Shown here piece after piece: positions 1 through 64,000 of a stretch of DNA of 64,000 nucleotides. This DNA comes from an uncultured Clostridia bacterium. Its GTDB lineage: Bacteria > Bacillota > Clostridia > Oscillospirales > Ruminococcaceae. Every line of letters starts with the position of its first letter. Within the stretch, counting starts at the first letter, position 1. A model generated the notes under the pieces. It was not told the origin of the DNA, did not search any database, and saw only the letters and a program-made list of their open reading frames with translations. Made by a program: the position numbers and the translations under genes. The stretch is taken from contig CALXBH010000004.1 in assembly GCA_944386475.1 (NCBI GenBank), forward strand, positions 1-64,000, given 5' to 3'.

Positions 1-206
1 TCTGTTTACGCAGCCGAAGGCTGCGGCAGCATCGCCCAGGACGGAAGCCAGCGGCTTCCATCCTGACCGACGCTCTGATTCACTAAGTTCTACCGTGCAG
101 GTGTCCAACTTGCACTTGCAATTTGCGAAATAAATTTATCAAAAATTGTCCTTTTTTCCCGATCCTCAGATTATGTCTTTATGGAGGTGCAAAAGGGGGT
201 GAAGTT

Positions 207-626
207 ATGGCGAGCCCTCTGGATAAGGAAACCATCGAATATTGCGACCGGTATCTGAAAGCAACCATTCGGAATATTCGATGTGACCATTTTGTTCATT
301 TAGTCAAGCCCTCAAAGTATAATCTGACATTTGTGAATTTGGATCAATTTGAGAATGAGCTGGCTTCTGAAAAAACGGAGCCAGAAAACTCACTTTGCGA
401 ATACATAGATGTACCGGGGGCTCAAATTCCAATCCACGATCCCGAAATTTATCACGCCTTAATGTCATTATCCCCTATGCAACGTTCCATTTTACTGCAA
501 AATATCATTCTCAAGAAAACGATAAAAGAACTATCCATACAATTTCACACCACTGAACGAAAAATCAAGTACCAAAAACACTTGGCGCTGGAAGAGCTAA
601 AAAGGAGGATTTCATTTGAAAAATAA
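207..626 (+). CDS. Sigma-70 region-4-like HTH protein (Tn916 Orf7-like regulatory protein of a conjugative element)
   Basis: The C-terminal segment SPMQRSILLQNIILKKTIKELSIQFHTTERKIKYQKHLALEEL resembles a sigma70_r4 helix-turn-helix. Start taken at MASPLDKE, preceded by the RBS AAAGGGGG. The tracked ORF starts further upstream at 123. Confidence 0.5.
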   Translation: MASPLDKETIEYCDRYLKATIRNIRCDHFVHLVKPSKYNLTFVNLDQFENELASEKTEPENSLCEYIDVPGAQIPIHDPEIYHALMSLSPMQRSILLQNIILKKTIKELSIQFHTTERKIKYQKHLALEELKRRISFEK

Positions 627-888
627 ACCGCTTCCGGAGGAACTTATCCGGAAAGCTTTGGAGGGTGAGGAAAAAGGAGTGGAGAATCTATTGTGCTTTT
701 ACGCTCCCTATATTGACCGCTGCTCTAAGGTGGCCGTTTTCTATCACGGCGATCTCTATTACACCTGTATCGATAATGATCTCCGACAGGAAATCATCTG
801 TGGTATGCTGGATGCCCTAGAACGGCTAAGAGCGAAATTGGGGTACCACCCGCAAGGTCCTGTCATTATTTTAAACCCTTTCTGTTAA
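616..888 (+). CDS. Small hypothetical protein of the integrative element (Orf8-like position), TTG start
   Basis: 90-aa ORF with AGGAGG 8 nt upstream of the TTG start. It overlaps the end of the preceding gene, as in Tn916 orf7-orf8. No recognisable motif. Confidence 0.4.
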   Translation: MKNKPLPEELIRKALEGEEKGVENLLCFYAPYIDRCSKVAVFYHGDLYYTCIDNDLRQEIICGMLDALERLRAKLGYHPQGPVIILNPFC

Positions 889-1215
889 ATCTGTCTTTCG
901 ACTGATGATATCTGTACCTTGACAAACATGCCGGCTTTATCCGGCATCATGGTAGCACACTGCGGAACGATCCGGCGAGCGGCGCTTATGCGAATAACCT
1001 GATACTTGACACCTATCAGCCGCCACGACCCGGGATAATGAGCCTTGCCGTTGGAGCTTAGCAGTACTGCTGTTTTGGCAGCTATGGTAATCTTGCACCA
1101 TAGAGCGGAGGTGGTATGAACCTTGTGCAATCATTGCACAAAGTCACTCCGCCGCAGTGTGTCCCCCTATGGAGGGGCCGAAATATCCATACACACCAAA
1201 GGAAGTGAAAACATC

Positions 1216-1470
1216 ATGGAAATGTCTGTTGACCAAATCAAAGAGATTATCTGCTCGGATTCTGATATGAAGGAAACGATTGATGCTATGCCGCCCAATC
1301 TCTCTTTAAAGCACATTATCCGTTTCTTAGGTATGCCGGAATCCACAGTTTACAAAATTACGAGGCAGCCCTCTTTTCCCAAGTTGGATGTAGGGATCTC
1401 CTCGTTTATTGTTCCGCGGCCACTTTTTCTGTATTGGTACTACCAGCATTGTTTTTTTCCTTCAACCTAA
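1216..1470 (+). CDS. xis: Excisionase-like HTH DNA-binding protein (Xis)
   Basis: Small ORF immediately upstream of the integrase. The N-terminal MEMSVDQIKEIICSD...LKHIIRFLGMPESTVYKITRQ is HTH_17/excisionase-like. Start taken at the internal ATG with an upstream AAAGGAAG. Confidence 0.5.
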   Translation: MEMSVDQIKEIICSDSDMKETIDAMPPNLSLKHIIRFLGMPESTVYKITRQPSFPKLDVGISSFIVPRPLFLYWYYQHCFFPST

Positions 1471-1616
1471 AAAGCGTTATTTGACAAATCAAAAATAAGC
1501 GGTTATATTGACAATACGGCAGAACCTTGAAAATTCAATATATCTGCTTATGATGATTTCTTTGGTTTCAACAAATTTGCTCATCTTACTTCCAAACAGA
1601 AAGGTTGTTTGTTGAA

Positions 1617-2858
1617 ATGAAAAAGAAGAAAAAAATCACCCGGGCCCCTAAGGGGTCCGGGCATATCAGGCAACGCAGTGACGGCAGTTATGAAGGGCAA
1701 TATTACTTTGAAGGGGAGCGCCTGAGCATTTATGGAGAATCTTACGATGAAGTTCGGTCAAAACTGAATTTGATCCTAGACGATATCTACCACAAAAACT
1801 ATAGCAAGGGCTGTATGATGCCATTGTGGGTCTATCTTTCCTACTGGGCTAAGAAGTATACAAATCTTCGGCCCGGCAGCGCCCCCAATTATCGCACTTA
1901 TATTGAAGGGCATGTGCAAAATTCCCGCATTGGAAGTACTCCTTTAAAGCTGCTGACCTTGGATGACTTTCAAGCCTTTTTTAATCGTCTGAAAAAACAG
2001 GGACGCCTTGATGGGAAACCAGGAGGCTTGTCACCTAAATCCCTGCGCAATATCTATCAGATGATGAATCAGGCCTTGGACTATGCTGTCAGTCATCTGC
2101 GCTTTCTCACAACTAATCCCATGAACGGAGTAATCCTTCCCAAAGTGCCTAAGCCTAAAATCCAAGTGATGGATCGAGAGGATCAGCGAAAAGTCGAAAC
2201 CTGTATACACCAGGAAGATATAGTGAATGAACTCCTTATCTATATTGACCTGTATACAGGCCTTCGCATCGGTGAGATCACCGCTCTCCAATGGCCGGAT
2301 ATTGCCCCGGATAAAAGCTCTTTCAGGATTACCAAAAGTCTGGAGCGGCTATACAAAGAAGACGCAAAAGAGCGGCCGGAATATATCCCTTTAGACCCTC
2401 AATGTTATGAGAAGCCCACCAAAACCGCCTTGTATTTTGGCCCGCCTAAAACAGAGAGCGGCAAAAGGATTGTGTACTGTATCGAAGCTGTCACGCGGGC
2501 CCTTCAAAAAATTGAAGAGTATCAAATAGAAAATGGCATCTACAATCCAAAAGGGTTTGTGTTCTTAACCAAACGCGGCACGCCTTATGAGCCGGATAAC
2601 TACCGTTCCAAGGTATTCCGTCCGTTTTTGGCAAGGGCAGACTTGGCAGGGTACACCCCGCACTCGCTCCGGCATACCTTTGCCACCCGCGCTTTTGAGC
2701 TGAGCATTGACGCGCCGACGCTGGCCAGCCTTTTAGGCCATGCGCAGTCGTCTACAACCCTCAACATGTACGGCCATTCTAAGGAAAATCACCGAAAAGA
2801 GGCTATGCAAAAACTAAGCGCTATCGAATCAGATTCTTCCGATTCAGAATCTGCATAA
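1617..2858 (+). CDS. int: Tyrosine-type site-specific integrase (phage integrase family, Tn916 Int-like with N-terminal arm-binding domain)
   Basis: The C-terminal catalytic motifs HSLRHTFATRAF...LLGHAQSSTTLNMYGH fit the R-H-R-Y signature, with the LYTGLRIGEITAL box I. Start is ambiguous (TTG at 1605 or ATG at 1617). Confidence 0.85.
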   Translation: MKKKKKITRAPKGSGHIRQRSDGSYEGQYYFEGERLSIYGESYDEVRSKLNLILDDIYHKNYSKGCMMPLWVYLSYWAKKYTNLRPGSAPNYRTYIEGHVQNSRIGSTPLKLLTLDDFQAFFNRLKKQGRLDGKPGGLSPKSLRNIYQMMNQALDYAVSHLRFLTTNPMNGVILPKVPKPKIQVMDREDQRKVETCIHQEDIVNELLIYIDLYTGLRIGEITALQWPDIAPDKSSFRITKSLERLYKEDAKERPEYIPLDPQCYEKPTKTALYFGPPKTESGKRIVYCIEAVTRALQKIEEYQIENGIYNPKGFVFLTKRGTPYEPDNYRSKVFRPFLARADLAGYTPHSLRHTFATRAFELSIDAPTLASLLGHAQSSTTLNMYGHSKENHRKEAMQKLSAIESDSSDSESA

Positions 2859-2899
2859 ATCATAGAAATTATGTGAGGCAGATTCAAAAAAGGGATCAA

Positions 2900-3017
2900 T
2901 AGCGGTACGATTAGCGGTATAACCGCAGTAAACAGTGTCCGCAGCGGTCTTCCAAAAAGGAGGTAAAAATGTCATGATCTGGAGCATTAGCGGTATAAAA
3001 TGCAACTTTAGCGGTAT
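2900..3017. repeat. Cluster of five TAGCGGTA(T) direct repeats between int and the tRNA; candidate integrase arm-type binding sites (att arm)
   Basis: TAGCGGTAc at 2900, TAGCGGTAT at 2912, 2988 and 3009, and a degenerate cAGCGGTct at 2942. All are in the same orientation, within 170 bp of the integrase stop and 50 bp from the tRNA 3' end. Confidence 0.4.
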
Positions 3018-3069
3018 GGATTTTTGGGCATGGAAAAACCCGCAAAGCCAGTAGCCATGCGGGTTTCGG

Positions 3070-3146
<77 letters not shown>

Positions 3147-3173
3147 CTATATTAAATTGTGCCCTCTAAATCG

Positions 3174-3219
<46 letters not shown>

Positions 3220-3342
3220 ATTTCCCTCTTTTAGAGAGCTTATTAATAATACCATAGAAATCGCTCCCTGTCAAGAGGGGAAGAAGAAATATCTTGAAAA
3301 ATAGTTTACATATTGTATAATTTAATTATAGATATACGAAAA

Positions 3343-3951
3343 TTATCCGAAAACAGCCTCTTTAAAGGATTCCCACCACTCCACAATAGCAAAACGGATT
3401 TCATACTTAGGATCGCTTTCCACCAAATCCACCTGTTCATCTGTGAGGGCTTGCTCCAGCTCTTCCTCCGGCTGGGCGGCGGGAAGGCAGAGAGGCGGAT
3501 ACAAGACGCACCACCAGTTATGCCCTTCTGCGTCACCAATGGTTATCCGCAAAGCGTCATACCGGCCGGCCGGCATGGTGACCTCCCCATACTGGCGGGT
3601 GTCAAAAAACATGTTGGTCAGCTCTGCTTTGACCGGATAGTCATAGCCCTGCTTTCTAATTTCGTCTTCCGCGATCTGCCGCACATTTTCCAACTGGGAG
3701 GCAACCTTTTGCTCAGCGTTTTGTTTTGTCTGGGCATAAAACAGATCCCCGGTCTCCGCCAGAATGCGGTCGCGGACCTGGAGTTTTAGCGCCTGGTCTT
3801 CCTGAGAATCGGAATTGGCCAGAATATGCAGCCGTAAAACCTGCTGCCGGATCTGGCTGCACTGGGATGCAAAGCTTCCTACGCTGCAAAAAACGATCGA
3901 GCAGATCAACCCGATCACCAGCGCGATTTCCCATTTGTAAATTCGTTTCAT
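3343..3951 (-). CDS. spoIIR: Stage II sporulation protein R (SpoIIR, sigma-E pro-protein processing signal)
   Basis: N-terminal signal/TM segment, then LRLHILANSDSQEDQ and YPAGRYDALRITIGDAEGHNWWCVLYPPLC. These match the B. subtilis SpoIIR hallmark motifs LRILANSD...YPAGEYEAILITLGEGDGANWWCVLFPPLC. Confidence 0.85.
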   Translation of the reverse strand: MKRIYKWEIALVIGLICSIVFCSVGSFASQCSQIRQQVLRLHILANSDSQEDQALKLQVRDRILAETGDLFYAQTKQNAEQKVASQLENVRQIAEDEIRKQGYDYPVKAELTNMFFDTRQYGEVTMPAGRYDALRITIGDAEGHNWWCVLYPPLCLPAAQPEEELEQALTDEQVDLVESDPKYEIRFAIVEWWESFKEAVFG

Positions 3952-4059
3952 AAAAAAATCCGTCCTTTATAAAGCTTGTTGGCTTTAGTGTGGACGGAAT
4001 TTTTTTCCTTTAATCATTAAAGATTATTTTTATGGAAAGCGATTTTTACAGGGATGTTT

Positions 4060-4944
4060 TTACTCCTCATCGCAGATGATCGCGCCGTACTCCAGCGGCT
4101 GACAGAGGAAAATCGCTTCCATGTCATCCTCCAGCTGGTTTAAGCAGCGGGAGGCTTTCCGTTTGCTGTCAAACAGGCCGAATACCGCGGAACCGCTTCC
4201 GGTCATCATGCTGCCCAAAGCGCCGGCTTCCAGCATTTGCTCCTTGATCTGCTGGACAAAGGGGGCTTTGACTGCGTCTTCCAGTACGTTTTGCATGGAG
4301 GTGCCCAGCTGTTCCAGATTCCCGGAGACGATCTCCGCTACCAGCTGATCCACGTCCGGGTGCTTTTTCGGCTTATGTTGGTCATAGGCTTTATACGCCT
4401 CGGCGGTGCTGATCCCTTCGTGGGGCTTGGCCACCACAAACCAGCAGTCCTCCGGCAGGTTGGGAAGGGGGGTGAAGATATCGCCCACGCCTTCCGCCAG
4501 CATGGTGCCGCCCATAATGCAGAAAGGGATGTCCGCGCCGCAGTCCACGGCGATGTCGCACAGTTCCTCTTTGGTAAGCCCTGCCTGGAAAAGCTCGTTT
4601 AACGCCACCAGCGTGGCGGCGCCGTCGGCGCTTCCGCCGCCAAGGCCCGCTTTGGATGGGATTTCTTTTTTAATAGCGATTTCAATGCCGGGATTTTCCA
4701 TTTCCGTTTCTTTAAAAAACGCATCGGCGCACCGGCAGGCGATATTGGTTTGATCCAATGGGACGTCGGGGCGCTTGCAAGTAACGGACATGGCTCCGGT
4801 CTGATTTTTTGTAACTGTAACATAGTCGCACAGGTCGATTGCCTGCATAATCATTTTCAGTATGTGATAACCGTCTTCCCGGACGCCGCATACGTCCAGC
4901 GCCAAATTAAGCTTTGCGGGTGCTTTTACGGTTATACTGTCCAA
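4060..4944 (-). CDS. ispE: 4-diphosphocytidyl-2-C-methyl-D-erythritol kinase
   Basis: GHMP kinase motifs KAPAKLNLALDV and PSKAGLGGGSADGAA. Length of 294 aa is typical of IspE. Confidence 0.9.
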   Translation of the reverse strand: MDSITVKAPAKLNLALDVCGVREDGYHILKMIMQAIDLCDYVTVTKNQTGAMSVTCKRPDVPLDQTNIACRCADAFFKETEMENPGIEIAIKKEIPSKAGLGGGSADGAATLVALNELFQAGLTKEELCDIAVDCGADIPFCIMGGTMLAEGVGDIFTPLPNLPEDCWFVVAKPHEGISTAEAYKAYDQHKPKKHPDVDQLVAEIVSGNLEQLGTSMQNVLEDAVKAPFVQQIKEQMLEAGALGSMMTGSGSAVFGLFDSKRKASRCLNQLEDDMEAIFLCQPLEYGAIICDEE

Positions 4945-4966
4945 AACAAAACCACCGTTCCTTTCA

Positions 4967-6178
4967 TCATAAAACGTGGGAAGCTGTCTTACCGGCTTTT
5001 ACCGGGGTTAAGCTTTCAATAAATCGTTGGATTCGCTTGAGGGCTTCGTCCAGGTGCTTGAGGGAATAAGCATAAGACACCCGCACATGGCCTTCTCCGC
5101 TGGCGCCGAAGGCGGTACCCGGAATAACGGCTACCCGCTGGGCGTGGAGAAGCTGCTCACAGAACTCGTCCGAGGAAAGCCCCGTGCTTTTGATCGAGGG
5201 GAACACATAAAAGGCGCCCTCCGGTTCAAAGCAGGAAAGCCCCATCCGCCGGAATCCATCCACTAAAAAGCGGCGGCGGATATTGTATTCGTCCACCATC
5301 ATCTGGATGTCGTCGTCGCAGTTTTTAAGGGCCTGAATCGCCGCATACTGGCTGGTGGTGGGGGCGCACATAATGGCGTACTGATGGATTTTTAACATCT
5401 GCTGGATAATCGGCGCCGGTCCGGCGGCAAAGCCCAGCCGCCAGCCGGTCATGGCATAGGCTTTGGAAAAGCCGTTAATCACCACGCACCGCTCCCGCAT
5501 CCCGGGGAGGGAGGCGATGGATACATGCCGGCCGTTATAGGTAAGCTCCGCATAGATCTCGTCGGATAAAACCAGAATGTTGTGCTCCCGCAGCACCGCG
5601 GCTATTTCCTCCAGATCCTCCCGGCGCATGACCGCGCCGGTGGGGTTGTTGGGGTAAGGGAGGATTAAAAGTTTGGTGCGGTCGGTGATTTTTTCCCTTA
5701 GCTCCTGAGCGGTCAGGCGGAACTTGTTTTCCGCTTTGGTGGGGATAGCCACTGCTTTCCCGCCGCTTAAGGTGACGATGGGAGCATAGCAGACAAAGCA
5801 GGGCTCGGGGATTAATACCTCATCCCCATTGTCCAGCACCGTCCGAATGCATATATCGATGGCTTCGCTGCCGCCCACCGTGACCACCACTTCATCCTGG
5901 GGGTGGTATACAAGGCCAAACCTCCGGGCCATATAGTTTGTAATCTCCACCCTTAAATCTGCCAGCCCGGAGTTGGCGGAATACTGGGTTTTTCCCTGGG
6001 CCAAAGAGTCCATACCCGCCTTGCGGATCACCCAGGGGGTTTTAAAATCCGGCTCGCCGATCCCCAGGGAGATCACGCCTTCCATCTCGTTGGCGACGTC
6101 AAAATATCGCCGGATGCCGCTGGGCTTTATATCTTTTGCCTTTTTCGACAGGATCGAATCATAATCCACTGGGGTCAC
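4967..6178 (-). CDS. PLP-dependent aminotransferase class I/II (aspartate/alanine aminotransferase-like)
   Basis: The SGIRRYFD motif, NPTGAV and the PLP-lysine region SKAYAMTGWRLG. An adjacent Lrp/AsnC regulator suggests an AlaT/AlaR-type pair. Confidence 0.85.
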   Translation of the reverse strand: MTPVDYDSILSKKAKDIKPSGIRRYFDVANEMEGVISLGIGEPDFKTPWVIRKAGMDSLAQGKTQYSANSGLADLRVEITNYMARRFGLVYHPQDEVVVTVGGSEAIDICIRTVLDNGDEVLIPEPCFVCYAPIVTLSGGKAVAIPTKAENKFRLTAQELREKITDRTKLLILPYPNNPTGAVMRREDLEEIAAVLREHNILVLSDEIYAELTYNGRHVSIASLPGMRERCVVINGFSKAYAMTGWRLGFAAGPAPIIQQMLKIHQYAIMCAPTTSQYAAIQALKNCDDDIQMMVDEYNIRRRFLVDGFRRMGLSCFEPEGAFYVFPSIKSTGLSSDEFCEQLLHAQRVAVIPGTAFGASGEGHVRVSYAYSLKHLDEALKRIQRFIESLTPVKAGKTASHVL

Positions 6179-6654
6179 AGAAGTGTCACTCCTCTTTCGT
6201 CCTCCGGTTCGTCGTACATAATCACGCCGTTTTCTTTGTACCGGGATAAAATAAAATGGGTCGCCGTGCTGAGCACCGAGTCCAGAATGGCTAACCGGTG
6301 GGATACAAACATCGCTACATCCTTAAAGTCCTTGGCGGTTACCCGTACCGACAGATCATACCCGCCGGACATCAGATAAACGCTTTCTACCTCGTCGTAC
6401 ATCATAATGGTGCGGGCGATTTCCTCAAAGCCCAGGTTGCGCTTGGGCGTCACCTTCAGCTCAATAATGGCCGTCACATGCTCCGGCCGCAGCTTGTCGT
6501 AATTGACGAGCACCTGATAGCCTTTGATAATCCCCTCTTTTTCGTACTTCTCGATGCGTTCGGCCACGTCCTGCTCGGTGGTGCCCAGCATGGCGGCTAA
6601 ACGCTCGTTGGAAAAGCGGGCGTTTTCCTGCAACAGCTTTAACAGCTTATCCAT
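6175..6654 (-). CDS. Lrp/AsnC family transcriptional regulator
   Basis: 159 aa with an N-terminal HTH (LDKLLKLLQENARFSNERLAAMLG) and a C-terminal RAM/ACT-like domain. A 4-bp overlap with the downstream aminotransferase suggests an operon. Confidence 0.85.
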   Translation of the reverse strand: MDKLLKLLQENARFSNERLAAMLGTTEQDVAERIEKYEKEGIIKGYQVLVNYDKLRPEHVTAIIELKVTPKRNLGFEEIARTIMMYDEVESVYLMSGGYDLSVRVTAKDFKDVAMFVSHRLAILDSVLSTATHFILSRYKENGVIMYDEPEDERGVTLL

Positions 6655-6739
6655 GGTAAGCCTTCCTTTCTGTACTTTTCTGTGTTATCACAACAGGCGG
6701 ACCGCTTTGGATAAGCCGGCCGCCTGTTTTTTTAGACGA

Positions 6740-7558
6740 TTACAGGGTGATAAAATGGGGCTTGCGGGCGGCAAAATAGGCCGCGTAAGAAAATCCGCAT
6801 TCTTTTAAAAGGGCGTAAGCCTCTATGACGCCCTTTCCCATGTCCCCGGTGCAGTGGGCGTCGGAACCAACGGTAATAATCTCGCCCCCCAGCTCCCGGT
6901 ACCGCATTAAATAGGGCTTGTGGGGCATGGTGAGCCCCAGCTTTTGCCGCAGGCCGGAGGTGTTTATTTCAATTCCCTTTCCGTTTTGGATGAGGGTTTT
7001 TAAAATTTCATCGATCAGATCCCCGTAGGGTGCCATGTCTACGGAAATGCCGTGCTCCCCGGTGATATACCGGAGGGGATAGGTCAAATGTCCCAGCACG
7101 TCCAGGCGGTTGTGGCGCACCATGGCGAGCATTTCGGTGTAGTATTCTAACAGCATCTGGGGAAGGTCAAGGGCCGGGTCGCTGTAGTCAGCGCACCAAA
7201 AGTCGTCCCGGTTCGCGCTGTTGTGCAGCGAGCCGATGACAAAATCGTATGCGTGGGCGTTTAAAATCTCGTCTGCAAACGCTGTGTCCTGCATAGCCTG
7301 CCCCAGCTCGATCCCCTTTAGAATGGTGAGCCCCGAAAATTCCCCGCAGCTTTGCAGCTCTTCCGCCGCGCGGAAGGAATCCCGGCAGCGGGCGCGGTAG
7401 CTATCCTTATCCGGGTCGTTTGCTTCGCAGTGGTCGGTAAGCGTCCAGACCGAAAGGCCGATGTTGGCCGCCTGCCGGGCCATCTTACTAGGATCATCCA
7501 CCCCGTCGGGGGAAAAGCGGCTGTGGGTGTGGACGTCCATGCGCAACTGTTTTTCCAT
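6740..7558 (-). CDS. PHP-domain phosphoesterase (histidinol-phosphatase HisJ family)
   Basis: N-terminal MDVHTHSRFSPDG metal-binding motif (H-x-H), further His/Asp ligands (TDH, GSDAH). Length of 272 aa. Confidence 0.7.
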   Translation of the reverse strand: MEKQLRMDVHTHSRFSPDGVDDPSKMARQAANIGLSVWTLTDHCEANDPDKDSYRARCRDSFRAAEELQSCGEFSGLTILKGIELGQAMQDTAFADEILNAHAYDFVIGSLHNSANRDDFWCADYSDPALDLPQMLLEYYTEMLAMVRHNRLDVLGHLTYPLRYITGEHGISVDMAPYGDLIDEILKTLIQNGKGIEINTSGLRQKLGLTMPHKPYLMRYRELGGEIITVGSDAHCTGDMGKGVIEAYALLKECGFSYAAYFAARKPHFITL

Positions 7559-7819
7559 GGTATTTCTTCTCCTTTCCAGGAGGCAATCAAGCGAATTATT
7601 CGTCTAATAGGTAAAACATTTATATCATACCACACTTATCAGAAAAATGCAAAAGTTTCTTACCGGTGAGAAGGCCTGCTAAAAAGGGGATTCTCCCGGC
7701 GGCGGTTTTCAAGGAGGCGAGGTTGAAACCGCCCCCTTTTTTGTGCTATATTGAGGACAGAAAACACACACCAAACCAAAATTTGGATACTGAGAAAACA
7801 TCCGGCAAGGAGGAACCCC

Positions 7820-8590
7820 ATGAAGGACGAAATTATGATTTTGGACAGGGGGCTTCACGACGCCAATCCCGTTGTGTGCGGCCATCAAATCTGCGAGCCG
7901 TCCTATTGGTATCAGTCGGTTCGGGATTATTACCTTTTGCACTTTGTCCTCTCGGGAAAGGGGACGTTTCAAAACCAGAACGCTGTCTACTCCCTGGGAG
8001 AAGGGGATATGTTTGTCATCCGGCCGGGGGAATCCACCCGCTACCAGGCGGATGACAAAGAGCCTTGGCATTATGTGTGGATCGGGTTTACCTCTATGTT
8101 GGACCTGTCGGCGCCTTTGGGCAAAGACGTCCTTCACGTCCCGGAGCTTCGCTATCTTTTTGAGTCGCTTATTTTGGCCAAGGATCTGTCGGACAGCTGC
8201 GAATATTACCTGAGCGCCAAGGTGCTGGAGCTTTTGTTTCATCTGGACAAACAGCTAAAGGAGGATAAGAGCGCGTCGGTTTACGTTAAAAAGGCCGCGG
8301 CCTATATCCGGACGAATTATATGAAGGAAATCACGGTGGCTGGGCTGGCCGGGATGCTTAATCTGGAGCGCTCCTACTTCAGCTTTATTTTTAAAAAGGA
8401 GATGGGGATGTCCCCTCAGCAGTTTCTGATCGACTGCCGCTTAAACAAGGCCGCGGAGCTTTTGTCCCTTTACCGGTATAAGGTGGAGGCGGCGGCCTAT
8501 GCCTGCGGTTATGAAGATCCGTCCGCCTTTTCCAAGATTTTTAAAAAGAAATTCGGCGTTTCCCCTATAAAATACACTAACAATAAATAA
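7820..8590 (+). CDS. AraC family transcriptional regulator (cupin sensor + AraC HTH)
   Basis: The C-terminal AraC HTH signature ACGYEDPSAFSKIFKKKFGVSPIKY and an N-terminal cupin-like domain. Start at MKDEIMI with an AAGGAGG RBS. Sits immediately upstream of the giant surface glycosidase. Confidence 0.8.
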   Translation: MKDEIMILDRGLHDANPVVCGHQICEPSYWYQSVRDYYLLHFVLSGKGTFQNQNAVYSLGEGDMFVIRPGESTRYQADDKEPWHYVWIGFTSMLDLSAPLGKDVLHVPELRYLFESLILAKDLSDSCEYYLSAKVLELLFHLDKQLKEDKSASVYVKKAAAYIRTNYMKEITVAGLAGMLNLERSYFSFIFKKEMGMSPQQFLIDCRLNKAAELLSLYRYKVEAAAYACGYEDPSAFSKIFKKKFGVSPIKYTNNK

Positions 8591-8724
8591 TTTTTATATA
8601 GAAAAACAACATAAGGCCAAGTTTCTCACGCAAACGTCTATTCTCCAAAATCCTGCCGCCTGTTATCATAAAATTACAATAGGCGGCAGATACCCAATGA
8701 ATTTAGGCAGGAGGATAGCGGGTT

Positions 8725-11700
8725 ATGAAAGGAAAACTGAAAAGGACGTTCTGCGTGCTGCTGGCGGGGCTTTTGGGAGTGTCCCTGCTCCCGATGCAGC
8801 TGCTGACAGCGCTGGCAGAGGAGGAGCTTTGCTACGACATCTCCTTTGACAACGAAACCTACACGGCGGACACCAAGGGGATCGACTTTGGCCGCACCGG
8901 CGACCAGTGTAAGCGCGGGCAGAGCTTTATCGCTCTGGAGTACAGCAGCCTTGATTCCGTCCGGGTTAAGGTGACCGCCACCGAAAACCCTGACGACCTG
9001 ACGGCGGAACTGTATCTCTGCGATGAAAATAGCCGGATGCCGGTGGGGGAGGCGCTGGCCACCGCCCAGGTGCCCAAGGAAAGCATTTCCTCCACTGGGT
9101 TCACCGAGCTTTCTATACCGCTGACGTACGATGCTCTGGAAAAGGGGCGGATGTACGCAGTGGTGCTGGGGCAGACAGGAAATTCCGGCTGGTATGGCTG
9201 GTACGGGTCCTATGACAACTCCCATTCCGAGTGGTGGAACCCATCCTTTGTCAATCCCCAGATCAAGCAAAAGGGCTGGGAGGAGGACATCCCCAGCTAT
9301 AAGGTGGACGAACAGGGCCAGTTTATCGACGATTCCCGGTGCGGGGACTACTGGCTTAAGGCGTACTACACGCCCCGGGAGCCGGAGGGGCTCTGTTACG
9401 ATTTGTCCTTTGTCAATGACACCTACACAGCGGACACCAAGGGGATCGACTTTGGCCGCGCCGGCGACCAGTGGAAGCGGGGACAGACCTTCGCCGTGCT
9501 TTCCGACAGCAATCTGGAGTCGGTGGCCGTCAAGGTGACCGCCGTGGAAAATCCCGGCGATCTGACGGCGGAGCTGTATTTGTGCGACAGTGAAACCCAG
9601 ATGCCGGTAGGCGAAGCTTTGGCCACTGCCCAGGTGCCAAAAGAGAGCATTTCTGCCGCCGGGTTTACCGAGCTTACTATCCCCCTGTCCTATGAAGGGA
9701 TGAAGGCGGGGGAGATCTACGCGGTGGTTTTAAGCCAGACGACCAAATCCGGCTGGTACGGCTGGTATGGTTCTTACGATAACTCCAATCCGGAGTGGTG
9801 GAGTCCGTCGTTTGTGAATCCCCAGATCAAGCAGCAGGGGTATGACAAAGATCTTACCAGTATTTTATATGGGGAGGACGGCACCATGACAGACGATTCC
9901 CGGTGCGGAGATTATTGGCTGAAAGCCTTTTACAGCGTGGACGAAGTTTTAACGCCGGAAGAGGATTGGGCTGCCCAATATCAAAAGGATATGGAAAACG
10001 GCGGGCTGTCCTTTTATATGGATAGGCTTTTGGCCCGTCCGGGGGTAGACCCCTCTTTGATTGAGGATTCCGGCCTGATGACAAGAGGGCGCGCCCTTTA
10101 TACCAAAGGCACCAACGACAACGGCCTGATAACCGAGTTTGGCTTTGGCGGCACCATGCGCTATATCAAAGGGGACCGCACCGGCTATACCCTGCAAATT
10201 AACGGCAAAAAAGCCTCCGATTTTACCGAGGACACCTCCAAGCGGGTGGATTATCCCAGCTACTGGACGTCCCAGTACGCCGGGGATGGCCTTGCGGTCA
10301 TCACCAAGCGGTTTATCACCGACAACAACATAGCGGTGACCATCCTGGAGATCACCAACACCACAGCGGAGGAAAAAGACGTTGCGGTCACCATGCTGGT
10401 CCCCTCCTGCAAACAGCGGGAAGGCAACACCCTGGCGGGGACCGCCCGGGTGGATTACAAAAACCTGGAGCTGAAAGCGTCTCTGGACGAAGGCGCTGTA
10501 TCCGGGGAAGGCATTCAGCGGACGTTGACCATCCCGGCGGGGGAAACGGTCTTCCAAAAGGCGCAGATGGGCTTTTTAGACCCCTCGGATGCCGCCACCG
10601 GCGCGGAGTTTGCGGAATACGAGGGTTATACCCCCGAAGAGGCGTTTCAAACCCATGTGCAGGAATATAACTACTGGTGGGTGGAAAACATCCCCAGCAT
10701 GTGGGTGCCTGATCAGTATATTCAGAAGATGATTGCCTACCGCTGGTGGATCGCCCGCATCAATACAGTGGACGCAGGAACCTACAATTATCCCTTCCCC
10801 ACGGCGATGGAAGGGGTGTTCGGCTACAACAACGCCATCGTCAACGCCGTTCCTTGGCAGATAGACGAAACCCGGTATCTCCGCTCGCCGCTGGTGGGCT
10901 ACGGCACCTGGTTTGACGCGGCGGTGGTCGCCGCCGGCGGCATTTACAAGGATAATCCCGCCGGTGTTTGGGGAGTCATGCCCCAGCACTATATCTCCAA
11001 AGCGGGCTGGGAGACTTATAAGGTCCACGGCGGCTCCACCGCGTTTTTAGAGGCCATGGCCGACGTGGGAGCAGGGGACGTAAAAGGCACCCAGGAAACT
11101 TATGATGAAAACGGCGATTTTATCTACGGCATCCAGTACGACGCCTGGGACAACGACACCGCCTCCCTGTCGGTGAGCGGGGATCAGCAGCGGATTGACA
11201 CCGCCTCCTTGGCCTGGGCCAACGCCACAGCGGTCAGCGAGATGTACAAAGCGGCCGGAAATGAGGAGCAGGCGGCGGTTTATCAGCAGATCGCCGATGA
11301 GATCAAAGAGGTGAACCTGGAAAACAGCTGGGACCCTGACAGCCGGCAGTTTTTGATGAAAACAGCGGACGGGGCGTTTATTCCCTTCCGGGACATCAAC
11401 AACTACTATGGCTTTATGGTGGGGATGATCCCCCAAGACGCCGGATATGACGAGGCGCTGCGGGTGTGGGGCGACGAGGAGGAGTTCCCTCTGTGGCCCA
11501 TGTATGTGAGTAACTCCAAGGACTACGAAACCATCCAAAGCGACGACCGGTATACCGACCGCACCCGGAACTTTTCTCCCGGCAACACGGCGATCACCTT
11601 AAAGATGTTTGCAAGCGCCATTAAAAACTATGATGCCGACAATATCACCGGGGAAGCGTTTATGGAGGTGCTTAAGCAGCACACCATGACCTGCTATGTC

Positions 11701-13521
11701 AACCGGAACCTAAACTATCCCGATACCAACGAATTCTGGAACGGGAACGAGGACAGCCCCTACCGCTCCTGGATCCATCACAACTTCCACTCCCAGTACA
11801 ACACCCTGATTATTGAAAATGTCATGGGGATTACCCCCAGGGACGATCAGGTGATTGAGCTTTATCCCATCGACGCGGGCTTTGAAGCGTTTAAAGTATC
11901 GAATATCCGCTATCACGGCAGGGATATCGGCGTGGAGCTGAATGAGGACGGCTACTCCCTGTATGTGGACGGCGAGCTGGTAGCCCAAACCGACCGGCTG
12001 TGCCACTTTACCTGGGATTCTGTCACCGGAAAAGTGACGGTGTTAGATGAAAGCGGCGCGGCGGTGCTTCAAAACACTGCTGTGGCGGATTTCCCCTCGG
12101 CCTATGATGTGACCTATACCGAGGGCCGCGTGGCCGAGCTGATGGAAGCTGCTGTGGAATACGAGCCCGGGGACACCGTGGTGGAAAAAGATCCTCTGGA
12201 ACTGGAGGAAGCGCCTGAGCACACCGGCAGCTACAAGCTGGTGACCGAGGACGGCTCCGACTGGGAGGACAACTTTAACCTGGACTTTGGGGACCAAACC
12301 GGCGACCAGTATAAACGGGCCCAGATGTTTGTGGCTACCGAAGGCGGAATGATGACCGGCGTACAGGTGATGATGAAAAACAAAACCGCCCAAAAGGACG
12401 TAACGGTGGAGCTTTACAGCGCCGGCGAGGACGGCGGGCTGGGACAGTCCCTTGCCTCGACGGTGATCCCGGTGGAGTCGGTGCCCTCGGATATGGGCGT
12501 TGTCACTGCGAAGCTTTCCTACCAGCTGGAAAAAGGCAAGGCCTATTACATCGTCCTGGGCCAGGAGGCCGGGGGCGAGGGGATCTACTGCTGGGCGTTA
12601 AGCGCCAAGGATATGAACACCGGCGTGCAGGCCCGGCAGGAGGGCTATGACGGCGCGCTTAACATGTATAAAATCGAAAACAACGGCAATATCGTGGATG
12701 AGCACGCCTTGGGCGACTATTATCTGGAGGTGTTCTACACAGCGGACGAGGAGCATGTCCACACCTGGTCGGAGGAGTGGACGACAGACGGGAATTCCCA
12801 CTGGCATGTCTGCACCAGCTGCGGGGAGGCGGGAGAGAAAACGCCTCACAGCGGCGGGGAAGCTACCTGTACTGAGAAAGCTACCTGTGCGGTCTGCGGC
12901 GAGGAATACGGCGAAGCAGACAGCACAAACCACGACTACGATACCGCCTTTACGGTGGACAAAGAGCCTACCTGCACCGAACCAGGAGAGCAGTCCCGGC
13001 ACTGCACCCGCTGCGGCGCGAGGACGGATATCACCGAGATCCCCGCTTTAGGCCATGACTATGGTGCGTGGCAGCAAAAGGATGAAGCTACCCATGAGCG
13101 GGTCTGTGAAGCCTGCGGCGAAACGGAAACTCAGGAGCATCAGTGGGATGAGGGGACGGTTACCCAGGAGCCCGCAGTGGATAAAGAAGGGACGATCACC
13201 TATCGCTGCACCGTGTGCGGCGGGGAAAAGACCGAACAGATTCCCGCTCTGGAAGCGCCCGAGTCTCAGGATCCCGGGCAGCAGCCTGATGAGCCCTCCA
13301 GCGGCACGGATGATGAGGAAGAGACGCCGTCTGGTGCCGGCGAGGGAAGCGATAAGCCTGCTTCCGACACTTCCACCGGCGATTCCGTTTCCGGCGGAGA
13401 GGACACTGTTTCGGGCGTCCCCCAGACGGGGAGCGTTTCCGGCGCCTTAGGGGCGGCCTTCCTGCTGGCAGCCGTCTCTTTGGGAGCCGCTGTTTTAGCG
13501 GGGAAAAAGCGCAGAGGATAA
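8725..13521 (+). CDS. Giant (1598 aa) secreted cell-surface protein with signal peptide, two tandem novel ~185-aa domains, an (alpha/alpha)6-barrel glycoside hydrolase-like core of unresolved family, a third degenerate copy of the novel domain, four Cys-rich repeats and a C-terminal sortase-type sorting signal (VPQTG + TM + KKRRG)
   Basis: Signal peptide MKGKLKRTFCVLLAGLLGVSLLP. The repeats 8827-9385 and 9385-9940 are near-identical at DNA level (GIDFGRxGDQxKRGQ...WYGWYGSYDNS...EWWxPSFVNPQIKQ). The central region has six-hairpin glycosidase-like blocks (YRWWIARINTV, WDPDSRQF). The C-terminal region has HxWxxxWxxDxxxHW-CxxCG repeats. The protein ends GVPQTGSVSGALGAAFLLAAVSLGAAVLAGKKRRG. Confidence 0.8.
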   Translation: MKGKLKRTFCVLLAGLLGVSLLPMQLLTALAEEELCYDISFDNETYTADTKGIDFGRTGDQCKRGQSFIALEYSSLDSVRVKVTATENPDDLTAELYLCDENSRMPVGEALATAQVPKESISSTGFTELSIPLTYDALEKGRMYAVVLGQTGNSGWYGWYGSYDNSHSEWWNPSFVNPQIKQKGWEEDIPSYKVDEQGQFIDDSRCGDYWLKAYYTPREPEGLCYDLSFVNDTYTADTKGIDFGRAGDQWKRGQTFAVLSDSNLESVAVKVTAVENPGDLTAELYLCDSETQMPVGEALATAQVPKESISAAGFTELTIPLSYEGMKAGEIYAVVLSQTTKSGWYGWYGSYDNSNPEWWSPSFVNPQIKQQGYDKDLTSILYGEDGTMTDDSRCGDYWLKAFYSVDEVLTPEEDWAAQYQKDMENGGLSFYMDRLLARPGVDPSLIEDSGLMTRGRALYTKGTNDNGLITEFGFGGTMRYIKGDRTGYTLQINGKKASDFTEDTSKRVDYPSYWTSQYAGDGLAVITKRFITDNNIAVTILEITNTTAEEKDVAVTMLVPSCKQREGNTLAGTARVDYKNLELKASLDEGAVSGEGIQRTLTIPAGETVFQKAQMGFLDPSDAATGAEFAEYEGYTPEEAFQTHVQEYNYWWVENIPSMWVPDQYIQKMIAYRWWIARINTVDAGTYNYPFPTAMEGVFGYNNAIVNAVPWQIDETRYLRSPLVGYGTWFDAAVVAAGGIYKDNPAGVWGVMPQHYISKAGWETYKVHGGSTAFLEAMADVGAGDVKGTQETYDENGDFIYGIQYDAWDNDTASLSVSGDQQRIDTASLAWANATAVSEMYKAAGNEEQAAVYQQIADEIKEVNLENSWDPDSRQFLMKTADGAFIPFRDINNYYGFMVGMIPQDAGYDEALRVWGDEEEFPLWPMYVSNSKDYETIQSDDRYTDRTRNFSPGNTAITLKMFASAIKNYDADNITGEAFMEVLKQHTMTCYVNRNLNYPDTNEFWNGNEDSPYRSWIHHNFHSQYNTLIIENVMGITPRDDQVIELYPIDAGFEAFKVSNIRYHGRDIGVELNEDGYSLYVDGELVAQTDRLCHFTWDSVTGKVTVLDESGAAVLQNTAVADFPSAYDVTYTEGRVAELMEAAVEYEPGDTVVEKDPLELEEAPEHTGSYKLVTEDGSDWEDNFNLDFGDQTGDQYKRAQMFVATEGGMMTGVQVMMKNKTAQKDVTVELYSAGEDGGLGQSLASTVIPVESVPSDMGVVTAKLSYQLEKGKAYYIVLGQEAGGEGIYCWALSAKDMNTGVQARQEGYDGALNMYKIENNGNIVDEHALGDYYLEVFYTADEEHVHTWSEEWTTDGNSHWHVCTSCGEAGEKTPHSGGEATCTEKATCAVCGEEYGEADSTNHDYDTAFTVDKEPTCTEPGEQSRHCTRCGARTDITEIPALGHDYGAWQQKDEATHERVCEACGETETQEHQWDEGTVTQEPAVDKEGTITYRCTVCGGEKTEQIPALEAPESQDPGQQPDEPSSGTDDEEETPSGAGEGSDKPASDTSTGDSVSGGEDTVSGVPQTGSVSGALGAAFLLAAVSLGAAVLAGKKRRG

Positions 13522-13622
13522 GGACATGATTCCGGCGCTATGGCCTCTTTTCTGACAAGCATAACAACACAAAAAGCCCACTGGGCCATGGCGCCAGCTT
13601 TATAAAGGCGGATAGTTGATTT

Positions 13623-13671
13623 GCAGCGGAAGGCATATCTTTGGATATGCCTTCCGCTTACTATGTTTTTT
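13623..13671 (+). terminator. Rho-independent terminator downstream of the giant surface protein gene
   Basis: GCGGAAGGCATATC-tttg-GATATGCCTTCCGC stem-loop followed by TTACTATGTTTTTT. Confidence 0.6.
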
Positions 13672-13972
13672 CGATATAATTAAAGTAAACACCCCATCTT
13701 ATGCGTAAAACTTTTTATAAGCGCCACAACGGCTCCTATACCGCAATGTAATGGGCGAGGGATCCGTGGTTTCAATAAATACGGCGATATCCTCTGCCGC
13801 CAGATCCTGTGTTGCATGGGAAGGCTGTCTGGGCTTTCGTCATTGCTCAGCAGGGCGGATTCCAGCACATATGCAGTCTGGCCGCCTACGGTATACTGTA
13901 TTTCCGCTTTGCCTCCTTCCGCTATCGCCTTCGGCTTACGTCCCCTTATCCGCCTGCAGAATAGCAGAGAAA

Positions 13973-14035
13973 AAACCGGCTTTGACCTCGTCCGTTTTAC
14001 CCCTTAAAACGGGCAGGGTCAAAGCCGGTTTCCCG
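13973..14035 (-). terminator. Terminator of the LuxR-family gene (long stem with nested hairpin, T-tract on minus strand)
   Basis: AAACCGGCTTTGACC...GGTCAAAGCCGGTTT inverted repeat. On the minus strand it is followed by TTTTTCTCTG. Confidence 0.5.
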
Positions 14036-14045
14036 GTGGATTTAA

Positions 14046-15242
14046 CTATTTCAGCATGTATTTTTTCAGTTCCTGACGCTGGCGGATTCCCAGCTTTTGC
14101 AGGACAGTAGAGATATATCGTTTTACGGTATGGGCGGATATGTTCATATGCTCTGCAATCTCCTGATTGGTCCACCCGCGCGCCGCCAGCATCGCAGTGG
14201 CAAACTCAGTGGTGGTCAGGTCGTCTGCGACATCATGTCCGGTGGCCGGATTGTGTATTTTCCGCCATCCGGCGGAAAAACGGTAGGTAATGGCGATAAT
14301 CCGCTTGAAATCCTCCGGCCAACCCGGCTTGATGACTGCCTCCAGCATCCCGCCTAGAAGCCCGTGATGTTCCCCGAATCCTTCAATCAGATCGTCTGGG
14401 CGGGCAATTTCCCATGCGGCCAGCAGATGCTTCTGCGCCTGTTCGGTCTGTTTTAAGCTCATATAGTCCATTACCGCAACCAGATGCAGGTAAATGGCGG
14501 GGATAGGGTATCGGTCTGCCCCCATTCCCAAGGTAGCCTCTACGATGCCGACGCTCTTTCCGTAGTCCTCTTTCAGATACAGGTAATGGGCCTGGACATA
14601 CAGGGCAAAGGCCCGCAGGCCTGGCGGCAGCAACGGCAGGAACTCTTGTGTCGGGAGCATTTTCTCCGGCAGTGGGAGATGCAAAAGCACGGAAGATGCA
14701 AATACCACAAAGGCTTCGATAGCACGGACATGGGGCGTTTCCTCATTGGCGGCCAACGTGTTTTTGATCTCTGCCAGGGCATACCGGGCGTGCTGGATTT
14801 GGCCGACGGATAAATTCGCATAGGCATAGATCAGGCACGCAGAAAAGCGGAATGCTGCGTCGGGATAGGTTAGGTACAGCTCCGCTTCCTGTATGGCTTT
14901 TTCCGGCTGACCGCTGAAATAATGGTATTCTGCAAGCGCAATTTCTTTTTTTGGTCCGTCCTCCATCTCGTTGATGAAGTCTACACAGCGCCCCGGTTCA
15001 AACGGTGTGTTCATCAGTGGCATGAATCCCGGAAAAACTTCCGGCTGGGGCCGGGAAGGCTGGGTCCCTGAACGCTCCGATTCCCTGCGCGGGTCCTGCG
15101 GCTTTACAGCATTAGACGGAATGCCCCAGGATTTTCCGAATTTGCGGATCCCGTCGATTCGGCCTTCTGCACAGTACTTCTGGACCAGCCGGTCTGAAAT
15201 CTTCCACTTTTTTGCAGCTTCCTGCACGGTCATATATTCCAT
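14046..15242 (-). CDS. LuxR/MalT-like transcriptional regulator with an extra N-terminal HTH_17 (excisionase/MerR-like) domain, central helical repeat (TPR-like) region and C-terminal LuxR HTH
   Basis: C-terminal LTTTEFATAMLAARGWTNQEIAEHMNISAHTVKRYISTVLQKLG (LuxR/GerE HTH). N-terminal MTVQEAAKKWKISDRLVQKYCAEGRIDG (HTH_17). Start moved to MEYMTVQ because GGAGG lies 8 nt upstream. The tracked ORF extends to 15350. Confidence 0.75.
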   Translation of the reverse strand: MEYMTVQEAAKKWKISDRLVQKYCAEGRIDGIRKFGKSWGIPSNAVKPQDPRRESERSGTQPSRPQPEVFPGFMPLMNTPFEPGRCVDFINEMEDGPKKEIALAEYHYFSGQPEKAIQEAELYLTYPDAAFRFSACLIYAYANLSVGQIQHARYALAEIKNTLAANEETPHVRAIEAFVVFASSVLLHLPLPEKMLPTQEFLPLLPPGLRAFALYVQAHYLYLKEDYGKSVGIVEATLGMGADRYPIPAIYLHLVAVMDYMSLKQTEQAQKHLLAAWEIARPDDLIEGFGEHHGLLGGMLEAVIKPGWPEDFKRIIAITYRFSAGWRKIHNPATGHDVADDLTTTEFATAMLAARGWTNQEIAEHMNISAHTVKRYISTVLQKLGIRQRQELKKYMLK

Positions 15243-15598
15243 AGGAAACCTCCATGTGTTCTTTTGGCGTGTGTGGTAAAACCATTCGCAATCCTGCACA
15301 CGTTTAAGCTGCTTTTTGAAAATATTTTTCCTGATTTTTTCTGTTCGCAATCCCGCATAGTTTTATTATATTCATTTGCCCGGCCACTTGCAAGCGGGAA
15401 GATTCATATAAATTAAGGTTAGTCTCACATCTCCTGTCTGGATATTTATGACGGCTTCCGTCCGTTTTCCGGGCTGGCCTTCATTCCCACAGAGAGGTCA
15501 GGTTGTTGCAGCCCTGATCTTCTGTTTCCTGCATGATTGCTCATAGGACAGGCCTCCATTATTTTTTTCTGAGGCGCTATACCATGCTGAAAGCGATA

Positions 15599-15646
15599 AA
15601 AAGGGATCTGTGCAAAAGCATGTGTTTTGCACAGATCCCTTTTTAT
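15599..15646. terminator. Strong bidirectional hairpin terminator (downstream of tRNA-Lys on the minus strand)
   Basis: AAAAGGGATCTGTGCAAAA-gcatgtg-TTTTGCACAGATCCCTTTTT, a perfect 19-bp stem flanked by A/T tracts. Confidence 0.5.
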
Positions 15647-15767
15647 AATACAGAAACTTTCTTAAAAATCCGATACCAGTATTGTGTTTGTGTTGTATTG
15701 CCAGTAACGGGCGTCTAAACGTTAAAATATAGAAAAACCTGCGGCCGCAAATTGCTGACCGCAGGTC

Positions 15768-15843
15768 TGGTGAACCACCGGGGATTCGAACCCCGGACCC
15801 TTTGATTAAAAGTCAAATGCTCTGCCAACTGAGCTAGTGGTTC
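15768..15843 (-). tRNA. tRNA-Lys (anticodon TTT)
   Basis: The reverse complement GAACCACTAGCTCAGTTGGCAGAGCATTTGACTTTTAATCAAAGGGTCCGGGGTTCGAATCCCCGGTGGTTCACCA forms a cloverleaf with anticodon loop CTTTTAA and an encoded CCA end. Confidence 0.9.
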
Positions 15844-16157
15844 ATGCGCATATAAAAGCACCTTTGAGCTTCCACCCGTAAGGTGCTTATTAATTATAGC
15901 AAAGGGGATGCCCCTTGTCAACAGTTTTTTTCCTCTTTTCTTAAATCTAGGCAAAACATGCAAAGAAGGCCAAAAATACTGTAATAAACTGTGTTTTTTA
16001 GCAGTTCTTTTTCTAAATTTTCCGGAATCCGTCTTTTTATTCCCGCTCCCCTGTATAATTTATGTAAAATAAGTAAAGAAACTTGGAATACAGGTGATAA
16101 ATCGACATTTTTTTGGTATAATATCCCTAAGACTACTTGACTTAAAAGCAGGGGAAA

Positions 16158-17069
16158 ATGATGTGTAACGCCGCTGTTGTGGATATCGGCTCCAACACCA
16201 TCCGGATGGTGGCCTATCATCTGGAAAAACAAAGCATAACGGCCTTTTACGAGCAAACGGAAAACGCCGGGCTTTACAGCTACCGCCGGGGGGATCTGCT
16301 TGACGAGGCGGGAACCCGGCTTCTTGTAAACACCGCCCTATCCATGAAGCAGGCGGCTTATAAGGCCGGATGTGAAACTGTCCGCTTCTTTGCCACCGCC
16401 TCTTTGCGGGGACTTTTAAACCTGCCGGACATTCTGCGGCGGTTTGAACAGCGCTGCGGCCTTCCCCCGCGGCTGCTCTCCGCCAGCGAGGAGGCGGAGT
16501 GTGATTTTTTAGGGCTCGCAGCGGAAAACGGCCTTTTGGATTTTACCGGCTGCGATTTAGGCGGCGGCAGCGCCCAGATCGTGCTGGGTAAAAACGGTGG
16601 GCTGCAAAACTGGGTAAGCCTGCCTTTAGGCTGCCTTCGGATGGCAAACCGGTTTGTCAAAGACGTTTTGCCAACGCCCCAGGAGCTTAAGGCTTTAAAA
16701 CAGGAGGTCGCGGCGCTGACGGCCGCCCTCCCCGGGGAGTTTCAAAACGCCCCCGGCGCTGTGCTGCATGTAACCGGCGGCGCCGCCCGAGCCTCCTTAA
16801 AACTCACCCAGCTTGTTTTGGGAAATCAGAGAAGGATCTTTTCCACGGATGATCTTTCCGCCGCCGCACAGTATATCCTTCGGATGGAAAACCCCGCACA
16901 GTGGCTCGCCACCGCCGTCCCCGGGCGGGAGCGGCTGATCCTCCCAGGGATCGCTATTTTACAGGCGATCGCCGCAGCCTGCGGCTGTCAAACCTTCCGC
17001 GTTTACACCTACGGCGTCCGGGAAGGATTTGTTTATAAATTCCTGCTTTCTCAGCCGGAAGGCAGATAA
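16158..17069 (+). CDS. ppx: Ppx/GppA family exopolyphosphatase
   Basis: N-terminal VVDIGSNTIRMVAY actin-like ATPase motif typical of Ppx/GppA. Directly upstream of ppk. Confidence 0.85.
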   Translation: MMCNAAVVDIGSNTIRMVAYHLEKQSITAFYEQTENAGLYSYRRGDLLDEAGTRLLVNTALSMKQAAYKAGCETVRFFATASLRGLLNLPDILRRFEQRCGLPPRLLSASEEAECDFLGLAAENGLLDFTGCDLGGGSAQIVLGKNGGLQNWVSLPLGCLRMANRFVKDVLPTPQELKALKQEVAALTAALPGEFQNAPGAVLHVTGGAARASLKLTQLVLGNQRRIFSTDDLSAAAQYILRMENPAQWLATAVPGRERLILPGIAILQAIAAACGCQTFRVYTYGVREGFVYKFLLSQPEGR

Positions 17070-17123
17070 AAGGCTTTTATACACATTACATACCTTATTG
17101 AAATAATTTTTGAGAAGGGAACT

Positions 17124-19262
17124 TTGGAAATCATGGAACTAGCGGACAGAAAAAACAGTGTTTACGTCAACCGGGAGCTTAGTTGGCTGAAATTCAACCT
17201 CCGGGTGCTGGAGGAATCGGAAGATCCCAACGTTCCTCTGTTTGAACGGCTGCGGTTTGTGTCCATCTTCGCCAGCAATCTGGACGAATTTTACATGGTA
17301 CGGGTGGGGAGCCTGTATGACCAGCTGGTGCTCAACAAGCAGGTATTGGACAGCAAGACGGGTATGTCCAGCAAAGAACAGCTGGCCGCCATCTTTGACC
17401 AGACCAAGCTGATCCTCCCCAGAAAGGATCAGGCTTATGCCCACATCATTGCGGAGATGGGGGAGTATCATGTTGCGCAGGTGGATCCCAACAATTTAAG
17501 CGATGAGGATTACGAGTTTTTAAGCGCCTATTTTGAAAAAGAGGTGCTTCCCTTAACCTCTCCTCAAATCATCGACAAGCACCATCCCTTTCCCTTTTTA
17601 AAAAGCAAGGAGCTTTATATCGGCGTGCACATTGCCGGGAAAAACGAAAACACCGTGCGGCTTGGAATCATTCCCGCCAGCGGCAGCTTCAGCCGGGTGG
17701 TGTTTCTTCCCTCCCGGGACGGCATCCGCTTTATGCTGGTGGAGGATCTGTTGTGCCTGTTTGCCGACCGCATCTTTTTAAAGCATAAAATTCAGGATAA
17801 AACCATCTTCCGCATCACCCGCAACGCCGACCTGAATGTGGAGGATTCCACCTATGATTTTGACCTGGATTACCGGGAGGCCATGACCGAGCTTTTAAAA
17901 AAGCGCAAAAAGCTGGCTCCGGTTCGGCTGGAGCTGTTAAACGCCATTAACGTCAATATGATGAACTATTTGTGCGAGCACTTAGAGCTCTCCCACGAGC
18001 AGGTGTTTGTCAACCGTTCCCCCTTGGATTTCTCCTTTATGTCCGCCCTGGAGGGAAAACTCCAAAAGGAAAAGGATCTGTTCTTTAAGCCGGTCAGCCC
18101 CCAGAAATCCCCCTACATCAACCCCGACGAGGCGATGATCCCCCAGATCCAGCGGCGGGATCTGCTGCTTCATTATCCATACAACAGCTTTGACCCGTTT
18201 ATCCGGCTGCTGAATGAAGCGGCGGAGGATCCCAAGGTGGTTTCAATCCAGATCACCCTCTACCGGGTGGCCAAGGATTCCAAGGTGGTCAACGCCCTGA
18301 TTAAGGCGGCGGAAAACGGCAAAGAGGTCAAGGCGGTGGTGGAGCTTCGGGCCCGCTTTGACGAGGAAAACAACATCGACTGGTCCAAGCAGATGGAGGA
18401 AGCCGGCGTCAATGTGATGTACGGCCTGGACGAATACAAAGTCCACTCCAAGCTGCTGCTGATCACCCGGAAGTCCGGCAACCACATTGAATACATCACC
18501 CAGATCGGTACCGGCAACTACAACGAAAAAACCGCCAAGCTTTACACCGACCTGTGCCTGATGACCGCCAACAAAGAGATCGGCGCGGACGCCTCGGTGG
18601 TGTTTAACAGCCTGTTTATGGGCAACATGGTGGAGTCCAGCGAGCATCTTTTGGTAGCGCCCCTTTGCTTTAAAAGCAAGATCATCGAGCTGATCGACAA
18701 CGAGATCGCCTTTGCCAAGCAGGGCCAGCCCGCCAGCATCCAGCTGAAGATGAATTCGGTCAGCGACCGGGTGCTCATCGACAAACTGATTGAAGCCTCC
18801 AAAGCGGGGGTGGAGGTCAAGATGGTGGTGCGGGGAATCCTCTGTATGCGCACCGGCGTGGAGGGTGAAACCGAAAACATCCAGGCCATCAGCATTGTAG
18901 GCCGCTTTTTGGAACACAGCCGCATTTACGTCTTCGGTGTAGGCGACCGGCAGAAGATCTATATCGCCTCCGCCGACTTTATGACCCGAAACACCGAACG
19001 CCGGGTAGAGGTGGCCGCTCCTATCTATGACGAACGGCTGAAAGAGGAGCTTCTCTCGATCCTGGATGTTTTGTTCCGGGATAACGTCAAAGCCCGCATC
19101 CAGCTTCCTGACGGCAGCTACACCTACCGCCGGAACAACCAGGAGCCGTTAGACGCCCAGGCGTATTTTTACCGGAAGGCCTACGAGCAGGCCAAGGAGC
19201 GCTTTTATACAGCGCCCCAGAAAAAGAAATTCCATTTCCCGTTTTTTCACAAAGACCGGTAA
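17124..19262 (+). CDS. ppk: Polyphosphate kinase 1
   Basis: 712 aa. N-terminal NRELSWLKFNLRVLEE, two PLD-like HKD domains (VHSKLLLI; EHSRIYVFG). Canonical PPK1 architecture. Confidence 0.9.
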   Translation: MEIMELADRKNSVYVNRELSWLKFNLRVLEESEDPNVPLFERLRFVSIFASNLDEFYMVRVGSLYDQLVLNKQVLDSKTGMSSKEQLAAIFDQTKLILPRKDQAYAHIIAEMGEYHVAQVDPNNLSDEDYEFLSAYFEKEVLPLTSPQIIDKHHPFPFLKSKELYIGVHIAGKNENTVRLGIIPASGSFSRVVFLPSRDGIRFMLVEDLLCLFADRIFLKHKIQDKTIFRITRNADLNVEDSTYDFDLDYREAMTELLKKRKKLAPVRLELLNAINVNMMNYLCEHLELSHEQVFVNRSPLDFSFMSALEGKLQKEKDLFFKPVSPQKSPYINPDEAMIPQIQRRDLLLHYPYNSFDPFIRLLNEAAEDPKVVSIQITLYRVAKDSKVVNALIKAAENGKEVKAVVELRARFDEENNIDWSKQMEEAGVNVMYGLDEYKVHSKLLLITRKSGNHIEYITQIGTGNYNEKTAKLYTDLCLMTANKEIGADASVVFNSLFMGNMVESSEHLLVAPLCFKSKIIELIDNEIAFAKQGQPASIQLKMNSVSDRVLIDKLIEASKAGVEVKMVVRGILCMRTGVEGETENIQAISIVGRFLEHSRIYVFGVGDRQKIYIASADFMTRNTERRVEVAAPIYDERLKEELLSILDVLFRDNVKARIQLPDGSYTYRRNNQEPLDAQAYFYRKAYEQAKERFYTAPQKKKFHFPFFHKDR

Positions 19263-19273
19263 TTCCCATAACA

Positions 19274-19311
19274 AAAACGTCCCGCGGACCTAAAGTCCGC
19301 GGGACGTTTTT
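19274..19311. terminator. Bidirectional terminator between convergent ppk and GH115-like genes
   Basis: AAAAACGTCCCGCGGAC-ctaaa-GTCCGCGGGACGTTTTT, a perfect 16-bp stem with A/T tracts on both sides. Confidence 0.7.
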
Positions 19312-19338
19312 CTATGTCCTGAAGCCTAACATTTTGGC

Positions 19339-22300
19339 TCAGGCTTTTTTCCGCCGGAAAAGAAGCACTGCCCCTCCGCCTGCGGCGAGGATCGCTACTG
19401 TGAGCATCGTCGCCCAGGGCAGTTCGCCGGTGGTGGGATTCTCTGTGCCGCCGGAACCGCCGGGCGTCTGGGTATCATCCTGGCCGCCGGGGGTCTGGGT
19501 GTCGTCTCCGCCCGGAGTTTCATTATCCCCGGGGGTCTCGTTGCCGCCGGGGGTCTCGTTGCCGCCGGGGGTGTTATCCCCGCCGGAGGGCTCGGAATCC
19601 GTATCGCCCGGCTGGTCATCGCCGCCGGGGTTATCGTCCGAAGACGTGCTGTCATCCTTTACGGTGATCGTGATGGAATCGGATACGGGGGCCAGGTAAT
19701 TGTTATCCGCCGCTTTGGTGACGGTGATGGTGGCCTCGCCCGCTCCCACAAGGGTGACAACGCCGTTTTGATCCACCGCAGCCACGGCGGTGTCGCTGCT
19801 CTCCCAGGTGGCCGCACCGGAGCCGCTGCCGCCGGTGGCGGTCAGGGTGACCGTGCCGTCAGACAGCTGACAGGTCATATCCTCCTGCTCGATGGCGATA
19901 GCCTGCTGGGCTGCCTTTTCTACCGTCACGGTAACAGAGTCGGAGGCAACACCGTCGCTGGCGGTAATTACCGCTTCGCCCGCTCCCACAATGGCCACGG
20001 TTCCGTTTTCATCCACTGTCACAACATGGGTGTCCGAGCTTTCCCAGTTAACCGTTCCCTGTGCGTCGGAGACGGTGAGGGTAAAGCCCTCGTCCCCGAA
20101 GGTGACCGTCCGGTCGCCGCCGTTAATGGTCAAGTCGGCCTGCTCGCCGTTCTCGACCATCCGGCGCTCGCTTTCCTCGGGGCCCCAGCCGGTAAAATAG
20201 GATTTGCCGCTCTGGGTGGTCAGGTAGATCCGGTGGGAGACAATGCCGTCCTCTCTGGCCCAGATGTTTAAGGTGTGGACACCGGGCTCATCCACCGTGA
20301 TGGTCCAGCGGGATTCACTCTTCTCCCAGCGCATATTTCCTTCGTGGGTGGCGTAGTTGGTGTGGCACTGCCACTCGCCGTCCAGCCCCACATGGTAGGA
20401 GTCGGAATCGTCGATGGGATGGCTGGACAGGGTATGGATATAATAGGTGCCCGCCGTCTGGAAATTGATCTTAAAGTTAAGCTGGGGTGCGTATTCCGAA
20501 AGCTTTTCGCTGTTGTGGGCCGCCGTGGCCGAGGTCGTACCCGCCAGCCACTGGGTTCCCATATCCGGCTGCACCGTCATGGCGTTGCCGCCGTCGTTCA
20601 TCCGCCAGTAGTGGGTGGAGCAGTCTTCAAAGTTTGCATACTCGGACTGTTCCATCGCCGAGGCGATGTCGATGATGACCTCGCCGTTTTGCTCCAAAAA
20701 CTCCGCCGGACGCTGGCTTGTGTCCTCGGACACCATAACCATTACATAGCGCACCAGCAGCGGATTTTCTTCCGATACAATCTCTAATACGCCCTTGCCT
20801 TCCGCCGTGCCGGTGACCGACGCCGTACCGTCGGCATTGACCTGAAGGCTGATGGCCTCGTCATCCGAGGCGATGCTCCAGCTGACAGCCCTGTCGGCGC
20901 TCAGCGGCAGCTCCTGATCGGGAGCGATCATCACATAATCGGTGACCTCAGTTTCCTCCTCACCCTGATACACGGTGATGGTCTCAGGCTCTGCCTGTTC
21001 TGCCAGCTGGGGCAGAGAGGATTCCAACGGCGCCTCGTAGGAGATGGTGTTATAGCTCTCCGGCGGGCCCAGATAGGAGGTGCGCTCCCCGCCGGTGTTA
21101 ATGACGATCCGGTCAAAGGCCATGCCCGCATCCGACTGATAAACCACCAGGGTGTGGACGCCCGGCTCGTCAATGGTGATATTGAAAGTGAGTTTTTCTA
21201 TATTTTCCAGCGTACCCCGAATCCAGGGTTCCTCTACATTTACCGCCGTGCTGATACCCCGCAGCAGGGTGGGCTCTTCGCCCTCCAGGCCGATGGCGGT
21301 GCGGCAGGTCTTGCGCACCCCTTCATCGGTGTTGCCCTCGTTTAAGGTGGGGATACGGTAGAAGGTGCCGGTAAAGGTGCCGGTGGATTCAAAGTAGATG
21401 TCGTATTTTAACTGGGCGGAATTTTCCGCGAAGTTGCTGTCAATCCGGGGAGAGATGTCCGGGTAGACCTTCACGGAATCCCCGCTTCTGCCCCAGTTTT
21501 CGATTACTTTCCACTCGCTGCCGTTTTTAGCGACGCTTTCGGTATAATGCTCCGCTTCGATGGCCACATAGCCGTTGGCCTCCGCGTAGGTCCTCTCCCC
21601 CAATTGGGCGGTGGATTTAAACGCGGTGAGCTGGAAGGTCTTGCTGAAGCCCTTATCGTCCTTCACGGTGATGGTGCCGGTGTTTTCCCCGTCGGCAGCT
21701 TTATCCCAGTCAATGCCGATCCAGATCCGGTCTTCCACCTCTACGGTGCCGGAGGTCTTGGAGGGCACGATAAAGTCGTCGCTTACCTCGATGGTCCAGT
21801 TGTTGGCGGCCGCCTCCCGGCTGTAGATATCGATAAACCGGCGGCTGTCCTGCAAGGAAGAAAACTCCAGGGTGATGTTGTCGGTGGGAAGGCTCTGCCC
21901 CTCGCACACCGCGCCGATGCCGGCTACCTGGTCGCTTTCATCCACGGTGGCAAACGTCCGCAGGCCCACCATGGTGGGGATGTTTTTCACATAAGGATTG
22001 ATGATCCCATCCCACTTGCCGTCCTGCATGACCTTGTTGTAGTAGATTCGGTCGTTTACCATATTATTGTACGCCTGGGTGGACAGATCTTCATATTTTT
22101 CCACGCTGGCGTAGCGGCCTTGTTCTGCATAGAGCTGGTTTTTCTGCCAGTAGATGTTCATCGCCAGATTAAAGGCGCTTCCCCGGATGGGATAATACAC
22201 CATCTGGTAGAAGGCGTCCTTGCGGTCCGCGTCCAGATTGTTGTAGATCGCTTCTGCCCGCTCGACCAGCGCGTTTAGCTGATCCACCCGGATCTGGCCC

Positions 22301-24042
22301 TCGTCGCCGTTGCTCACCACGCTGTACGGCTCATCAGGGTTGGAATCCTCATACCCCTGAAATTCCGGACGCTTGGCGATGTTGTACTGATAGTACTTGG
22401 TCATAATATCGGCAATGTCCGCCGCGGTGGCGTCGTCCACCAAAAAGTCCCGCTTGGCAATCTTCTCAACATAGGTGTGGATATTGGTGTCGTCGTACTG
22501 ATCGATATCCCACGCCATCTCCATCATAAACTCCAAGGATATCTCGGAGGGCTTGATATCGCCTACGTTGAGGATCCAGTATTCCTGCATGCCGGTGTCA
22601 TAAGCCTTGCGCAGCTCCTCATACATCTGCACCAAAGGCGTGGTGTTCAGCCACAGATAACTTGTATGATCCACGCCCCAGTAGGAGACATGGTAATAAA
22701 CGCCGGAGCCGCCGCTGCGCTCCCGTTCCGCATCGGTGGGAACCTGACGCAGGTAACCGTGGTTATCTTCCGCCCACATCAGGATGACGTCGTCCGGGAT
22801 CTGCACACCCGGTGTGTTTTCGTTGCCGTTATAAAATTCCGCCGCCTCTTTGTAGGGGATAAAGGCCTGGGGGATTTCCTCGGCGGGTTTACCCAGCACG
22901 TCGCTTAAAATCTCCCGCTGGACGTTGATGACTTCCTGCAAAACCGCGATCTTGTCCGCCAGGGTGGGATTGGTCAGCCCCCCGAACTCCATGCCCGAGT
23001 CGTGGATACCCCGCATACCGATGTTCCAGATCGCCTCAAAATCCTTGTTTTTCTCCACCCGCTCCCGCCAGTAGGCTTGCAGAGCCTCGGGGTTGATGGT
23101 GTAGTCATAAACGGGAACGCCGTTTGCATCGTACTGATCCCGATGGGCGTTGGCCCACCGGCTCCACTCCCCTTCATTGTTGCGTAAAAGCATCTCGCAG
23201 TGGGAAGCGCCCATGACGATGCCGTAGCTGTCGGCCAGCTTCGCGTTGATGGAGATCCCGTTTTCGTCCTCGTACAGGTTGAACGCGTCGCTGTAGTTGT
23301 GCATGGCGGGCCACAGGGTGTTGGCCTTTAAGCGCAGCAAAAGCTCAAACACCTTTTCATAGGCCCCTGCGTTGGGAGAGCCGGGGGTCTGTTCGTCCTT
23401 AAACTGCTCCGCCCAGGTGGTGAAGTTGCGTTCGTCGTTGATAAAGATGCCACGGTATTTTACCGAAGGCTCCCCTTCCACTTTCAGGGGGTCAGACAGT
23501 AAAATCTCATCCTGCACCTTTGGGGTCACGTCCGCCCACCAGTAATAGGGGGATACGCCGATCTGCTCGGAGACGTCATAGATCCCGTAGATGGTCCCCC
23601 GCTTGTCGCTGCCCGCGATGACCAGCGCCTCCGCCACACCGTCCACCGGGTTTTCTACCCGCTTGATGACGTAGGACTCCCACTTGCCGGTGATGTCCTT
23701 AGCCTCATCCAGCTTTCCGTCTTCCATCAGCTGTTTAATCACCGGACTCTGTTCGATCGAGCCCACAATGACGGCGTATTCGCTTAAATCCTCCGTGGAG
23801 TTTTCCACAGAAGGAGTCGTTTCGGTCACCCGGTTGACGTCCTCCTGCAAGTCTCCCGCCGCCCGGATGATCTGAGGATAATCCTCGTCCGAAACAAAGA
23901 TGTCCGCCGCCGTTCCCTCATAAAACAGCGGAAAACCCTCTTCGCTGGCGGAAGCGGTGGACAAAGCGCCTAACGGCACCGTCGTGGCGATCATCGCCGT
24001 AGCTAAAATCGCCGATACCAGCCTTCGCATGTTTGCACCCAT
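19339..24042 (-). CDS. Giant (1567 aa) secreted glycoside hydrolase, GH115-like (putative xylan alpha-1,2-glucuronidase), with C-terminal tandem Ig-like (Big_2) domains, a Gly/Pro/Thr-rich linker and a sortase-type sorting signal (NPTTG + TM + RRKK)
   Basis: Signal peptide MGANMRRLVSAILATAMIATTVPLGALSTASA. The block SDKRGTIYGIYDVSEQIGVSPYYWWADV matches the recalled GH115 N-terminal signature. C-terminal Big_2-like repeats (VVTVDENGTVAIVGAGEAVITAS; AVAAVDQNGVVTLVGAGEATITVT). Linker PGGNETPGGNETPGDNETPGG. Ends ENPTTGELPWATMLTVAILAAGGGAVLLFRRKKA. Confidence 0.75.
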   Translation of the reverse strand: MGANMRRLVSAILATAMIATTVPLGALSTASASEEGFPLFYEGTAADIFVSDEDYPQIIRAAGDLQEDVNRVTETTPSVENSTEDLSEYAVIVGSIEQSPVIKQLMEDGKLDEAKDITGKWESYVIKRVENPVDGVAEALVIAGSDKRGTIYGIYDVSEQIGVSPYYWWADVTPKVQDEILLSDPLKVEGEPSVKYRGIFINDERNFTTWAEQFKDEQTPGSPNAGAYEKVFELLLRLKANTLWPAMHNYSDAFNLYEDENGISINAKLADSYGIVMGASHCEMLLRNNEGEWSRWANAHRDQYDANGVPVYDYTINPEALQAYWRERVEKNKDFEAIWNIGMRGIHDSGMEFGGLTNPTLADKIAVLQEVINVQREILSDVLGKPAEEIPQAFIPYKEAAEFYNGNENTPGVQIPDDVILMWAEDNHGYLRQVPTDAERERSGGSGVYYHVSYWGVDHTSYLWLNTTPLVQMYEELRKAYDTGMQEYWILNVGDIKPSEISLEFMMEMAWDIDQYDDTNIHTYVEKIAKRDFLVDDATAADIADIMTKYYQYNIAKRPEFQGYEDSNPDEPYSVVSNGDEGQIRVDQLNALVERAEAIYNNLDADRKDAFYQMVYYPIRGSAFNLAMNIYWQKNQLYAEQGRYASVEKYEDLSTQAYNNMVNDRIYYNKVMQDGKWDGIINPYVKNIPTMVGLRTFATVDESDQVAGIGAVCEGQSLPTDNITLEFSSLQDSRRFIDIYSREAAANNWTIEVSDDFIVPSKTSGTVEVEDRIWIGIDWDKAADGENTGTITVKDDKGFSKTFQLTAFKSTAQLGERTYAEANGYVAIEAEHYTESVAKNGSEWKVIENWGRSGDSVKVYPDISPRIDSNFAENSAQLKYDIYFESTGTFTGTFYRIPTLNEGNTDEGVRKTCRTAIGLEGEEPTLLRGISTAVNVEEPWIRGTLENIEKLTFNITIDEPGVHTLVVYQSDAGMAFDRIVINTGGERTSYLGPPESYNTISYEAPLESSLPQLAEQAEPETITVYQGEEETEVTDYVMIAPDQELPLSADRAVSWSIASDDEAISLQVNADGTASVTGTAEGKGVLEIVSEENPLLVRYVMVMVSEDTSQRPAEFLEQNGEVIIDIASAMEQSEYANFEDCSTHYWRMNDGGNAMTVQPDMGTQWLAGTTSATAAHNSEKLSEYAPQLNFKINFQTAGTYYIHTLSSHPIDDSDSYHVGLDGEWQCHTNYATHEGNMRWEKSESRWTITVDEPGVHTLNIWAREDGIVSHRIYLTTQSGKSYFTGWGPEESERRMVENGEQADLTINGGDRTVTFGDEGFTLTVSDAQGTVNWESSDTHVVTVDENGTVAIVGAGEAVITASDGVASDSVTVTVEKAAQQAIAIEQEDMTCQLSDGTVTLTATGGSGSGAATWESSDTAVAAVDQNGVVTLVGAGEATITVTKAADNNYLAPVSDSITITVKDDSTSSDDNPGGDDQPGDTDSEPSGGDNTPGGNETPGGNETPGDNETPGGDDTQTPGGQDDTQTPGGSGGTENPTTGELPWATMLTVAILAAGGGAVLLFRRKKA

Positions 24043-24262
24043 CCTCTCTTATAAAATTCACAGGGCATAAGTCCCTATAGTTTCATTATATTTTAACTTT
24101 TCAGGCAATACAATTGCATAAACTATCCCTCTATATTGTAAATAGAATAGTAAATCATGTAATAATTACAACTTATATTGTAAATAAATAAAAATCGTGC
24201 TAAAATAGGGTGTGTGCATTTAATCTATATTCTTTTTTATAAATCGAAAGGAATTATATAAG

Positions 24263-25156
24263 ATGTCTATCATCTATCGTTACTCCGAGCGGACTTTTTA
24301 CTCTCATCACATACGGGACAACAATCCTGACAGCGACCGGTTCCCCCTGCACGTTCATGATGTTCATGAGTTTTGCTATTTCATTGCCGGAGGCGGCCGC
24401 TTTTTTATCGAGTCCAGCGCTTACGATCTTTATCCCGGCTGCATCCTTCTGATGCGGGCAGGGGAAGCCCACCGCCTTCAGGTGAATACCTCCATGCCCT
24501 ACGAACGGATCACCGTGGAGTTTTCCCCCTCCCTGTTCAGTGATTTTGATCTGCAAAGCCAGCTGACCGAAGCGTTTGTTAAACGCCCTGCCGGGCAGTT
24601 TAACCTGTACACCCCCGAGATGCTGGACAGGGAGCTTACCCACGCCTGCATGCGACTTTTATCCGCCCAGTTCCAGGTGATTCCCGATCAGCAAAAGCGC
24701 ATGACGATGATTGCCTGTTTATCCCCTGTCCTATTGGAGATAAACAGGGCGTTTCTGACCCGCATCAGCGCCCAGCCCTTTCAGGACGAACGGACGGTCA
24801 CCGCCGTCAGCCAGTTAATCGAATACATCAACGCCCACCTGTGTGAAAAGCTGGATTTAAACCTTTTGGCTCAGCGCTTTTTTATAAGCAAAACCCACCT
24901 GAACAATCAGTTTAAACAGGTGACCGGCTGCACCATCTGGGAATACATTATTATCAAGCGCCTGGTGCTGGCGCGAAAGTATATCCGGGACGGCATGTCC
25001 GCTGGGGAAGCCGCCCTTTCCAGCGGATGGAGCGATTATTCCTCCTTTTACCGCAGCTATAAAGCCCGGTTTGGCGTCTCTCCTTTGTCCGACAAGCAAA
25101 GCAATCTGGCAAAGCTCCGGCCGGAGTATGACATCCGCAGGGAGCTTCCGGAATAA
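24263..25156 (+). CDS. AraC family transcriptional regulator (cupin + HTH), divergent from the GH115-like gene
   Basis: N-terminal cupin (FPLHVHDVHEFCYFIAGGG) and C-terminal AraC HTH (SSGWSDYSSFYRSYKARFGVSP). Confidence 0.85.
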   Translation: MSIIYRYSERTFYSHHIRDNNPDSDRFPLHVHDVHEFCYFIAGGGRFFIESSAYDLYPGCILLMRAGEAHRLQVNTSMPYERITVEFSPSLFSDFDLQSQLTEAFVKRPAGQFNLYTPEMLDRELTHACMRLLSAQFQVIPDQQKRMTMIACLSPVLLEINRAFLTRISAQPFQDERTVTAVSQLIEYINAHLCEKLDLNLLAQRFFISKTHLNNQFKQVTGCTIWEYIIIKRLVLARKYIRDGMSAGEAALSSGWSDYSSFYRSYKARFGVSPLSDKQSNLAKLRPEYDIRRELPE

Positions 25157-25170
25157 TTTTTATCTAAGAT

Positions 25171-25212
25171 GAAAAAGGCTGCTGCAAAACTTTTGTTTTG
25201 CAGCAGCCTTTT
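25171..25212 (+). terminator. Rho-independent terminator after the AraC gene
   Basis: AAAAGGCTGCTGCAAAAC-tttt-GTTTTGCAGCAGCCTTTTGTCTTTTTCTC. Confidence 0.6.
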
Positions 25213-25420
25213 GTCTTTTTCTCACGCAGGCTGGAAGCAAAGTCAAAAATCAAAGAAAAATAAAGATATTAAAAGAAAAAACGAGATATATGGATATAGT
25301 TTCCGAAAATAATCCTTATTGGTTAAAACGGTCTTAAACCTCTATTTGAAGTTCATATGAACTTATTATATAATCGTATCAAGATCAAAAAACATCTTAC
25401 GATCTTAGGAGGTGGACGTT

Positions 25421-26011
25421 GTGCAAGTCAAGACAATCCCAGGTACCGTTTTACCCTGTAATCCGCAGATGGGGGCGGACACCTTTTCGGTGGTCTCCTC
25501 CCTTTGCAACGCGGCGGGAGGGCTCAGCCTTTCCCAGATCGCGGGCATCACAGGGTTGGAGGCCTCCACCATTCAAAACTGGGTCAAGCGGGGATGGGTC
25601 TCCCGGCCCACCGGAAAAAAGTACAGCGAACAGCAGGTGGCCCGCATCCTGCTTATCAGTGTTTTGCGGGACAGCCTGCCGCTGGAAAAGATCGCTAGTC
25701 TTTTGCAATACGTCAATGGTTCGGTAGACGACTGCGCCGATGATATCATCGACGAAGGGGAGCTCTATAACCGGCTGTGCGCCATCATTTTTGGGCTTAA
25801 CGAACAACAGCTCTCACATGATGGCATTCAGGCGGAGATAGCGCGTCACCTAAGCGACTATAAAGGGCCCAAGCTGGACTCGCGGGAATGCCTGAAAAAT
25901 GCCTTGGAGGTCATGGCGACAGCCTACCTGGCCGCCCGGCTGAAACAACGGGCGAATTCCCTGCTAAGCGTCCTGCTGGAAGCCTCCAAATCCCCGGATT
26001 TTGAGGAATAA
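25421..26011 (+). CDS. DUF1836-like HTH protein (uncharacterised, often found next to membrane-associated operons)
   Basis: The segment GLSLSQIAGITGLEASTIQNWVKRGWVSRPTGKKYSEQQVARILLISVLRDSLPLEKI matches the recalled DUF1836 pattern (HTH followed by KKYS.EQ...L). GTG start with AGGAGG 8 nt upstream. Confidence 0.5.
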   Translation: MQVKTIPGTVLPCNPQMGADTFSVVSSLCNAAGGLSLSQIAGITGLEASTIQNWVKRGWVSRPTGKKYSEQQVARILLISVLRDSLPLEKIASLLQYVNGSVDDCADDIIDEGELYNRLCAIIFGLNEQQLSHDGIQAEIARHLSDYKGPKLDSRECLKNALEVMATAYLAARLKQRANSLLSVLLEASKSPDFEE

Positions 26012-26105
26012 AGCTCGCATAAGCTTAGTAAAGGAAGGTGGCAAACATGCTGTTTTCGCTTAATAAGCCGCCGATTATCATACAGAAAGGAAGTGTGAAC
26101 AAACG

Positions 26106-26831
26106 ATGGAATGGCTGACATCCTGGTGGGACGGTATGAACCTTTTGCAGCAATGCTTCGCTGTAGTGGCTATCCCGGCGACGGTGATTTTGCTGCTGCA
26201 AACCATCCTGCTTTTGTTTGGCGTAGGCGGCGGCCATGCAGCCGACCACGGCGACTTTGCCGGCGACACGGCCTCTGCTGATACGCCGGAGGCTGGTATG
26301 GACGCCGGGGACACCACCGCTGTGGATTACTCCGCGCAGGAGGCGCCGCAAGATTTCCACGACACCGCCCATCACGCAGAGGGCCTGCGGATTTTTACCG
26401 TCCGCGGAATCGTCGCCTTTTTTGCAGTAGGCGGCTGGCTCGGCGTGGTGCTGGGTGAAACGGGAATGCCCATGTACGCCGCTATCCTGCTGGCGTTTTT
26501 GGGCGGTGTGGCCGCGCTGGTGCTGACGGCTCTGATCTTTAAGTGGAGCCTGTCTTTGCAGGACCAGGGGAACTTAAACCTTATAAACGCCGTAGGAAAA
26601 ACAGCCCAGGTGTACATCCCCATCCCGCCGGAAGGCAAGGGGACGGGCAAGGTGAACCTGACTATGCAGGACCGGTATGTGGAGCTAAGCGCCATGACTA
26701 CATCCAAGGCCGAGCTTGCCCGCGATCAGCTGGTAAAGGTGACAGGCGTGGTCAACCAGGCCACCCTGATGGTCCGTCCCATTCTGGAAGAAGGGCCCTC
26801 CAGCCCTGATTCCCCAAAAACAAATCTATAA
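26106..26831 (+). CDS. nfeD: NfeD-like membrane protein (YuaF-type, flotillin-associated)
   Basis: Several TM helices, then a C-terminal OB-fold segment (GKGTGKVNLTMQDRYVELSAMT...VKVTGVVNQATLMVRPI). Immediately upstream of a flotillin gene, as in B. subtilis yuaF-floT. Confidence 0.7.
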   Translation: MEWLTSWWDGMNLLQQCFAVVAIPATVILLLQTILLLFGVGGGHAADHGDFAGDTASADTPEAGMDAGDTTAVDYSAQEAPQDFHDTAHHAEGLRIFTVRGIVAFFAVGGWLGVVLGETGMPMYAAILLAFLGGVAALVLTALIFKWSLSLQDQGNLNLINAVGKTAQVYIPIPPEGKGTGKVNLTMQDRYVELSAMTTSKAELARDQLVKVTGVVNQATLMVRPILEEGPSSPDSPKTNL

Positions 26832-26912
26832 ACCGGATATTTTCTAAGCGGCATCCATCCGGTTAAAAAGCAAACTGCTGTCAAATATCTATCAAACGAG
26901 GAGCGTGGTTTT

Positions 26913-28439
26913 ATGCCAGTCAATCTCATCATCCTTCTGGTTGTCATCGGCGTGCTGTTGTTCTCGCTGCTGGTGGTAATCCTTTCCCGGTACCGCCGGT
27001 GCCCGTCTGACAAGGTTATGGTCATCTACGGTAAAGTCGGCACCAACAAGGACGGTACAGCCCGTTCCGCCAAGTGTATTCACGGCGGCGCGGCGTTTGT
27101 ATGGCCGGTGATTCAGTCCTATGAATACTTAGACTTAACCCCTATTTCCATTAATGTAGATCTGACAAACGCTTTATCCCATCAGAACATCCGTGTGGAC
27201 GTTCCTTCCCGGTTTACGGTAGGTATCTCCACCGAGCCCGGCACCATGCAAAACGCTGCGGAGCGGCTGTTAGGCCTTAAGCTGCTGGAGGTGCAGGAGC
27301 TCGCCAAGGATATCATCTTCGGTCAGCTCCGTCTGGTCATCGCCACCATGGACATCGAGGAGATCAACACCGACCGTGATAAATTTGTGGAAGCGGTTTA
27401 TCACAACGTGGAAACCGAGCTGCGCAAAATCGGCCTGCGGCTTATCAACGTAAACGTCACCGACATCACCGATGAATCGGGATACATTGAGGCGCTTGGT
27501 AAAGAAGCCGCCGCCAAAGCCATTAACGACGCGAAAAAATCCGTGGCGGAGAAAAACCGCGATGGTTCGATCGGTGAGTCTCAGGCCGTGAAAGACCAGC
27601 GTATCCAGGTGGCGGAAGCAAACGCCGCCGCTATCGCCGGTGAAAACGAATCCAAGGCCGCCATCGCCCAGTCCGACGCTACCCGCCGTGAGGCGGAAGC
27701 GGAGGCTCAGCGCCGCGCTACCGCCGCCGAGCGGATCGCGGAAGCAAGGGCTTTGGAAGAAGCCTACGCCGCTCAGGAGCAGGCTGAGCAGGCCCGTGCC
27801 GAGCGGGAAGCCGCTACTCAGCAGGCGGATATCATCGTTAAAGCGAAGATCGAAAAAGAGCGTATGGAACTGGAAGCCGAAGCGGAAGCCGAACAGGCCC
27901 GCCGCAAAGCCCGCGGTGAAGCGGACGCTATTTACGCCACTATGGAAGCGCAGGCTCGCGGCGCCCAGGAAATCCTGGCCCGCCAGGCGGCCGGTTTCCA
28001 GAAGATTGTGGAAGCAGCCGGCGGAGACCCCAACGCCGCTGTCCAGCTGATGCTGGTGGATAAGATCGAGGAACTGGTGAAGATCCAGGTAGAGGCGGTC
28101 AAGAACCTGAAGATCGACAAGGTCACCGTCTGGGATTCCATGAACGGGGAAGAAAAAGGCTCCACCACGGCCAACTTTTTGTCCAGCATGATGAAGTCGA
28201 TCCCTCCCCTCAACGAGACCTTTAAAATGGCCGGGCTTAAAATCCCCAAATTTTTAGGTTCCGAAATTCCCGAAGCTTCTGCCAGTGAGACGGAAATCCC
28301 CTCTGTACAGCAAATAGCCGAAAAGCTGGCGGAGAAAAAGACAGTGCAGCCGGATAAGCCGAAAGCTGCCGAAAAGGACGGAGCTCCCTGGACTTCTTCC
28401 GACAAGGCGAAGCCGGAAAACGATCAACCACAACAATAA
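26913..28439 (+). CDS. floT: Flotillin-like SPFH/band-7 protein (FloT)
   Basis: N-terminal TM, an SPFH domain, then a long Ala/Glu-rich coiled-coil (AEAEAQRRATAAERIAEARALEEAYAAQEQAEQARAER...) and a C-terminal flotillin domain. Length of 508 aa. Confidence 0.85.
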   Translation: MPVNLIILLVVIGVLLFSLLVVILSRYRRCPSDKVMVIYGKVGTNKDGTARSAKCIHGGAAFVWPVIQSYEYLDLTPISINVDLTNALSHQNIRVDVPSRFTVGISTEPGTMQNAAERLLGLKLLEVQELAKDIIFGQLRLVIATMDIEEINTDRDKFVEAVYHNVETELRKIGLRLINVNVTDITDESGYIEALGKEAAAKAINDAKKSVAEKNRDGSIGESQAVKDQRIQVAEANAAAIAGENESKAAIAQSDATRREAEAEAQRRATAAERIAEARALEEAYAAQEQAEQARAEREAATQQADIIVKAKIEKERMELEAEAEAEQARRKARGEADAIYATMEAQARGAQEILARQAAGFQKIVEAAGGDPNAAVQLMLVDKIEELVKIQVEAVKNLKIDKVTVWDSMNGEEKGSTTANFLSSMMKSIPPLNETFKMAGLKIPKFLGSEIPEASASETEIPSVQQIAEKLAEKKTVQPDKPKAAEKDGAPWTSSDKAKPENDQPQQ

Positions 28440-28751
28440 GCCCCATTACCCCCATTTCAAAAGCCCGCCCGGCTTGTACCCTCCCGCCGAATAAGAATGT
28501 TAAAAACAGGCGGAGAAAATCCGGGCATAAGGGCAAGAAACAAGCAGACGGAAATTTTCCGTCTGCTTGTTTCCTTGTATAACGAAAACCACGCGATAGC
28601 CGCGTGGTTGAAAAAGCGTAAGCGATGGGGGAGAATAATAAATACCAAAACAAAGTAACGTCATAAATAGCTTGGTGCATACAAAGTTAAATGGCAAAGC
28701 CCTGTACCAATCATAAAGGGAGAGATGGTTTTGGCATCTCTCCCTTTTGGC

Positions 28752-30125
28752 TTACGATTCAATTTTCCAGGCATTGCGGTCCACGTCGCCGCTGATTCCA
28801 TCAACTTTTCCGTCGGAGCAGCTTTGCCACACCTGGAAGGGCTGGGACCAGCTGATGGTGGTGGCCCAGCGGGCGACCCATTTGCCATAGGAGGTCAGCC
28901 GGCTTAAATCCAGCTGGTTTTCAAACCAGGACTGGCTGGCATAGATCATCGATTTCTTCCCGGCCTGTTCCACGGTTTTGCAGAAGGCCTCCATAGCGTC
29001 GGTGCGGTCTTTGCGGGAGATGTTGTCCGCCCGGCCAACATCCCCGTTGGAGGTGGCTTTCTCGGTGTCAATGGCAAGGTAAGTGACGTTCGGGTATTCC
29101 TCCGCTGCGCTTAAACACCACTGGGCCTCAGCTTGTCCCTCGGCGGCGTTGATGGCCTGGGAGAAGAAGTAGATCCCCACTTCCAGGCCGGCTGCGGTGG
29201 CGCCTTCGATATTTTCCACGAAATTCCGGTCCATGACGATGGCGCCGGTGCCGTAGCCCCGGTAGCCTGCCCGGATGAAAACAAAATCAATGCCGTCGGC
29301 TTTTACCTTCTGCCAATCGATATCGCCGTTCCACTGGGAAACGTCGATGCCGCATTTGGAAGAAAGGGCGCCTTCACTGTCAAAATAGTATCCCACGTTG
29401 TTGATATTCTGCCAACCGATAAGCTTTTTTCCGTTCAAATAACAGTAGCGCTTTCCGGCGGTATCCCACCAGCCGGAATAATTAGGATCGGTGGGCCAGG
29501 TGGGAGCGGGCGCCTGGGAGGATGTTTCAGCGGAAGAACTGCCGGAGCTGCTTCCTCCTTCCGAGCCGGAAGAACTGCCGCTCGAGGAATCGCTGTCAGA
29601 AGAACTACTGCTGGAAGAGCTGCTGCCGGCCGAGCTGGAGGAGCTACCCGGTTCAGAGGAACTGGATGGGGTGTTGCTGGACACCGAAGAGGTGGTTGTG
29701 CTGGAGCTTCCGGAAGAGCTTCCTCCCGTCGAGGGGGTTTCCGGGATGGTGATGGTGCCGCCTGATCCCATTTCTTCTTCTCTCCCTGCGGAGGAATCCC
29801 CTTTCTGGGGGTCTTCCTGTATGGTTTCTTCCGTTTGCTGGAAGATAGGATCCTTGGTGACGTTTTGGGTGATCGGCTGCTCTGGCGCCGGTGCGGGAGG
29901 CGGGGCCACAGAGGAAACGCCTTCGGAGGATGTGGAATCAGAAGATACAAGACTGCTTTCTGTCAGGAAATCCGATGATGTCAGGGACGATAGAACCCCG
30001 CCGCTGGAGATGGGAAACTGGGTTAAGGCGGCAGTGGTATCTTTTTCGATTCTGTTGCATCCGGACAGCGTGGCGAGGACATAAGCGGATGCCAGCAGAA
30101 CGGCGCTTTTTCGATAGAAAGACAT
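28752..30125 (-). CDS. Secreted lipoprotein with Ser-rich low-complexity linker and C-terminal GH25 muramidase (lysozyme) domain
   Basis: Lipobox LATLSGC. A long poly-Ser/Gly region. C-terminal CGIDVSQWNGDIDWQKVKADGIDFVFIRAGYRGYG...AIDTE...GISGDVDRN is typical of GH25 (Cpl-1/Lyc-type). One choline-binding-like cell-wall-binding repeat (WQNINNVGYYFDSEG). Confidence 0.85.
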   Translation of the reverse strand: MSFYRKSAVLLASAYVLATLSGCNRIEKDTTAALTQFPISSGGVLSSLTSSDFLTESSLVSSDSTSSEGVSSVAPPPAPAPEQPITQNVTKDPIFQQTEETIQEDPQKGDSSAGREEEMGSGGTITIPETPSTGGSSSGSSSTTTSSVSSNTPSSSSEPGSSSSSAGSSSSSSSSSDSDSSSGSSSGSEGGSSSGSSSAETSSQAPAPTWPTDPNYSGWWDTAGKRYCYLNGKKLIGWQNINNVGYYFDSEGALSSKCGIDVSQWNGDIDWQKVKADGIDFVFIRAGYRGYGTGAIVMDRNFVENIEGATAAGLEVGIYFFSQAINAAEGQAEAQWCLSAAEEYPNVTYLAIDTEKATSNGDVGRADNISRKDRTDAMEAFCKTVEQAGKKSMIYASQSWFENQLDLSRLTSYGKWVARWATTISWSQPFQVWQSCSDGKVDGISGDVDRNAWKIES

Positions 30126-30262
30126 GGGTTACCTCCGAATGTTAAGCCGATGATACATCTATAAAAATAAGTGTATCACAATACCCGGTGGATTTCAACA
30201 AAATCCACCGGGAAACGGCAAAACTCCGGCTGGTAATATGCGCCAGAAAACCTTGGCTGTAT

Positions 30263-30850
30263 TTAAGAGGGATCAGGAGGACTTAGCAGATCGGATTCCG
30301 TGAAAACTGACCCGTACGTCATAATCAGGCGGTTCCAGGTGGCCTTGTCGGTGTCGCCGGTGGAAGGAAGATCGGTCATGATTTGAAATCGGGCGATGGC
30401 CTCCTGGGTTTTCTGATTGTAGATTCCGGTGATTTCCATACTGGGAATGTTATTAAAGTGCCGGGAGAGGGTTCTTAACATAAGCTGGATAAAATAAACG
30501 GCGTCTCCCCGGTCATCTAATGTGACCGACCGGCCGTTTTGCGGGAACATGGGGCCGTTTAAGGGAAGCAGTTGTTCTTTAATAACCGTCACATAATCGG
30601 CGGTCAGGATGGTCCAGGTGCGGTAGTCCACCACGCCGGTGGGAGGTAATCCTTTTAACAGCTGGAACTGGATAACCGCGCCGGTGGTCTGGGGGCCGAA
30701 GATGCCGTCAGGGATAATGTGGGGAATGGCAGCGTTTACAAAGGAAAGCTCCCGCAAAAACAGTTGTATTTGGTAAACAGCCCGCTGGTTTTCGGAAAAG
30801 TTTGAGGGGATTTCAGAGACCCTGGGGTCGATCATATACAAAAGGTTCAT
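30263..30850 (-). CDS. Peptidoglycan-binding domain protein (2x PG_binding_1)
   Basis: Two repeats of the GxFGPxTxxAVxxFQ pattern (GIFGPQTTGAVIQFQLLKGLPPTGVVD; GIYNQKTQEAIARFQIMTDLPSTGDTD). Confidence 0.7.
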   Translation of the reverse strand: MNLLYMIDPRVSEIPSNFSENQRAVYQIQLFLRELSFVNAAIPHIIPDGIFGPQTTGAVIQFQLLKGLPPTGVVDYRTWTILTADYVTVIKEQLLPLNGPMFPQNGRSVTLDDRGDAVYFIQLMLRTLSRHFNNIPSMEITGIYNQKTQEAIARFQIMTDLPSTGDTDKATWNRLIMTYGSVFTESDLLSPPDPS

Positions 30851-30901
30851 AAAACTGGCTGCGCTCCTTTCTGTATCGCAGAAGGGGGATGTACCGGCGA
30901 A

Positions 30902-32308
30902 TCAGTCTTGCTCCTCCTGGAGGGTATAGCCGGGATATTGGCCGGCTTGGGGGGACTGGGCGCTCATCAGGTCGGAGTATAGGCTGGCGATCCGGTTCCA
31001 GGTATTGGGCCCCACATAACCGGTGGGGGTAAGCCCAAACTCCTCCTGGAAAGCGGTGACGGCGGCTACGGTCTGGCTGCCGAAATAGCCGGTGACGGGC
31101 ACGGAGGGAATAGGATAAAACTGGGAGATATAGCTTAAATACTGCTGTAAATATTCCACATATGGGCCTCGGGAGCCCTGAGTTAAGGTAGTGCCGGGGA
31201 AGATATAAGGGGCGATCCGGGGATCCTCATTGGGAAGGGTCCGCACAAAGCCCAGATAGTCGTTGTACATTAAGTTCCAGGTGTTGCGCCCTACAATGCC
31301 GTCCTGAGTCAGGCCGTTTAAACGCTGGAAGGCGATAACGGCGTTTTTGGTGGAGGGGCCGAAAACCCCATCGATTTCTACCGGGGGGATCTCCGGGTTG
31401 GAGAGGTTTAAAACCGATAAATAGTATTGAAGCACCCGCACCGAATCACCGGTGTTCCCCTCCTGCAAGACGGTTTCAAACTGCTTGGAGATCTCCTGCA
31501 GAGAAATCCCCTCGCTTTCCAGTTCAGCCAGACGTTTGACGTTGACATAGAGAAACTGGATTTTATACCAGGTAGCCTTCCCCACAACGCCGTCCTGAGT
31601 CAGGTTAAAAATCTGCTGGAACTGCTTGACGGCGTTTTCGGTGTTCTCGTTAAACACCCCGTTTACCGGATTGATCTTGGGAATCAGCGGATAGTTTTGA
31701 GAAATCCGGTTTAAGCGGATCTGGATGGTCTGCACCTCGTTGCCCGCGCTTCCTAACCGGAGGGGAATCCCCGGATAGGATTCCTCAATGGACTGGACAG
31801 GGGCGTTGCGGACAATTTCAATGTCATCGCCGTAATAATAGGTCAAGATTTCGTAGGGGGTCATCCCCTGGCGGGCCAAATCCACGCTTCCCCATTGGGA
31901 AAGGCCTTCGCAGGTGACGGTGGTTCCGTTGCAGAACTGGGCGAAATATGGTTCCACCGACCCGTACCGCTTGATATAGTCGTTAAAGATTTCATCCACA
32001 ATTTGGCTGATGTTTTCAAAAATATCCCGGCCTGGGGTGAAGGATTGGTCGTACTGGGTGGAACTGGTGATGTCAAAGGGATAGCCGCGGCTGGGATACC
32101 ATTCGGTGTATACCCGGTTAAGGGCAAAGGAGATTTGGGCGTAGATATTCGCCCGCAGGGCGCTGTCCGGCCAGGTGGGGTAAATTTCGCTGGACGCCAC
32201 GTTTTTAATATAATCGGGGAACGAAACGGTGATGTTGCTTACATTTTCATCCGGCCGTCCTAAATGGACGGTGATCGACTGGGGGATAAAGGGCAGAGAA
32301 GATGGCAT
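30902..32308 (-). CDS. sleC: SleC-like spore cortex-lytic enzyme, catalytic (mature-enzyme) region plus three C-terminal PG_binding_1 domains. Encoded separately from its pro-domain.
   Basis: EIYPTWPDSALRANIYAQISFALNRVYTEWYPSRGYPFDITSSTQYDQSF and FAQFCNGTTVTCEGLSQWGSVDLARQGMTPYEILTYYYGDDIEI align with the recalled Clostridioides/Clostridium SleC catalytic core (EIYSTWPEQTIYANVIAIISFTLNRVFTEWYRNKGYNFTITSTTAYDHKF...YCDGQ...QWGSKDLGDQGYDYESILRYFYGDEI). Its own RBS AGGAGG lies upstream of the ATG. Confidence 0.75.
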   Translation of the reverse strand: MPSSLPFIPQSITVHLGRPDENVSNITVSFPDYIKNVASSEIYPTWPDSALRANIYAQISFALNRVYTEWYPSRGYPFDITSSTQYDQSFTPGRDIFENISQIVDEIFNDYIKRYGSVEPYFAQFCNGTTVTCEGLSQWGSVDLARQGMTPYEILTYYYGDDIEIVRNAPVQSIEESYPGIPLRLGSAGNEVQTIQIRLNRISQNYPLIPKINPVNGVFNENTENAVKQFQQIFNLTQDGVVGKATWYKIQFLYVNVKRLAELESEGISLQEISKQFETVLQEGNTGDSVRVLQYYLSVLNLSNPEIPPVEIDGVFGPSTKNAVIAFQRLNGLTQDGIVGRNTWNLMYNDYLGFVRTLPNEDPRIAPYIFPGTTLTQGSRGPYVEYLQQYLSYISQFYPIPSVPVTGYFGSQTVAAVTAFQEEFGLTPTGYVGPNTWNRIASLYSDLMSAQSPQAGQYPGYTLQEEQD

Positions 32309-32343
32309 AGGATGTGTCGCCTCCTGTTTATTGGTGTTCGCCT

Positions 32344-33387
32344 TTACTCCTGAGAAGAGGAAGCGGGCTGCTCTTTGCTTACATCGCTTACCTGATCCGG
32401 GTTTTTATTGGGCAGGGGGATCAGCTGCACCGGCAGAATAGAGATCTGCCCGGCAAACATCTGCACGTTCATCAGCCGCTCGCTTTGAAAATTAGGGGCG
32501 GAAACAGTGACCTGATAAACTGCATAAGGATTTTGTGCGGTGGGGGTTTCAGACAACCTGCGGTCAGGTGCGGGAAGGGTGATGGTAGGGGTTTTCCCGT
32601 CCGCGTCGGTTTGCAAAACCTGATGGAAAACCTGTTCTTCGTTATCCGCACGGGAAACGGTGACAGTAGCCAGTGGAATAGGTACTGCCCGGCCTCCGGC
32701 TGAAACCTGCACCTTTAAATAAGCGCTGTCGGTATAGGGGGCCTCAGAGCCGTCGTCGCCCAGATTACCGGTGTTTTGGTTGGCAGGGGGATTCGTTTTG
32801 GAGTCAAGGTTTTCCTCTCCTACCGGCGGGCCTTCTGCTACAGGAGCATCTTCGCTGTACTCAGTTTGTTCCTCTGGCAGAAGATCTTCCATTGTGCCCG
32901 GGAAAACAGAGGCTTGAGCAGGGGTAAGCAGCTCATCTGTCTGGTCGTTGGCGCTTTGCCGGGGAGAAAGCAGGGGGATATCAGTGGGGTTTTGCTGCCC
33001 GGAGTCCGGCTGGGGCGTGGCTTGATGGTTGTGGGTGTGCTGGCCGCCGTCTGCCAGCGTATGGGAACCGGCGGTGGCATCCGCGCCTTCCAGCTTTTCC
33101 CAGGACGGGGCCATTTCCTCCAGCGCCGCCCGGAAATATTCTTCGTTGGAGAGACACGGCCCGCCAGGCTGTGCTTCCGGCGGGGCTGGCATAGGCATAT
33201 CAGAAGCAGGTGGAGCGGGAGGCATCGGAGGTTCAGGCGGCTCCGGCGGTGGTGGGGGAGGTGCCGGCGGAGCTGTCGGCTTGGGAACAGATGAATTCCC
33301 TTTCCGGCTCAGCCGCATCAGCTCTTCCGCATATTTTTTTACGTTTTCCTCCAGATTGGAGTGTAGAAAGCGGTTTTGTTCGGACAT
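32344..33387 (-). CDS. SleC N-terminal pro-domain homolog as a separate ORF, with a long Pro-rich insertion
   Basis: The C-terminal ~110 aa (AYLKVQVSAGGRAVPIPLATVTVS...LPAPDRRLSETPTAQNPYAVYQVTVSAPNFQSERLMNVQMFAGQISILPVQLIP) resemble the SleC pre-pro region (FLTVSIID...LPAPDVDYSLQPSDVRPYSQYIVEAIADGYETVVIEGTQLLATIEARQNV). Stop TAA at 32344. The next ORF is in a different frame with its own SD. ATG at 33387 has an upstream GAAAGGAAGGAAG. Confidence 0.6.
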   Translation of the reverse strand: MSEQNRFLHSNLEENVKKYAEELMRLSRKGNSSVPKPTAPPAPPPPPPEPPEPPMPPAPPASDMPMPAPPEAQPGGPCLSNEEYFRAALEEMAPSWEKLEGADATAGSHTLADGGQHTHNHQATPQPDSGQQNPTDIPLLSPRQSANDQTDELLTPAQASVFPGTMEDLLPEEQTEYSEDAPVAEGPPVGEENLDSKTNPPANQNTGNLGDDGSEAPYTDSAYLKVQVSAGGRAVPIPLATVTVSRADNEEQVFHQVLQTDADGKTPTITLPAPDRRLSETPTAQNPYAVYQVTVSAPNFQSERLMNVQMFAGQISILPVQLIPLPNKNPDQVSDVSKEQPASSSQE

Positions 33388-33612
33388 GGCGTGCTTCCTT
33401 CCTTTCAAAGATCGGATAAAAACAGGGAATCGCTATAATCTATGAACAAAACCGCCAAAAAAGTATAACAAAAGCTGTTTCAACAAGTTGTTAAATGAAG
33501 AATTGTGAATATTATTAATATAATTTATATAAAAAGTTGATTACTTTTATTGATATCTTCTAAAATTAATGTACAATATAGTTGTCAAATTTACTAATTA
33601 GGAGGGTGTGCT

Positions 33613-36600
33613 ATGCGAAAAAGAGTGTCATCAATGCTGCTTGCGATTATTGTTGCATTGATGCCGGCAACCGTTGGAATAGGTTCGTCAATGCAACTGG
33701 AAAATACGGCAAGACCTATTATTACGGTAGATGCATTTTCAGAAAGAGGGGAAATCAGTCCATATACCTTGGGGTCTAACCATAGGCATGCCTACGGCGG
33801 ATTTGGCATGTATGACGAGGAAAATGACGAGGTATATCCTGACTTTCTTGAAAAGACAAAAGAAGCAAATCTTGGAGTGGTCAGATATCCTGGAGGAACT
33901 ATCGCTAACCTTTTTACCTGGAAGGATACCATAGGCCCCAAGGATCAGCGCAACAATGTAGTGCTGGGAAGCAACTATGCGTCGGTTTTCCCCTATTACG
34001 GCTTAGATGAGCATATGCAATATACCGAGGACATAGGGGCAGAAGTTATCTATATGGTGGCGGAACCCGCAGAAACTCCACAGGGCGCAGCGGACTTGGT
34101 AGAATATCTTAACGGAATCCCTGGCGAAAACAACGATGGCGGAACTGACTGGGCCCAGATACGTGCGGATAATGGACACCCCGAGCCGTATAATGTCAAG
34201 TATTTTGAGATTGGAAACGAGATGTCTATCAGCAATCAGCAGTATTGGCTAAATCTTCCGTCCGTGTATGGGGAAACTGACCGGGCAAAACGGTATGTGC
34301 TGGGAGATACCGTACAGGCGACCAAGGCACCCGCCCGGATAAAGGGAACTTGGCAGGACAATAAGTCACGCGGCACAGCTAATCAAAACTTCTATACGCA
34401 GTATAGCCCTGTTGTTGAGGGAACGGATGCGGTTTATGTTAATGGAGTCAAGTGGAATAGAGTAGAACAACTCGATGGGGCTGGATCGGAAAATGTTTAT
34501 ACATTTGACCCGGCAGAAGGAAAAATCAGTTTTGGCGATGGGAAAAACGGCAACATACCGCCTAAGGATGCGACGATAACAATTGATTATCAACATAGAC
34601 ATGCTGGATTTATGGAATACTATGATGCCATGAAGGCGGTTGATCCCAGTATAAAAATTTTTGCCAACCTTCCCTATACCTATAATTTTATTACAGACGG
34701 GAAGTGCGATGGTATTGTATACCATAATTACATTGATTTTCCAAGCGACCTGAAAACAAAAGAGGAGGTACATGATACCTATATTGACATTTCTGACCGG
34801 CTTGTCAAGATGATCGACAGCAATGTGTCTGAATTAAGAGAACGCTCCGTCAGCCAGGACACAATCGCCGCAGTAACGGAATTTGGGTCGATCAACATTC
34901 CAGCTGCCTATTCGGAGGATACCTCTGCAGAGGGGCGGGACGAAGCGCGCTCCTTAAGCCGCGCATTATCCTTTGCAACAACCTATATTGGATCGGCCAA
35001 AGCGGAATCGCTAATCCATATTCACCAAGCGTTTACAGCTTACAGCTTTGGGGGAGGGCCTGGAATTACCAATGCGGATCAGGTTTATAACAGTTTGTAT
35101 GCCCCTTATGCGGATGATCCCACAACATTTATCGAAAGCGGAACAGCGCTGGCCTATAAACTGATAGGAAACAACACAGGAAGTACGGTCAGAAATTCTT
35201 ATATTCAGAATAATCCGGTTGTTACACGGCATAAAGAGTATGAGGCATTAAATGTTTTGGCAACCCAAGAGGATGAAAACGGGGATCTTTATCTAATGGT
35301 AGTCAATCGGGACTCTGAAAATGACATAGCTGCCTCTCTTAATTTAAAGGGATATGCAATATCAGGAAAAGCCAGGATCCAGACATTAAACGCCGAGGAT
35401 GTTGCCTCCTGTAATACGCCGGAGCATCCCGAGGATATTAAAATTACTGAACAACAGGTGGTGTTTGGAGAGGGAGAAAGCAGTTTTTCCTATACCTTCC
35501 CGGCGCATTCTATCGTGGCGATAAAGTTAAGCGGAAAATCCACTGATTTTTATGAAGAAAACTTCCCGCTTCGTCATTTTAGCGCAGTAGAGGTAGGCAA
35601 GGTTCCTGAATATTTTGAACTGTCTAACGGTACGGCTTTTGCTCAAAATGATACTGCTGGGAATCGAGCGTTTGAAATTAAAAGGGCAGGGGCAGACACC
35701 AAGGTAAAGGGAACGCTTTCCGGACAGGCTGTCAACTCCACGGAAATAAAAACCTATGATGGGTTGATGAAAATTAAGTTTAAGCTAAAGGCTAAACAAA
35801 CAGGAGGAAGACTGGAGATATCCGTTTTATCAAACGGTAAAAAGGCACTTGAGTTTGCCTTGGAAAATGGCGCTGTAAAAAATGACGGCTCGGTTCGGGC
35901 TATTTATACAAACAATCAGTTCCACGACATCGAAATCGTCTTGGACCATAAAGCTGGCCAATACGTATTGTATTTTGATGGAAGCTATATTGGTTCCCCC
36001 GGAAAATATAATGCCGAAATTACTGACCCGCTGGACTATATTCAGTTTGAGGCAAAGAATCAGGACGCCTCCTATGTTATAGATGATTTTCTCATCGAGT
36101 CCGCGGACGATACCATGCTGCCAAAAATTACGCAGATTGATGCCGTAGAACGGACAACGGAAGTCGGAGAAGCTCCCAGCCTACCTGACAAGGTAACAGC
36201 CCGCTATAATACAGGAGAAGACGTAGAAATGGGCGTAACCTGGGATGATATTGATCCTAGCCAATACGCAGCGGAAGGAGTATATGAGGTAGCCGGAACT
36301 GTTTCGGAGTTAAACATTCCTGCGAGGGCGGTTATAACGGTAGTAAAACCAATCCATGCATTAACTCCAATAGAAATTCAGACGGTAGCGGGCACCAGTC
36401 CCCAACTTCCTGCGAGCATGGAAGTAGAATATATAAGCGGAGAAAAGGAGATAAAGTCCATTATATGGGATGAAATTGATCCTGTACAATATCAATCAGC
36501 TGGAGAATTTATTGTAGAGGGCACTATTGATGGCGTAGCAAAACGGCCCCAGGCAAAGATAACGGTCATTGCCAAAGCAGATGTACCGATTATTACAGTA

Positions 36601-38259
36601 GAAGCTTTTACAAAACGAGCCGATCAGGTTTCGCCGCTCAAGGGAAATCGTGTGGATTCCTTTGTGGAAAATAATGCCGCACTGGCAGGGAGTGCGCAGG
36701 GCGCATTGCAGTCCATTGTGACGAAGGAAAACAATACACTGTACCTGACAGTAATTAACCATAATAAAAAGGAGGATATTGGGGCAGCCTTTAATTTGAA
36801 AGGATATGTCATAAAGAGCGAGGCGGCGGTGCGGACGGCGGATTATGTAGATGAAAGCAGTCTGGGACTTTGGGAAAACGAAAGCTGTGAAGAGATCAGT
36901 GCTTCCTTAGGAATAGGGGAAAGTTCCTTCTCCTATGTTATCCCTGCAGGAGCGGTCGTATCAATAAAAGTGTCGGGAACTAGTTCGGCTGATCCATGGA
37001 CGGAAAATTTTCAGCTAAGACATTTTAGTGCGGTCGCAACGGGGCAAATGCCTACTTACTTTTCTAAGGTAAGCGGTGCGGCATCCTCTCAGCAGGAACC
37101 CGGCAACGCTCAACAGCAGGTATTTATGCTGAAAAGAGATAATACGGACACCCTTGTAAAAGCCACTTTGTCTGGAAAAGATTTTCCTGTAAGCGAAGAG
37201 GTCACTTATGACGGGCTTTTACAAATAAAACTAAGTGTCAAGCCGTCGCAGCAAGAAGGGCGCTTCAGCATACAGCTGCTATCGCAGGAAGATGTTGCAT
37301 TAGAAATTGAATTTAACAATGGAAAGATTATCAGTGACGGAAAGGAAGTAGGCAGTTATCAGGCAAACCAGTGGTACAAACTTGAAGTAGTGCTGGATCA
37401 TCAGGCAAAAGAATATTCCGTATATAATAATGGAAACTGTCTTGCGTATAATCAAGGCTACTCCGGCACGGCAGTAGATGCTTTAGATTATGCAGCTTTC
37501 TGTGTAACGGATACAAACAGCACATTCTATATAGATGATTTCTATATAAGATCTATGGATGTGAAAATGGAATCTAAAATTACACAAATAGATTCTGTTT
37601 TTGTGACAACGAAAGCGGGAAACAAACCCGTGCTTCCGTCACAGGTAACTGTTCGTTATAATACGGGAGAAAGTGATGAGAGAGAAGTAATCTGGCAGGA
37701 GATAGAGCCCTCATTGTATGAACAGCCTGGAAGATTTACGGTAATAGGTGCAGTTGACGGAACAGTTTTAGAAGCGGCTGCACAGATAACCGTTGAAGAA
37801 AATGACAGTACCTCCAGCGATATCAGTGGCAGTGATTCTTCAAGCGATGTTTCCGGGGATAATTCCTCTGATGATTCCTCAAGCGATGCTGCTGATGAGG
37901 TTTCCTCCGGCGACTCTCATAGCGATGTTTCCGGGGATAATTCTTCTGATGATTCCTCAAGTGATACTGCCGGCGAGGTTTCCTCCAATGACCCGCATGG
38001 CAATGCTTCCGAGGATAGCTCTTCCGACAACCACTCGAACGATGCTGCAGATGGAGGCTCTTCGGATGAATTTTTGAGCAATACCGTTGGAGGTAGTATA
38101 ACTGAGGATTTAGATCATACGGGTAAAAACGAAAACGAACCACCGGCGACATCCGATCAGAATACCCATTTATTATTAGTAGCGATTTCTGTTGCGGTTT
38201 TGTTGGCGGCAGGAAGCATCTGCCTGATAAAGAATGAGACGGATAAGAAATCGTCCTAG
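33613..38259 (+). CDS. Giant (1548 aa) secreted GH51 alpha-L-arabinofuranosidase with internally duplicated beta-sandwich/laminin-G-like/Big_4 modules, Ser/Asp-rich repeats and a C-terminal TM anchor
   Basis: Signal peptide MRKRVSSMLLAIIVALMPATVG. VVRYPGGTIANLFTWKDTIGPKDQR and GHPEPYNVKYFEIGNEM closely match the recalled GH51 AbfA motifs (RWPGGNFVS..W.DGIGPKDQR; GHPEPYNVKYWGIGNEM). Big_4-like repeats (VTARYNTGEDVEMGVTWDDIDPSQY). Duplicated ~280-aa module. C-terminus is THLLLVAISVAVLLAAGSICLIKNETDKKSS. Confidence 0.8.
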   Translation: MRKRVSSMLLAIIVALMPATVGIGSSMQLENTARPIITVDAFSERGEISPYTLGSNHRHAYGGFGMYDEENDEVYPDFLEKTKEANLGVVRYPGGTIANLFTWKDTIGPKDQRNNVVLGSNYASVFPYYGLDEHMQYTEDIGAEVIYMVAEPAETPQGAADLVEYLNGIPGENNDGGTDWAQIRADNGHPEPYNVKYFEIGNEMSISNQQYWLNLPSVYGETDRAKRYVLGDTVQATKAPARIKGTWQDNKSRGTANQNFYTQYSPVVEGTDAVYVNGVKWNRVEQLDGAGSENVYTFDPAEGKISFGDGKNGNIPPKDATITIDYQHRHAGFMEYYDAMKAVDPSIKIFANLPYTYNFITDGKCDGIVYHNYIDFPSDLKTKEEVHDTYIDISDRLVKMIDSNVSELRERSVSQDTIAAVTEFGSINIPAAYSEDTSAEGRDEARSLSRALSFATTYIGSAKAESLIHIHQAFTAYSFGGGPGITNADQVYNSLYAPYADDPTTFIESGTALAYKLIGNNTGSTVRNSYIQNNPVVTRHKEYEALNVLATQEDENGDLYLMVVNRDSENDIAASLNLKGYAISGKARIQTLNAEDVASCNTPEHPEDIKITEQQVVFGEGESSFSYTFPAHSIVAIKLSGKSTDFYEENFPLRHFSAVEVGKVPEYFELSNGTAFAQNDTAGNRAFEIKRAGADTKVKGTLSGQAVNSTEIKTYDGLMKIKFKLKAKQTGGRLEISVLSNGKKALEFALENGAVKNDGSVRAIYTNNQFHDIEIVLDHKAGQYVLYFDGSYIGSPGKYNAEITDPLDYIQFEAKNQDASYVIDDFLIESADDTMLPKITQIDAVERTTEVGEAPSLPDKVTARYNTGEDVEMGVTWDDIDPSQYAAEGVYEVAGTVSELNIPARAVITVVKPIHALTPIEIQTVAGTSPQLPASMEVEYISGEKEIKSIIWDEIDPVQYQSAGEFIVEGTIDGVAKRPQAKITVIAKADVPIITVEAFTKRADQVSPLKGNRVDSFVENNAALAGSAQGALQSIVTKENNTLYLTVINHNKKEDIGAAFNLKGYVIKSEAAVRTADYVDESSLGLWENESCEEISASLGIGESSFSYVIPAGAVVSIKVSGTSSADPWTENFQLRHFSAVATGQMPTYFSKVSGAASSQQEPGNAQQQVFMLKRDNTDTLVKATLSGKDFPVSEEVTYDGLLQIKLSVKPSQQEGRFSIQLLSQEDVALEIEFNNGKIISDGKEVGSYQANQWYKLEVVLDHQAKEYSVYNNGNCLAYNQGYSGTAVDALDYAAFCVTDTNSTFYIDDFYIRSMDVKMESKITQIDSVFVTTKAGNKPVLPSQVTVRYNTGESDEREVIWQEIEPSLYEQPGRFTVIGAVDGTVLEAAAQITVEENDSTSSDISGSDSSSDVSGDNSSDDSSSDAADEVSSGDSHSDVSGDNSSDDSSSDTAGEVSSNDPHGNASEDSSSDNHSNDAADGGSSDEFLSNTVGGSITEDLDHTGKNENEPPATSDQNTHLLLVAISVAVLLAAGSICLIKNETDKKSS

Positions 38260-38262
38260 TAA

Positions 38263-38300
38263 AACAGCCCTCGGGATTTTAAAATCCCGAGGGCTGTTTA
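38263..38300. terminator. Bidirectional terminator between convergent GH51 gene and the SH3b/C39-like gene
   Basis: AAACAGCCCTCGGGATTTT-AAAATCCCGAGGGCTGTTT perfect palindrome. Confidence 0.6.
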
Positions 38301-38339
38301 TATAAGACCCGGCTTTTGCAGGAGTTTTATGGCCAATAG

Positions 38340-39329
38340 CTACCGGTAGTAAACGTATTTATAAAACACCGGATACTCGTTAAACAAATGCTGTAAGGTC
38401 GTGCGGTACTGAGAACCGGGGTCGTTGACGGTAAACTTAGAGGCTGTCAGGGTATCCCCGCCGGTGTAACCGGTGACGACCACCCAGTGCTGTTTCCCTG
38501 CGCTGGTCTTAGCGCCTACCAGCACCGGCTTGCCCTGTTTTAAAAGGTTATAAACAGCGTTTAAATAGCCGGAGCTGTTTGTCACGTTCACATAATCGCC
38601 GGGCCAGTATAAGTCGCCGGAGGAGGAGTAGCTGAGCTTTTTGGACATGGCGTCGGGATAGATGGTGACGCCGTTGCGGTAGGACTCCATCATGGCGATG
38701 GCCGTGGTGGTGCAGCCGATGCGGGCAATGGTCTTGCCGGAATTGCCGATGATAACATTTGCCCAACGGCTGTCGGTCTGCTTAAAGTCCGGCAGGGGCA
38801 GGGAGACAGCGGCATAGGTCTGGGAGGATTTTAAGTAACTGCTGCTGACATAGCCTGTCTTTACGCCGTCATACAGCACCCTGCTGAATCCTGAGGACTC
38901 CGAAAGGACCAAAACCGTTTTCCCCTTGGCTAACGAACCGATGATCCCATAGCCGGTGCCCGGGCCGCTGCGGACGTTGAGGTTTGTGGAGCTTGTGTTG
39001 ACGGCAGCGATCTTGCTGGAAACCGTCTGGATATAATCCTTGTGGCAGTAACCGTATTTGCCGTCAGCGTATTCCACCTTCCACCAGCTGCCGGACAGGG
39101 AGAGAAGCGTCACATAACTGCCCTTATTTAACGAAGCGACCACCGCCGCGGAGGTGGAAGCGCTGGCCCGGACGTTAAGCCGGCCTGAGGAGGTGGCGAC
39201 CACGCCCGCCTGACTGCTGGCGGATGCCGCCGAAGCGCTTATACCAGCGGCAGAGAGAAAGCAGACGCTTATTACCACCGCGGTAAACAGAGAGAGCAAT
39301 CGTTTCATCAGAAGTTTTTTGTTGTTCAT
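38340..39329 (-). CDS. Secreted SH3b-domain protein with C-terminal C39-like (Peptidase_C39_2) cysteine peptidase domain; putative cell-wall hydrolase
   Basis: Signal peptide. Two SH3b-like repeats (SGRLNVRASASTSAAVVASLNKGSYV; STNLNVRSGPGTGYGIIGSLAKGKTV). C-terminal DFKQTDSRWANVIIGNSGKTIARIGCTTTAIAMM, with a later conserved HWVVVTGY His, is the C39_2-like papain-fold pattern. Confidence 0.7.
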   Translation of the reverse strand: MNNKKLLMKRLLSLFTAVVISVCFLSAAGISASAASASSQAGVVATSSGRLNVRASASTSAAVVASLNKGSYVTLLSLSGSWWKVEYADGKYGYCHKDYIQTVSSKIAAVNTSSTNLNVRSGPGTGYGIIGSLAKGKTVLVLSESSGFSRVLYDGVKTGYVSSSYLKSSQTYAAVSLPLPDFKQTDSRWANVIIGNSGKTIARIGCTTTAIAMMESYRNGVTIYPDAMSKKLSYSSSGDLYWPGDYVNVTNSSGYLNAVYNLLKQGKPVLVGAKTSAGKQHWVVVTGYTGGDTLTASKFTVNDPGSQYRTTLQHLFNEYPVFYKYVYYR

Positions 39330-39483
39330 AAAACCCACCTTTATACAAAATTTGTTTTTACATTTGGCTTTCGCCTACGCAAATCATATCATTTAAGTAG
39401 GTTTTTGACAATACTGAAAATACCGGAAACAAAGGCAAAAAAAGGACGTGCTGCAATATGCAGCACGTCCTTTTGGAAGCTTA

Positions 39484-41256
39484 TTATAAATCCTGTAGCT
39501 GTGCGGTGTACAGCTTGTAGTAGTCGCCTTTTTTAGCCATCAGTTCCTCGTGGGAGCCGCACTCGGTGATGCCTTTGTTGGAGACATACATGATCTTGTC
39601 GCAGTTTTTGATGGTAGAAAGCCGGTGGGCGATGATAAAGGAGGTTCTGCCCTTGAGCAGCTCGTTTAAGCCCTTTTGCAGCTGCCGCTCGGTCTTGGCA
39701 TCGATGGAGGAAGTGGCCTCGTCCAAAATAAGGATTCTGGGGTCGGCGAGCAGCGTGCGGGCAAAAGCCACCAGCTGTTTTTGCCCTTGGGACAAACGGC
39801 TGCCCCGCTCGTTGACCTCGGTGTAATAGCCAAGTTCCATCTGTTCGATAAACTCGTTGGCACAGACGGTCTCGCAGGCCTTTTTCACCTCGGCGTCGGT
39901 GGCGTCCAACCGGCCGTATTTAATGTTGTCCATAATCGTGCCGGAGAAGATAAAGCTGTCTTGCAGCATGATGCCCATCTGGGAGCGCAGGGAGTGAAGG
40001 GTCACCTGGGAGATATCGTGACCGTCCATCAAAATCCTTCCCCCATTGAGGTTATAAAACCGGGAGATCAAGTTGACGACGGTGGTTTTTCCGGCGCCGG
40101 TGGGGCCTACCAAAGCGATGCTCTCGCCCGGTTTTACCTGGAAAGACAGATTCTCCAGGATATTCCGCTCCCCGTCGTAGGAGAAGGTCACATGGTCAAA
40201 GGTTACCTCGCCGGTGATGGGAGGAAGCTCCTTGGCACCGGGAGCATCGCTGACGGTGACCGGCTCGTCCATGGTCTCAAAGATCCGCTCCAGATAAGCG
40301 ATGGCGTTGACAAAGTTGTTATAAAGGTTTGCGATATTTAAAATCGGCTGCCAGAACCGGGTAGCATAGGTGGTCATGGCAAAGATGATGCCGAAGGATA
40401 CCGAGGGCTGCAAAGCCAGCACTCCGATAAGATACAGCGCCGCCGTGACCCACACCGAGATGTTGTCCACCGACGTCCATACCAGGTTTCCGATATACTG
40501 GGCTTTCATCCAGGCATCCCGGTAATTTTTGTTAAGGCGGCCGAAGATGTTTTTGTTTTCCTCTTCCCGGGTGAACAGCTGGGTGATCTTAGCGCCGTCC
40601 AGACTTTCGTGGAGGTAGGCGTTCATGTTGGAGCTTTTGTTGGACACCTGCTGCCAGGAACGCCGCTGGGCCGGCTTGATGAGAAAGACAAGCAGCAAAA
40701 AGATGGGAATGCCTGCAAACACCAGCAGGGACAGCTTGGGGCTGGTGGCGATCATGAAGATCGAGATAAAGATCAGGTTAAAGACTTCCAGCACAAAGTT
40801 GATGATGCCGTTGGAAAGGGTGTCCGACACGTTGTTGACGTAGTGGACGATCCTGGTCAAAATCTTTCCGTGGGGCCGGTTGTCATAATACTCAAAGGAG
40901 AGCTCCTGCAAATGGTCAAACAGGTCTTTCCGGATGTCGTAGATAATCTCCTGCCCTACCCTAGTCATCATGCGGGAGCGGATGGTGGTAAACGCCACGC
41001 TGACAATAATGGTAATGAGCAAAACCACCGACAGCAAAATCAGCTGGGGGACGTCCTTTTGGGGGATAGTGTTGTCCAAAGCGTACTGGATGATTTTGGG
41101 ACCAAACAGGGTGGTGACCGCCGCCAATGCCGACAGGATCAGGGCCACCGTCATGGGACGTCCGTGGCGTTTAATGTATTTGCCGGCCCGTTTTAAATGG
41201 GTAAAGCTAAAAGGGGTTTCCAGGGTTTCGTCAACGTCGAATTTATTTCTGGCCAT
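39484..41256 (-). CDS. ABC transporter permease/ATP-binding protein (type I exporter half-transporter)
   Basis: Six-TM domain plus an NBD with Walker A GPTGAGKTT, signature LSQGQKQLVAFAR, Walker B ILILDEATS and H-loop. Confidence 0.9.
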   Translation of the reverse strand: MARNKFDVDETLETPFSFTHLKRAGKYIKRHGRPMTVALILSALAAVTTLFGPKIIQYALDNTIPQKDVPQLILLSVVLLITIIVSVAFTTIRSRMMTRVGQEIIYDIRKDLFDHLQELSFEYYDNRPHGKILTRIVHYVNNVSDTLSNGIINFVLEVFNLIFISIFMIATSPKLSLLVFAGIPIFLLLVFLIKPAQRRSWQQVSNKSSNMNAYLHESLDGAKITQLFTREEENKNIFGRLNKNYRDAWMKAQYIGNLVWTSVDNISVWVTAALYLIGVLALQPSVSFGIIFAMTTYATRFWQPILNIANLYNNFVNAIAYLERIFETMDEPVTVSDAPGAKELPPITGEVTFDHVTFSYDGERNILENLSFQVKPGESIALVGPTGAGKTTVVNLISRFYNLNGGRILMDGHDISQVTLHSLRSQMGIMLQDSFIFSGTIMDNIKYGRLDATDAEVKKACETVCANEFIEQMELGYYTEVNERGSRLSQGQKQLVAFARTLLADPRILILDEATSSIDAKTERQLQKGLNELLKGRTSFIIAHRLSTIKNCDKIMYVSNKGITECGSHEELMAKKGDYYKLYTAQLQDL

Positions 41257-41259
41257 TTG

Positions 41260-43038
41260 TTATTCCCCCTTTTCCTGAGCCGCCTGGGGCGCGGCGCCGT
41301 CGCTTTGCAGGTCGTAGATCTCCCGGTAAAAGCCGGGGTGTTTTAAAAGCTCTTCATGGGTGCCCATCTCGGCGATCTCCCCGTTTTGCAGCACGATGAT
41401 CTTATCGGCGCTTTTGGTGGTGGAGATCCGCTGGGCAATGATGAATTTGGTACAGGGGAAATCCAGGTTTTTAAGGCTTTGCTGGATGAATTTTTCCGTT
41501 TCCATGTCCACGGCGGAGGTGGTGTCGTCCAAAATCAGGATGGCGGGCCGGACGGCCAGCGCCCGGGCCAATGCGATCCGCTGCTTCTGACCGCCGGACA
41601 GGCCCACGCCCCGTTCGCCGATAATCGTTTCAAAGCCCTGCTCCATACCGTCAATAAAATCGGCGGCGGCTAAGTGGGCGTATTTTTTGACCTCTTCCTC
41701 GCTGATGTCCGGGTCGCCGTAGGCGATATTGCCGTCCACCGTGTCGGAGAATAAAAACACATCCTGGGTGGCCATGCCGATGTTATGGCGCAGGTCGGAC
41801 TTATCCCACATCTTGACGTTTAACCCGTCCACATCCACTTCCCCCTGAGTGGCGTCGTACAGCCGGGGGATCAGGTTGACAAGGGAGGTTTTCCCAGCGC
41901 CGGTGTTACCCATGATGGCGATGGTCTCGCCGGGGTTGGCGGTAAAGGTGATGTGCTTTAACACCTCGCTGCCGTGGAAGGAAAGAGTGACGTCTTTAAA
42001 CTCCACCTTGCCTTCGAACCGTTCTTTCTTGCTCACACAGTTATAGCGGTTGACAATGGTGGGATGGGTGTAATAAAGCTCGATGATCTTGGAGGAACTG
42101 GCGAAGAACCGCTGCAAATCGTTTAACAGCATCCCCATCATCCGCATGGGGTTAGCTAGCGTCCCCGCCAGGGAGGAAAACGCCAGCAGCTCGCCGGCGG
42201 TGAGCCTGCCGTAGATCATAAACAGTCCGCCCACCAAAAGGGTCACCACCGTAAGGGATTGGGCCAAAGACTCCACTACCGGATAGTAGTTGTACCACAA
42301 AAGGTTTGCCTTCATGTTGGCGTCCCGGTAATCGGCGTTTTTGCCGTCGAATTTTTTTCGCTCAAAATCCTCCCGGGCAAAGGCGCGCACCACCCGGTTG
42401 CCGGCGATGTTTTCCTGGGCGCCCACGTTTAGGTCAGACAGCCTTTCCCGGGAGTCCCGGTGCAGTGGGCCCACCTTCCGGGAAAACCGGGTGGTCACCA
42501 CATAGATAAACGGGGTGATCGCCAGCAGAATCAGGGTAAAAATGACATCCACCGTCAAGAAGTACACCACGGTGCCGATAAAGACCACAACGTTTTCCAA
42601 AATTACACGGACGATCCAGGCCAGGGTGTGCCGAATCATGTCCATATCGCCGGTTAGGCGGTTCATCAGGTCGCCGGTGCGGTTTTTGTCGTAAAAATCC
42701 ATGTCCTGGCGCTGCATGTTTTGATACAAATAATCCCGCAGGGTGCGCACCACCCCCTGGGAGGCCCGTTCGCACAGGATAATCACCAGATAAAAAACTG
42801 AGGTTCGGGCTAAGGTGGACAACACTAGGCCGATGACTAAGGGAATCAGCCTGTCCACATGGCGGACCACCTGACCGGAGGCGTCGGGAACCCCGGTGAT
42901 AACCTGGTCTACAATCTGCTGGGAGATCATGGGGTTTACTAACGTCAGGCCTGCGCCTACCACCACCAGGCACAGGGCGATGATATAAGCCACCCGGTAG
43001 CCTTTTAGATTTTTCCAAATCCATCGAATCTGAAACAT
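41260..43038 (-). CDS. ABC transporter permease/ATP-binding protein (partner half-transporter of a heterodimeric exporter)
   Basis: TMD plus an NBD with Walker A GNTGAGKTS, signature LSGGQKQRIALARAL, Walker B ILILDDTTSAVD. Start taken at MFQIRWIWKNL with a GGAAAGGA RBS. The tracked ORF extends to 43194. Confidence 0.9.
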   Translation of the reverse strand: MFQIRWIWKNLKGYRVAYIIALCLVVVGAGLTLVNPMISQQIVDQVITGVPDASGQVVRHVDRLIPLVIGLVLSTLARTSVFYLVIILCERASQGVVRTLRDYLYQNMQRQDMDFYDKNRTGDLMNRLTGDMDMIRHTLAWIVRVILENVVVFIGTVVYFLTVDVIFTLILLAITPFIYVVTTRFSRKVGPLHRDSRERLSDLNVGAQENIAGNRVVRAFAREDFERKKFDGKNADYRDANMKANLLWYNYYPVVESLAQSLTVVTLLVGGLFMIYGRLTAGELLAFSSLAGTLANPMRMMGMLLNDLQRFFASSSKIIELYYTHPTIVNRYNCVSKKERFEGKVEFKDVTLSFHGSEVLKHITFTANPGETIAIMGNTGAGKTSLVNLIPRLYDATQGEVDVDGLNVKMWDKSDLRHNIGMATQDVFLFSDTVDGNIAYGDPDISEEEVKKYAHLAAADFIDGMEQGFETIIGERGVGLSGGQKQRIALARALAVRPAILILDDTTSAVDMETEKFIQQSLKNLDFPCTKFIIAQRISTTKSADKIIVLQNGEIAEMGTHEELLKHPGFYREIYDLQSDGAAPQAAQEKGE

Positions 43039-43313
43039 AGCTTTCAGTCCTTTCCATCCTGCAGTGAGGAATGGGATCGTGGGTATACTGTCGAAACGTA
43101 GGTTAATTATAGCGCATCTGATAAAAAAGGAAAGGGGTTTTGTGAATTTTCTGATAACAAAAAATGACTGTTTTTTAACGACATCCCTGTGCAAAATGTC
43201 TATATATTAACGGAAAGAATGATTTTTGCCGGAAATGTCAACGATTGTTTACAAAAAAGTCTGTGACCGGTATAATAAAACCATACCAGACAGGATATGA
43301 GGAGGGGATTTAT

Positions 43314-44849
43314 ATGGTTGCGCGGCTTTACAGTTTTGGCCTTTGCGGGATGGAGGCCTTTGTGGTTACCATTGAGGTGGATATTTCCAAAGGGCTTCCG
43401 GGATTTGAGATCGTGGGGCTGCCTGACGCGGCGGTGCGGGAGAGCCGGGACCGGGTGCGCAGCGCCATGAAAAACTGCGGTTATGATTTTCCCGTCAGCC
43501 GCATCACCATGAACCTGGCCCCGGCGGATATTAAAAAATCCGGGCCTTTGTATGATCTGCCGTTACTGTTGTCCATGCTGTGCGCCACCGGGCAGCTGGA
43601 GGGGGAGTGGGAGGACAGCGCCTTTTTGGGGGAGCTCTCCCTCACAGGGGAGGTTCGTCCGGTCAACGGGGTGCTGCCCATGGCCATCGCCGCGAAGGAA
43701 CATGGCTTCCGGCGGATTTTTGTCCCCCGGCAAAACGCCGCCGAGGGCGCGGCGGTGGAGGGCATCCAGGTGTTCGGCGTCTCCCACGTCAAGGAGCTCA
43801 CCGCCTTTTTATCCGGCGCCGGCCCGTTAGAACCGGTATCTCAAAAACCGGACTTTAATGTGGAGCGCGAGCCCCAGCCGGATTTTTGCGACGTCAAGGG
43901 CCAGCAGGGGGCCAAACGCGCGCTGGAGATCGCGGCGGCGGGTGGGCACAACGCTTTGCTAATCGGCCCGCCCGGCTCGGGGAAGAGTATGCTGGCAAAG
44001 CGTTTGCCCTCCATTCTGCCGGACATGAGCTTTGAAGAATCCATCGAAACCACCAAAATTCATTCCATCGCCGGGATTTTGCCGCCCCAGACGCCTTTAA
44101 TCGTCCACCGCCCCTTCCGCGCGCCTCATCACACCATCTCCGCCCCCGGCCTGGCGGGAGGCGGCAACAGCCAGATTCGGCCGGGAGAGATCTCGCTGGC
44201 CCACAACGGGGTGCTGTTTTTAGACGAGCTGCCGGAGTTTTCCCGGACGGCGCTGGAGGTTTTGCGCCAGCCGATGGAGGATTCCAAGGTGACCATCTCC
44301 CGGGTCAACGGCTCTTTGTCCTACCCCTGCTCGGTGATGGTGGTCGCGGCGATGAATCCCTGTCCCTGCGGGTATTTTGGCCATCCTGCCCGGCCCTGCA
44401 CCTGCACGCCTCAGCAGGTGTCCCGGTATCTTTCCCGGGTGTCCGGCCCCCTTTTAGACCGGCTGGATCTGCATATCGACGTGCTTCCGGTGGAGTTTTC
44501 TTCCCTTACCTCCACCCAAAAGGCCGAACCCTCCGCCGCCATCAAAAAACGGGTGGATGCCGCCCGGAAACGCCAGCAGGAGCGCTTTGCCGGGCAAGGG
44601 ATCTCCTGCAACGCCCGCATGAAGCCGGGAATGCTGGCTGAGGCCTGTCCTATGACCGATCAGGCGGAAACCTTACTAAAAAACGCCTTTGAACGGATGG
44701 GGCTTTCCGCCCGGGCCTATGACCGGATCTTAAAAGTCGCCCGCACCATCGCCGATCTGGACGGGGAGGACGTTATCGCCGCCGGGCATATCGCCGAGGC
44801 GGTGCAGTACCGGAGCCTCGACCGGAAATACTGGCTGAGCGACCGGTAG
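43314..44849 (+). CDS. comM: YifB/ComM family Mg-chelatase-like AAA+ ATPase
   Basis: N-terminal Lon-protease-like domain (EVDISKGLPGFEIVGLPDAAVRESRDRV). AAA+ core with Walker A GPPGSGKSM and Walker B VLFLDELPEF. C-terminal ChlI-type domain. Start at MVARLYS with an AGGAGGGG RBS. Confidence 0.85.
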   Translation: MVARLYSFGLCGMEAFVVTIEVDISKGLPGFEIVGLPDAAVRESRDRVRSAMKNCGYDFPVSRITMNLAPADIKKSGPLYDLPLLLSMLCATGQLEGEWEDSAFLGELSLTGEVRPVNGVLPMAIAAKEHGFRRIFVPRQNAAEGAAVEGIQVFGVSHVKELTAFLSGAGPLEPVSQKPDFNVEREPQPDFCDVKGQQGAKRALEIAAAGGHNALLIGPPGSGKSMLAKRLPSILPDMSFEESIETTKIHSIAGILPPQTPLIVHRPFRAPHHTISAPGLAGGGNSQIRPGEISLAHNGVLFLDELPEFSRTALEVLRQPMEDSKVTISRVNGSLSYPCSVMVVAAMNPCPCGYFGHPARPCTCTPQQVSRYLSRVSGPLLDRLDLHIDVLPVEFSSLTSTQKAEPSAAIKKRVDAARKRQQERFAGQGISCNARMKPGMLAEACPMTDQAETLLKNAFERMGLSARAYDRILKVARTIADLDGEDVIAAGHIAEAVQYRSLDRKYWLSDR

Positions 44850-44904
44850 GCGTATTTTATATGTGCGGAAAAACTCATCCCGGGGCAACCGCCCCGGGAT
44901 GGGT

Positions 44905-45222
44905 TTACAACAGAATATACAAAAGCGCTAACAAAAGAGAGGGGTCGGCTCCTTCGTTTGCCAGCAACAGAAGCAGGGCAAGCAACAGGAGCTGATCGTT
45001 TTGAAGCCCCAGCATTCCCGCGATTCCCGACAAAGGGGAACCAGCGGGATTTTTTTGTTCTAAAGGCTTTTCCTGGGACTTTTCCGGCGGCTTTGCCGGG
45101 GGAGGCTCCGGCGGGGGAGGGGCTACCTGCTGGCGGGCCCGGCGCTGCATCTCCCGCACCCGCCGGATGGCGTCCGCCTGCATGGACATGATCTCCCCGC
45201 TGGTATATCCGGATTGATTCAT
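44905..45222 (-). CDS. Small hypothetical protein (Pro-rich middle, C-terminal Leu-rich hydrophobic tail)
   Basis: 105 aa, the last gene of a three-gene small-protein operon on the minus strand. PPPPEPPPAKPPEK segment and a LLLLALLLLLAN...LLLALLYILL tail. No recognisable family. Confidence 0.4.
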   Translation of the reverse strand: MNQSGYTSGEIMSMQADAIRRVREMQRRARQQVAPPPPEPPPAKPPEKSQEKPLEQKNPAGSPLSGIAGMLGLQNDQLLLLALLLLLANEGADPSLLLALLYILL

Positions 45223-45270
45223 CTTGCGTCACGCCCTTTCCTGCTGTGGGAGAACGATAAGCCCGGCCTG

Positions 45271-45735
45271 TTACTCTTTGTGAAACATCCCGTCGAACAG
45301 GCCCAGATCTTTTACAAGAGGGATAAGCTCCATTAATTGGAGCATCCGCAAGGCCTCGTCGGCTTTTTTCTGGCGTTCCGGCTGCAAATGTGGCTTTAAG
45401 GCCATAATCAGCCGGGTGTTTTTGTCCTCCTTGCGGCTGCCGAGCTTAGACAGCACCGGCCCCAGCTTCATGAGCATCCCCACGTCAAGCCCCCCGGCTG
45501 TGTCCGCCCCGCCGGGGGGAGGGGAGACTTCTGCTTCCTCCGGAGAGTGGCCGTGCTCTTGTAAAAAGCCGTCCAAAAGATCCCCCAGCGGGTCGGAAGA
45601 AGCGCCTTTGCCGGCAGAAGGCGCCGGAGGGAGAGAGTTTTTTTGCCCATCTAGGGAGGAAAACAGCTCCCGCAGCCTGTTTTGCCCCTGTTCGGTGCTG
45701 AGGATCTCCCGGAGCTTTTGGATGACATCCTCCAC
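45271..45735 (-). CDS. Small hypothetical protein (154 aa, predicted helical/coiled)
   Basis: GTG start with AAAGGAGG 7 nt upstream. No recognisable motif. Same orientation and tight spacing as its neighbours. Confidence 0.4.
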   Translation of the reverse strand: MEDVIQKLREILSTEQGQNRLRELFSSLDGQKNSLPPAPSAGKGASSDPLGDLLDGFLQEHGHSPEEAEVSPPPGGADTAGGLDVGMLMKLGPVLSKLGSRKEDKNTRLIMALKPHLQPERQKKADEALRMLQLMELIPLVKDLGLFDGMFHKE

Positions 45736-45785
45736 GGCAGGGCCTCCTTTCAGGCTGGATACTTACCGAGCTAACCGCTTTGCGG

Positions 45786-46040
45786 TTAGCCGTTTTGTCC
45801 CAAAATGACTTTCAGCTTTGCCAGCACTTTGGGGTCGCTTAAAAACTGCTGGGAGAGCTGGGGGTCGGACAGGATTTTTTGCAGTTTGGCGGCGTTGCGG
45901 GGCCCCATTTTTTGCAGAGCGTTTTGCAGGTTGCCGCTTTCCAGCTGCTGCTTTAACTCCTCCGGGGAAATACCAAGCTTATTCGACGCGGTTTTGAGCA
46001 TATCGTTTACCTGTCCGGCACTGAAATCGTTTTGGTTCAT
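45786..46040 (-). CDS. Small hypothetical protein (84 aa)
   Basis: MNQNDFSAGQVNDMLKTASNKLGISPEELKQQLESGNLQNALQKMGP... AGGAGG 9 nt upstream of ATG. First gene of the small-protein operon. Confidence 0.4.
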   Translation of the reverse strand: MNQNDFSAGQVNDMLKTASNKLGISPEELKQQLESGNLQNALQKMGPRNAAKLQKILSDPQLSQQFLSDPKVLAKLKVILGQNG

Positions 46041-46154
46041 AAAAAGGCCTCCTGTGAAATTTTTTGGGGATTCCGGTTTCATAGGGCTTTGCTTCTTTGT
46101 TATTTTATGATACAGTGGGATAGGATAGAACATGTGCTGAGAGGCGGCGATAAA

Positions 46155-46637
46155 ATGAGGATAATTGTTGTTTCGGATACCCACGGGGATTTTTGGTCCC
46201 TGCACGAGATTGTGGAAAAGCATCAGCGGGACGCGGACTTTTTTATCCACCTGGGGGACGGCGCCCGGGAATTAGCGGAGATTAAAGAAATGTACCCTGA
46301 CCGATTATTTTATTCGGTGCGGGGCAACTGTGACCTGGGTTCCCGGGAAAAGGAAGTGGGGACTATCACAGCCGGAGAGGTGAAGATACTCTATACTCAT
46401 GGTCATTTGTACCATGTAAAATACGGATTGTATGATTTGGAGGCGCTGGCCAGGGAAAATCACGCTCAGATCGCCCTGTACGGACACACCCACCGGGGGG
46501 AGACACAGTATGAAGACGGGCTTTACATCATGAATCCGGGGAGCCCTTCCCGCCCCCGGGACAGCGACCCCAGTTATGGGATTGTGGATATCACAAAAGC
46601 GGGAATTGTGCTGAATCTGGTAAAAATCAAACCGTAA
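46155..46637 (+). CDS. yfcE: YfcE/MJ0936 family metallophosphoesterase
   Basis: MRIIVVSDTHGD, LGDGA, GNCD and GHTH motifs of the calcineurin-like phosphoesterase fold. Length of 160 aa. Confidence 0.8.
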   Translation: MRIIVVSDTHGDFWSLHEIVEKHQRDADFFIHLGDGARELAEIKEMYPDRLFYSVRGNCDLGSREKEVGTITAGEVKILYTHGHLYHVKYGLYDLEALARENHAQIALYGHTHRGETQYEDGLYIMNPGSPSRPRDSDPSYGIVDITKAGIVLNLVKIKP

Positions 46638-46677
46638 AAGGAAATGGAAAAAGTTTTCGGATAGAAGGAGGATATCT

Positions 46678-47460
46678 ATGGACTCGTTTGGCATCAAAGG
46701 GCTTCACACCAAAAAGCTGGGGGAGCGCTTTTTGTGGTTTGACCGGCTGGGTTCCACCAACGACTATTTAAAAGAGCACGGGCCAAACCTTCCGGATGGG
46801 ACGGTGGCCGCCACGGCGGAACAGTATGAGGGCAAGGGCCGCCTGGGCCGGAGCTGGAACGTCCCCCGGGGGGAGACGGTAGCCATGTCGGTGCTGTTTC
46901 ATGATGTGAAGGAGGATATGCTTCCTTTACTGCCCCTCGTCTTCGGGCTGGCGGCGGCAAAAGGGCTGTCCGGGCTGACTGGGCAAAAGGCGCTTATTAA
47001 ATGGCCCAACGACGTGGTGATGGGCGGAAAAAAATTAGCGGGGATTTTATGTGAAAGCGTTATCGGCCCGCACCGGACCTTTGCCGTGTGCGGGATCGGG
47101 ATCAATGTGCTGCAAAAACAGGCGTATTTTGATGAGCAGGAACTTCCTTACGCCACCTCGCTCATTTTGGAAACCAAGGTGAACTACACCCTGGACGAAG
47201 TGGCTGCGGCTGTGTTAAACGAGCTGGAACCGGCGGTGGAAATCCTGCGGGAAAAGGGCTTCGGAGCGCTCAAACACGAGTATGAGTCCTACTGCGTCAC
47301 CCTGGGACGGCAGGTGCGGATTATCAAAGAGGGAGAGCAAAAAGAGGGTACGGCGCTGGCGGTAGGCGAAGACGGGGCGCTTTTGTGCAACATAGACGGG
47401 ACGCTGATTGCCGTGCGCTCCGGGGAAGCCTCGGTGCGGGGATTGTACGGGTACCTGTAA
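46678..47460 (+). CDS. birA: Biotin--[acetyl-CoA-carboxylase] ligase (group I BirA, no N-terminal HTH)
   Basis: GRLGRSW and KWPNDVVMGGKKLAGILCE motifs. Length of 260 aa. Confidence 0.85.
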   Translation: MDSFGIKGLHTKKLGERFLWFDRLGSTNDYLKEHGPNLPDGTVAATAEQYEGKGRLGRSWNVPRGETVAMSVLFHDVKEDMLPLLPLVFGLAAAKGLSGLTGQKALIKWPNDVVMGGKKLAGILCESVIGPHRTFAVCGIGINVLQKQAYFDEQELPYATSLILETKVNYTLDEVAAAVLNELEPAVEILREKGFGALKHEYESYCVTLGRQVRIIKEGEQKEGTALAVGEDGALLCNIDGTLIAVRSGEASVRGLYGYL

Positions 47461-47651
47461 AAGATCTTGCGCATAGCGGTATAAGGCCGTCCTTTGCCAA
47501 AACGGCAATAGCAAATGCGGAAAAATAGGAAAATTTTGATTTAACGATTTTTCCGCATAAATCCCTCTGTTTGGGGGATTGCCAGTCGGAATTATTTCCG
47601 GTATACTGGTCATATTGGAATCGGAAATCATTTGGGAAATGAGGAGATCAC

Positions 47652-48932
47652 ATGACAAATCCCGTTTTTTCTCCGGCAGATATCCTGCTCCCCAAAGGGC
47701 AGGATATGACAAAGTGGAGCGTGGTGGCCTGCGACCAGTATACCTCCGAGCCCGCCTATTGGGAGCGGGTGGAGGCGTTTGTAGGGGACAAACCTTCTAC
47801 TTTGCGTATTACATTGCCGGAAATATACTTAGAGAATTCAGAGGTGCCCCAAAAAATCCAATATGTCAACCAGACAATGGAGCAGTATGACCGGGAAGGG
47901 GTGTTTTGCTGCCTGCCACACAGCCTTGTGTATGTGGAACGGGCCCTATCCGGCGGCGGTGTGCGCAAGGGCCTGGTAGGCGCTGTAGACCTGGAGCGGT
48001 ATGACTACGCCAAAGGCTCCCAGAGCCTCATACGCGCCACCGAGGGGACGGTGCTGGAACGAATCCCGCCCCGGGTAAAGGTGCGGGAAAACGCCCTGCT
48101 GGAAAGTCCTCACATCATGCTGCTGATCGACGACAAAGAGGATACGGTGATCGGCCCTCTTGCACAGAGCAAAGAGGAATTTGCGCCGGTGTATGATTTT
48201 GATCTGATGGAAAACGGCGGCCATATCAAAGGCTGGCAGGTTTCCCCTGAAAAAGCCCAGGGAGTTTTAGCGGCGCTGGAGCAGCTGGCACAGCCGGAGG
48301 CCTTCCGGGAAAAATACGGCGCGCCGGAGGACAAGGGCGTTTTGCTGTTTGCCGTGGGGGACGGCAACCACTCCCTGGCCACGGCCAAAGCCTGTTATGA
48401 AAATTTGAAAAAAGTCCTTCCGCCGGAACAGGCGGCTGTCCATCCGGCGCGGTATGCGCTGGTGGAACTTAATAATATTCACGATCCCGCCCTGGAGTTC
48501 GAGGCAATCCACCGGGTGGTGTTCGGCGTGGATGGTGGGGAGATGTATAAAGCGCTTTCCCGGTATTTTGATTTGTCGGAGGCTCCCTGCAACGGACAGC
48601 CGGTCACCATGCTGTGGCAGGGGGAGGGGGGCCTTTTCGAGAAGCCCCTTTGGATTCAAAATCCCTGCTCCCAGCTGGCGGTAGGATCGCTGCAGGCGTT
48701 TTTGGACGGGTATCTTTCCTCCCATAAGGGACGGGTGGATTACATCCACGGGGAGGATGTGGTGCGAAAGCTGGCGGGACAGCCCGGCAACGTGGGCTTT
48801 CTGTTGCCGGATATGGGGAAAGGGGAATTGTTCCCCACCGTGATCTTTGACGGCGCGCTGCCCCGGAAGACCTTTTCCATGGGCCACGCCTGGGACAAGC
48901 GGTATTACCTGGAATGCCGCAAGATCCGGTAA
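47652..48932 (+). CDS. DUF1015-family protein (uncharacterised conserved protein)
   Basis: ~426 aa. The N-terminal SVVACDQYTSEP and central FAVGDGNHSLATAKA resemble the recalled DUF1015 conserved blocks. Assignment is from memory only. Confidence 0.5.
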   Translation: MTNPVFSPADILLPKGQDMTKWSVVACDQYTSEPAYWERVEAFVGDKPSTLRITLPEIYLENSEVPQKIQYVNQTMEQYDREGVFCCLPHSLVYVERALSGGGVRKGLVGAVDLERYDYAKGSQSLIRATEGTVLERIPPRVKVRENALLESPHIMLLIDDKEDTVIGPLAQSKEEFAPVYDFDLMENGGHIKGWQVSPEKAQGVLAALEQLAQPEAFREKYGAPEDKGVLLFAVGDGNHSLATAKACYENLKKVLPPEQAAVHPARYALVELNNIHDPALEFEAIHRVVFGVDGGEMYKALSRYFDLSEAPCNGQPVTMLWQGEGGLFEKPLWIQNPCSQLAVGSLQAFLDGYLSSHKGRVDYIHGEDVVRKLAGQPGNVGFLLPDMGKGELFPTVIFDGALPRKTFSMGHAWDKRYYLECRKIR

Positions 48933-48989
48933 CAGGGAATTTATAAAAGGGGACTTTTGCAAAGCAGGAATCCCCTGGTTAATTTGGAT

Positions 48990-49034
48990 AAAAAACAGTT
49001 GCCGCCCATTTAATATGGGCGGCAACTGTTTTTT
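48990..49034. terminator. Bidirectional terminator (REP-like GC palindrome) between DUF1015 gene and anti-sigma gene
   Basis: AAAAAACAGTTGCCGCCCA-tttaatat-GGGCGGCAACTGTTTTTT. A related palindrome is reused at 54076-54122. Confidence 0.6.
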
Positions 49035-50154
49035 ACTGATAAGCGGCAAAAATCGCGTCAAATGTTTCCCCTGGCATCTTGACATAATACCAGTTCAGAT
49101 GATAATACCCCACATAGCCGCCTTCAAACAGCTGCAGCATCACCTGCGTGCCGTCCTTCATAGTCAGGTACAAAGGGGGCTGGTAGCGGTAGCTCTGGTA
49201 AAAGTCCGGGTCGTCCGCGAGGGTATCATAGGTATATTCGAACGGAGCATTATATAATTCCTCGATAAAATCATTTATCTGCTGATCGGTGACACCGGAA
49301 AGTTCCCGAAAGTCTATGCCATAAGAATCATCACTCCAGCTTTCGTAGGTCTGGCATCTTGCAGAGGCCCAGTTATCTTTTATATGCAGCCGGTCGCCGA
49401 ACAGATCTTTTCCGGTGCTGAGCTCAATGTCGTTGAGGCGCTCAAAAAACAGGATCTCTTTGACTGTACCGCCGCTTTCATTCGTATGCTTCTCCACCAG
49501 GCAAAGGCGGAAGCCTATGTCATACCCCTTGACGGAATAGACATCTCCGGTGTTCGTGGAGGCAAATTCTGTGTCATAGTCCTCCCGGGTGGACCATTCG
49601 TCGATGCTGTCGGTGGCGTGGCCCAGATAGTCGCCTACTAGGTCTTCAATCGCTTCTGCGTCGGTGTCGTAGTAGACCTGGGCCTGGGAATAGATGTGGC
49701 CATTATAGACGATCAGCCCTCTCATAGCATATGAAGAGGGATTAAAGTCTTCCGGCAGCTCGATGGCGGGAACATAAAGGGTACCGCCTAGGTTGTTTTG
49801 GTCGAAGGTACTGCCGCTGTTTACCTCATTGTTATTTCCAGCGGGAGGGTCGACGGTGTCTAGGTTATCATCCTTAGAGTTGCTTTCGCTGGCAGGCTCA
49901 CTGCTGTTTCCGGCAGAGGAGGAGGGATTTAAAAGGGTATCGGTTGGCGGGTTAGGCTGCTCCCTGCCGGGAGAAATAAGGGAACGCAGCGGGGTAAAGG
50001 GGAGCACGGCCAGAAGGGCCAGGCAGGCGGCGCAGGCGGCGATTTTTGACCATATCCGCAAAGGACGCCGCTGATTTTTCTGAAAAGCTTCCGCTTCGTC
50101 TATATAGTTGTCGTTAATGCCGCCGATGCAGTGGGCTAAACGGTCTTGTTTCAT
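49033..50154 (-). CDS. Membrane-anchored anti-sigma factor (cognate to the upstream ECF sigma)
   Basis: 4-bp overlap with the sigma gene. N-terminal cytoplasmic segment, a single TM (IAACAACLALLAVLPF) and a large extracytoplasmic domain. Confidence 0.6.
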   Translation of the reverse strand: MKQDRLAHCIGGINDNYIDEAEAFQKNQRRPLRIWSKIAACAACLALLAVLPFTPLRSLISPGREQPNPPTDTLLNPSSSAGNSSEPASESNSKDDNLDTVDPPAGNNNEVNSGSTFDQNNLGGTLYVPAIELPEDFNPSSYAMRGLIVYNGHIYSQAQVYYDTDAEAIEDLVGDYLGHATDSIDEWSTREDYDTEFASTNTGDVYSVKGYDIGFRLCLVEKHTNESGGTVKEILFFERLNDIELSTGKDLFGDRLHIKDNWASARCQTYESWSDDSYGIDFRELSGVTDQQINDFIEELYNAPFEYTYDTLADDPDFYQSYRYQPPLYLTMKDGTQVMLQLFEGGYVGYYHLNWYYVKMPGETFDAIFAAYQ

Positions 50155-50711
50155 AGGGCGATCTCCTCCGATTCCAGGTGCTTTTTAAGGCTTTCCCGCA
50201 GGCGTCTTAAAAGCGAATTGGTTTTGCTTACCGACCATCCCATCCGGACAGAGAGGTCTTTTAAGCTGTCAAAATACCAGTAGCGGCGGACAAAGGCCAC
50301 CCGCTGCTGCTTGGGGAGGGTGTCAAGCCATCGGTTTAACGACTGGGTGATCTCCTGATCCTCCAGCTCTTTTTCCGGTGTGGATAAGTCCGGCAGGCAG
50401 CCTTCCAGCTCGTCAAGGACCACGCAAGCGCTTTTGCCGCCCCGTTTTTCCCGGGACAGGTCCCGCAGGCGGTTAAGCGCCAGATTCCGGGTGATCCGGC
50501 AGATAAACGCCTTAAGCGATGCTGGACGCTGGGGAGGAATGGCTTTCCAGCCCCGCAGCCAGGTGTCGTTTAAACATTCCTCACTGCTGCCGCTGTCCTC
50601 CAGAATGCGCAGGGCGATGCTGCGGCAGATCCCGCCGTATTTTTGTTCGGTCTGGCGGATGGCGCTTTCATCCCGCTGCCAGAATAGCTCGATGATTTTT
50701 TCGTCCTCCAT
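50151..50711 (-). CDS. ECF-type RNA polymerase sigma-70 factor
   Basis: Region 2 (FICRITRNLALNRLRD) and region 4 HTH (LPKQQRVAFVRRYWYFDSLKDLSVRMGWSVSKTNSLLRRLR). Start at MEDEKII with a GGAGGAGG RBS. The tracked ORF extends to 50798. Confidence 0.8.
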   Translation of the reverse strand: MEDEKIIELFWQRDESAIRQTEQKYGGICRSIALRILEDSGSSEECLNDTWLRGWKAIPPQRPASLKAFICRITRNLALNRLRDLSREKRGGKSACVVLDELEGCLPDLSTPEKELEDQEITQSLNRWLDTLPKQQRVAFVRRYWYFDSLKDLSVRMGWSVSKTNSLLRRLRESLKKHLESEEIAL

Positions 50712-50843
50712 AAGGTTTCCTCCTCCCCCAAAGGCCTTTTCACTTATATAGACCCCCAAAAACGGAAAACTGTTCACCGGTAATCCTATTTGTACCATAT
50801 GATGATTTATTAGCTATTGAAAGCCAACATGGAACGCTTGGAT

Positions 50844-51018
50844 CGTCAAAAACCGGCGACAGATGTGCAAAGATTCATTGCAAAATTTATCATTTTACAA
50901 TGAATCTTAAAAAATCGCTTGCGGGCCATAAAGCTGGTCTGCATTTCGCATCTTACAGATGCGAAACCGCGATTTTTCCGTTGGGGAATGTTAGAAGGGG
51001 GGAAAAGCCCCTCTTCTA
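50844..51018 (+). repeat. Structured intergenic repeat, copy A (conserved 5' AAAACCGGCGACAG-TG and 3' TTGGGGAATG-TTAGAAGGGGGG-loop-CCCCTCTTCTA ends, ~80-nt extra internal hairpins)
   Basis: Shares its termini and a central CCGCGATT with a second copy at 54695-54797. It contains three predicted hairpins. Confidence 0.4.
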
Positions 51019-51224
51019 CAAATCTATTGTACCATAAAATAGGATTACCGGCCTTTTCTTCATGCTTTTTAGTTTAAAAAACAGGAACCCCAAAAAGCTT
51101 TTCTCCATAGGATAGGGTAAACACAGTTAAAATGAATCTGCGAGCGCCCTTTGCCGGATGGGAGCGCGTCCTTTTCTAACAGGGCAAAGGGCCTTTGACT
51201 ATATACCTTTGGGGGAAATTTTTT

Positions 51225-52103
51225 ATGAACACGCAAAAAACCTTTTTTGTGGCGGGAGGCGATCTGCGGCAGGCCTTTGTAGCGGGGCATCTGACCCGGG
51301 ACTACACCGTTTATGCCCTGGGCTTTGACAACAATGTGGAGCTCCCAGGCGGGGTGATCCCCATCGAGTCGGTGTGCGAGCTTCACGCGCCGCCGGATTA
51401 CATCCTTTTTCCTATCCCTGCCACCAACGACGGCGAGCATGTGAACATGCCCCTTTCCCATAAACATACAAAACTCAAAGACGTTTTGGAAGCCGCCGGG
51501 CCGGATACGGTGGTGTTCGCCGGAAAAGCCGGCGGCGCCTTGGCGGCCATGTGCCATTTGCAGGGGCTTCCTCTGATCGATTATATGGAGCGGGAGGAAC
51601 TGGCTGTGCTAAACGCCGTCCCCACCGCCGAGGGCGCTGTCCAGATCGCTATGGAGGAAATGCCCACCACGTTATTTAGACAAAAATGCCTGATTACCGG
51701 CTGCGGCCGGATCGCCAAGGCACTGATCCGTGTTTTAAGCGGGTTTGGGATGGATGTCACCATTGCCGCCCGCAAATACGGGGATTTAGCCTGGGCCAAG
51801 GTGTACGGCTGTCACGGGCTTCCCATCCGGGAGCTTGCAACCCGGGCGGGAGAGTTCGATTTGATTTTAAATACCGTCCCGGCGATTTTGTTCGGCCAAA
51901 AGGTCCTTAAACAGCTGAAACCGGGCTGCCTGCTCATCGACCTGGCCTCCAAGCCGGGGGGAGTGGACTTCACCATGGCGAAAGAGCTGGGTGTGAAGGT
52001 TATCTGGGCGCTGTCCCTGCCCGGGAAAGTGGCGCCTGTGACCGCCGGAGAAATTATCAGTAACACCATCGGCAACATCATGGAGGAAAGGGGAATCGGG
52101 TAA
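51225..52103 (+). CDS. dpaA: Dipicolinate synthase subunit A
   Basis: Rossmann motif ITGCGRIAKAL and overall similarity to the SpoVFA family. Followed within 2 nt by dpaB. Confidence 0.85.
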   Translation: MNTQKTFFVAGGDLRQAFVAGHLTRDYTVYALGFDNNVELPGGVIPIESVCELHAPPDYILFPIPATNDGEHVNMPLSHKHTKLKDVLEAAGPDTVVFAGKAGGALAAMCHLQGLPLIDYMEREELAVLNAVPTAEGAVQIAMEEMPTTLFRQKCLITGCGRIAKALIRVLSGFGMDVTIAARKYGDLAWAKVYGCHGLPIRELATRAGEFDLILNTVPAILFGQKVLKQLKPGCLLIDLASKPGGVDFTMAKELGVKVIWALSLPGKVAPVTAGEIISNTIGNIMEERGIG

Positions 52104-52104
52104 T

Positions 52105-52683
52105 ATGAAACAGGTAAAAGTGGGGTTTGCCCTGTGCGGGTCGTTTTGCACCTTCCAGGCGGTGATCCAACAGATGGAAACGCTGATTGCCGAAGGGTAT
52201 GAGCTTTTTCCCATCATGTCCGACAACGCCTACCGGTTGGATACCCGCTTTGGCAAAGCAGAGGATTTCGTCGCCACGGTGGAAACCATTTGCAGCCGGC
52301 GGATTATCCACACCATCCCGCAGGCGGAGCCTATCGGCCCGCAAAAGATGTTCGATGTGCTGGTGGTGGCCCCCTGCACCGGGAATACTTTGGCAAAACT
52401 TGCAAACTCTATTGTGGATACGCCGGTAACCATGGCGGTGAAATCCCACCTGCGAAACGGCCGCCCGGTGGTGATCGCCGTTTCCACCAACGACGCGTTG
52501 TCCGGCTGCGCCCAGAATATCGGCAAGCTGCTTAACAAAAAGCATTTCTATTTTGTCCCCATGCGGCAGGATAACTGTGAGAAAAAACCCGCCTCGATTG
52601 TGGCGGATTTTACCCGGATCGGCCCCGCTGTTGACGCCGCGCTGGAAGGCCGGCAGCTTCAGCCGCTGTTGTGTACACAATAG
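52105..52683 (+). CDS. dpaB: Dipicolinate synthase subunit B (flavoprotein)
   Basis: KVGFALCGSFCTF N-terminus and VVAPCTGNTLAKLANSI, typical of SpoVFB/HFCD-family flavoproteins. Length of 192 aa. Confidence 0.85.
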   Translation: MKQVKVGFALCGSFCTFQAVIQQMETLIAEGYELFPIMSDNAYRLDTRFGKAEDFVATVETICSRRIIHTIPQAEPIGPQKMFDVLVVAPCTGNTLAKLANSIVDTPVTMAVKSHLRNGRPVVIAVSTNDALSGCAQNIGKLLNKKHFYFVPMRQDNCEKKPASIVADFTRIGPAVDAALEGRQLQPLLCTQ

Positions 52684-52816
52684 GGCAAAAATCTTATCAG
52701 AATTTACACATATTAACAATATGTTCATTGTATTAACGAACTAATTCCTGTAAACTAGTCTTAGAATAAAATGGCGCGGGAATTTCCGGCGTGGGATGTG
52801 TAAAGGAGCTGTTAGC

Positions 52817-54046
52817 ATGGATCAATTCGGAATCAGTAAACTGGACTTAAAACGGCGCAATCGGATGCAGATTTTAAAACTTCTGCGCCAAAAAGGACCG
52901 ACCTCCCGGATTGATATCTCGGCAGCGCTGGAATTGACCCGGGCGGCGGTGACCATTATCACCAACGAGATGATCGAACAGGGCATCATCTACGAAAAAG
53001 GGGAGGCAAACCCCTTGGGGCAAAAAGCCGCCCGCGGCCGCAAAAAGATCTTACTGGATATTAACAGCAATTATAAATTCGCCTTCGGCGTGGTGGTGGA
53101 TGTGGGCTGCATCAGCGTGGGGCTGTCCAATATAAGCGGCGAGGTGCTGGACAAGCAGTTTTACACCCTTTCGATCGAGGAAAAACGGCCGGAGGTTGTG
53201 CGCAAAATCTGCGAGATCGTCACCCGGATTAAGGACAACAACTGCCTGGACAGCGACGCCATCCTGGGACTGGGGCTGTGCATCTCCGAAAACGAGTACA
53301 GCCGGATGCAGGTGGCGGTGGAGCATTATGTGCCCGATTTGTCCGGCTTGAAAAACGAGCTGGAAAACGAGCTTTCGGTTCCCGTCACGGTCTGCGAGAC
53401 GGTTAAGGCCCTGGCGCTGGCGGAAATCGACTTTAACTTTAAAGGCCAGGTAAAACCCCGCAACATGGTGTTTATCCGCTATGGGGAGGAAATCGACGCG
53501 GCGGTGGTGCTGCAAAACCGCATCTATGCCGGAACCAACAACCGCTCCGCCCGGTTTGGGCACCTGATCGTCAACCCCCAGGGCAGAGAATGCGCCTGCG
53601 GGCGGATAGGATGCGCTGTCACCGAAATTTCCCGCACCGTGCTTCTGCACAAGGTGCGGCAGGTGTACTCCCAGGAAAACACCCCCGCTTTGTACGAGGC
53701 TACCGGCGGCAATCCGGAGAATATCGGCGTGCTGCTGCAAAACGTTTCCTTACAGTTTGCCGACCGGGCGATATCCGATATCTTTAAGGGCGCGGCGGAA
53801 TATTTTGCCATCGCGGTGGTGAATATGGTCACCATGTTCGATCCCGAAAAGGTGGTCTTTTTCGGGGATATCTGCTTAAACCAGGCGTTTTTAGAGTATG
53901 CTAAAAGCCGGATGTCCTATCTTGCCCATTACCGCTATTCCGACCTGACGGTGGAAAGCGCCTTTAACCAAAAGATGATCTATCTGGCCGGCTGCGCGGT
54001 GGCCATCCGGGAATTTTTCATTGAAAGAGGCGGCTTTGTCCGGTAA
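52817..54046 (+). CDS. ROK family transcriptional regulator (NagC/XylR-like)
   Basis: N-terminal winged HTH (MQILKLLRQKGPTSRIDISAALELTRAAVTIITNEMIEQGII). ROK sugar-kinase-like domain with Zn motif CACGRIGC. Start at MDQFGIS with an AAAGGAG RBS. Confidence 0.8.
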   Translation: MDQFGISKLDLKRRNRMQILKLLRQKGPTSRIDISAALELTRAAVTIITNEMIEQGIIYEKGEANPLGQKAARGRKKILLDINSNYKFAFGVVVDVGCISVGLSNISGEVLDKQFYTLSIEEKRPEVVRKICEIVTRIKDNNCLDSDAILGLGLCISENEYSRMQVAVEHYVPDLSGLKNELENELSVPVTVCETVKALALAEIDFNFKGQVKPRNMVFIRYGEEIDAAVVLQNRIYAGTNNRSARFGHLIVNPQGRECACGRIGCAVTEISRTVLLHKVRQVYSQENTPALYEATGGNPENIGVLLQNVSLQFADRAISDIFKGAAEYFAIAVVNMVTMFDPEKVVFFGDICLNQAFLEYAKSRMSYLAHYRYSDLTVESAFNQKMIYLAGCAVAIREFFIERGGFVR

Positions 54047-54075
54047 CCAGGCCGCCGGCAAAAGAAAAAGCCGTT

Positions 54076-54122
54076 AAAAAACCACTTGCCGCCCGTGCTG
54101 AATGGGCGGCAAGTGGTTTTTT
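54076..54122 (+). terminator. Rho-independent terminator after the ROK gene (REP-like palindrome related to 48990-49034)
   Basis: AAAAAACCACTTGCCGCCC-gtgctgaat-GGGCGGCAAGTGGTTTTTT. Confidence 0.6.
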
Positions 54123-54694
54123 AAGAGGCTGCCAGGCAAACGTATGGCAGTACCCCCCTTTTTTACGGCTAGAAGCCCGAAAGATGCGATTCCTGTGTGA
54201 AACGCATCTTTCGGGCTTCTCAGAAATGGAATGTCAAAACTGCTGGCCGTTTTTTCTCTTTAGGCCGGCAGTTGTGCGGGTGCTAACAGGCGAAACACCC
54301 GCTGTAGACAGGAGGCCATCAAAACTTATCTGTGGACGCGTTTCTTTTTCCATACTCCCCAATTTTGCGGATCAGGGCCGTTGGCCACACCGCCGTTCGC
54401 GGTTTTGCGGCAGCACCCTGGCGGAACTTTCGTTGTTCCTATAGGCAATCCCCAGGCGCCCACGCCAACAGTTTGGTGGCGGTACAGGTGTTTATTTTTC
54501 TTTCTCTAAAAACCTGTACACCCCTTATAACTCATTTAAGAGGGGTTTTGTGACAAAAAAGTCGAACTTTGTAATAAAACACAAATTGTTAACAGATTTC
54601 TTGTGAAACTGCACAATAAATAAGCAGGCCCCGCTGGGTTTTCCAAGCGGGGCCTGCATGAAACGAAAAAGACTAAAAACGAAAATATTTAAAT

Positions 54695-54797
54695 CGCCAA
54701 AACCGGCGACAGGTGCGTCGGTTTTGGCATACAACAAATCCCGCGATTGCGGGATTTGTTGGGGGAATGATTAGAAGGGGGGCTTGCCCCTCTTCTA
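54695..54797 (+). repeat. Structured intergenic repeat, copy B (compact version)
   Basis: CGCCAAAACCGGCGACAGGTGCG...AATCCCGCGATTGCGGGATTT...GTTGGGGGAATGATTAGAAGGGGGGcttgCCCCTCTTCTA. Same termini as copy A. Confidence 0.4.
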
Positions 54798-54882
54798 GGC
54801 TGTCGACTTTGTCCACAAGCCCAAACGGGGAAGGCCCCGCTTGGCCGGTGTGTTTTACCTGCTTGTTTACCGGCTGTTTTGA

Positions 54883-55323
54883 TTATTCGCTGAATACAAG
54901 CTCGCCTGTGTAAACAGTGGGCCGTTCCACCACGGTGCCCGAACCGTTGTAGATGGCGAATTCCACCTCGGCCCGGTAGGTGCCGTTTCCATCATTCATA
55001 AAGGGAAACTGTTTGTTGATAACCTGGCCCTGAATCAGCTCGTCGGCGGATTCTACCTCGTTCCACCACCACAAAAACTTTTTCTGAAGCTTCACCCGGA
55101 CCCACACCATGGTGACGTCGCTGGTGCCTCTAAAGTCTGCATGGCAGTAAATGCCGATTCCATCTTCGGTGAGGTAAGCGTTTACCTGAGTGGCGTGCTC
55201 ATAAAAGGGCACGACCTCGTACGCCTCGTCGGTGGAAACCTCCGGCTCCTGGGCGCTGGCCGCCAGGGGGACGGTGAACAGCATCACGCAGCACAACAAC
55301 ACGCTGACGAATTTTTTAAACAT
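54883..55323 (-). CDS. Small secreted hypothetical protein (signal peptide, ~145 aa)
   Basis: MFKKFVSVLLCCVMLFTVPLAASA signal peptide with an AxA cleavage site. Last gene of a co-oriented block: SipW-like, sigma, anti-sigma, this gene. Confidence 0.5.
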   Translation of the reverse strand: MFKKFVSVLLCCVMLFTVPLAASAQEPEVSTDEAYEVVPFYEHATQVNAYLTEDGIGIYCHADFRGTSDVTMVWVRVKLQKKFLWWWNEVESADELIQGQVINKQFPFMNDGNGTYRAEVEFAIYNGSGTVVERPTVYTGELVFSE

Positions 55324-55607
55324 AACACATACAACCTTCCTCAAAAATTTTTGGCAGATTTTGTTTCCTGCCGCCTCTATAAACCGCATTTTCCCCCTGG
55401 TTGTGACAAAAATCGTGGACATTTTGACAGTTTCGGCAGGTCAAAAAACCTTCGTCCGGTTTTGGAACGGGATTTTACATACCCTGCAAAACACCCTGCA
55501 CCCTGTTTAAAACGTAAAATTCCCGCCCAGGCCTGCCGGCCGGGCGGGAATTTTAGAAATGGATATAGAAATGGAAATAAACGCACACAAGCAAAACAGA
55601 AAGGGCG

Positions 55608-56363
55608 TCAGGGCTGGGGCGTCAGGGAAGAAACCACCTTTAACACCTCGTCAAACTGGTCTTCCGCCACCGGGACGTGCAACGTAAACACATAGGTGCC
55701 GGTGTTCCAGTAAAGGTGATAGGCGTTTTTGTTGTAATAATAAAAGCCGTCGGCCCCGTCAATGTCAATAGGGAGGATGTACAAGGCGTCCTCCGTGTCA
55801 ATATGCCATCGTGTGCTTGGGTTTAGCACACGCTGTTCGTAGGATATATACTGCCCGTCGTCGTTGTAATAATCGATAAACCGGTCCTGAGGAGTATCCA
55901 ATTTGGTTTCCGCGCGGTTATATCCTTCGGGGAAATAGGTGGGGACATAATACTGTTCGATTTCCTCAAGAAGAGGCTTCCCTGCATCCTCCTTGTTTTG
56001 GGAGAAAATCACTAAAGAGTACTCAGGACGGGTGGATATCGTGTATCTTAAATCGGTATTGTGCCCGGCGCTTACTCCAAACAGCGCGGTAACCGTGACC
56101 GTGGCCACCAGCGCCGCCACAGCCACCCGCCGGCCCCAGATGTGGGTCACCGGCCGGGACTGGGATTTGGCTTTGGCCTTGGGCAGATGTTTCATCATAT
56201 GCTCCATCCGGCGGTTAAAGCGCTTGGTAAAGTTGTAGGCGCGCTTTAACTCTTCTTCCTTGGGGAGGGCGGCAAGGGCTTCTTGTTCATATAATTCCAG
56301 CGCCTGGCGCAGCTTATCGGGCGGCGGCGGACTGGGGCTTTTGAAAATCTGGATCGTTGGCAT
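55608..56363 (-). CDS. Membrane-anchored putative anti-sigma factor (single TM, extracytoplasmic domain)
   Basis: Overlaps the 3' end of the upstream sigma gene. Cytoplasmic N-terminus, TM (VAVAALVATVTVTALFGV), then an extracellular domain. Start uncertain. Confidence 0.5.
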   Translation of the reverse strand: MPTIQIFKSPSPPPPDKLRQALELYEQEALAALPKEEELKRAYNFTKRFNRRMEHMMKHLPKAKAKSQSRPVTHIWGRRVAVAALVATVTVTALFGVSAGHNTDLRYTISTRPEYSLVIFSQNKEDAGKPLLEEIEQYYVPTYFPEGYNRAETKLDTPQDRFIDYYNDDGQYISYEQRVLNPSTRWHIDTEDALYILPIDIDGADGFYYYNKNAYHLYWNTGTYVFTLHVPVAEDQFDEVLKVVSSLTPQP

Positions 56364-56922
56364 GTTCGGAATCCTCCTCCTTTAAAAGTTCGATGAGCTT
56401 GAGTCTGCCGCGCTCCACTCTTTTTCTTACCGTGGGGCCGGTCAGCTTCAGCATGCTCGCGACCTCTTTATCCGAGAGGCCGTGCACAAAACGCAGCACC
56501 AGAACATCCCGATAGATTTCGGGCAGGAGCTTAATTTTCTCCACAATCACCTTAACGCTCATCCGGTCGATGACCTCCGCTTCCGGAAGAAGAGAGGCGT
56601 TGTCGGGTAAAGGGAACTCATCCTCGTCGTCAATACCGGCGGGGATTGCTTCTTTTTTACGTTCCATATACATGCGCTTTGCAACGTTTCCACTTACTAC
56701 AACCAAAAAAGCTTTGGTTTTGTGACAGAAAACGTCATCGATTTTGTACAAATGAGGAATTATTTTTAAAAAAGATTCCTGAACAGCGTCTTCCGCCATG
56801 CCGTCGTCCTTTAAAATCTGTTTTGCGGTGAAAAACATCGTACTGGCATAGGTCTCGTACAACAGGCGGAATTTTTCATTGTCCTCTTGGGATTCGGTTG
56901 GGATAGAGCAAAAAGCAAGCAC
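56314..56922 (-). CDS. RNA polymerase sigma-70 family factor (ECF-like, regions 2 and 4)
   Basis: Region 2 (DAVQESFLKII) and region 4 HTH (YRDVLVLRFVHGLSDKEVASMLKLTGPTVRKRVERGRLKL). GTG start with GGAGG 7 nt upstream. Confidence 0.75.
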   Translation of the reverse strand: MLAFCSIPTESQEDNEKFRLLYETYASTMFFTAKQILKDDGMAEDAVQESFLKIIPHLYKIDDVFCHKTKAFLVVVSGNVAKRMYMERKKEAIPAGIDDEDEFPLPDNASLLPEAEVIDRMSVKVIVEKIKLLPEIYRDVLVLRFVHGLSDKEVASMLKLTGPTVRKRVERGRLKLIELLKEEDSEHANDPDFQKPQSAAAR

Positions 56923-57016
56923 AAAGTTTCCTCCAATGTCAATTTTCTCTTTCTATGTTGTTTGGACGATGAGCTTGATTTTCTGTTATAATGGGGGATA
57001 AGGCGACACAGCCGTT

Positions 57017-57763
57017 TTACGAGGGATTGCCGTTTTCCAGAGGGATCTCCCCGGCGAAGGGATCTTCTGCTTGGGGGCCGTCCTGGGAAAGGGCGTCCGG
57101 GAGGTCTTCTTTGGGGTGGGTGCTTTTTTCAAACACCACATCCTGCTCCCGGGAGACCAGCTGTTCCAAAGGGAGAAGGGCGTCCTCAGGAGGAGACGCA
57201 GCCGGGGCAGGGGTTCTCTGCCGCCAAAGCAGCACAATACAGCCGGCCAGCAAAGCCGCCAGCACCAGATAAAACACGATCATACACACCGTGCGGTGGG
57301 CGTAGAAAAACAACAGGCAGCTCCCAATTTTGGAGGAAGAAAACACCGGCACCGACATATTTTTGATCTGGTCTTGTGTGATAAGGGAAACGGTTTCATC
57401 GCTGTCGTTTTCCATCGAAAAGGTAAAAGCCCCCTCCTCACCGGCGACGTTTACCACCCGCCGGGTCTGGGTGACAAGCTGTCCGCCCGGATATTCCAGA
57501 GTGTAGGTGATAAGCATCCCGTCTTTTACATCCTGGGGCTCGATGTTCTTGGCTAAAATAAACGAATGGTTTTTCATGGACGAGGTGATGCTGGGGTCGT
57601 CGGTCAAATACATCCGGTATCCCAAAATCACCGCGGTGCCGTGTTCCTGATTCCCGGTTGTAGCCACCAGTAAAAAAAGCACCGATCCTGCCAGCAGCAA
57701 CAGTGTCAGCAAAACCATCAAAACACATGCGGCAATGGATAAAATACGTTTAAACCTGTTCAT
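57017..57763 (-). CDS. SipW-like (archaeal/ER-type) signal peptidase I homolog with N- and C-terminal TM segments. The canonical catalytic His appears substituted.
   Basis: Topology (TM, beta-domain, TM) and blocks SSMKNHSFILAKNIEPQDVKDGMLITY...LVTQTRRVVNV align with the recalled B. subtilis SipW SGSMEP..GSLILVKEI..DVKxGDVITF...AVTHRIVDI. Ser is retained (TSSM). The His position reads TQTRR. Confidence 0.45.
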   Translation of the reverse strand: MNRFKRILSIAACVLMVLLTLLLLAGSVLFLLVATTGNQEHGTAVILGYRMYLTDDPSITSSMKNHSFILAKNIEPQDVKDGMLITYTLEYPGGQLVTQTRRVVNVAGEEGAFTFSMENDSDETVSLITQDQIKNMSVPVFSSSKIGSCLLFFYAHRTVCMIVFYLVLAALLAGCIVLLWRQRTPAPAASPPEDALLPLEQLVSREQDVVFEKSTHPKEDLPDALSQDGPQAEDPFAGEIPLENGNPS

Positions 57764-57922
57764 AGATGGATCCTTTGGGGGATCTAAGACACCTCCTGCC
57801 GGGACTTGTCCTGCGCCGAATTAACGTTTGCGCAACATTTTTATTATAACGTATTTTAAAACCCTTGACAAGGATGGGGAATGCCTCTTTCTTATACAAA
57901 AATGTGCATATAAGCTAAGGGG

Positions 57923-58441
57923 CTAAAACAGCAGCCGGACGGTCAAAGAGCTCATAAAAATCCCCACCAAATCGGCGATCAGGGCGCAGAAGATGGTATA
58001 GCGGGTGCGCTTTATGTTCACCGAGCCGTAATAGACCGCCACCGCGTAAAAAGTGGTCTCGGTGGAGCCCTGCATCACCCCGGCGATCCGGCCGATGGCG
58101 CTGTCGGGGCCATAAGCGGTCAACAGGTTTTCAAAGATCACCAGCGCCCCGCTGCCCGAGATGGGTCTAAGCAGCGCCAACGGCATCAGTTCCCCCGGGA
58201 CGCCTAAGGTGTTTGACAGGGGAGAGAGGGCGTGGGTAAGCACATCCAGCGCGCCGGAGGCCTTAAACATCCCCACAGCGGTCATCAGCCCCACCAGAGC
58301 GGGGAGGATTTTAACAGCGGAGGAAAGGCCCTCCTTGGCCCCGGCAATAAACTCATCGAACACATTGACGCCCCTGACCGCGCCGAACAACAAAATGCCG
58401 CCGATGATGACCGGCACAAAAAAGGCGGTTACCGTTTCCAT
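57923..58441 (-). CDS. spmB: Spore maturation protein B
   Basis: 172-aa nucleoside-recognition/Gate-domain membrane protein. 13-bp overlap with upstream spmA, as in the B. subtilis spmAB operon. Confidence 0.85.
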   Translation of the reverse strand: METVTAFFVPVIIGGILLFGAVRGVNVFDEFIAGAKEGLSSAVKILPALVGLMTAVGMFKASGALDVLTHALSPLSNTLGVPGELMPLALLRPISGSGALVIFENLLTAYGPDSAIGRIAGVMQGSTETTFYAVAVYYGSVNIKRTRYTIFCALIADLVGIFMSSLTVRLLF

Positions 58442-59049
58442 AGGCGTCCTCCTTTGTCCGGGCGGGTCCCATCCCCCGGGAACAGCCGCTCACAGATTTT
58501 GACCGCTAAAAGCCCGCAGCACAAAGACACCGCCGAGGTGATTAAAATGGCGGGCAGGATGTCTAAGGGCGCGGCGCTGCCGTGCTTTAGGCGCAGCGTG
58601 GCGATGGTGGTGGGAATCAGCTGCAGGGAGGCGGTGTTTAGCACCACAAAGGTAATCATATGCCGGGAGGCGGTATCACTGCCGCCGTTTTCTTTGCTGA
58701 GCTGCTGCATGGCGCGGATGCCCAAAGGGGTGGCGGCGTTGCCCAGCCCCAAAAGGTTGGCGGTAATGTTCATGGAAATAGCCTTGAGCGCCGGGGCGTC
58801 TTTGGGAAGCCCTTTAAACAGCACCCGGAGCACCGGGGAAAACAGCTTGGCAAGTCCCCGGGTGATGCCTGCCTTGTCTGCTACGTTCATCACGCCGCTC
58901 CACAGGCACATGGCCCCGGTGAGGGAGAGGACCAGTTCCACCGCCCCGGCGCAGGAGCTGATAGCCGCGTTGCTCACCTGGGGCATCCGGCCGTTTAACG
59001 CTCCAAACAGGACGGAGAGGACCACCATGCCGCAGAAAATCCATTTCAT
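58429..59049 (-). CDS. spmA: Spore maturation protein A
   Basis: 206-aa Gate-domain membrane protein (AISMNITANLLGLGNAATPLGIRAMQQL), paired with spmB. Confidence 0.85.
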   Translation of the reverse strand: MKWIFCGMVVLSVLFGALNGRMPQVSNAAISSCAGAVELVLSLTGAMCLWSGVMNVADKAGITRGLAKLFSPVLRVLFKGLPKDAPALKAISMNITANLLGLGNAATPLGIRAMQQLSKENGGSDTASRHMITFVVLNTASLQLIPTTIATLRLKHGSAAPLDILPAILITSAVSLCCGLLAVKICERLFPGDGTRPDKGGRLWKR

Positions 59050-59273
59050 TCAAAAAGCCTCCCGGGTAAAAATTGCCTGCAAACCTTTGTACAGAATATT
59101 CAAAAAAGCCCTGATCTTTCCAGTTCATAGTAATTTAACGTTAATATGGCAAAAATGTTATAAATACTGTTTGACAAAAACTCCCATATATAGTATTGTA
59201 ATAGTAGAATTCATTGGAATTCGACAGAATCAGAAATGGATCAAAAAAGGAAATGGATTAGGAGGCCTTACTC

Positions 59274-59525
59274 ATGAAATCAACAGGAATTGTACGTCAA
59301 GTGGACAACTTAGGTCGGGTGGTGCTGCCGGTAGAACTGCGCAGGCACTTTGACATCAACGAAAAGGATTCGTTGGAGATCTATGTGGATGAGGAGCACA
59401 TCATCTTAAAGAAATACGCTCCCTCCTGCATCTTCTGCAACAATGCCAGTGGAACCACCTATTTCAAAGGGAAGATTGTGTGCTCCGAGTGCATTAAAGA
59501 GCTGGAAAAACAGTTTAATGACTAA
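59274..59525 (+). CDS. AbrB/MazE/SpoVT-family DNA-binding protein with C-terminal CxxC...CxxC zinc-ribbon
   Basis: The N-terminal MKSTGIVRQVDNLGRVVLPVELRRHFDINEKDSLEIYVDEEHIILKK is a swapped-hairpin AbrB-N domain. The C-terminal CIFCNN...CSEC adds four Cys. Strong RBS GGAGG. Confidence 0.6.
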   Translation: MKSTGIVRQVDNLGRVVLPVELRRHFDINEKDSLEIYVDEEHIILKKYAPSCIFCNNASGTTYFKGKIVCSECIKELEKQFND

Positions 59526-59639
59526 CGGAATCCCTTATAAAGTAACACCCCCCTTGAGCGGAATTTTCTGCTCAAGGGGGATTTTTTGCAAAAAAGCGCG
59601 CCGGACTTTCGTTCGGCGCGCTGATCCATCTAAAAAAAT

Positions 59640-61028
59640 TTAGTTTTTGGAGCGGATGTATTCATCCATCGCCTTGGCGGCCTGTTTGCCGGCGCCCATG
59701 GCCAGGATGACGGTGGCGGCGCCGGTGACGGCGTCGCCGCCGGCGTATACCGCCGTGCGGGAGGTAAGCCCGTTTTCATCGGTGACGATGCAGCCGTGGC
59801 TGTTGACTTCCAGTCCTTCGGTGGTGTTGTGCAAAAGCGGGTTGGGGGAGGTGCCGATAGCCATAATAACGCAGTCCAAATCCACGGTGAATTCGCTGCC
59901 CTCGATCACTACCGGGCGGCGGCGGCCGGATTCATCCGGTTCGCCCAGTTCCATCTTCACACAGGTGATCCCCTTGACGAATTTATGCTCGTCGCCCAAA
60001 ATCTCGGTGGGATTGGTGAGCACATGGAACTCGATGCCCTCTTCCATGGCGTGCTCCACCTCTTCTTTACGGGCGGGCATCTCCTCCAGGGAGCGGCGGT
60101 AGATGATCGAGACTTTTTCCGCGCCCAGGCGCTTGGCGCAGCGGGCGGCGTCCATCGCCACGTTGCCGCCGCCGACCACCGCCACATGATGGGCGTGCTG
60201 GATGGGGGTTTCACTGTTATCCTGATAGGCTTTCATCAAATTGACCCGGGTTAGGAACTCGTTGGCGGAATAAACGCCCTTTAAGTTTTCGCCCGGCAGG
60301 TTCATAAACCGGGGGAGGCCTGCGCCGGAGCCCAGGTAAACCGCTTCAAAGCCGTCCGCCAAAAGCTCGTCCACCGACAAAACCTTGCCGATGACCATGT
60401 TGGTCTCCACCTTGACGCCCAGGGCTTTTAAGGTGTCGATCTCTTTTTGCACGATAGTCTTGGGAAGACGGAATTCCGGGATGCCGTATACCAAAACGCC
60501 GCCCGCCAGATGCAAAGCCTCAAAGATCGTCACGTCGTATCCCAGCTTGACAAGGTCGCCCGCGCAGGTGAGGCCGGAAGGGCCGCTGCCCACGATAGCC
60601 ACCTTGTGGCCGTTGGGAACAGGCTTTTGCGCGGGAGCCTTGGCATGGGCGTTGTGGTAGTCGGCCACAAACCGCTCCAGCCGGCCGATGGCCACCGGCT
60701 CGCCCTTGATGCCCCGAACGCATTTGGATTCGCACTGGGTCTCCTGGGGGCAGACGCGGCCGCAGATAGCGGGCAGGGAGCTTTGCCGGGTGATGATCTC
60801 GTAAGCGCCTTCATAATCCTTTTCCCGGATCTTGGCGATAAAGGCGGGAATGTCAATGGCGACAGGACATTTTCCCACACAGGGCTTGTTTTTGCAGTTT
60901 AAGCACCGGGCGGCCTCGTCCAGGGCCTGCTCCTCGGTGTAGCCCAAGGCCACTTCCTCAAAGTTGTGGTTGCGGACTTTCGGGTCCTGCACCGGCATTT
61001 CATTTTTCTTTAACGACATATTGGCCAT
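59640..61028 (-). CDS. nfnB: NADPH-dependent glutamate synthase small-subunit-like oxidoreductase (NfnB / SudA-type, FAD + 2x[4Fe-4S])
   Basis: Cys clusters CLNCKNKPCVGKCP and CGRVCP. FAD/NAD Rossmann motifs VAIVGSGPSGLTCAG and VAVVGGGNVAMDAA. Adjacent to the nfnA-type subunit. Confidence 0.85.
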   Translation of the reverse strand: MANMSLKKNEMPVQDPKVRNHNFEEVALGYTEEQALDEAARCLNCKNKPCVGKCPVAIDIPAFIAKIREKDYEGAYEIITRQSSLPAICGRVCPQETQCESKCVRGIKGEPVAIGRLERFVADYHNAHAKAPAQKPVPNGHKVAIVGSGPSGLTCAGDLVKLGYDVTIFEALHLAGGVLVYGIPEFRLPKTIVQKEIDTLKALGVKVETNMVIGKVLSVDELLADGFEAVYLGSGAGLPRFMNLPGENLKGVYSANEFLTRVNLMKAYQDNSETPIQHAHHVAVVGGGNVAMDAARCAKRLGAEKVSIIYRRSLEEMPARKEEVEHAMEEGIEFHVLTNPTEILGDEHKFVKGITCVKMELGEPDESGRRRPVVIEGSEFTVDLDCVIMAIGTSPNPLLHNTTEGLEVNSHGCIVTDENGLTSRTAVYAGGDAVTGAATVILAMGAGKQAAKAMDEYIRSKN

Positions 61029-61064
61029 TGTATATTCACCATGCTTTCTAACAGAATAAAAAGG

Positions 61065-61907
61065 TTACCGGTCAGCGCCGCGGAACAGATTGCAGGTGTC
61101 CTCGTGCTTTTTGCGCTCAAAAGGCTTATACATGGAAGCGCGCTCCATCGCCTCGTCAAAGTCCACCAGGTGGCCGTCAAAGTCGGGGCCGTCCACACAG
61201 GCGAACTTGGTTTTTCCGCCCACCGTCAGGCGGCAGCCGCCGCACATGCCGGTGCCGTCGATCATGATGGGGTTCATGCTGACGACGGTTTTGATGTTGT
61301 GCTCCTTGGTGAGGGCGCAGACAAATTTCATCATAATCAGCGGGCCGATGGCGATGACTTCGTCGTATTGCTCTCCGCTTTCAATAAGCTTTTTCAAAGC
61401 GTCGGTGACAAGGCCTTTTTCGCCGTAGCTGCCGTCGTCGCTCATCATGCACATCTTGTCGGAAACCGCTTTAAACTGGGATTCCAAAATCACCAGATCC
61501 TTGTTGCGGAAGCCGACGATGGAATGGACGGTGGCGCCCAGCTCGTGCAGTTTTTTGGCTACGGGATATGCAATAGCGCAGCCTACGCCGCCGCCTACCA
61601 CAGCGACTTTTTTCAGCCCTTCCAGATGGGAGGGGGTGCCTAAAGGCCCTACAAAGTCATGGAGGCAGTCGCCTTCTTTTAGATGGTTAAGCTCTTCGGT
61701 AGTGGCGCCGACGATCTGGAAGATGATGGTGATCGTCCCTTTTTCACGGTCATAATCGGCAATGGTTAAGGGAATACGCTCCCCGTTTTCATTGACGCGC
61801 AGAATGATAAACTGTCCCGGTTCCGCCTTTTTGGCGATTAAGGGGGCGTCGATTTCCATTAAGGTGACAGTAGGGTTTAAAGGCTGTTTTTTAAGGATCT
61901 GAAACAT
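61065..61907 (-). CDS. nfnA: Ferredoxin-NADP+ reductase-like subunit (NfnA / SudB-type, FAD + [2Fe-2S])
   Basis: The PyrK-like fold with GGVGCA and C-terminal Cys cluster GMCGGCRLTVGGKTKFACVDGP. Start at MFQILKK. The tracked ORF extends to 61988. Confidence 0.85.
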   Translation of the reverse strand: MFQILKKQPLNPTVTLMEIDAPLIAKKAEPGQFIILRVNENGERIPLTIADYDREKGTITIIFQIVGATTEELNHLKEGDCLHDFVGPLGTPSHLEGLKKVAVVGGGVGCAIAYPVAKKLHELGATVHSIVGFRNKDLVILESQFKAVSDKMCMMSDDGSYGEKGLVTDALKKLIESGEQYDEVIAIGPLIMMKFVCALTKEHNIKTVVSMNPIMIDGTGMCGGCRLTVGGKTKFACVDGPDFDGHLVDFDEAMERASMYKPFERKKHEDTCNLFRGADR

Positions 61908-62207
61908 AAAAATAACCCTTTCTTGTATGTAGTGATAAAACCGGCCGTCCCTCCGATTTTGCAAAATTGGGGATGGAAGCCTGCACAAATAGGCAGGGAC
62001 GGCTACATTTATTCCTTATTATAGCATGAAATGCCCGATGTAAAAATACAAGCTTGCAATCTTTTTTCGAATTTCGTAAAATTTACAAAATTCCGACAAA
62101 ACAAGAGCTGCAAGCTTGTATTTTTTTGTTGTGATTATGAAATGTCTTGTGCCAAAAGACCAGCTGGCAGCGGCCTTTTTCCTTGATTTTCCTAAGGAAA
62201 GGTGAGA

Positions 62208-63389
62208 CTAAAATGCAACCTTCGTACCATAGAAGGTGCATTTTAACAGCTCCGCCATCTGATCGGAAGTGATCGACCGGGGGTTAGAACCGGTGCATGC
62301 GTCCCCTACGGCCAGCTCGGCGATGTGAGGGAGCTTTTCTAAAAATTCCGCCTCGTTTACCCCAAAATCCTTCAGGGTGTGGGGAATATTCAGCTTGTCG
62401 TTATACTCGTCGATCCGCTGGCACAGCGCTTGTACCAGTTCGTCCTCGGTGGAGCCTTTCAGGCCGATGGAGCGGGCGATCTGTGCATACCGGGCTTTGG
62501 CGTCCGCTTCCTTGGCGTTATACTGGATCACATAGGGAAGATAAATGGCGTTGGCGCAGCCGTGAGGAATGTGTCCGGTGGAAAAGGCAGCGCCTGTTTT
62601 GTGAGCCATCGAGTGAACGATGCCCAAAAGCGCGTTGGAAAACGCCATCCCGGCCAGGCACTGGGCGTAGTGCATCTGCTCCCGGGCGTTTTTATCGCCG
62701 TTATAGGAATCCGGCAGGTAATCCATCACCATGTGGATTGCTTTCAGCGCCAGGGGATCGGTAAACGGGGTGTGCAGGGTGGATACATACGCTTCAATAG
62801 CATGGGTCAAAGCATCCATTCCTGTGTGAGCCGTCAGTTTTTGGGGCATGGTCTGGGCGAGCTCCGGATCCACAATCGCCACATCCGGGGTGATGTTAAA
62901 GTCGGCCAGCGGATATTTAACGCCGGTGGCATAATCGGTGATGACCGAGAAGGCCGTCACCTCGGTAGCCGTGCCGGAGGTGGAGGGAATCGCCAAAAAT
63001 TTCGCTTTTTGACGAAGGGTAGGAAATCCGAACGGTGTGATCAGATCCTCAAATTTGGTTTCAGGATATTCATAAAAGACCCACATGGCTTTGGCGGCGT
63101 CGATGGGGGAACCGCCGCCCATGGCGACAATCCAGTCCGGTTCAAATTCCCGCATCGCGGCGGCGCCTTTCATAACGGTTTCCACTGAGGGGTCGGGCTC
63201 CACGCCTTCAAAAAGCTGGGTTTCCATACCAGCTTCGTGCAGATTTTGGATTACCTTGTCCAAAAAACCAAAGCGCTTCATCGAGCCGCCGCCCACGACG
63301 ACCATCGCCTTTTTGCCGGAAAGGTTTTTCAGTTCGTCCAGCGTGCCGTTGCCGTAATAAATGTCCCGCGGCAATGTAAACCGTGCCAT
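62208..63389 (-). CDS. Iron-containing (group III) alcohol dehydrogenase
   Basis: GGGSxxD motif (VVVGGGSMKRF...GGGSPIDAAKA) and His-rich metal site (HAIEAY...HSMAHKTGAAF...HGCANAIYLP). Length of 393 aa. Confidence 0.85.
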   Translation of the reverse strand: MARFTLPRDIYYGNGTLDELKNLSGKKAMVVVGGGSMKRFGFLDKVIQNLHEAGMETQLFEGVEPDPSVETVMKGAAAMREFEPDWIVAMGGGSPIDAAKAMWVFYEYPETKFEDLITPFGFPTLRQKAKFLAIPSTSGTATEVTAFSVITDYATGVKYPLADFNITPDVAIVDPELAQTMPQKLTAHTGMDALTHAIEAYVSTLHTPFTDPLALKAIHMVMDYLPDSYNGDKNAREQMHYAQCLAGMAFSNALLGIVHSMAHKTGAAFSTGHIPHGCANAIYLPYVIQYNAKEADAKARYAQIARSIGLKGSTEDELVQALCQRIDEYNDKLNIPHTLKDFGVNEAEFLEKLPHIAELAVGDACTGSNPRSITSDQMAELLKCTFYGTKVAF

Positions 63390-63666
63390 AAAAAAGCCTC
63401 CTGTCTGTTGGTTAAAAGGAAATGAGAAACCGCCAAAAAGAGAGAGGTTGGTGAAAGGGGAAAAGAATCGTTTTTAGAAGGATAAATAGTGGGTTTAGTG
63501 GTTGGTTTTTGGCGATCTCTGTTCCTTTGTCATCATTTTAACATTGTCAAAGCAGAAAGGGTAATGTATAATTGGAATGAAAAGCTATATCGCAAAAAAC
63601 ATGGAAAAGTATGGAGGATAAACGGCTGAGGGGCTTATTAGCTGTCAGAAAGGCGGTGTTGTTTCG

Positions 63667-64000
63667 ATGAATCTGGCGCAACTGCGGTATATTGTGGAAG
63701 TGGAGAAGGCGGAATCGATTACACAAGCGGCCAAAAATTTGTTTATGGGACAGCCGAACCTGAGCAAATCCATCAAAGAGCTGGAATCCGAGATTGGATT
63801 TTCCATTTTCCGGCGCACTGCCAAGGGGGTAAAGCCTACCGAAAAAGGGGCGGAGTTTTTGGGCTATGCCAAAACGATCCTCTCCCAGCTGGACGAACTG
63901 GAATCCATGTACAAACCCCGGGGGGAAATGCCGCTGGAGATGAACGTCTGCGTTCCCAGGGCATCGTATATCTCCGCTTTGTTTGCGGATTTTATCAGCC
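63667..64000 (+). CDS. LysR family transcriptional regulator (N-terminal part; truncated by window end)
   Basis: MNLAQLRYIVEVEKAESITQAAKNLFMGQPNLSKSIKELESEIGFSIFRR is the LysR-type winged HTH. The gene continues past 64000. Confidence 0.75.
   Translation, partial: MNLAQLRYIVEVEKAESITQAAKNLFMGQPNLSKSIKELESEIGFSIFRRTAKGVKPTEKGAEFLGYAKTILSQLDELESMYKPRGEMPLEMNVCVPRASYISALFADFIS

Follow-up and report, generated by a model that had tools for sequence, protein, structure and literature searches.

Breakdown of the Hyp-linked beta-L-arabino-oligosaccharides on dietary plant glycoproteins begins with GH121 enzymes. To our knowledge, nearly all work on these enzymes concerns Bifidobacterium and Xanthomonas, and beta-L-arabinobiosidase is the sole activity that we know CAZy to record for the family. 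HypBA2 of Bifidobacterium longum (PDB 6M5A) has three essential residues, Glu383, Asp515, and Glu713, which do not vary across GH121, and the F5/8-type-C domains of GH121 enzymes have been suggested to bind substrate (PMC7263609). A second described system is the IgA protease (IgAse) of Thomasclavelia ramosa, whose "periscope" domains were described in 2025 and for which 2His2Cys and 3Cys1His zinc sites have been predicted and SAXS gave an elongated shape (PMC12415215, PMC12237041). The choice-of-anchor R family (NCBIfam NF041539) is catalogued without a Pfam model, a solved structure, or an assigned function.

The window, by which we mean the whole 64,000-nucleotide stretch of DNA analysed, encodes what is probably a secreted, sortase-anchored, multimodular GH121 enzyme (beta-L-arabinobiosidase type) of a gut Clostridia bacterium, acting by the mechanism proposed below. 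Most of the novelty claimed in the initial annotation falls, because the core and the Cys-rich stalk belong to known families and the repeat to a catalogued one. A distinct, wall-anchored Clostridia clade would extend GH121 capacity to other gut Firmicutes.

Locus and module order

A single ORF of 1598 aa was confirmed (Table 1), and its product is identical to an entry (P0001) in a public protein collection. Among genomes, the closest is that of Candidatus Metaruminococcus caecorum, which has a GH121 ortholog of 73% identity. The order of the AraC-type regulator gene followed by the GH121 gene is kept on an ortholog-bearing contig (L001), and a megablast search against plasmids gave no match.

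From the N-terminus, the protein comprises a signal peptide, two choice-of-anchor-R-like lectin-like beta-sandwiches, and the GH121 core, followed by a third beta-sandwich, five Cys/His units, an acidic linker, and a VPQTG sorting signal. The description of a giant surface glycosidase holds, as signal peptide, C-terminal VPQTG, hydrophobic stretch, and KKRRG tail are all present, and so does the picture of non-catalytic repeated beta-sandwich modules flanking a core that is of (alpha/alpha)6 type by alignment to HypBA2. The C-terminus has the sortase-substrate pattern xPxTG, hydrophobic segment, and basic tail (VPQTG, SVSGALGAAFLLAAVSLGAAVLAG, KKRRG), and its scores against the curated LPXTG HMMs are below cutoff (12.4 versus 15.9 bits for TIGR01167, 10.6 versus 20 bits for PF00746). 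As read from these residues, VPQTG is a variant sorting motif comparable to the SPQTG of IgAse, and we infer that the protein is anchored to the wall.

In the proposed mechanism, the C-terminus would be attached to peptidoglycan by sortase, and the linker and a rigid zinc-stabilised "periscope" array would keep the enzyme clear of the wall. The three beta-sandwiches beside the pocket may bind or position the glycoprotein substrate, as F5/8-type-C modules are presumed to do in HypBA2, and the pocket with E696, D811, and E1003 would free beta-L-arabinofuranose disaccharide from Hyp-linked arabino-oligosaccharides of plant hydroxyproline-rich glycoproteins. Expression is probably under the control of the upstream AraC-type regulator.

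Table 1. Features of the GH121 gene and its surroundings, in window coordinates.
Feature	Position	Strand	Basis
AraC-family transcriptional regulator, directly 5' of the GH121 gene	7751..8590	+	Pfam AraC_binding and HTH_18/HTH_AraC
Shine-Dalgarno AGGAGG, 10 nt ahead of ATG	8709..8714	+	read from sequence
CDS, 1598 aa, complete, probable multimodular GH121 enzyme	8725..13521	+	ORF list
Signal peptide, aa 1-31, MKGKLKR and hydrophobic stretch, ...ALA|EEE (putative cleavage site)	8725..8817	+	sequence
Choice-of-anchor-R-like lectin-like beta-sandwich, copy 1, aa 33-220	8821..9384	+	
Choice-of-anchor-R-like domain, copy 2, aa 221-408	9385..9948	+	70% aa and 71% nt identity to copy 1; NF041539 22.4 bits
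GH121 core, aa 409-1165	9949..12219	+	NF041578; PDB 6m5a_A; 5mqr; Pfam PF22422
Codon E696, equivalent to HypBA2 Glu383	10810..10812	+	TAMEGVFGYNN aligned to HypBA2 SIEGVLGYNN
Codon D811, equivalent to HypBA2 Asp515 (proposed acid/base)	11155..11157	+	WDNDTAS aligned to GNDADAV
Codon E1003, equivalent to HypBA2 Glu713 (proposed nucleophile)	11731..11733	+	DTNEFWNG aligned to QNEFWNE
Choice-of-anchor-R-like domain, copy 3, aa 1166-1343	12220..12753	+	NF041539 30.6 bits alone; tree; conservation comparison
Cys/His-rich array, five CxxC units, aa 1344-1510, predicted zinc-stabilised stalk	12754..13254	+	Cys map; 127 homologs; AF2; 9qa6_A
Linker, low-complexity acidic Ser/Gly/Pro/Asp/Glu, aa 1511-1564	13255..13416	+	sequence
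Sortase-type sorting signal: VPQTG (aa 1565-1569), hydrophobic stretch, KKRRG	13417..13518	+	sequence; sub-threshold LPXTG HMM matches
Intrinsic-terminator-like hairpin 3' of the stop, 15-bp stem, then T-rich tail	13625..13658	+	sequence
GH115, giant surface enzyme	19339-24042		
Alpha-L-arabinofuranosidase-like giant surface protein	33613-38259		

The GH121 catalytic core

The family of the catalytic core, left unresolved in the initial annotation, is established by two matches that place it clearly in GH121 on sequence grounds. The HypBA2 model NF041578 covers aa 450-1140 (E 1.5e-115), and the HypBA2 structure (6m5a_A) matches over ~690 residues (E 2.2e-98; HypBA2 chain residues 94-855), in a sequence alignment that spans the N-terminal beta-sandwich, the (alpha/alpha)6 barrel, and the C-terminal beta-sandwich. 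Pfam PF22422 also matches within the core, as does PDB 5mqr (E 3.6e-10), which is annotated as a GH142 enzyme (PMC7263609). The three essential acidic residues are kept here and in the orthologs P0002-P0019 wherever the motif search found them.

The core is ~35% identical to HypBA2, and the whole protein scores 387 bits against the NF041578 equivalog cutoff of 3200 bits; by this measure, the protein is a member of the family and not an equivalog. Because the identity is this low and the cutoff far from reached, the exact substrate could differ from that of HypBA2, and the substrate named in our mechanism is the one that homology suggests. A core with a specificity other than Hyp-Ara3 might instead act on beta-L-arabinofuranosyl groups of arabinogalactan-proteins, gum arabic, or pectic side chains, within the locus's set of surface enzymes. 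Such an altered specificity would suit the distance from HypBA2, the GH115 and alpha-L-arabinofuranosidase-like giant surface enzymes also encoded in the window, the absence of a GH127 partner among the scanned ORFs, and the position of the Clostridia-type GH121 clade apart from actinobacterial homologs. We nevertheless consider it unlikely, as the three essential residues are all retained together with the motifs around them and the CAZy records known to us list only beta-L-arabinobiosidase for GH121.

The repeated beta-sandwich domain

The domain described in the initial annotation as two tandem repeats with a third, diverged copy is present as such: the N-terminal repeats are 188 aa each with a period of 564 nt, all the motifs quoted for them are found, and the third copy matches a profile of the copies with E 7e-83. 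The accompanying statement that the domain could not be placed in a family is contradicted by NF041539, which scores 56.8 bits over three stretches of the whole protein (cutoff 30) and 22.9, 22.4, and 30.6 bits for copies 1, 2, and 3 alone. By these profile scores, the repeat is a domain of a catalogued family to which no function is assigned. Since a Pfam search of the isolated repeats was empty at E<=10, the domain is without a Pfam family; a word-indexed homolog search with repeat 1 alone returned no match, even to its own protein, which reflects a limit of the index and not absence.

The three-copy profile recovered 293 clusters among 1.84 billion representative proteins, 94 of them at E<=1e-10, and 18 of the 63 scanned profile relatives also match NF041539. 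Domain partners among these 63 include many GHs as well as subtilases and ZmpB-type metalloproteases, and many members of the family consist solely of tandem copies of the domain. In every ortholog of the Clostridia type, the GH121 core is flanked by the domain, with one or two copies N-terminal, one C-terminal, or all C-terminal (P0015), and F5/8-type-C domains take its place in actinobacterial GH121s. Among orthologs that carry the domain, the C-terminal anchor varies between LPXTG-like signals (P0001, P0002, P0008, P0010, P0013), SLH domains (P0009, P0015), a dockerin (P0014), and cell-wall-binding-type repeats (P0003, P0004), alternatives of the kind that the "choice-of-anchor" label calls for. 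Most NF041539 family members match only profile positions ~17-135, whereas the N-terminal subtype that accompanies GH121 bears an additional conserved loop rich in aromatic residues, NPxWW...NPQxxQxG (mean of 7.5 aromatics in ~41 residues), and a DxSRCGDxWLK end.

AlphaFold2 (AF2) modelled the repeat with high confidence as a lectin-like beta-sandwich (pLDDT 95.9). The nearest hits of a fold search are a phage 812 baseplate protein (9euf_0) and the lectin-like domain of Clostridioides difficile Cwp84 (PDB 4CI7), and CBMs score lower. Each is a beta-sandwich carried by a Gram-positive surface protein or a phage receptor-binding protein, no ligand has been demonstrated for either, and their identity to the repeat is 12-14%. 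A search of the repeat profile against PDB sequences gave only noise (E>0.4), so the likeness holds at the level of fold only. The tripod protein of phage 812 has a leg domain that has been likened to Cwp84 (PMC13433997); the chain found here, 9EUF chain 0, is deposited as a DUF4815 protein and may be another protein.

The repeat had been proposed as a new carbohydrate-binding module, with a match to an existing CBM or Ig-like family named as a result that would speak against it. The domain does fall in a catalogued family, but it matches neither an existing CBM family nor an Ig-like family by sequence, and carbohydrate binding remains plausible. Occurrence of the family with proteases too argues against one conserved glycan ligand. 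Tentatively, the GH121-associated subtype with its NPxWW...NPQxxQxG loop might be a new CBM family for beta-L-arabinofuranosylated Hyp glycans of the extensin/AGP type. If so, this would be the first function for the whole choice-of-anchor R family, with its at least 293 representative clusters; the high-confidence model and clear enzymatic context make the domain tractable as a candidate CBM family.

The domains could also be structural or enzyme-shaping, packing on the core to stabilise or space it instead of serving as CBMs. Cwp84 offers a precedent, as its lectin-like domain has been discussed as deepening the protease cleft; this closest characterised fold has no sugar-binding region of the usual kind, and the authors who described it weigh a non-lectin role. 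The joining of the family to unrelated enzymes such as subtilases and ZmpB-type metalloproteases, the lack of a sequence match to any CBM family, and the family-wide invariant residues F23, G24, R32, Q34, F36, Y112, W127, and G175, which fit a structural core, point the same way. However, three copies whose number and position vary among orthologs are typical of independent accessory modules, many relatives are arrays of the domain alone, the conserved aromatic-rich loop looks like a sugar-binding platform, and the core already has N- and C-terminal beta-sandwiches of its own by alignment to HypBA2. On balance, we think a purely structural role improbable.

The two N-terminal copies were reported to be more than 85% identical in DNA; the actual value is 71% (402/564), reaching 77% in the best 300 nt, and no 60-nt block exceeds 83%. 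Across the three codon positions the copies are 80/84/49% identical, and they differ by dN 0.21 and dS 1.2-1.5, with dN/dS ~0.15. The tree places each of copies 1 and 2 with its counterparts in the orthologs and not with the other, the two forming separate clades across P0001-P0003, and copy 2 shares 77% identity with copy 2 of the ortholog P0002 against 70% with copy 1 of its own protein. Copy 3, which is 36%/33% identical to copies 1/2 by pairwise global alignment (33%/32% in a 37-sequence alignment), falls in a separate old clade and lacks eight residues of the aromatic loop. The dS and the grouping of copies 1 and 2 with orthologous copies establish that the duplication is old, and these sequence comparisons indicate that it has been under purifying selection and predates the split from the orthologs. 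Independent assemblies with proteins of the same cluster share the two-copy N-terminal architecture, as do the orthologs P0002, P0003, P0006, P0008-P0010, and P0013. The recent duplication or ongoing homogenisation by gene conversion proposed for the repeats, or an assembly artefact, can be rejected as extremely improbable on the 71% identity with its 49% at third positions, the dS, the tree, and the independent assemblies, despite some 60-nt blocks of 80-83% identity and one identical run of 30 nt, the longest found.

The Cys/His-rich array and comparison with known systems

The Cys-rich CxxC region was correctly recognised as zinc-ribbon-like, but it has five units (Cys 1363, 1388, 1427, 1461, and 1495) where four were counted. 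We found 127 homologs of the array, and AF2 predicts an all-beta structure for it (pLDDT 94.5). Its profile matches PDB 9qa6_A (E 2.8e-15; chain residues 848-975 and 1087-1142), which establishes homology to the predicted zinc-binding domains (ZBDs) of T. ramosa IgAse. By sequence pattern, there are four candidate ligands in each of four units and three in the fifth, in which a fourth is not clear. By analogy, the array would bind zinc, a property that is likewise only predicted in the IgAse homologs. We consider disulfide-rich units less likely, given the three-Cys units with a conserved His and the lack of reported disulfides in IgAse. The "periscope" fold of one IgA protease turns up widely as a stalk module of surface proteins in Clostridia, glycosidases included.

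The array and ZBD1/ZBD2 of IgAse (CTD2/CTD4; PDB 9QA6) have the same H...HW.C..C and C...C..C...H patterns of candidate ligands in sequence, the array is like them predicted to consist of all-beta hairpin units without a hydrophobic core, and in both proteins the units stand just ahead of a linker and an xPQTG sortase signal (VPQTG here, SPQTG in IgAse). The attached enzyme differs, being a glycosidase here and an M64 metalloprotease in IgAse. Unlike in IgAse, the five units are consecutive, with no intervening beta-barrel domain, and the last is without a clear fourth ligand.

The B. longum HypBA2 cluster has GH127 (HypBA1-type), GH43, and sugar ABC-transporter genes, whereas none of these was among the larger window ORFs in a non-exhaustive Pfam scan. 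As predicted for the protein described here, HypBA2 is an extracellular, wall- or membrane-associated, multimodular enzyme; its host is a Bifidobacterium and not a Clostridia bacterium. HypBA2 carries F5/8-type-C (CBM32-like) and other C-terminal modules, whereas the protein described here carries choice-of-anchor-R domains and a Cys/His stalk.

GH121 core and its locus

The surface-glycosidase ORF reported in the initial annotation is real, and its product is a GH121 enzyme that is probably wall-anchored. Its accessory modules all fall in families already catalogued or recently described; their combination had not been described before. The novelty left is functional: the choice-of-anchor-R-like repeat domain may be a new carbohydrate-binding module (CBM). 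Public data hold an identical protein (P0001), and a 73% identical ortholog, P0002, is encoded in a Candidatus Metaruminococcus caecorum MAG (class Clostridia). The C-terminus consists of VPQTG followed by a hydrophobic stretch and then KKRRG; an SPQTG sortase motif likewise ends the Thomasclavelia ramosa IgA protease (IgAse; PMC12237041, PMC12415215).

The family of the catalytic core, initially regarded as unresolved, is GH121: aa 450-1140 match NCBIfam NF041578 (HypBA2 beta-L-arabinobiosidase, E 1.5e-115), and the core matches the solved structure of HypBA2 from Bifidobacterium longum (PDB 6M5A, chain residues 94-855, E 2.2e-98). The core also matches PDB 5mqr (E 3.6e-10), annotated as a GH142 enzyme (PMC7263609). 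HypBA2 Glu383, Asp515, and Glu713 are essential for activity and invariant in GH121 (PMC7263609); their counterparts are E696 (TAMEGVFGYNN), D811 (WDNDTAS), and E1003 (DTNEFWNG), which are kept in orthologs wherever the motif search located them. The NF041578 score of 387 bits is far under the equivalog cutoff of 3200 bits and the protein is ~35% identical to HypBA2; on these grounds we assign it to GH121 and regard arabinobiosidase specificity as probable but unproven.

Features of the GH121 locus and its surroundings in the window
Feature	Coordinates	Strand	Details
Phage-integrase-family tyrosine recombinase	1605-2858	+	low-GC left end
Imperfect inverted repeat, 17 nt	8653-8689	+	AraC-GH121 intergenic region; CTGCCGCCTGTTATCAT / ATTACAATAGGCGGCAG, 3-nt spacer
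GH121 protein ORF	8725-13521	+	1598 aa
Ppx/GppA phosphatase and polyphosphate kinase gene pair	16158-19262	+	between GH121 and GH115 loci
Giant anchored GH115 surface protein	19339-24042	-	1567 aa; GH115 catalytic and C-terminal domains, Big_2 repeats
AraC-family regulator	24263-25156	+	adjoins GH115 gene, divergently oriented
Cell-wall-related gene cluster	28752-33408, 38340-39338	-	GH25 muramidase, three-PG_binding_1-domain protein, SH3_3 + Peptidase_C39-like protein
Giant alpha-L-arabinofuranosidase-like protein	33613-38259	+	1548 aa; ASD1-type domain

An AraC-family regulator lies directly upstream of the GH121 gene on the same strand, an arrangement kept in the ortholog contig. The GH121 gene has an AGGAGG site ahead of its ATG and a strong terminator-like hairpin after its stop codon. 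The intergenic region between the two genes showed no consensus sigma-70 promoter, and the inverted repeat there may be an operator or attenuator; the ortholog region has nearby motifs in common (GAAAAACAACAT, CGCAAA..CTATTCT) without the full inverted repeat. The window ORFs scanned included no GH127 or sugar ABC transporter, and the repeat domain and Cys/His units are absent from every other window ORF, the GH115 protein among them. The latter ends in a PTTGE motif, a hydrophobic stretch, and RRKKA, and the arabinofuranosidase-like protein combines three Big_4 domains with a sialidase-like CBM and a hydrophobic anchor at the C-terminus. Along with the GH121 protein, these two suggest a surface enzyme set for arabinose-rich plant glycans. 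The left end of the window has a GC content of 0.44-0.48 (~0.55 elsewhere), and the recombinase there may point to a mobile-element boundary.

Age and family of the repeat domain

Two tandem 188-aa repeats (aa 33-220 and 221-408; period 564 nt) occupy the N-terminus as annotated, and the diverged third copy follows the core at aa 1166-1343 (E 7e-83 against the profile built from the copies), being 36%/33% identical to copies 1/2 pairwise and 33%/32% in a 37-sequence alignment. The >85% nucleotide identity first ascribed to the tandem copies was wrong: 402 of 564 positions (71%) are identical, the best 300 nt reach 77%, and 60-nt blocks never exceed 83%. Identity by codon position is 80/84/49%, with dN 0.21, dS 1.2-1.5, and dN/dS ~0.15. 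A neighbour-joining tree was built from 37 copies of the domain, taken from 15 proteins. In it, the tandem copies of P0001, P0002, and P0003 (copies 1 and 2) cluster by position and not by protein (window copy 2 is 77% identical to P0002 copy 2 and 70% to its own copy 1), and the C-terminal copies branch off as a deep clade of their own. On this evidence the duplication is old and kept by selection, not recent or undergoing homogenisation. An assembly artefact is ruled out, since the two-copy architecture recurs in independent assemblies.

Pfam has no model that matched the isolated repeats, but the domain does fit a known family, contrary to the first reading: NCBIfam NF041539 (choice-of-anchor R) matches all three copies, with 56.8 bits for the whole protein, 30.6 for copy 3 alone, and 22-23 for copies 1 and 2 alone (cutoff 30). 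An exhaustive search of 1.84 billion representative proteins with a three-copy profile retrieved 293 clusters at E<=1e-3 and 94 at E<=1e-10, the majority of matches spanning only profile positions ~17-135, and tandem arrays were common. NF041539 also matched 18 of 63 scanned relatives. Domains that accompany the repeat domain in such proteins are, among others, GH63/MGH1-like, trehalase-like, GH121, GH92, GH9, lacto-N-biosidase, subtilases, and ZmpB-type proteases. Many of the relatives P0036-P0064 consist of 3-6 tandem copies of a ~120-aa core domain and contain nothing else recognisable, an arrangement that looks adhesin- or lectin-like.

Cys-rich region

Five CxxC motifs, one more than the four repeats annotated, lie in aa 1344-1510, in units of two kinds, H..W...D...HW.C..C and (C)T...C..CG...H. 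The region is predicted to form strings of beta-hairpins (pLDDT 94.5), and its 127 homologous proteins are mostly Clostridia metagenome fragments, with dockerin, cohesin, and other surface modules among the partners. Its profile matches two regions of IgAse (PDB 9QA6, E 2.8e-15), which two 2025 papers name ZBD1/ZBD2 or CTD2/CTD4; their 2His2Cys or 3Cys1His zinc sites are predicted only, with validation pending according to the authors, their SAXS shape is elongated, a "periscope" stalk role was proposed, and they are described as lacking structural homologs (PMC12237041, PMC12415215). This homology makes the original description as extracellular zinc-ribbon-like units essentially right, but the module is not new, having been described in IgAse.

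Fold of the repeat domain and GH121 architectures

No solved structure was linked to the repeat domain by sequence when the profile was compared with PDB sequences. Fold comparison ranked the phage 812 baseplate protein (9euf_0, DUF4815; 13.5), PBCV-1 capsid protein P1v1 (13.4), the mycobacteriophage Bxb1 tail spike (12.5), and the Cwp84 lectin-like domain (11.7) highest, followed by PHR domains (about 9), CBM15 and the BT0996-C CBM (8.4 and 8.1), and CBM22, CBM35, CBM29, and CBM6 (6.5-8); Foldseek agreed with this ranking. The closest folds have no known ligand (PMC4089489, PMC13433997); the tripod protein of phage 812, possibly a different protein from chain 9euf_0, has a leg domain that has been likened to Cwp84 (PMC13433997). 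An aromatic-rich loop, GWYGWYxSxD..NPxWW....NPQxxQxG (mean 7.5 aromatics per ~41 residues), is conserved in the N-terminal subtype and shorter in the C-terminal subtype. Given this loop, and with the F5/8-type-C modules of HypBA2 as an analogue, the repeat domain may plausibly bind carbohydrate.

All Clostridia-type GH121 orthologs carry the repeat domain as one or two N-terminal copies and one C-terminal copy, except P0015, whose three copies are all C-terminal to the core. Anchors vary (LPXTG-like, SLH, dockerin, cell-wall-binding repeats), which matches the "choice-of-anchor" idea. Across orthologs P0002-P0015, the GH121 and choice-of-anchor-R core is joined to very different C-terminal modules by lineage: the Cys/His stalk with xPQTG occurs only in P0001 and P0002, and others have FIVAR with LPXTG-like signals, SLH, dockerin, cell-wall-binding-type repeats, or BspA-type LRR. 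Actinobacterial GH121s, in contrast, have F5/8-type-C domains where the Clostridia-type orthologs have the repeat domain.

Follow-up and report, generated by a model that had tools for sequence, protein, structure and literature searches.

The textbook account of clostridial spore germination, in which Csp proteases activate SleC, was built on Clostridium perfringens and Clostridioides difficile. In Clostridium and C. difficile, SleC is one chain that inhibits itself; the literature treats it as a single prepro-protein of several domains and terms the prepeptide domain at its N terminus DUF3869-like. The prepeptide is removed during sporulation in C. perfringens and is cut off by YabG after R119 in C. 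difficile, and the propeptide is removed by Csp at germination. Csps are listed in the literature for Clostridiaceae, Lachnospiraceae, and Peptostreptococcaceae. The C. perfringens prepeptide was reportedly described by Okamura et al. in 2000 as an intramolecular chaperone.

Other described systems resemble parts of this one. In the Bacillus sleB-ypeB (and cwlJ-gerQ) pairs, expression of a cortex lytic transglycosylase with PG_binding_1 is coupled to that of a non-catalytic protein. The enzyme depends on this partner for its stability and localization, the partner is degraded at germination, and there is no covalent zymogen. SpoIID is membrane anchored, has a role in engulfment, and has neither a pre-domain nor PG_binding_1 repeats. 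Trans-acting pro-domains and foldases are also known, among them the subtilisin and alpha-lytic protease pro-regions in vitro and the lipase-specific foldase Lif.

Here we describe a locus in which the SleC pre-domain and the enzyme are separate polypeptides. It lies in a 64,000-nucleotide stretch of DNA from an uncultured Clostridia bacterium (the window). No description of such a split arrangement was found in the searchable literature.

Organization of the locus

Three genes lie on the minus strand between 33387 and 30263 in the order ORF2-ORF1-ORF3, with tight, operon-type junctions and a Shine-Dalgarno sequence. ORF2 (32344..33387 from its ATG, including the TAA stop codon at 32344-32346) encodes a stand-alone SleC pre-domain protein of 347 aa. 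A TTG could serve as an alternative start, giving 32344..33408; the ATG-started form is the one given by gene callers in several assemblies. ORF1 (30902..32308) encodes a SleC-type catalytic protein of 468 aa that has neither a pre- nor a pro-region at synthesis. The first-pass annotation had described consecutive ORFs in different frames with a TAA between them, and both are indeed present on the minus strand, separated by a 35-nt spacer (32309..32343), with the ORF1 ATG at 32308 out of frame with ORF2 (1,100-nt offset, remainder 2). The AGGAGG Shine-Dalgarno ascribed to the catalytic ORF was found at 32320-32325. Its start was likewise correctly placed near that of mature SleC, 4 to 8 residues ahead of the conserved IPxxITVHLG. 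In place of a single-polypeptide pre-pro-hydrolase zymogen, the locus has two genes, the stop codon of the first being followed by a spacer that includes the Shine-Dalgarno sequence of the second.

ORF1 is a SleC homologue, as had been proposed: aa 6-263 align with residues 217-476 of PDB 9h68, the pre-pro form of C. difficile SleC (E=1.5e-72). Its SpoIID-like lytic transglycosylase domain (31769..32308, minus strand, aa 1-180) is 49% identical to the catalytic domain of C. difficile SleC, with an invariant SSEIY...TWP motif; 52 columns, those of SSEIY included, are invariant in an alignment of split, fused, and C. difficile sequences. SpoIID has a catalytic fold of the same family, and the ORF1 matches to SpoIID, SpoIID_LytB, and TIGR02669 were weak. 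The three PG_binding_1 repeats reported earlier for the catalytic ORF were recovered by Pfam (PF01471, E=1.6e-54, three stretches) and PDB alignments at 30989..31762 on the minus strand (approximately aa 183-252, 278-347, and 373-440), whereas C. difficile SleC has one. Against TIGR02869 (SleB), ORF1 matched only in the PG_binding repeats (positions 4-68 of 201), far under the cut-off. The closest matches to ORF1 were almost all about 465 aa long and aligned at 98-100% coverage.

The order of modules, a beta-sandwich pre-domain followed by the SpoIID-like catalytic domain and PG_binding_1, is that of SleC in C. perfringens and C. difficile. The same order appears in phrog_28785, positions 29-135 of which are matched by ORF2 and positions 181-308 by ORF1; positions 136-180 are matched by neither.

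The pre-domain protein

The sandwich of ORF2 (aa 222-325; 32413..32724, minus strand) is homologous to the SleC N-terminal prepeptide domain and has a transthyretin-like or CarboxypepD_reg-like fold. As a single sequence, ORF2 aa 198-312 aligned with 9h68 residues 37-154 at E=1.6e-3, and a six-sequence profile of the domain matched 9h68 residues 58-187 at E=8.3e-14. The AF2 model is a seven-strand sandwich (pLDDT 80-93), for which 9h68 was the best Foldseek match (E=2.6e-7, TMq 0.74, rmsd 1.6-2.0 Å). The Pfam scan of ORF2 yielded only a weak CarboxypepD_reg match and no PepSY domain. The first-pass annotation had called ORF2 the SleC pro-domain. The profile match makes the homology real, but what ORF2 carries is the pre-domain and not the part that Csp removes.

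Compared with single-chain SleC, the pre-domain protein is often extended by a helix motif at its N terminus and by a long linker of Pro and acidic residues. In ORF2, the motif occupies aa 7-32 (33292..33369, minus strand; FLHSNLEENVKKYAEELMRLSRKGNS; family pattern xxxYKxELMxxY). It looks helical and is possibly a targeting or interaction module. It was present in 37 of 81 ORF2-type proteins by regular expression (about 43 by HMM) and had no match in other ORFs of the window or of related loci. The motif is followed by a Pro-rich and acidic low-complexity linker (aa 33-221; 32725..33291, minus strand) that contains the PPAPPPPPPEPPEPPMPPAPP tract. Linker length ranges from 0 to >500 aa among relatives, and short conserved islands are common to the window and a relative with 86% identity. 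The Pro-rich tract, previously read as an insertion in the homologous domain, does exist (at about aa 38-60), but it lies about 160 residues upstream of that domain, in the variable N-terminal extension, and is thus not a domain insertion.

The propeptide linker

In single-chain SleC, the catalytic domain is tethered to the propeptide motif by a disordered linker of 20-45 residues, within which lies the region cleaved at germination. This linker, with its Csp cleavage site, is missing from the split cassette. The C-terminal tail of ORF2 (aa 326-347; 32347..32412, minus strand) corresponds in position to the opening part of the SleC propeptide. Of that region it retains no more than the first ~10-12 residues, or ~10-20 when counted from the end of the sandwich, and the rest of the linker is in neither gene.

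Fused SleC-like proteins of other Clostridia provide a comparison. P0071 and P0115 (both Ruminococcaceae) are 54-55% identical to full-length ORF1. Like P0004 and P0119 from Clostridium spp., each is one chain that combines multiple PG_binding_1 repeats, a linker of 30-55 residues, and an N-terminal region of ~105 residues with 21-30% identity to the ORF2 domain. In an alignment of tails from 83 loci, ORF2-type proteins mostly end in ...EPx[ND]L-stop, although the motif is degenerate in this window, and the ...EPxNL motif aligns with ETPxHSL of the fused forms. In the AF2 model of P0115, the motif DFIFETPAHSL is ordered (strand 118-121, pLDDT 64-87); the next ~25 residues are disordered, among them a stretch at 131-150. 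The ORF2 tail modeled by itself is disordered. A motif that is conserved at the ORF2 C terminus and ordered in the fused model suggests a retained contact with the enzyme, but the P0115 output came without contacts, and the motif could be ordered against the sandwich and not against the catalytic domain.

Conservation and origin of the split

We considered whether the ORF pair could be one sleC gene that is a pseudogene broken by a frameshift or was misassembled or missequenced, an alternative allowed by the first-pass annotation. Some 30 codons ahead of the ORF1 ATG are open in the same frame (500 aa from stop to stop, with the catalytic domain beginning at aa 37), so that locally one indel near the end of ORF2 could join the frames. 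However, an independent ENA assembly (L088) is identical to the window at the junction, and exact copies of the ORF2 and ORF3 sequences are present in other assemblies. The 86%-identity relative (L089) has different junction DNA, with indels and a 60-nt gap, and yet keeps the split. When orthologous loci were compared, as had been recommended, the pre-domain was encoded separately and directly upstream in 78 of 80 species-level genome loci, and none was fused; the other two loci lacked upstream DNA, so that all 78 informative loci were split. All three frame relations occur at the junctions (offsets 0, 1, and 2 in 31, 19, and 33 of 83 loci), and the gaps are mostly -11 to +38 nt. Many related junctions are a simple in-frame stop, and a Shine-Dalgarno sequence and start codon ahead of the catalytic gene are conserved across related loci. 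Moreover, ~25-45 linker residues are absent relative to the fused forms, which no indel could yield.

Estimates of dN/dS against the 86% relative were 0.08 for ORF1, 0.24 for ORF2, and 0.22 for ORF3; the values are rough because dS was saturated (>1), but those of ORF1 and ORF2 are well under 1. These sequence comparisons indicate that all three genes are under purifying selection. With the identical second assembly, the 78 split relatives out of 78, and the purifying selection, a pseudogene or an error is ruled out, and we assign it a negligible probability.

The split is not peculiar to one genome: it is the fixed arrangement of a large Oscillospirales clade that comprises Oscillospiraceae, Acutalibacteraceae, Ruminococcus-like, and related groups. 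An exhaustive profile search with the pre-domain returned 3,539 cluster representatives; among the best 150, 70 were stand-alone and 70 were of the fused type. That close to half of these diverse proteins, found worldwide, stand alone further speaks against a frameshift or assembly error. All 115 unfused catalytic domains formed one pure clade in a neighbor-joining tree without support values, built from a sample chosen by ORF1 similarity. Fitch parsimony on this tree required one change, from a fused root. These results suggest that the split had a single origin. The flanks vary among the 80 genomes and the core of two to three genes is constant, which suggests a chromosomal housekeeping cassette and not a mobile element.

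The third gene and the probable ends of the operon

ORF3 (30263..30850, minus strand) encodes a 195-aa protein with two PG_binding_1 domains by Pfam and no catalytic domain; these two copies of the C-terminal SleC module add to the three in ORF1. Such a two-domain gene is often added downstream in the split loci and is another difference from single-chain SleC. An ORF3 homologue of 163-195 aa lies directly downstream in 38 of ~75 related loci and also in L001, L003, and L089. In P0066, an ORF3-like module is fused to the C terminus of the catalytic protein (36% identity, E=1e-31). ORF3 is the third gene of the cassette, and SleC takes the form of a conserved two- or three-gene operon here and across a large set of Oscillospirales among the gut Clostridia. 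The counterparts of ORF2 and ORF1 form one chain in canonical SleC and in P0071, P0115, P0004, and P0119, as do those of ORF1 and ORF3 in P0066; by the Rosetta-stone argument, these fusions would link the three genes functionally.

Upstream of ORF2, a sequence of the sigmaE/sigmaK -10 type, CATAGATTA, is found at 33436..33444 on the minus strand, 48 nt before the ATG. C. difficile sleC is sigmaK dependent, and sigmaE and sigmaK have a common -10. We infer that CATAGATTA is a promoter -10 box. A possible -35 'AC' is located at 33463-33464 with an 18-nt spacer, a spacing off the family mode. The pattern [GT]CATA[ATG]nnT, ~38 nt before the start codon, occurred upstream of 35 of 78 ORF2-type genes and in 29 of 414 control upstream regions (Fisher p=3e-15), that is, in only ~45% of the loci with a crude choice of start codons. 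No sigma70-like promoter was called on the minus strand upstream of ORF2. The cassette may have a mother-cell promoter of the sigmaE/K type, which would be a point in common with C. perfringens and C. difficile SleC. A weak terminator-like hairpin with a T-run at 30204..30222 (minus strand), 3' of ORF3, is the probable end of the operon. The next gene after ORF3 encodes a GH25 protein (28752-30125), for which separate sigma70-like promoter matches were found at 30150-30198.

These features also bear on whether the cassette serves germination at all. Alternatively, it might encode an autolysin used in vegetative cells or in mother-cell lysis, or represent the endolysin module of a prophage, with domains that happen to be in common with SleC. 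PG_binding_1 repeats match many phage endolysin families, the GH25 lysozyme gene is immediately downstream, and a phage-type integrase is encoded at 1605-2858. On the other hand, the catalytic and pre-domains match SleC specifically, and PHROG matches other than phrog_28785 and phrog_23452 are confined to the PG-binding repeats. No genes for holin, capsid, or tail proteins lie in the vicinity, the -10 motif enriched upstream of ORF2-type genes is of the sigmaE/K type, and the organism has dpaA, which is present in the window. Together with the constancy of the core among variable flanks, these observations make a function outside germination improbable.

Possible function of the split

The best explanation as a whole, which we hold to be probable though well short of certain, is a split SleC operon in which ORF2 is a non-covalent partner of ORF1. 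ORF2, ORF1, and ORF3 would be co-transcribed in the mother cell from the sigmaE/K-type promoter. ORF2 would then bind ORF1 non-covalently through the sandwich-plus-tail surface, as in the single-chain zymogen. In the complex, it would aid the folding or stability of ORF1, may hold ORF1 latent, and may bring it to the spore periphery by means of the N-terminal module. Because ORF1 has no covalent propeptide, activation at germination would need the loss or degradation of ORF2 or an altered access to substrate, without Csp cleavage of the enzyme. A role of ORF2 in trans as a chaperone, latency, or targeting subunit is plausible.

The cassette resembles Bacillus sleB-ypeB in its two-gene operon logic only. 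There is no relation in sequence or fold, since SleB is a Hydrolase_2 protein and YpeB has PepSY domains, a combination that the split genes do not show; expression of sleB-ypeB takes place in the forespore (sigmaG), and the split cassette, by contrast, looks to be of the mother-cell type. Trans-acting pro-domains and foldases may offer the same concept, a normally or ancestrally covalent folding or inhibitory module supplied as a separate polypeptide, with folds unrelated to that of ORF2.

ORF2 could also be a localization or scaffold subunit, or a folding helper that acts during sporulation and is discarded before dormancy. ORF1 would then be fully mature in the dormant spore and owe its latency to some other factor, for example the stress state of the substrate, ORF3, ions, or the release of DPA, along the lines suggested for SleB and CwlJ of Bacillus. 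The pre-domain of canonical SleC is lost during sporulation and is not a latency element, and ORF1 has no propeptide of any kind. A dedicated N-terminal motif with a long disordered linker, present in about half of the ORF2-type proteins, is commoner in assembly or targeting modules, and the ORF2 of the window has a degenerate tail. Against such a role, the motif that begins the propeptide is conserved at the C terminus of most ORF2-type proteins and is ordered in the fused model, and the translationally coupled junctions suggest stoichiometric co-production of ORF2 and ORF1. We regard this account as possible but unlikely, at roughly one chance in four, and favor ORF2 as a non-covalent partner, in a complex that may be either transient or persistent.

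Germination control by the split SleC probably differs from the protease-activated textbook model. No Peptidase_S8 was found among the scanned window ORFs of ~200 aa or more or in the flanks of the 80 split loci, and no csp gene adjoins the cassette; next to the fused P0115, a Peptidase_S8 gene is found 70 nt upstream. With an enzyme that has no propeptide to cut, this very large group of spore-forming gut commensals, most of them uncultured, would be unable to use the Csp mechanism in its exact form. Should these genomes encode a Csp, ORF2 could be its substrate, and germination would still depend on a protease. More tentatively, and with doubt outweighing confidence, we suggest that a large fraction of Oscillospirales gut spore-formers hydrolyze their cortex with a non-covalent multi-subunit "holoenzyme." In it, mature SleC would be folded, targeted, and silenced by a pre-domain subunit with an N-terminal targeting helix, perhaps with a third, PG-binding subunit, and the trigger would be the removal or release of the pre-domain subunit and not the cutting of the enzyme.

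The split cassette offers a concrete, testable entry to germination in Oscillospirales gut commensals, with a bearing on their culturing, on spore-based live biotherapeutics, and on microbiota transmission. It is also a natural experiment on the role of the SleC pre-domain: evolution having already detached it from the enzyme, assays of co-expression and binding are simple to set up. In current annotation, the ORF1-type enzyme is labeled only as a "peptidoglycan-binding protein" and the upstream gene as hypothetical; both ORF1- and ORF2-type genes could now receive names.

A separate gene encodes the SleC pre-domain

Both ORFs occupy the minus strand, at the very positions given in the first-pass annotation. 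ORF2, the stand-alone pre-domain protein, runs from an ATG at 33387 to a TAA at 32344-32346 (347 aa). An in-frame TTG at 33408 is a possible alternative start; the 347-aa product is the version of the gene callers in several assemblies. A 35-nt spacer, read directly from the sequence and carrying AGGAGG at 32320-32325 on the same strand, leads to ORF1, the catalytic protein, which has 468 aa, uses another frame and extends from an ATG at 32308 to 30902. The separate frames and the AGGAGG of ORF1 had thus been read correctly, as had its three PG_binding_1 repeats, which Pfam found together with a sub-threshold SpoIID match. For ORF2, Pfam returned a weak CarboxypepD_reg match and nothing else. 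The third cassette gene, ORF3 (30263-30850, minus strand), encodes two PG_binding_1 domains. In roughly half of the related loci a homologue of ORF3 lies 3' of the catalytic gene, and in one homologous protein (P0066) the ORF3 module and the catalytic protein form a single chain.

Matches to PDB, profiles, folds and PHROGs identify both ORF1 and ORF2 as genuine parts of SleC, as had been proposed. ORF1 aa 6-263 aligned with residues 217-476 of 9h68, the structure of the C. difficile pre-pro form (E=1.5e-72; the 9h68 numbering contains a tag of ~58 residues), over the catalytic domain and the first PG_binding_1 repeat. An alignment of split, fused and C. difficile sequences contained 52 invariant columns, SSEIY...TWP among them. 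As a single sequence, ORF2 matched the N-terminal region of 9h68 weakly (E=1.6e-3); a profile search with six sequences of its domain detected the similarity at E=8.3e-14 (residues 58-187). AF2 modelled ORF2 aa 222-347 as a beta-sandwich of seven strands (pLDDT 80-93) with a disordered tail. In Foldseek, all four 9h68 chains came first as matches to this model (E=2.6e-7 to 1.2e-6, TMq 0.74-0.75, rmsd 1.6-2.0 Å), ahead of transthyretin-like and carboxypeptidase-D regulatory domains. The order of the two parts is kept in phrog_28785 (315 positions), where ORF2 corresponds to positions 29-135 and ORF1 to 181-308, with ~45 positions between them lacking a counterpart.

This phage family of "unknown function" is itself SleC-like, comprising the pre-domain and the catalytic N-terminus, and a second such family, phrog_23452, comprises the catalytic C-terminus and PG_binding. 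Either SleC-type genes occur in some prophage-annotated regions, or host genes were wrongly assigned when the two families were compiled. A reading of the cassette as a prophage endolysin module was rejected.

The split is conserved among relatives

The first-pass annotation had offered a frameshifted pseudogene or an assembly error as the alternative to two real genes. Comparison with an independent assembly, with relatives and across a locus survey settled this question against an artefact. The junction is identical in L088, an independent metagenome assembly. In L089, a relative of 86% identity, the junction DNA differs by indels and a 60-nt gap, yet there are still two genes, and the Shine-Dalgarno and ATG-CCA-TCT-TCT are kept. 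The survey, with one genome per species, yielded 80 loci; identity in the catalytic domain was 68-77%, and the sources were Oscillospiraceae, Acutalibacteraceae, Ruminococcus spp., Congzhengia, Huintestinicola and Avimonas, and also Clostridium methylpentosum DSM 5476 (L007) and Zongyangia hominis (NSJ-54, L076). A further split-SleC species is Intestinibacillus massiliensis (L001). The match to the pre-domain HMM was a separate ORF directly upstream in 78 of the 80 and was fused in none; the other two had no upstream DNA. Over 83 loci, the relative frame of the two genes was 0 in 31, 1 in 19 and 2 in 33, the gap between them was mostly -11 to +38 nt, with the catalytic start preceded by a Shine-Dalgarno. 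The dN/dS values against L089, rough because dS was saturated, were 0.08 for ORF1, 0.24 for ORF2 and 0.22 for ORF3.

The nearest relatives of ORF1, sought in a collection of 5.8 billion proteins, were nearly all 460-470 aa long, with 98-100% coverage. The few longer ones either had an N-terminal sandwich domain fused (P0071, P0115, P0004, P0119) or additional C-terminal PG_binding repeats (P0010, P0020, P0066). The genes form a conserved operon under selection: one encodes the SleC pre-domain, another the SleC enzyme without the pre- and pro-regions, and often a third encodes an accessory protein that binds PG.

The break falls in a disordered linker

In canonical SleC, the propeptide is removed by Csp at germination. 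In C. difficile, YabG cuts off the pre-sequence; its cut after R119 falls within an exposed loop immediately past the beta-sandwich. Because this cut falls just after the sandwich, the ORF2 domain represents the prepeptide. The first-pass annotation had taken ORF2 for the pro-domain removed by Csp; its assignment to the N-terminal part of SleC holds, and its identity has to be changed to the part that YabG removes in C. difficile.

Most ORF2-type proteins continue for 15-25 residues after the sandwich and end in ...[FY]xxxEPx[ND]L, directly before the stop codon. This tail aligns with DFI[FY]ETPxHSL in fused relatives and with ELIFDIGEH in C. difficile; the tail in the window (…NKNPDQVSDVSKEQPASSSQE) is a degenerate form of the family motif. 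In the AF2 model of fused P0115, the equivalent motif has an ordered structure with a strand at 118-121 (pLDDT 64 for block 111-120 and 87 for 121-130); it is followed by disorder at residues 131-150 (pLDDT ~50) and by the catalytic domain, which starts near residue 160. ORF1-type proteins begin 4-8 residues ahead of IPxxITVHLG, in agreement with the earlier remark that ORF1 starts about where mature SleC does. Given the end of the ORF2 tail, the disorder in P0115 and the start of ORF1 near IPxxITVHLG, fission took out exactly the disordered linker, which is presumably protease-accessible. The ORF1 enzyme is made in the form that canonical SleC attains only after Csp cleavage, and the start of the propeptide remains on the pre-domain protein.

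A second conserved element lies at the N terminus of ORF2 (33292-33369, minus strand, aa 7-32; …NLEENVKKYAEELMRL…), with the family pattern YKxELMxxY or, more fully, …[MI]xx[KR]Y[KR]xE[LM][LM]xx[YS]…. It was found in 37 of 81 ORF2-type proteins by regex and in about 43 by HMM (L003, L007, L013, L016 and about 40 more loci). Searches of other ORFs in the window and loci did not find it, limiting it to ORF2-type proteins, and no Pfam family covers it. The motif may be a spore-targeting or interaction module. It is followed by a Pro/acidic low-complexity linker ranging from 0 to more than 500 aa among relatives. The Pro-rich tract reported previously is present and sits in this variable linker; its interpretation as an insertion within the homologous domain was rejected. 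Comparison of the linker (32725-33291, minus strand) with L089 revealed conserved islands, SNEEYFRAAxEEMAP, TLADxGQHTxNHQ, APVAEGPPVGE and GDDGSxxPYxDxAYL, which may be short linear motifs within a supposedly disordered region.

Spread and origin of the split

An exhaustive search of 1.84 billion cluster representatives with the pre-domain HMM found 3539 pre-domain proteins, 2611 of them at E<=1e-10. It superseded a word-indexed profile search, which was insensitive (23 matches, several of them truncated fused proteins). Among the best 150 of the 3539, 70 were stand-alone, defined as having the domain at the C terminus without continuation, 70 were of the fused type and 10 were ambiguous. A neighbour-joining tree without support values, built from 155 catalytic domains chosen by similarity, grouped all 115 unfused domains in one pure clade, and parsimony required one change from a fused root. 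The simplest reading is a single ancient fission of sleC.

Gene fission is ordinary in itself, and the component parts were already known. SleC is viewed in the literature as one multidomain prepro-protein, and our literature searches found no published account of a split SleC and nothing relevant on SleC in Oscillospiraceae or Ruminococcaceae; the impression that the arrangement is undescribed thus held.

Proposed expression and activation of the cassette

The pattern [GT]CATA[ATG]nnT was present ~38 nt before the start codon of ORF2-type genes in 35 of 78 loci, compared with 29 of 414 controls (p=3e-15), and A was enriched at -19 and -17. The putative -10 box of ORF2 is at 33436-33444 on the minus strand (CATAGATTA). 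The strict sigmaK pattern AC-N16-18-CATAnnnTA was weakly enriched (7/78), the signal residing in the looser -10 motif. This motif resembles the -10 element common to sigmaE and sigmaK and probably marks a sporulation promoter for the cassette; C. difficile sleC is sigmaK-dependent. No sigma70-like promoter was called upstream of ORF2, and a weak terminator-like hairpin lies 3' of ORF3. The gene directly downstream of the cassette encodes a GH25 lysozyme (28752-30125, minus strand), with sigma70-like promoter matches of its own at 30150-30198 and a strong terminator at 28587-28609. Its product, probably a separate vegetative autolysin, combines an N-terminal lipoprotein-like signal with a long low-complexity region rich in Ser and Gly and with a choline-binding-like repeat.

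Since the window encodes dipicolinate synthase subunit A (DpaA, with DpaA_N; 51195-52103, plus strand), the source organism is a spore-former. No Peptidase_S8 or csp gene was found among nearly all ORFs of at least about 200 aa in the window. The flanking DNA of the 80 split loci, unconserved outside a core of two to three genes, showed no conserved subtilase. According to reviews, Clostridiaceae, Lachnospiraceae and Peptostreptococcaceae have Csps. A Peptidase_S8-family gene (L085 8828-9931, also in L086; 367 aa, motif GGTSLAAP) lies 70 nt upstream of the gene for fused P0115 of Ruminococcaceae, with three small or low-complexity ORFs further upstream. Its product is possibly a dedicated activating protease unlike canonical Csps. 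We do not name it Csp because it is short (367 aa versus ~550 aa) and has S53-like motifs by eye.

In the mechanism we propose, the cassette genes would be co-expressed in the mother cell, and ORF2 would bind ORF1 non-covalently by way of the interface, sandwich plus tail, that was intramolecular in the ancestor. ORF2 would serve the folding or stability of ORF1, possibly also its latency and targeting, and the enzyme would be activated without cleavage of ORF1. According to the main rival, ORF2 is merely transient or a scaffold, and the latency of ORF1 has another basis. In its operon logic the cassette is like Bacillus sleB-ypeB, to which it has no homology. The model of Csp cutting proSleC cannot hold in its literal form for a very large set of gut spore-formers, and the function of the SleC pre-domain can be studied cleanly in the split cassette.

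Other genes in the window

Beside dpaA is a gene for an ECF-type sigma factor (50151-50798, minus strand), and near it a 373-aa ORF without a Pfam match (49033-50154, minus strand), possibly the anti-sigma partner. A 154-aa ORF (45271-45735, minus strand), also without a Pfam match, is similar to a 125-aa ORF upstream of the S8-SleC cluster of L085 (E=3.5e-13). A biotin-protein ligase gene is nearby in both (46678-47460, plus strand, in the window), which suggests remnant synteny. A phage-type integrase (tyrosine recombinase) is encoded at 1605-2858 on the plus strand; none of the other scanned ORFs stood out as a phage gene.

Three secreted glycoside-hydrolase-like proteins of ~1550-1600 aa are encoded at 8725-13521 (plus), 19339-24042 (minus) and 33613-38259 (plus), their domains being MGH1-like, GH115 with Big_2, and arabinofuranosidase-like with Big_4 and CBM. 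An AraC-type regulator gene is found near each (7751-8590, 24263-25156). Such a fibre-degrading repertoire is typical of gut Oscillospirales. The product of 38340-39338 (minus strand), which adjoins an ABC exporter gene pair (39484-43194), has two SH3_3 domains and a Peptidase_C39_2/papain-like domain and may be another cell-wall-associated hydrolase.

Follow-up and report, generated by a model that had tools for sequence, protein, structure and literature searches.

Four tandem minus-strand genes in the 64,000-nucleotide stretch of DNA analyzed here (the window) probably represent two separate units, a three-gene ECF stress-signalling cassette and an unrelated, degenerate SipW-like gene, rather than a conserved functional module. 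The first unit would comprise the genes for a sigma factor (56314-56922), a candidate anti-sigma factor (55608-56363), and a small secreted protein (54883-55323), together with an orphan region (54090-54518); the second would consist of the SipW-like gene (57017-57763).

Locus Organization

The features of the locus are listed below in the direction of transcription.

57843..57871, minus strand: sigma-A-type promoter-like site, TTGTCA-17-TATAAT, 5' of the SipW-like gene, with 11/12 consensus matches
57017..57763, minus strand: SipW-like signal-peptidase homologue, 248 aa
56314..56922, minus strand: ECF-type sigma factor, 202 aa, GTG start
56697..56727, minus strand: motif copy within the sigma ORF, TGTCACAAAACCAAAGCTTTTTTGGTTGTAG, covering codons C66-H67-K68 ... 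V75-V76
55608..56363, minus strand: membrane anti-sigma candidate, 251 aa
55508..55555, minus strand: intrinsic terminator 3' of the anti-sigma gene (18-bp G+C-rich stem, then a U-tract)
55377..55408, minus strand: motif TGTCACA-N19-TTATAG, 54 nt 5' of the small secreted-protein start
54883..55323, minus strand: small secreted protein, 146 aa
54525..54555, minus strand: third motif copy, TGTCACAAAACCCCTCTTAAATGAGTTATAA, with the top position weight matrix (PWM) score in the window; kept in L001/L009
54090..54518, minus strand: orphan region of ~400 nt, 3' of the third motif copy

All four open reading frames of the initial annotation are present at exactly the coordinates it listed, and the identities it gave them are upheld; the secreted protein has 146 residues where 145 had been reported. 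The junctions had been described as short or overlapping. This holds for the sigma and anti-sigma genes, which overlap by 50 nt, the anti-sigma start lying inside the 3' end of the sigma gene, but not for the 284 nt between the anti-sigma and small-protein genes, because these carry both the 18-bp-stem terminator (MFE -39 kcal/mol, z = -4.6) and a promoter-like motif of their own. An equivalent hairpin and T-run lie 3' of the anti-sigma gene in L001. Independent promoters with terminators between the genes had been named as evidence against a module; a terminator and a promoter-like motif occur at this junction, and no terminator was found in the 94 nt between the SipW-like gene and the sigma gene (57017 to 56922). 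The sigma and anti-sigma genes are probably transcribed from the sigma-A-type site 5' of the SipW-like gene as well, and a TATAAT-type site likewise precedes the SipW-like homologues in L001, L002, and L004. Judged from the sequence, the cassette and the SipW-like gene are probably cotranscribed from this promoter.

Distribution of the Cassette and of the SipW-like Gene

Eight sigma loci were examined. Homologues of the sigma factor sharing 43-47% identity are found in L011, L012/13, L014/15, L016, and L018; that of L017 is more distant (36% identity). A DUF4367 anti-sigma gene lies 3' of the sigma gene in all six of these further clostridial lineages, and in 8/8 loci examined the DUF4367 membrane-protein gene overlaps or abuts that of the sigma factor. 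A homologous secreted protein of ~150 aa is present in three of the six (L011, L014, and L018), and a SipW-like gene was found near the cassette in none of them. By these comparisons, the cassette of sigma factor, anti-sigma factor, and small secreted protein is found in many gut clostridia. For these three genes the functional link proposed earlier is supported: they occur as a joint cassette in other genomes, and a conserved, putative sigma-family promoter motif precedes the secreted-protein gene.

The SipW-like gene has its own, different surroundings. In L002 (P0003) it follows spmA-spmB, with a ROK gene downstream; in L004 (P0059) and L005 (P0022) it lies directly before a convergent ROK gene, beyond which dpaB and dpaA are found in L005. 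None of these three genomes contains the sigma cassette, and the called genes of L002, L004, L005, and L006 include no sortase or pilin domains. The window shows the same flanks (spmAB ... ROK-dpaBA), with the cassette between them. The ancestral place of the SipW-like gene is probably between spmAB and ROK-dpaBA, the cassette having arrived directly 3' of it in the common ancestor with Candidatus Metaruminococcus caecorum.

This relative provides the only other occurrence of the full four-gene block, so that the synteny check proposed with the module leaves the block confined to one close relative. It is unlikely that the four genes are a true module in this lineage in which the SipW-like protein works with the cassette, whether by serving the small secreted protein as chaperone or receptor without catalysis, as S. 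pyogenes SipA does pilins, or by pairing with or modulating the anti-sigma factor by way of its own cytoplasmic tail motif. The genes are adjacent and probably cotranscribed, with gaps of 94 nt and 44 nt that lack a terminator, but six lineages have the cassette and no SipW-like gene, and three genomes have a member of the SipW-like clade and no cassette. In Ca. Metaruminococcus the block is intact although the flanks differ on both sides (serC/serA upstream, the atp operon downstream), and the four proteins have diverged to a similar extent (35-49% identity). Persistence amid different flanks and the lack of a SipW-like/sigma terminator are compatible with lineage-specific coupling; the two genomes are, however, closely related (SpmA and SpmB 78% and 84% identical), and common ancestry is therefore a sufficient explanation. 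The regulatory role of B. subtilis SipW requires its cytoplasmic C-terminus (PMC8767453), but the tail motif here is kept in clade members without the cassette and is therefore not cassette-specific. As for a chaperone, the structural matches of the SipW-like protein include SipA, itself an inactive peptidase homologue, whereas the ordinary AxA signal peptide of the small protein could be cleaved by any housekeeping peptidase.

The SipW-like Protein

Profile searches and the predicted fold identify the product of the SipW-like gene as a remote but genuine homologue of SipW/Sec11-type (S26B-like) signal peptidases, in agreement with its initial description. The curated thresholds for signal peptidase I of the ER/SipW/Sec11 type (MEROPS S26B) are not reached: NCBIfam scores are sub-threshold for TIGR02228 (19.7 bits, cutoff 51.85) and for SipW NF046067 (18.4 bits, cutoff 190), and no Pfam S26/S24 match was found. 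A profile built from the window protein and its relative P0002 retrieved 448 proteins, nearly all canonical SipW-type peptidases, and the A3 profile matches human SEC11A (E = 3.9e-16), its best sequence match of solved structure. The AF2 model (pLDDT 82), a structure prediction having been among the checks suggested earlier, has the signal-peptidase I fold of the SipW/Sec11 type, including the membrane anchor at the N-terminus and the TM helix at the C-terminus (helices 2-36 and 144-182, beta core 49-143). Its top Foldseek matches are SEC11C and SEC11A (target TM-scores 0.61 and 0.59). An extracytoplasmic beta domain is predicted between N- and C-terminal TM helices, the second of which leads into a cytoplasmic tail bearing the motif LEQLVSREQDVVFEKS (residues ~199-214). 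All members of the clade share this motif as LExLVSxExDVVFEKS, and it defines what is a small, fast-evolving clade.

The profile alignment that had been proposed for locating the catalytic residues reveals no intact Ser-His-Asp triad. SEC11A has the catalytic triad Ser56-His96-Asp122 (bioRxiv 10.1101/2020.11.11.378711), and S58, R101, R102, D120, and S126 of the window protein align with S56, H96, R97, D116, and D122 of SEC11A. The catalytic Ser column is occupied, ungapped, by S58 in DDPS58ITSSM, and not by the serine of TSSM as first suggested; its box B context is PSIT, compared with SMEP/SMxP, and other clade members have H, D, or N there. Earlier, LVTQTRRVV had been placed at the site of the catalytic His. 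This His is indeed absent, and MAFFT and hmmalign agree that the residue in its column is R101, T100-R101-R102 replacing T-H-R of box D; relatives have K, R, Y, and Y. The triad Asp column of box E is S126 here and Tyr in P0002. The structural Arg97-Asp116 salt-bridge pair of SEC11A is retained as R102-D120, D120 being the Asp of GDN. Across the five clade members sampled, the Ser/His columns read S/R, S/K, H/R, D/Y, and N/Y, and a complete triad is found in 0/5.

The loss of both the catalytic His (now Arg) and the triad Asp (now Ser) argues that the protein is most likely a non-proteolytic pseudo-peptidase, as had been suspected. Residual or altered catalysis is conceivable, because S58 is kept and P0002 has a Ser (in SMAP, compare SMEP) and a Lys in the His column, resembling the Ser-Lys dyad that P-type signal peptidases use (PMC8767453; bioRxiv 10.1101/2020.11.11.378711). 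An active, dedicated signal peptidase with a non-canonical base (Ser58 with Arg101, or Lys in the relative) is nevertheless improbable. Its overall fold and structural Arg-Asp pair are preserved, but Arg is a poor general base, the PSIT context departs from SMxP, the third triad position is lost in both proteins, and the NCBIfam scores lie far under the family cut-offs. The presence of His, Asp, or Asn in the Ser column and of Tyr in the His column of other members indicates that catalytic constraint has been relaxed clade-wide.

Three known proteins place the pseudo-peptidase in context. Like B. subtilis SipW, to which homology is remote but significant, it has N- and C-terminal TM helices around an extracytoplasmic beta domain and a cytoplasmic C-terminal tail, which in SipW has a regulatory role that does not depend on catalysis (PMC8767453); it differs from SipW in its catalytic His and triad Asp columns and in scoring far below the family cut-off. 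It shares its fold most closely with human SEC11A/SEC11C (PDB 7p2p, 7p2q), the catalytic subunits of the human signal peptidase complex, unlike which it reads S58-R101-S126 in place of the triad. The third is SipA/LepA of S. pyogenes (PDB 4n31), a homologue of signal peptidases that lacks the catalytic residues yet is needed for pilus polymerization, for which it is essential; it ranks 13 among the Foldseek matches. SipA/LepA likewise combines the signal-peptidase I fold with loss of catalytic residues and is a precedent for a non-proteolytic, chaperone-like role, but it derives from the P-type rather than the ER/SipW-type, the window protein has in addition a second TM helix and the conserved tail motif, and SipA lies in a sortase/pilin locus, whereas the neighbors here are spmA/spmB, the ECF cassette, ROK, and dpaAB, with no sortase or pilin gene observed among them.

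Few pseudo-signal-peptidases are known from bacteria, and a clade of SipW/Sec11 fold that has lost the triad and kept its conserved cytoplasmic tail enlarges that set; it also recalls the B. subtilis SipW tail, whose regulatory role is non-catalytic. In an improbable reading, the protein would be the founding example of a clade of pseudo-signal-peptidases in which the retained signal-peptide-binding groove acts as a sensor and the tail signals across the membrane. In this lineage it would be wired to the ECF sigma/anti-sigma pair and, if this is true, secretion stress or a specific preprotein would be read out transcriptionally.

The ECF Cassette

The product of 56314-56922 is assigned by its domain matches to the ECF (group 4) sigma factors, with sigma-2 and sigma-4 domains only. 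It scores 65.5 bits against TIGR02937 sigma70-ECF (cutoff 42.9), 41.3 bits against Sigma70_r4_2 (cutoff 25.7), and 23.7 bits against Sigma70_r2, just below the cutoff of 24, and it belongs to a clostridial family with the signature CHKTKxFxVIV. The overlapping gene, preceded by a strong ribosome-binding site (AAGGAGGAGG), encodes a single-pass protein with one hydrophobic span and an extracytoplasmic DUF4367 domain (56.2 bits, cutoff 22.1). Residues 1-75 match no known cytoplasmic anti-sigma domain (e.g., zf-HC2/RsiW-type) in Pfam or NCBIfam; this N-terminal region is conserved among orthologues as KLxQALxLY ... FSxxFxRKM. Position, topology, and synteny make the protein a candidate anti-sigma factor.

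The signal peptide of the small secreted protein ends in ASA|QE, with cleavage predicted after ASA. Its mature part is modeled, at low confidence (core pLDDT ~70), as an all-beta Ig/FN3-like sandwich of generic fold, and the family shares the motifs KLQKKxLWWW and GGTYR. Neither it nor its homologues match a Pfam or NCBIfam family, consistent with its description as a protein of no recognizable family. A TasA/camelysin-like identity was ruled out on the lack of a Pfam match and the generic predicted fold, and no gene for a TasA/camelysin (Peptidase_M73) or TapA-like substrate adjoins the SipW-like gene. The analogy initially drawn to the tapA-sipW-tasA operon thus fails in the absence of both a conserved module and a TasA/camelysin-like protein; in contrast to that operon, the neighboring secreted protein belongs to an ECF cassette, which elsewhere lacks a dedicated peptidase.

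Putative Promoter Motif and Predicted Feedback

A putative family promoter motif, TGTCACAAA-N15-GTTATAG, is present in three copies at the locus: 5' of the small secreted-protein gene, 5' of the orphan region, and inside the sigma ORF, where it faces the 3' part of the sigma gene and the anti-sigma gene. The exact pattern has 2 matches in 64 kb (0.01 expected), and a scan of the window with a PWM trained on intergenic sites only revealed none beyond the known copies. The motif also precedes the homologous small secreted-protein gene in L001/L009, L011, L014, and L018. The PWM matches the internal site in all CHKTK-type lineages except L016, where the -10 part has diverged. In L017, the CHKTK codons are missing from the sigma gene, and the motif is found 59 nt 5' of the sigma start, in the classical autoregulatory position.

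We infer that the motif is the cognate promoter of this sigma factor. There is a small probability that it is instead an operator for another regulator, or that the internal copy is a by-product of the peptide CHKTK...VIV. Promoter function is predicted from sequence, and the motif is unlike the usual ECF AAC / CGT pattern; yet its two boxes keep a fixed spacing of 18-19 nt at 30-61 nt 5' of start codons, and every lineage has it together with the sigma gene. Although a conserved protein motif overlaps the internal copy, the Cys-His-Lys codons of that copy, TGT-CAC-AAA, are invariant in 7/7 lineages, whereas among other degenerate columns with invariant residues only 1/25 is codon-invariant and 24/25 vary. 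The internal copy is under synonymous-site constraint.

With the motif taken as the cognate promoter, the anti-sigma factor would keep the sigma factor inactive until an envelope signal, sensed by its extracytoplasmic DUF4367 domain, frees it, presumably via regulated proteolysis of the anti-sigma factor. The freed sigma factor would then transcribe the small secreted-protein gene, the ~400-nt orphan transcript, and, from inside its own ORF, additional anti-sigma mRNA without additional full-length sigma factor, a putative negative feedback loop. No sigma-type motif was found 5' of the sigma gene in the CHKTK clade, so the feedback would operate without positive autoregulation. A promoter within the sigma coding sequence would be a clean case of overlapping coding and regulatory information, yielding feedback through the anti-sigma factor only. 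The orphan region (54090..54518) has no conserved ORF; at its end lie hairpins and a bidirectional terminator that the convergent ROK gene also uses. The region may encode a sigma-dependent non-coding RNA or be what is left of a decayed gene.

The predicted arrangement resembles E. coli rpoE-rseABC, in which a second sigma-E-dependent promoter lies 5' of rseA (Rhodius et al. 2006, PMC1312014) and is likewise placed for separate transcription of the anti-sigma gene and negative feedback. It differs in the missing motif 5' of sigma itself (CHKTK clade) and in the position of the internal motif, well inside the part of the ORF that encodes sigma-2 (codons 66-76) and under synonymous-site constraint.

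The cassette is of an ordinary ECF type with a neat predicted promoter architecture, and nothing at the locus overturns current views. Defined by comparison alone, the cassette is compact and widespread in gut Clostridia, and its predicted cognate promoter opens both the regulon and a sensing role of DUF4367 to direct tests. It shares with Firmicute ECF pairs (B. subtilis SigW-RsiW and SigV-RsiV; C. difficile CsfT/U/V) a two-domain sigma factor, an overlapping downstream gene for a membrane anti-sigma factor, and, by prediction, a small local regulon. Unlike in those pairs, the putative sensor domain is the LolA-like DUF4367, the motif is TGTCACAAA / GTTATAG rather than the usual TGAAAC / CGTC, and the conserved target is a small secreted Ig/FN3-like protein.

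Gene Organization and Synteny

All four minus-strand open reading frames of the initial annotation, encoding a SipW-like protein, a sigma factor, a candidate membrane anti-sigma factor, and a small secreted protein, are present where it had placed them; none of the four proteins is named in the sources searched. These genes, their neighbors, and the associated signals are listed below.

Features of the SipW-like gene, the sigma cassette, and their flanks
58429-59049, minus: spmA
57923-58441, minus: spmB
57871-57843: predicted sigma-A-type promoter, TTGTCA-17-TATAAT
57017-57763, minus: SipW-like protein, 248 aa
56314-56922, minus: sigma factor, 202 aa, GTG start
56727-56697: promoter-like motif copy within the sigma ORF
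55608-56363, minus: membrane anti-sigma candidate, 251 aa
55555-55508: intrinsic terminator with an 18-bp stem, between the anti-sigma and small secreted genes
55408-55377: promoter-like motif copy, 54 nt upstream of the small secreted gene
54883-55323, minus: small secreted protein, 146 aa
54555-54525: promoter-like motif copy, ahead of an orphan region of about 400 nt
54090-54518, minus: orphan region, downstream of this third motif copy and flanked by terminators
52796-54046: ROK gene
51195-52683, plus: dpaB and dpaA

The short or overlapping junctions first described for these genes hold for the sigma and anti-sigma genes, which overlap (-50 nt, with a strong RBS preceding the anti-sigma start), but not for the last gap, which at +284 nt is not short and contains both the intrinsic terminator and a promoter-like motif of its own. 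The SipW-like/sigma junction is +94 nt.

The initial annotation had suggested that the four genes might form one module, which does not hold up: in more distant genomes, the SipW-like gene and the other three part company. Apart from near-identical copies in the window's own species (L006, L007), the full block was found only in Ca. Metaruminococcus caecorum (loci L001 and L009), a close relative of the window organism, and a genome scan with a two-member SipW-like alignment returned Ca. Metaruminococcus as its sole match. The block is flanked there by serC/serA and the atp operon, both outer flanks being unlike those of the window. Three loci carry a SipW-like gene and no sigma gene: in L002 it follows spmA-spmB with ROK downstream, in L004 it lies directly ahead of a convergent ROK gene, and in L005 directly ahead of convergent ROK, dpaB, and dpaA. 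The window shares these flanks (spmAB, ROK, dpaBA), its cassette lying between the SipW-like gene and ROK.

Homologues of the sigma factor numbered 77, and the gene neighborhoods of six were inspected: P0161, P0180, P0167, P0195, and P0177, at 43-47% identity to the window sigma, and P0201, at 36%. An orthologous DUF4367 protein follows each of the six, and in three lineages (L011, L014/L015, L018) the next gene encodes a secreted protein of about 150 aa homologous to that of the window, with the common motifs L(Q/E)K(K/R)xL..W and GGTYR. The SipW-like gene is absent from all six loci. A metagenome scan with the sigma sequence yielded one distant locus (24%), which was left out of the comparison. 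Since the cassette occurs without the SipW-like gene, and the SipW-like clade without the cassette, the conserved functional unit is the three-gene cassette; judged by gene order, the SipW-like gene is its lineage-specific neighbor.

G+C content is 0.50 across 54001-58000, versus 0.53-0.55 in the flanks, consistent with insertion of the cassette between the SipW-like gene and ROK. The surroundings are a neighborhood of sporulation genes. They encode dipicolinate synthase (dpaA/dpaB), Gate-domain proteins of spore maturation (spmA/spmB), and a regulator of the AbrB/SpoVT type (59274-59525, plus strand); the order spmAB ... ROK-dpaBA is kept around SipW-like clade members in L002, L004, L005, and L007.

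The Sigma Cassette

The sigma factor scores 65.5 bits against the ECF superfamily model TIGR02937 (cutoff 42.9) and 41.3 bits against Sigma70_r4_2. In the anti-sigma candidate, a DUF4367 domain at the C-terminus (56.2 bits) is combined with a single hydrophobic span; the 75-residue cytoplasmic N-terminus matched no known anti-sigma model in Pfam or NCBIfam, and in the literature searched DUF4367 was mentioned in just one, unrelated, paper. The small secreted protein, whose signal peptide ends ASA|QE, has no recognizable family, as had been noted at the outset, and matched none in Pfam or NCBIfam. A homology search with it recovered only relatives at 84-99%, and a metagenome scan with an alignment of the small protein recovered nothing. 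Its structure, in a low-confidence prediction (core pLDDT about 70), is an all-beta Ig/FN3-like sandwich. The cassette is an ordinary ECF sigma/single-pass anti-sigma system, unusual in its putative DUF4367 sensor, its non-standard promoter motif, and its conserved secreted target; with its predicted promoter and a predicted embedded feedback promoter, it adds a new, well-delimited member to the ECF family.

A role of the four proteins in a defense system was rejected: PADLOC returned no match for any of them, though defense genes lie near some cassette copies. Such defense- or mobile-type genes adjoin the cassette in L011 (1233-3815), L014 (7240-10555), and L016 (2867-3489 and 8266-8516), and encode TIR and SLFN/AlbA proteins, WYL-Cas3-Cas5d, and ParE/RelB with the type I restriction protein HsdR, which suggests that the cassette resides in variable genome islands. 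In L018, extra small genes follow that for the secreted protein (5807-6199 and 7121-7513), one encoding a secreted protein of 130 aa with a signal peptide, a hint that the sigma regulon is able to include several small exported proteins.

A second ECF sigma factor is encoded in the window (50151-50798, minus strand; TIGR02937, 66.4 bits); the next gene, which overlaps it by 4 nt, specifies a single-pass protein of 373 aa without a family match (49033-50154, minus strand). The two probably constitute a further sigma/anti-sigma pair, with no sequence relationship to the one in the cassette.

Predicted Promoters and Proposed Feedback

Comparison of the window with L001 exposed the motif TGTCACA-N18/19-TTATAR, of which the 64-kb window contains exactly two copies versus 0.01 expected. 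In L001/L009, L011, L014, and L018, too, the homologous small gene is preceded by the motif at a distance of 30-61 nt, and we infer that it is the cognate promoter of this sigma family. A weight matrix built from these intergenic sites alone gave no other match in the window save for one within the coding sequence of sigma; this internal copy, at nucleotide 196 of the ORF, is picked out in all lineages with the peptide CHKTKxFxVIV except L016. The -10 part of this internal copy is GTTGTAG in the window; L016 retains the TGTCACAAA box, with GTTATTA as its -10 part.

The internal copy is more than a by-product of the conserved peptide. A codon alignment covering seven lineages has TGT-CAC-AAA for Cys-His-Lys in every one; among the 25 other columns whose residue is invariant and degenerate, a single one has an invariant codon, and identical residues share their codon in 44% of pairwise comparisons. 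The sigma factor of L017 is without CHKTKxFxVIV; in this lineage the motif TGTCACAAAAACTTTTCCCGAAAGGTTATAT precedes the start of sigma by 59 nt, which is where autoregulatory promoters of ECF genes classically lie.

No motif copy precedes the sigma gene in the window; its expression probably depends on transcripts that read through from the predicted sigma-A-type promoter at 57871-57843. A sporulation-type promoter for the SipW-like gene, suggested by the spmAB/dpaAB neighbors, was rejected, the upstream regions showing sigma-A-type TATAAT boxes. The internal copy would yield an anti-sigma transcript without full-length sigma, and such anti-sigma-only transcription would exert negative feedback. 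A precedent is found in E. coli rpoE-rseABC, where a second sigma-E promoter lies upstream of rseA (PMC1312014).

The orphan region behind the third motif copy has a counterpart in L009 (12838-13290); part of it is conserved as DNA, and the two have no ORF in common. It folds strongly, terminator hairpins included (z = -5.9), and matched no Rfam family, giving only sub-threshold hairpin matches. It may specify a small RNA under sigma control or be the relic of a gene.

The SipW-Like Protein

Curated models score the SipW-like protein below threshold (TIGR02228, 19.7 bits, cutoff 51.85; SipW NF046067, 18.4 bits), a direct PDB sequence search gave no match, and a word-index search found, besides itself, one relative only (P0002, 47% identity). 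Its homology to SipW/Sec11-type peptidases is nonetheless real. A profile of these two sequences had 448 matches among 1.84 billion representatives, nearly all of them canonical peptidases of the SipW type that carry SGSMEP, THR, and GDN/GDA motifs, and a 32-sequence profile matched human SEC11A (E = 3.9e-16). The AlphaFold model (pLDDT 82) comprises an N-terminal helix (2-36), a beta core (49-143), helices (144-182), and a partly disordered tail; among PDB structures it is closest to SEC11C and SEC11A, with SpsB and SipA, an inactive homologue from S. pyogenes, next in rank.

In human SEC11A, catalysis depends on Ser56-His96-Asp122, and Asp116 (GDN) pairs with Arg97 (bioRxiv 10.1101/2020.11.11.378711). 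MAFFT and hmmalign both place S58, R101, R102, D120, and S126 of the window protein in these five columns, so that the structural Arg-Asp pair is retained and the general base and triad Asp are lost. Arg101 in the His column bears out the loss of the catalytic His first noted in the annotation, whose serine block "TSSM" was four residues off, the aligned serine being S58 in DDPS58IT. Among five immediate clade members the Ser/His columns read S/R, S/K, H/R, D/Y, and N/Y, which is relaxed constraint on catalysis. The clade is also fast-evolving: between the window and Ca. Metaruminococcus caecorum the SipW-like proteins are 47% identical, versus 78% for the neighboring SpmA and 84% for SpmB. 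A pseudo-enzyme reading is therefore well supported, with the caveat that SMAP and a His-column Lys occur together in P0002, in formal terms a Ser-Lys pair like that of P-type peptidases. The SipW mutant H87K reportedly remains active, which was not counted as evidence.

The product behaves as a SipW/Sec11 scaffold and falls outside S26B on the His, on the Asp, and on score cut-offs. A cytoplasmic motif past the second TM helix is common to all five clade members (LEQLVSREQDVVFEKS in the window, LEELVSLEQDVVFEKS in P0002, IEELINIEKDIVFEKS in P0059; weaker in P0003 and P0022). The closest functional analogies of the SipW-like protein are B. subtilis SipW, which has a non-catalytic tail function (PMC8767453), and the inactive S. 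pyogenes SipA, although the operon context of neither surrounds the SipW-like gene. The likeness to tapA-sipW-tasA drawn initially does not hold, and the small secreted protein is not TasA-like.

P0004 (594 aa), from the two-sequence profile search, is a tandem of two SipW-type domains: a canonical one (SGSMEP, VTHRIV) comes first, and the other retains SMYP, with Asn at the His position. The protein is a fusion of an active and an inactive peptidase. Further His-less SipW-like proteins are P0005, P0014, P0043, P0052, P0071, P0083, P0092, P0105, P0112, and P0116.
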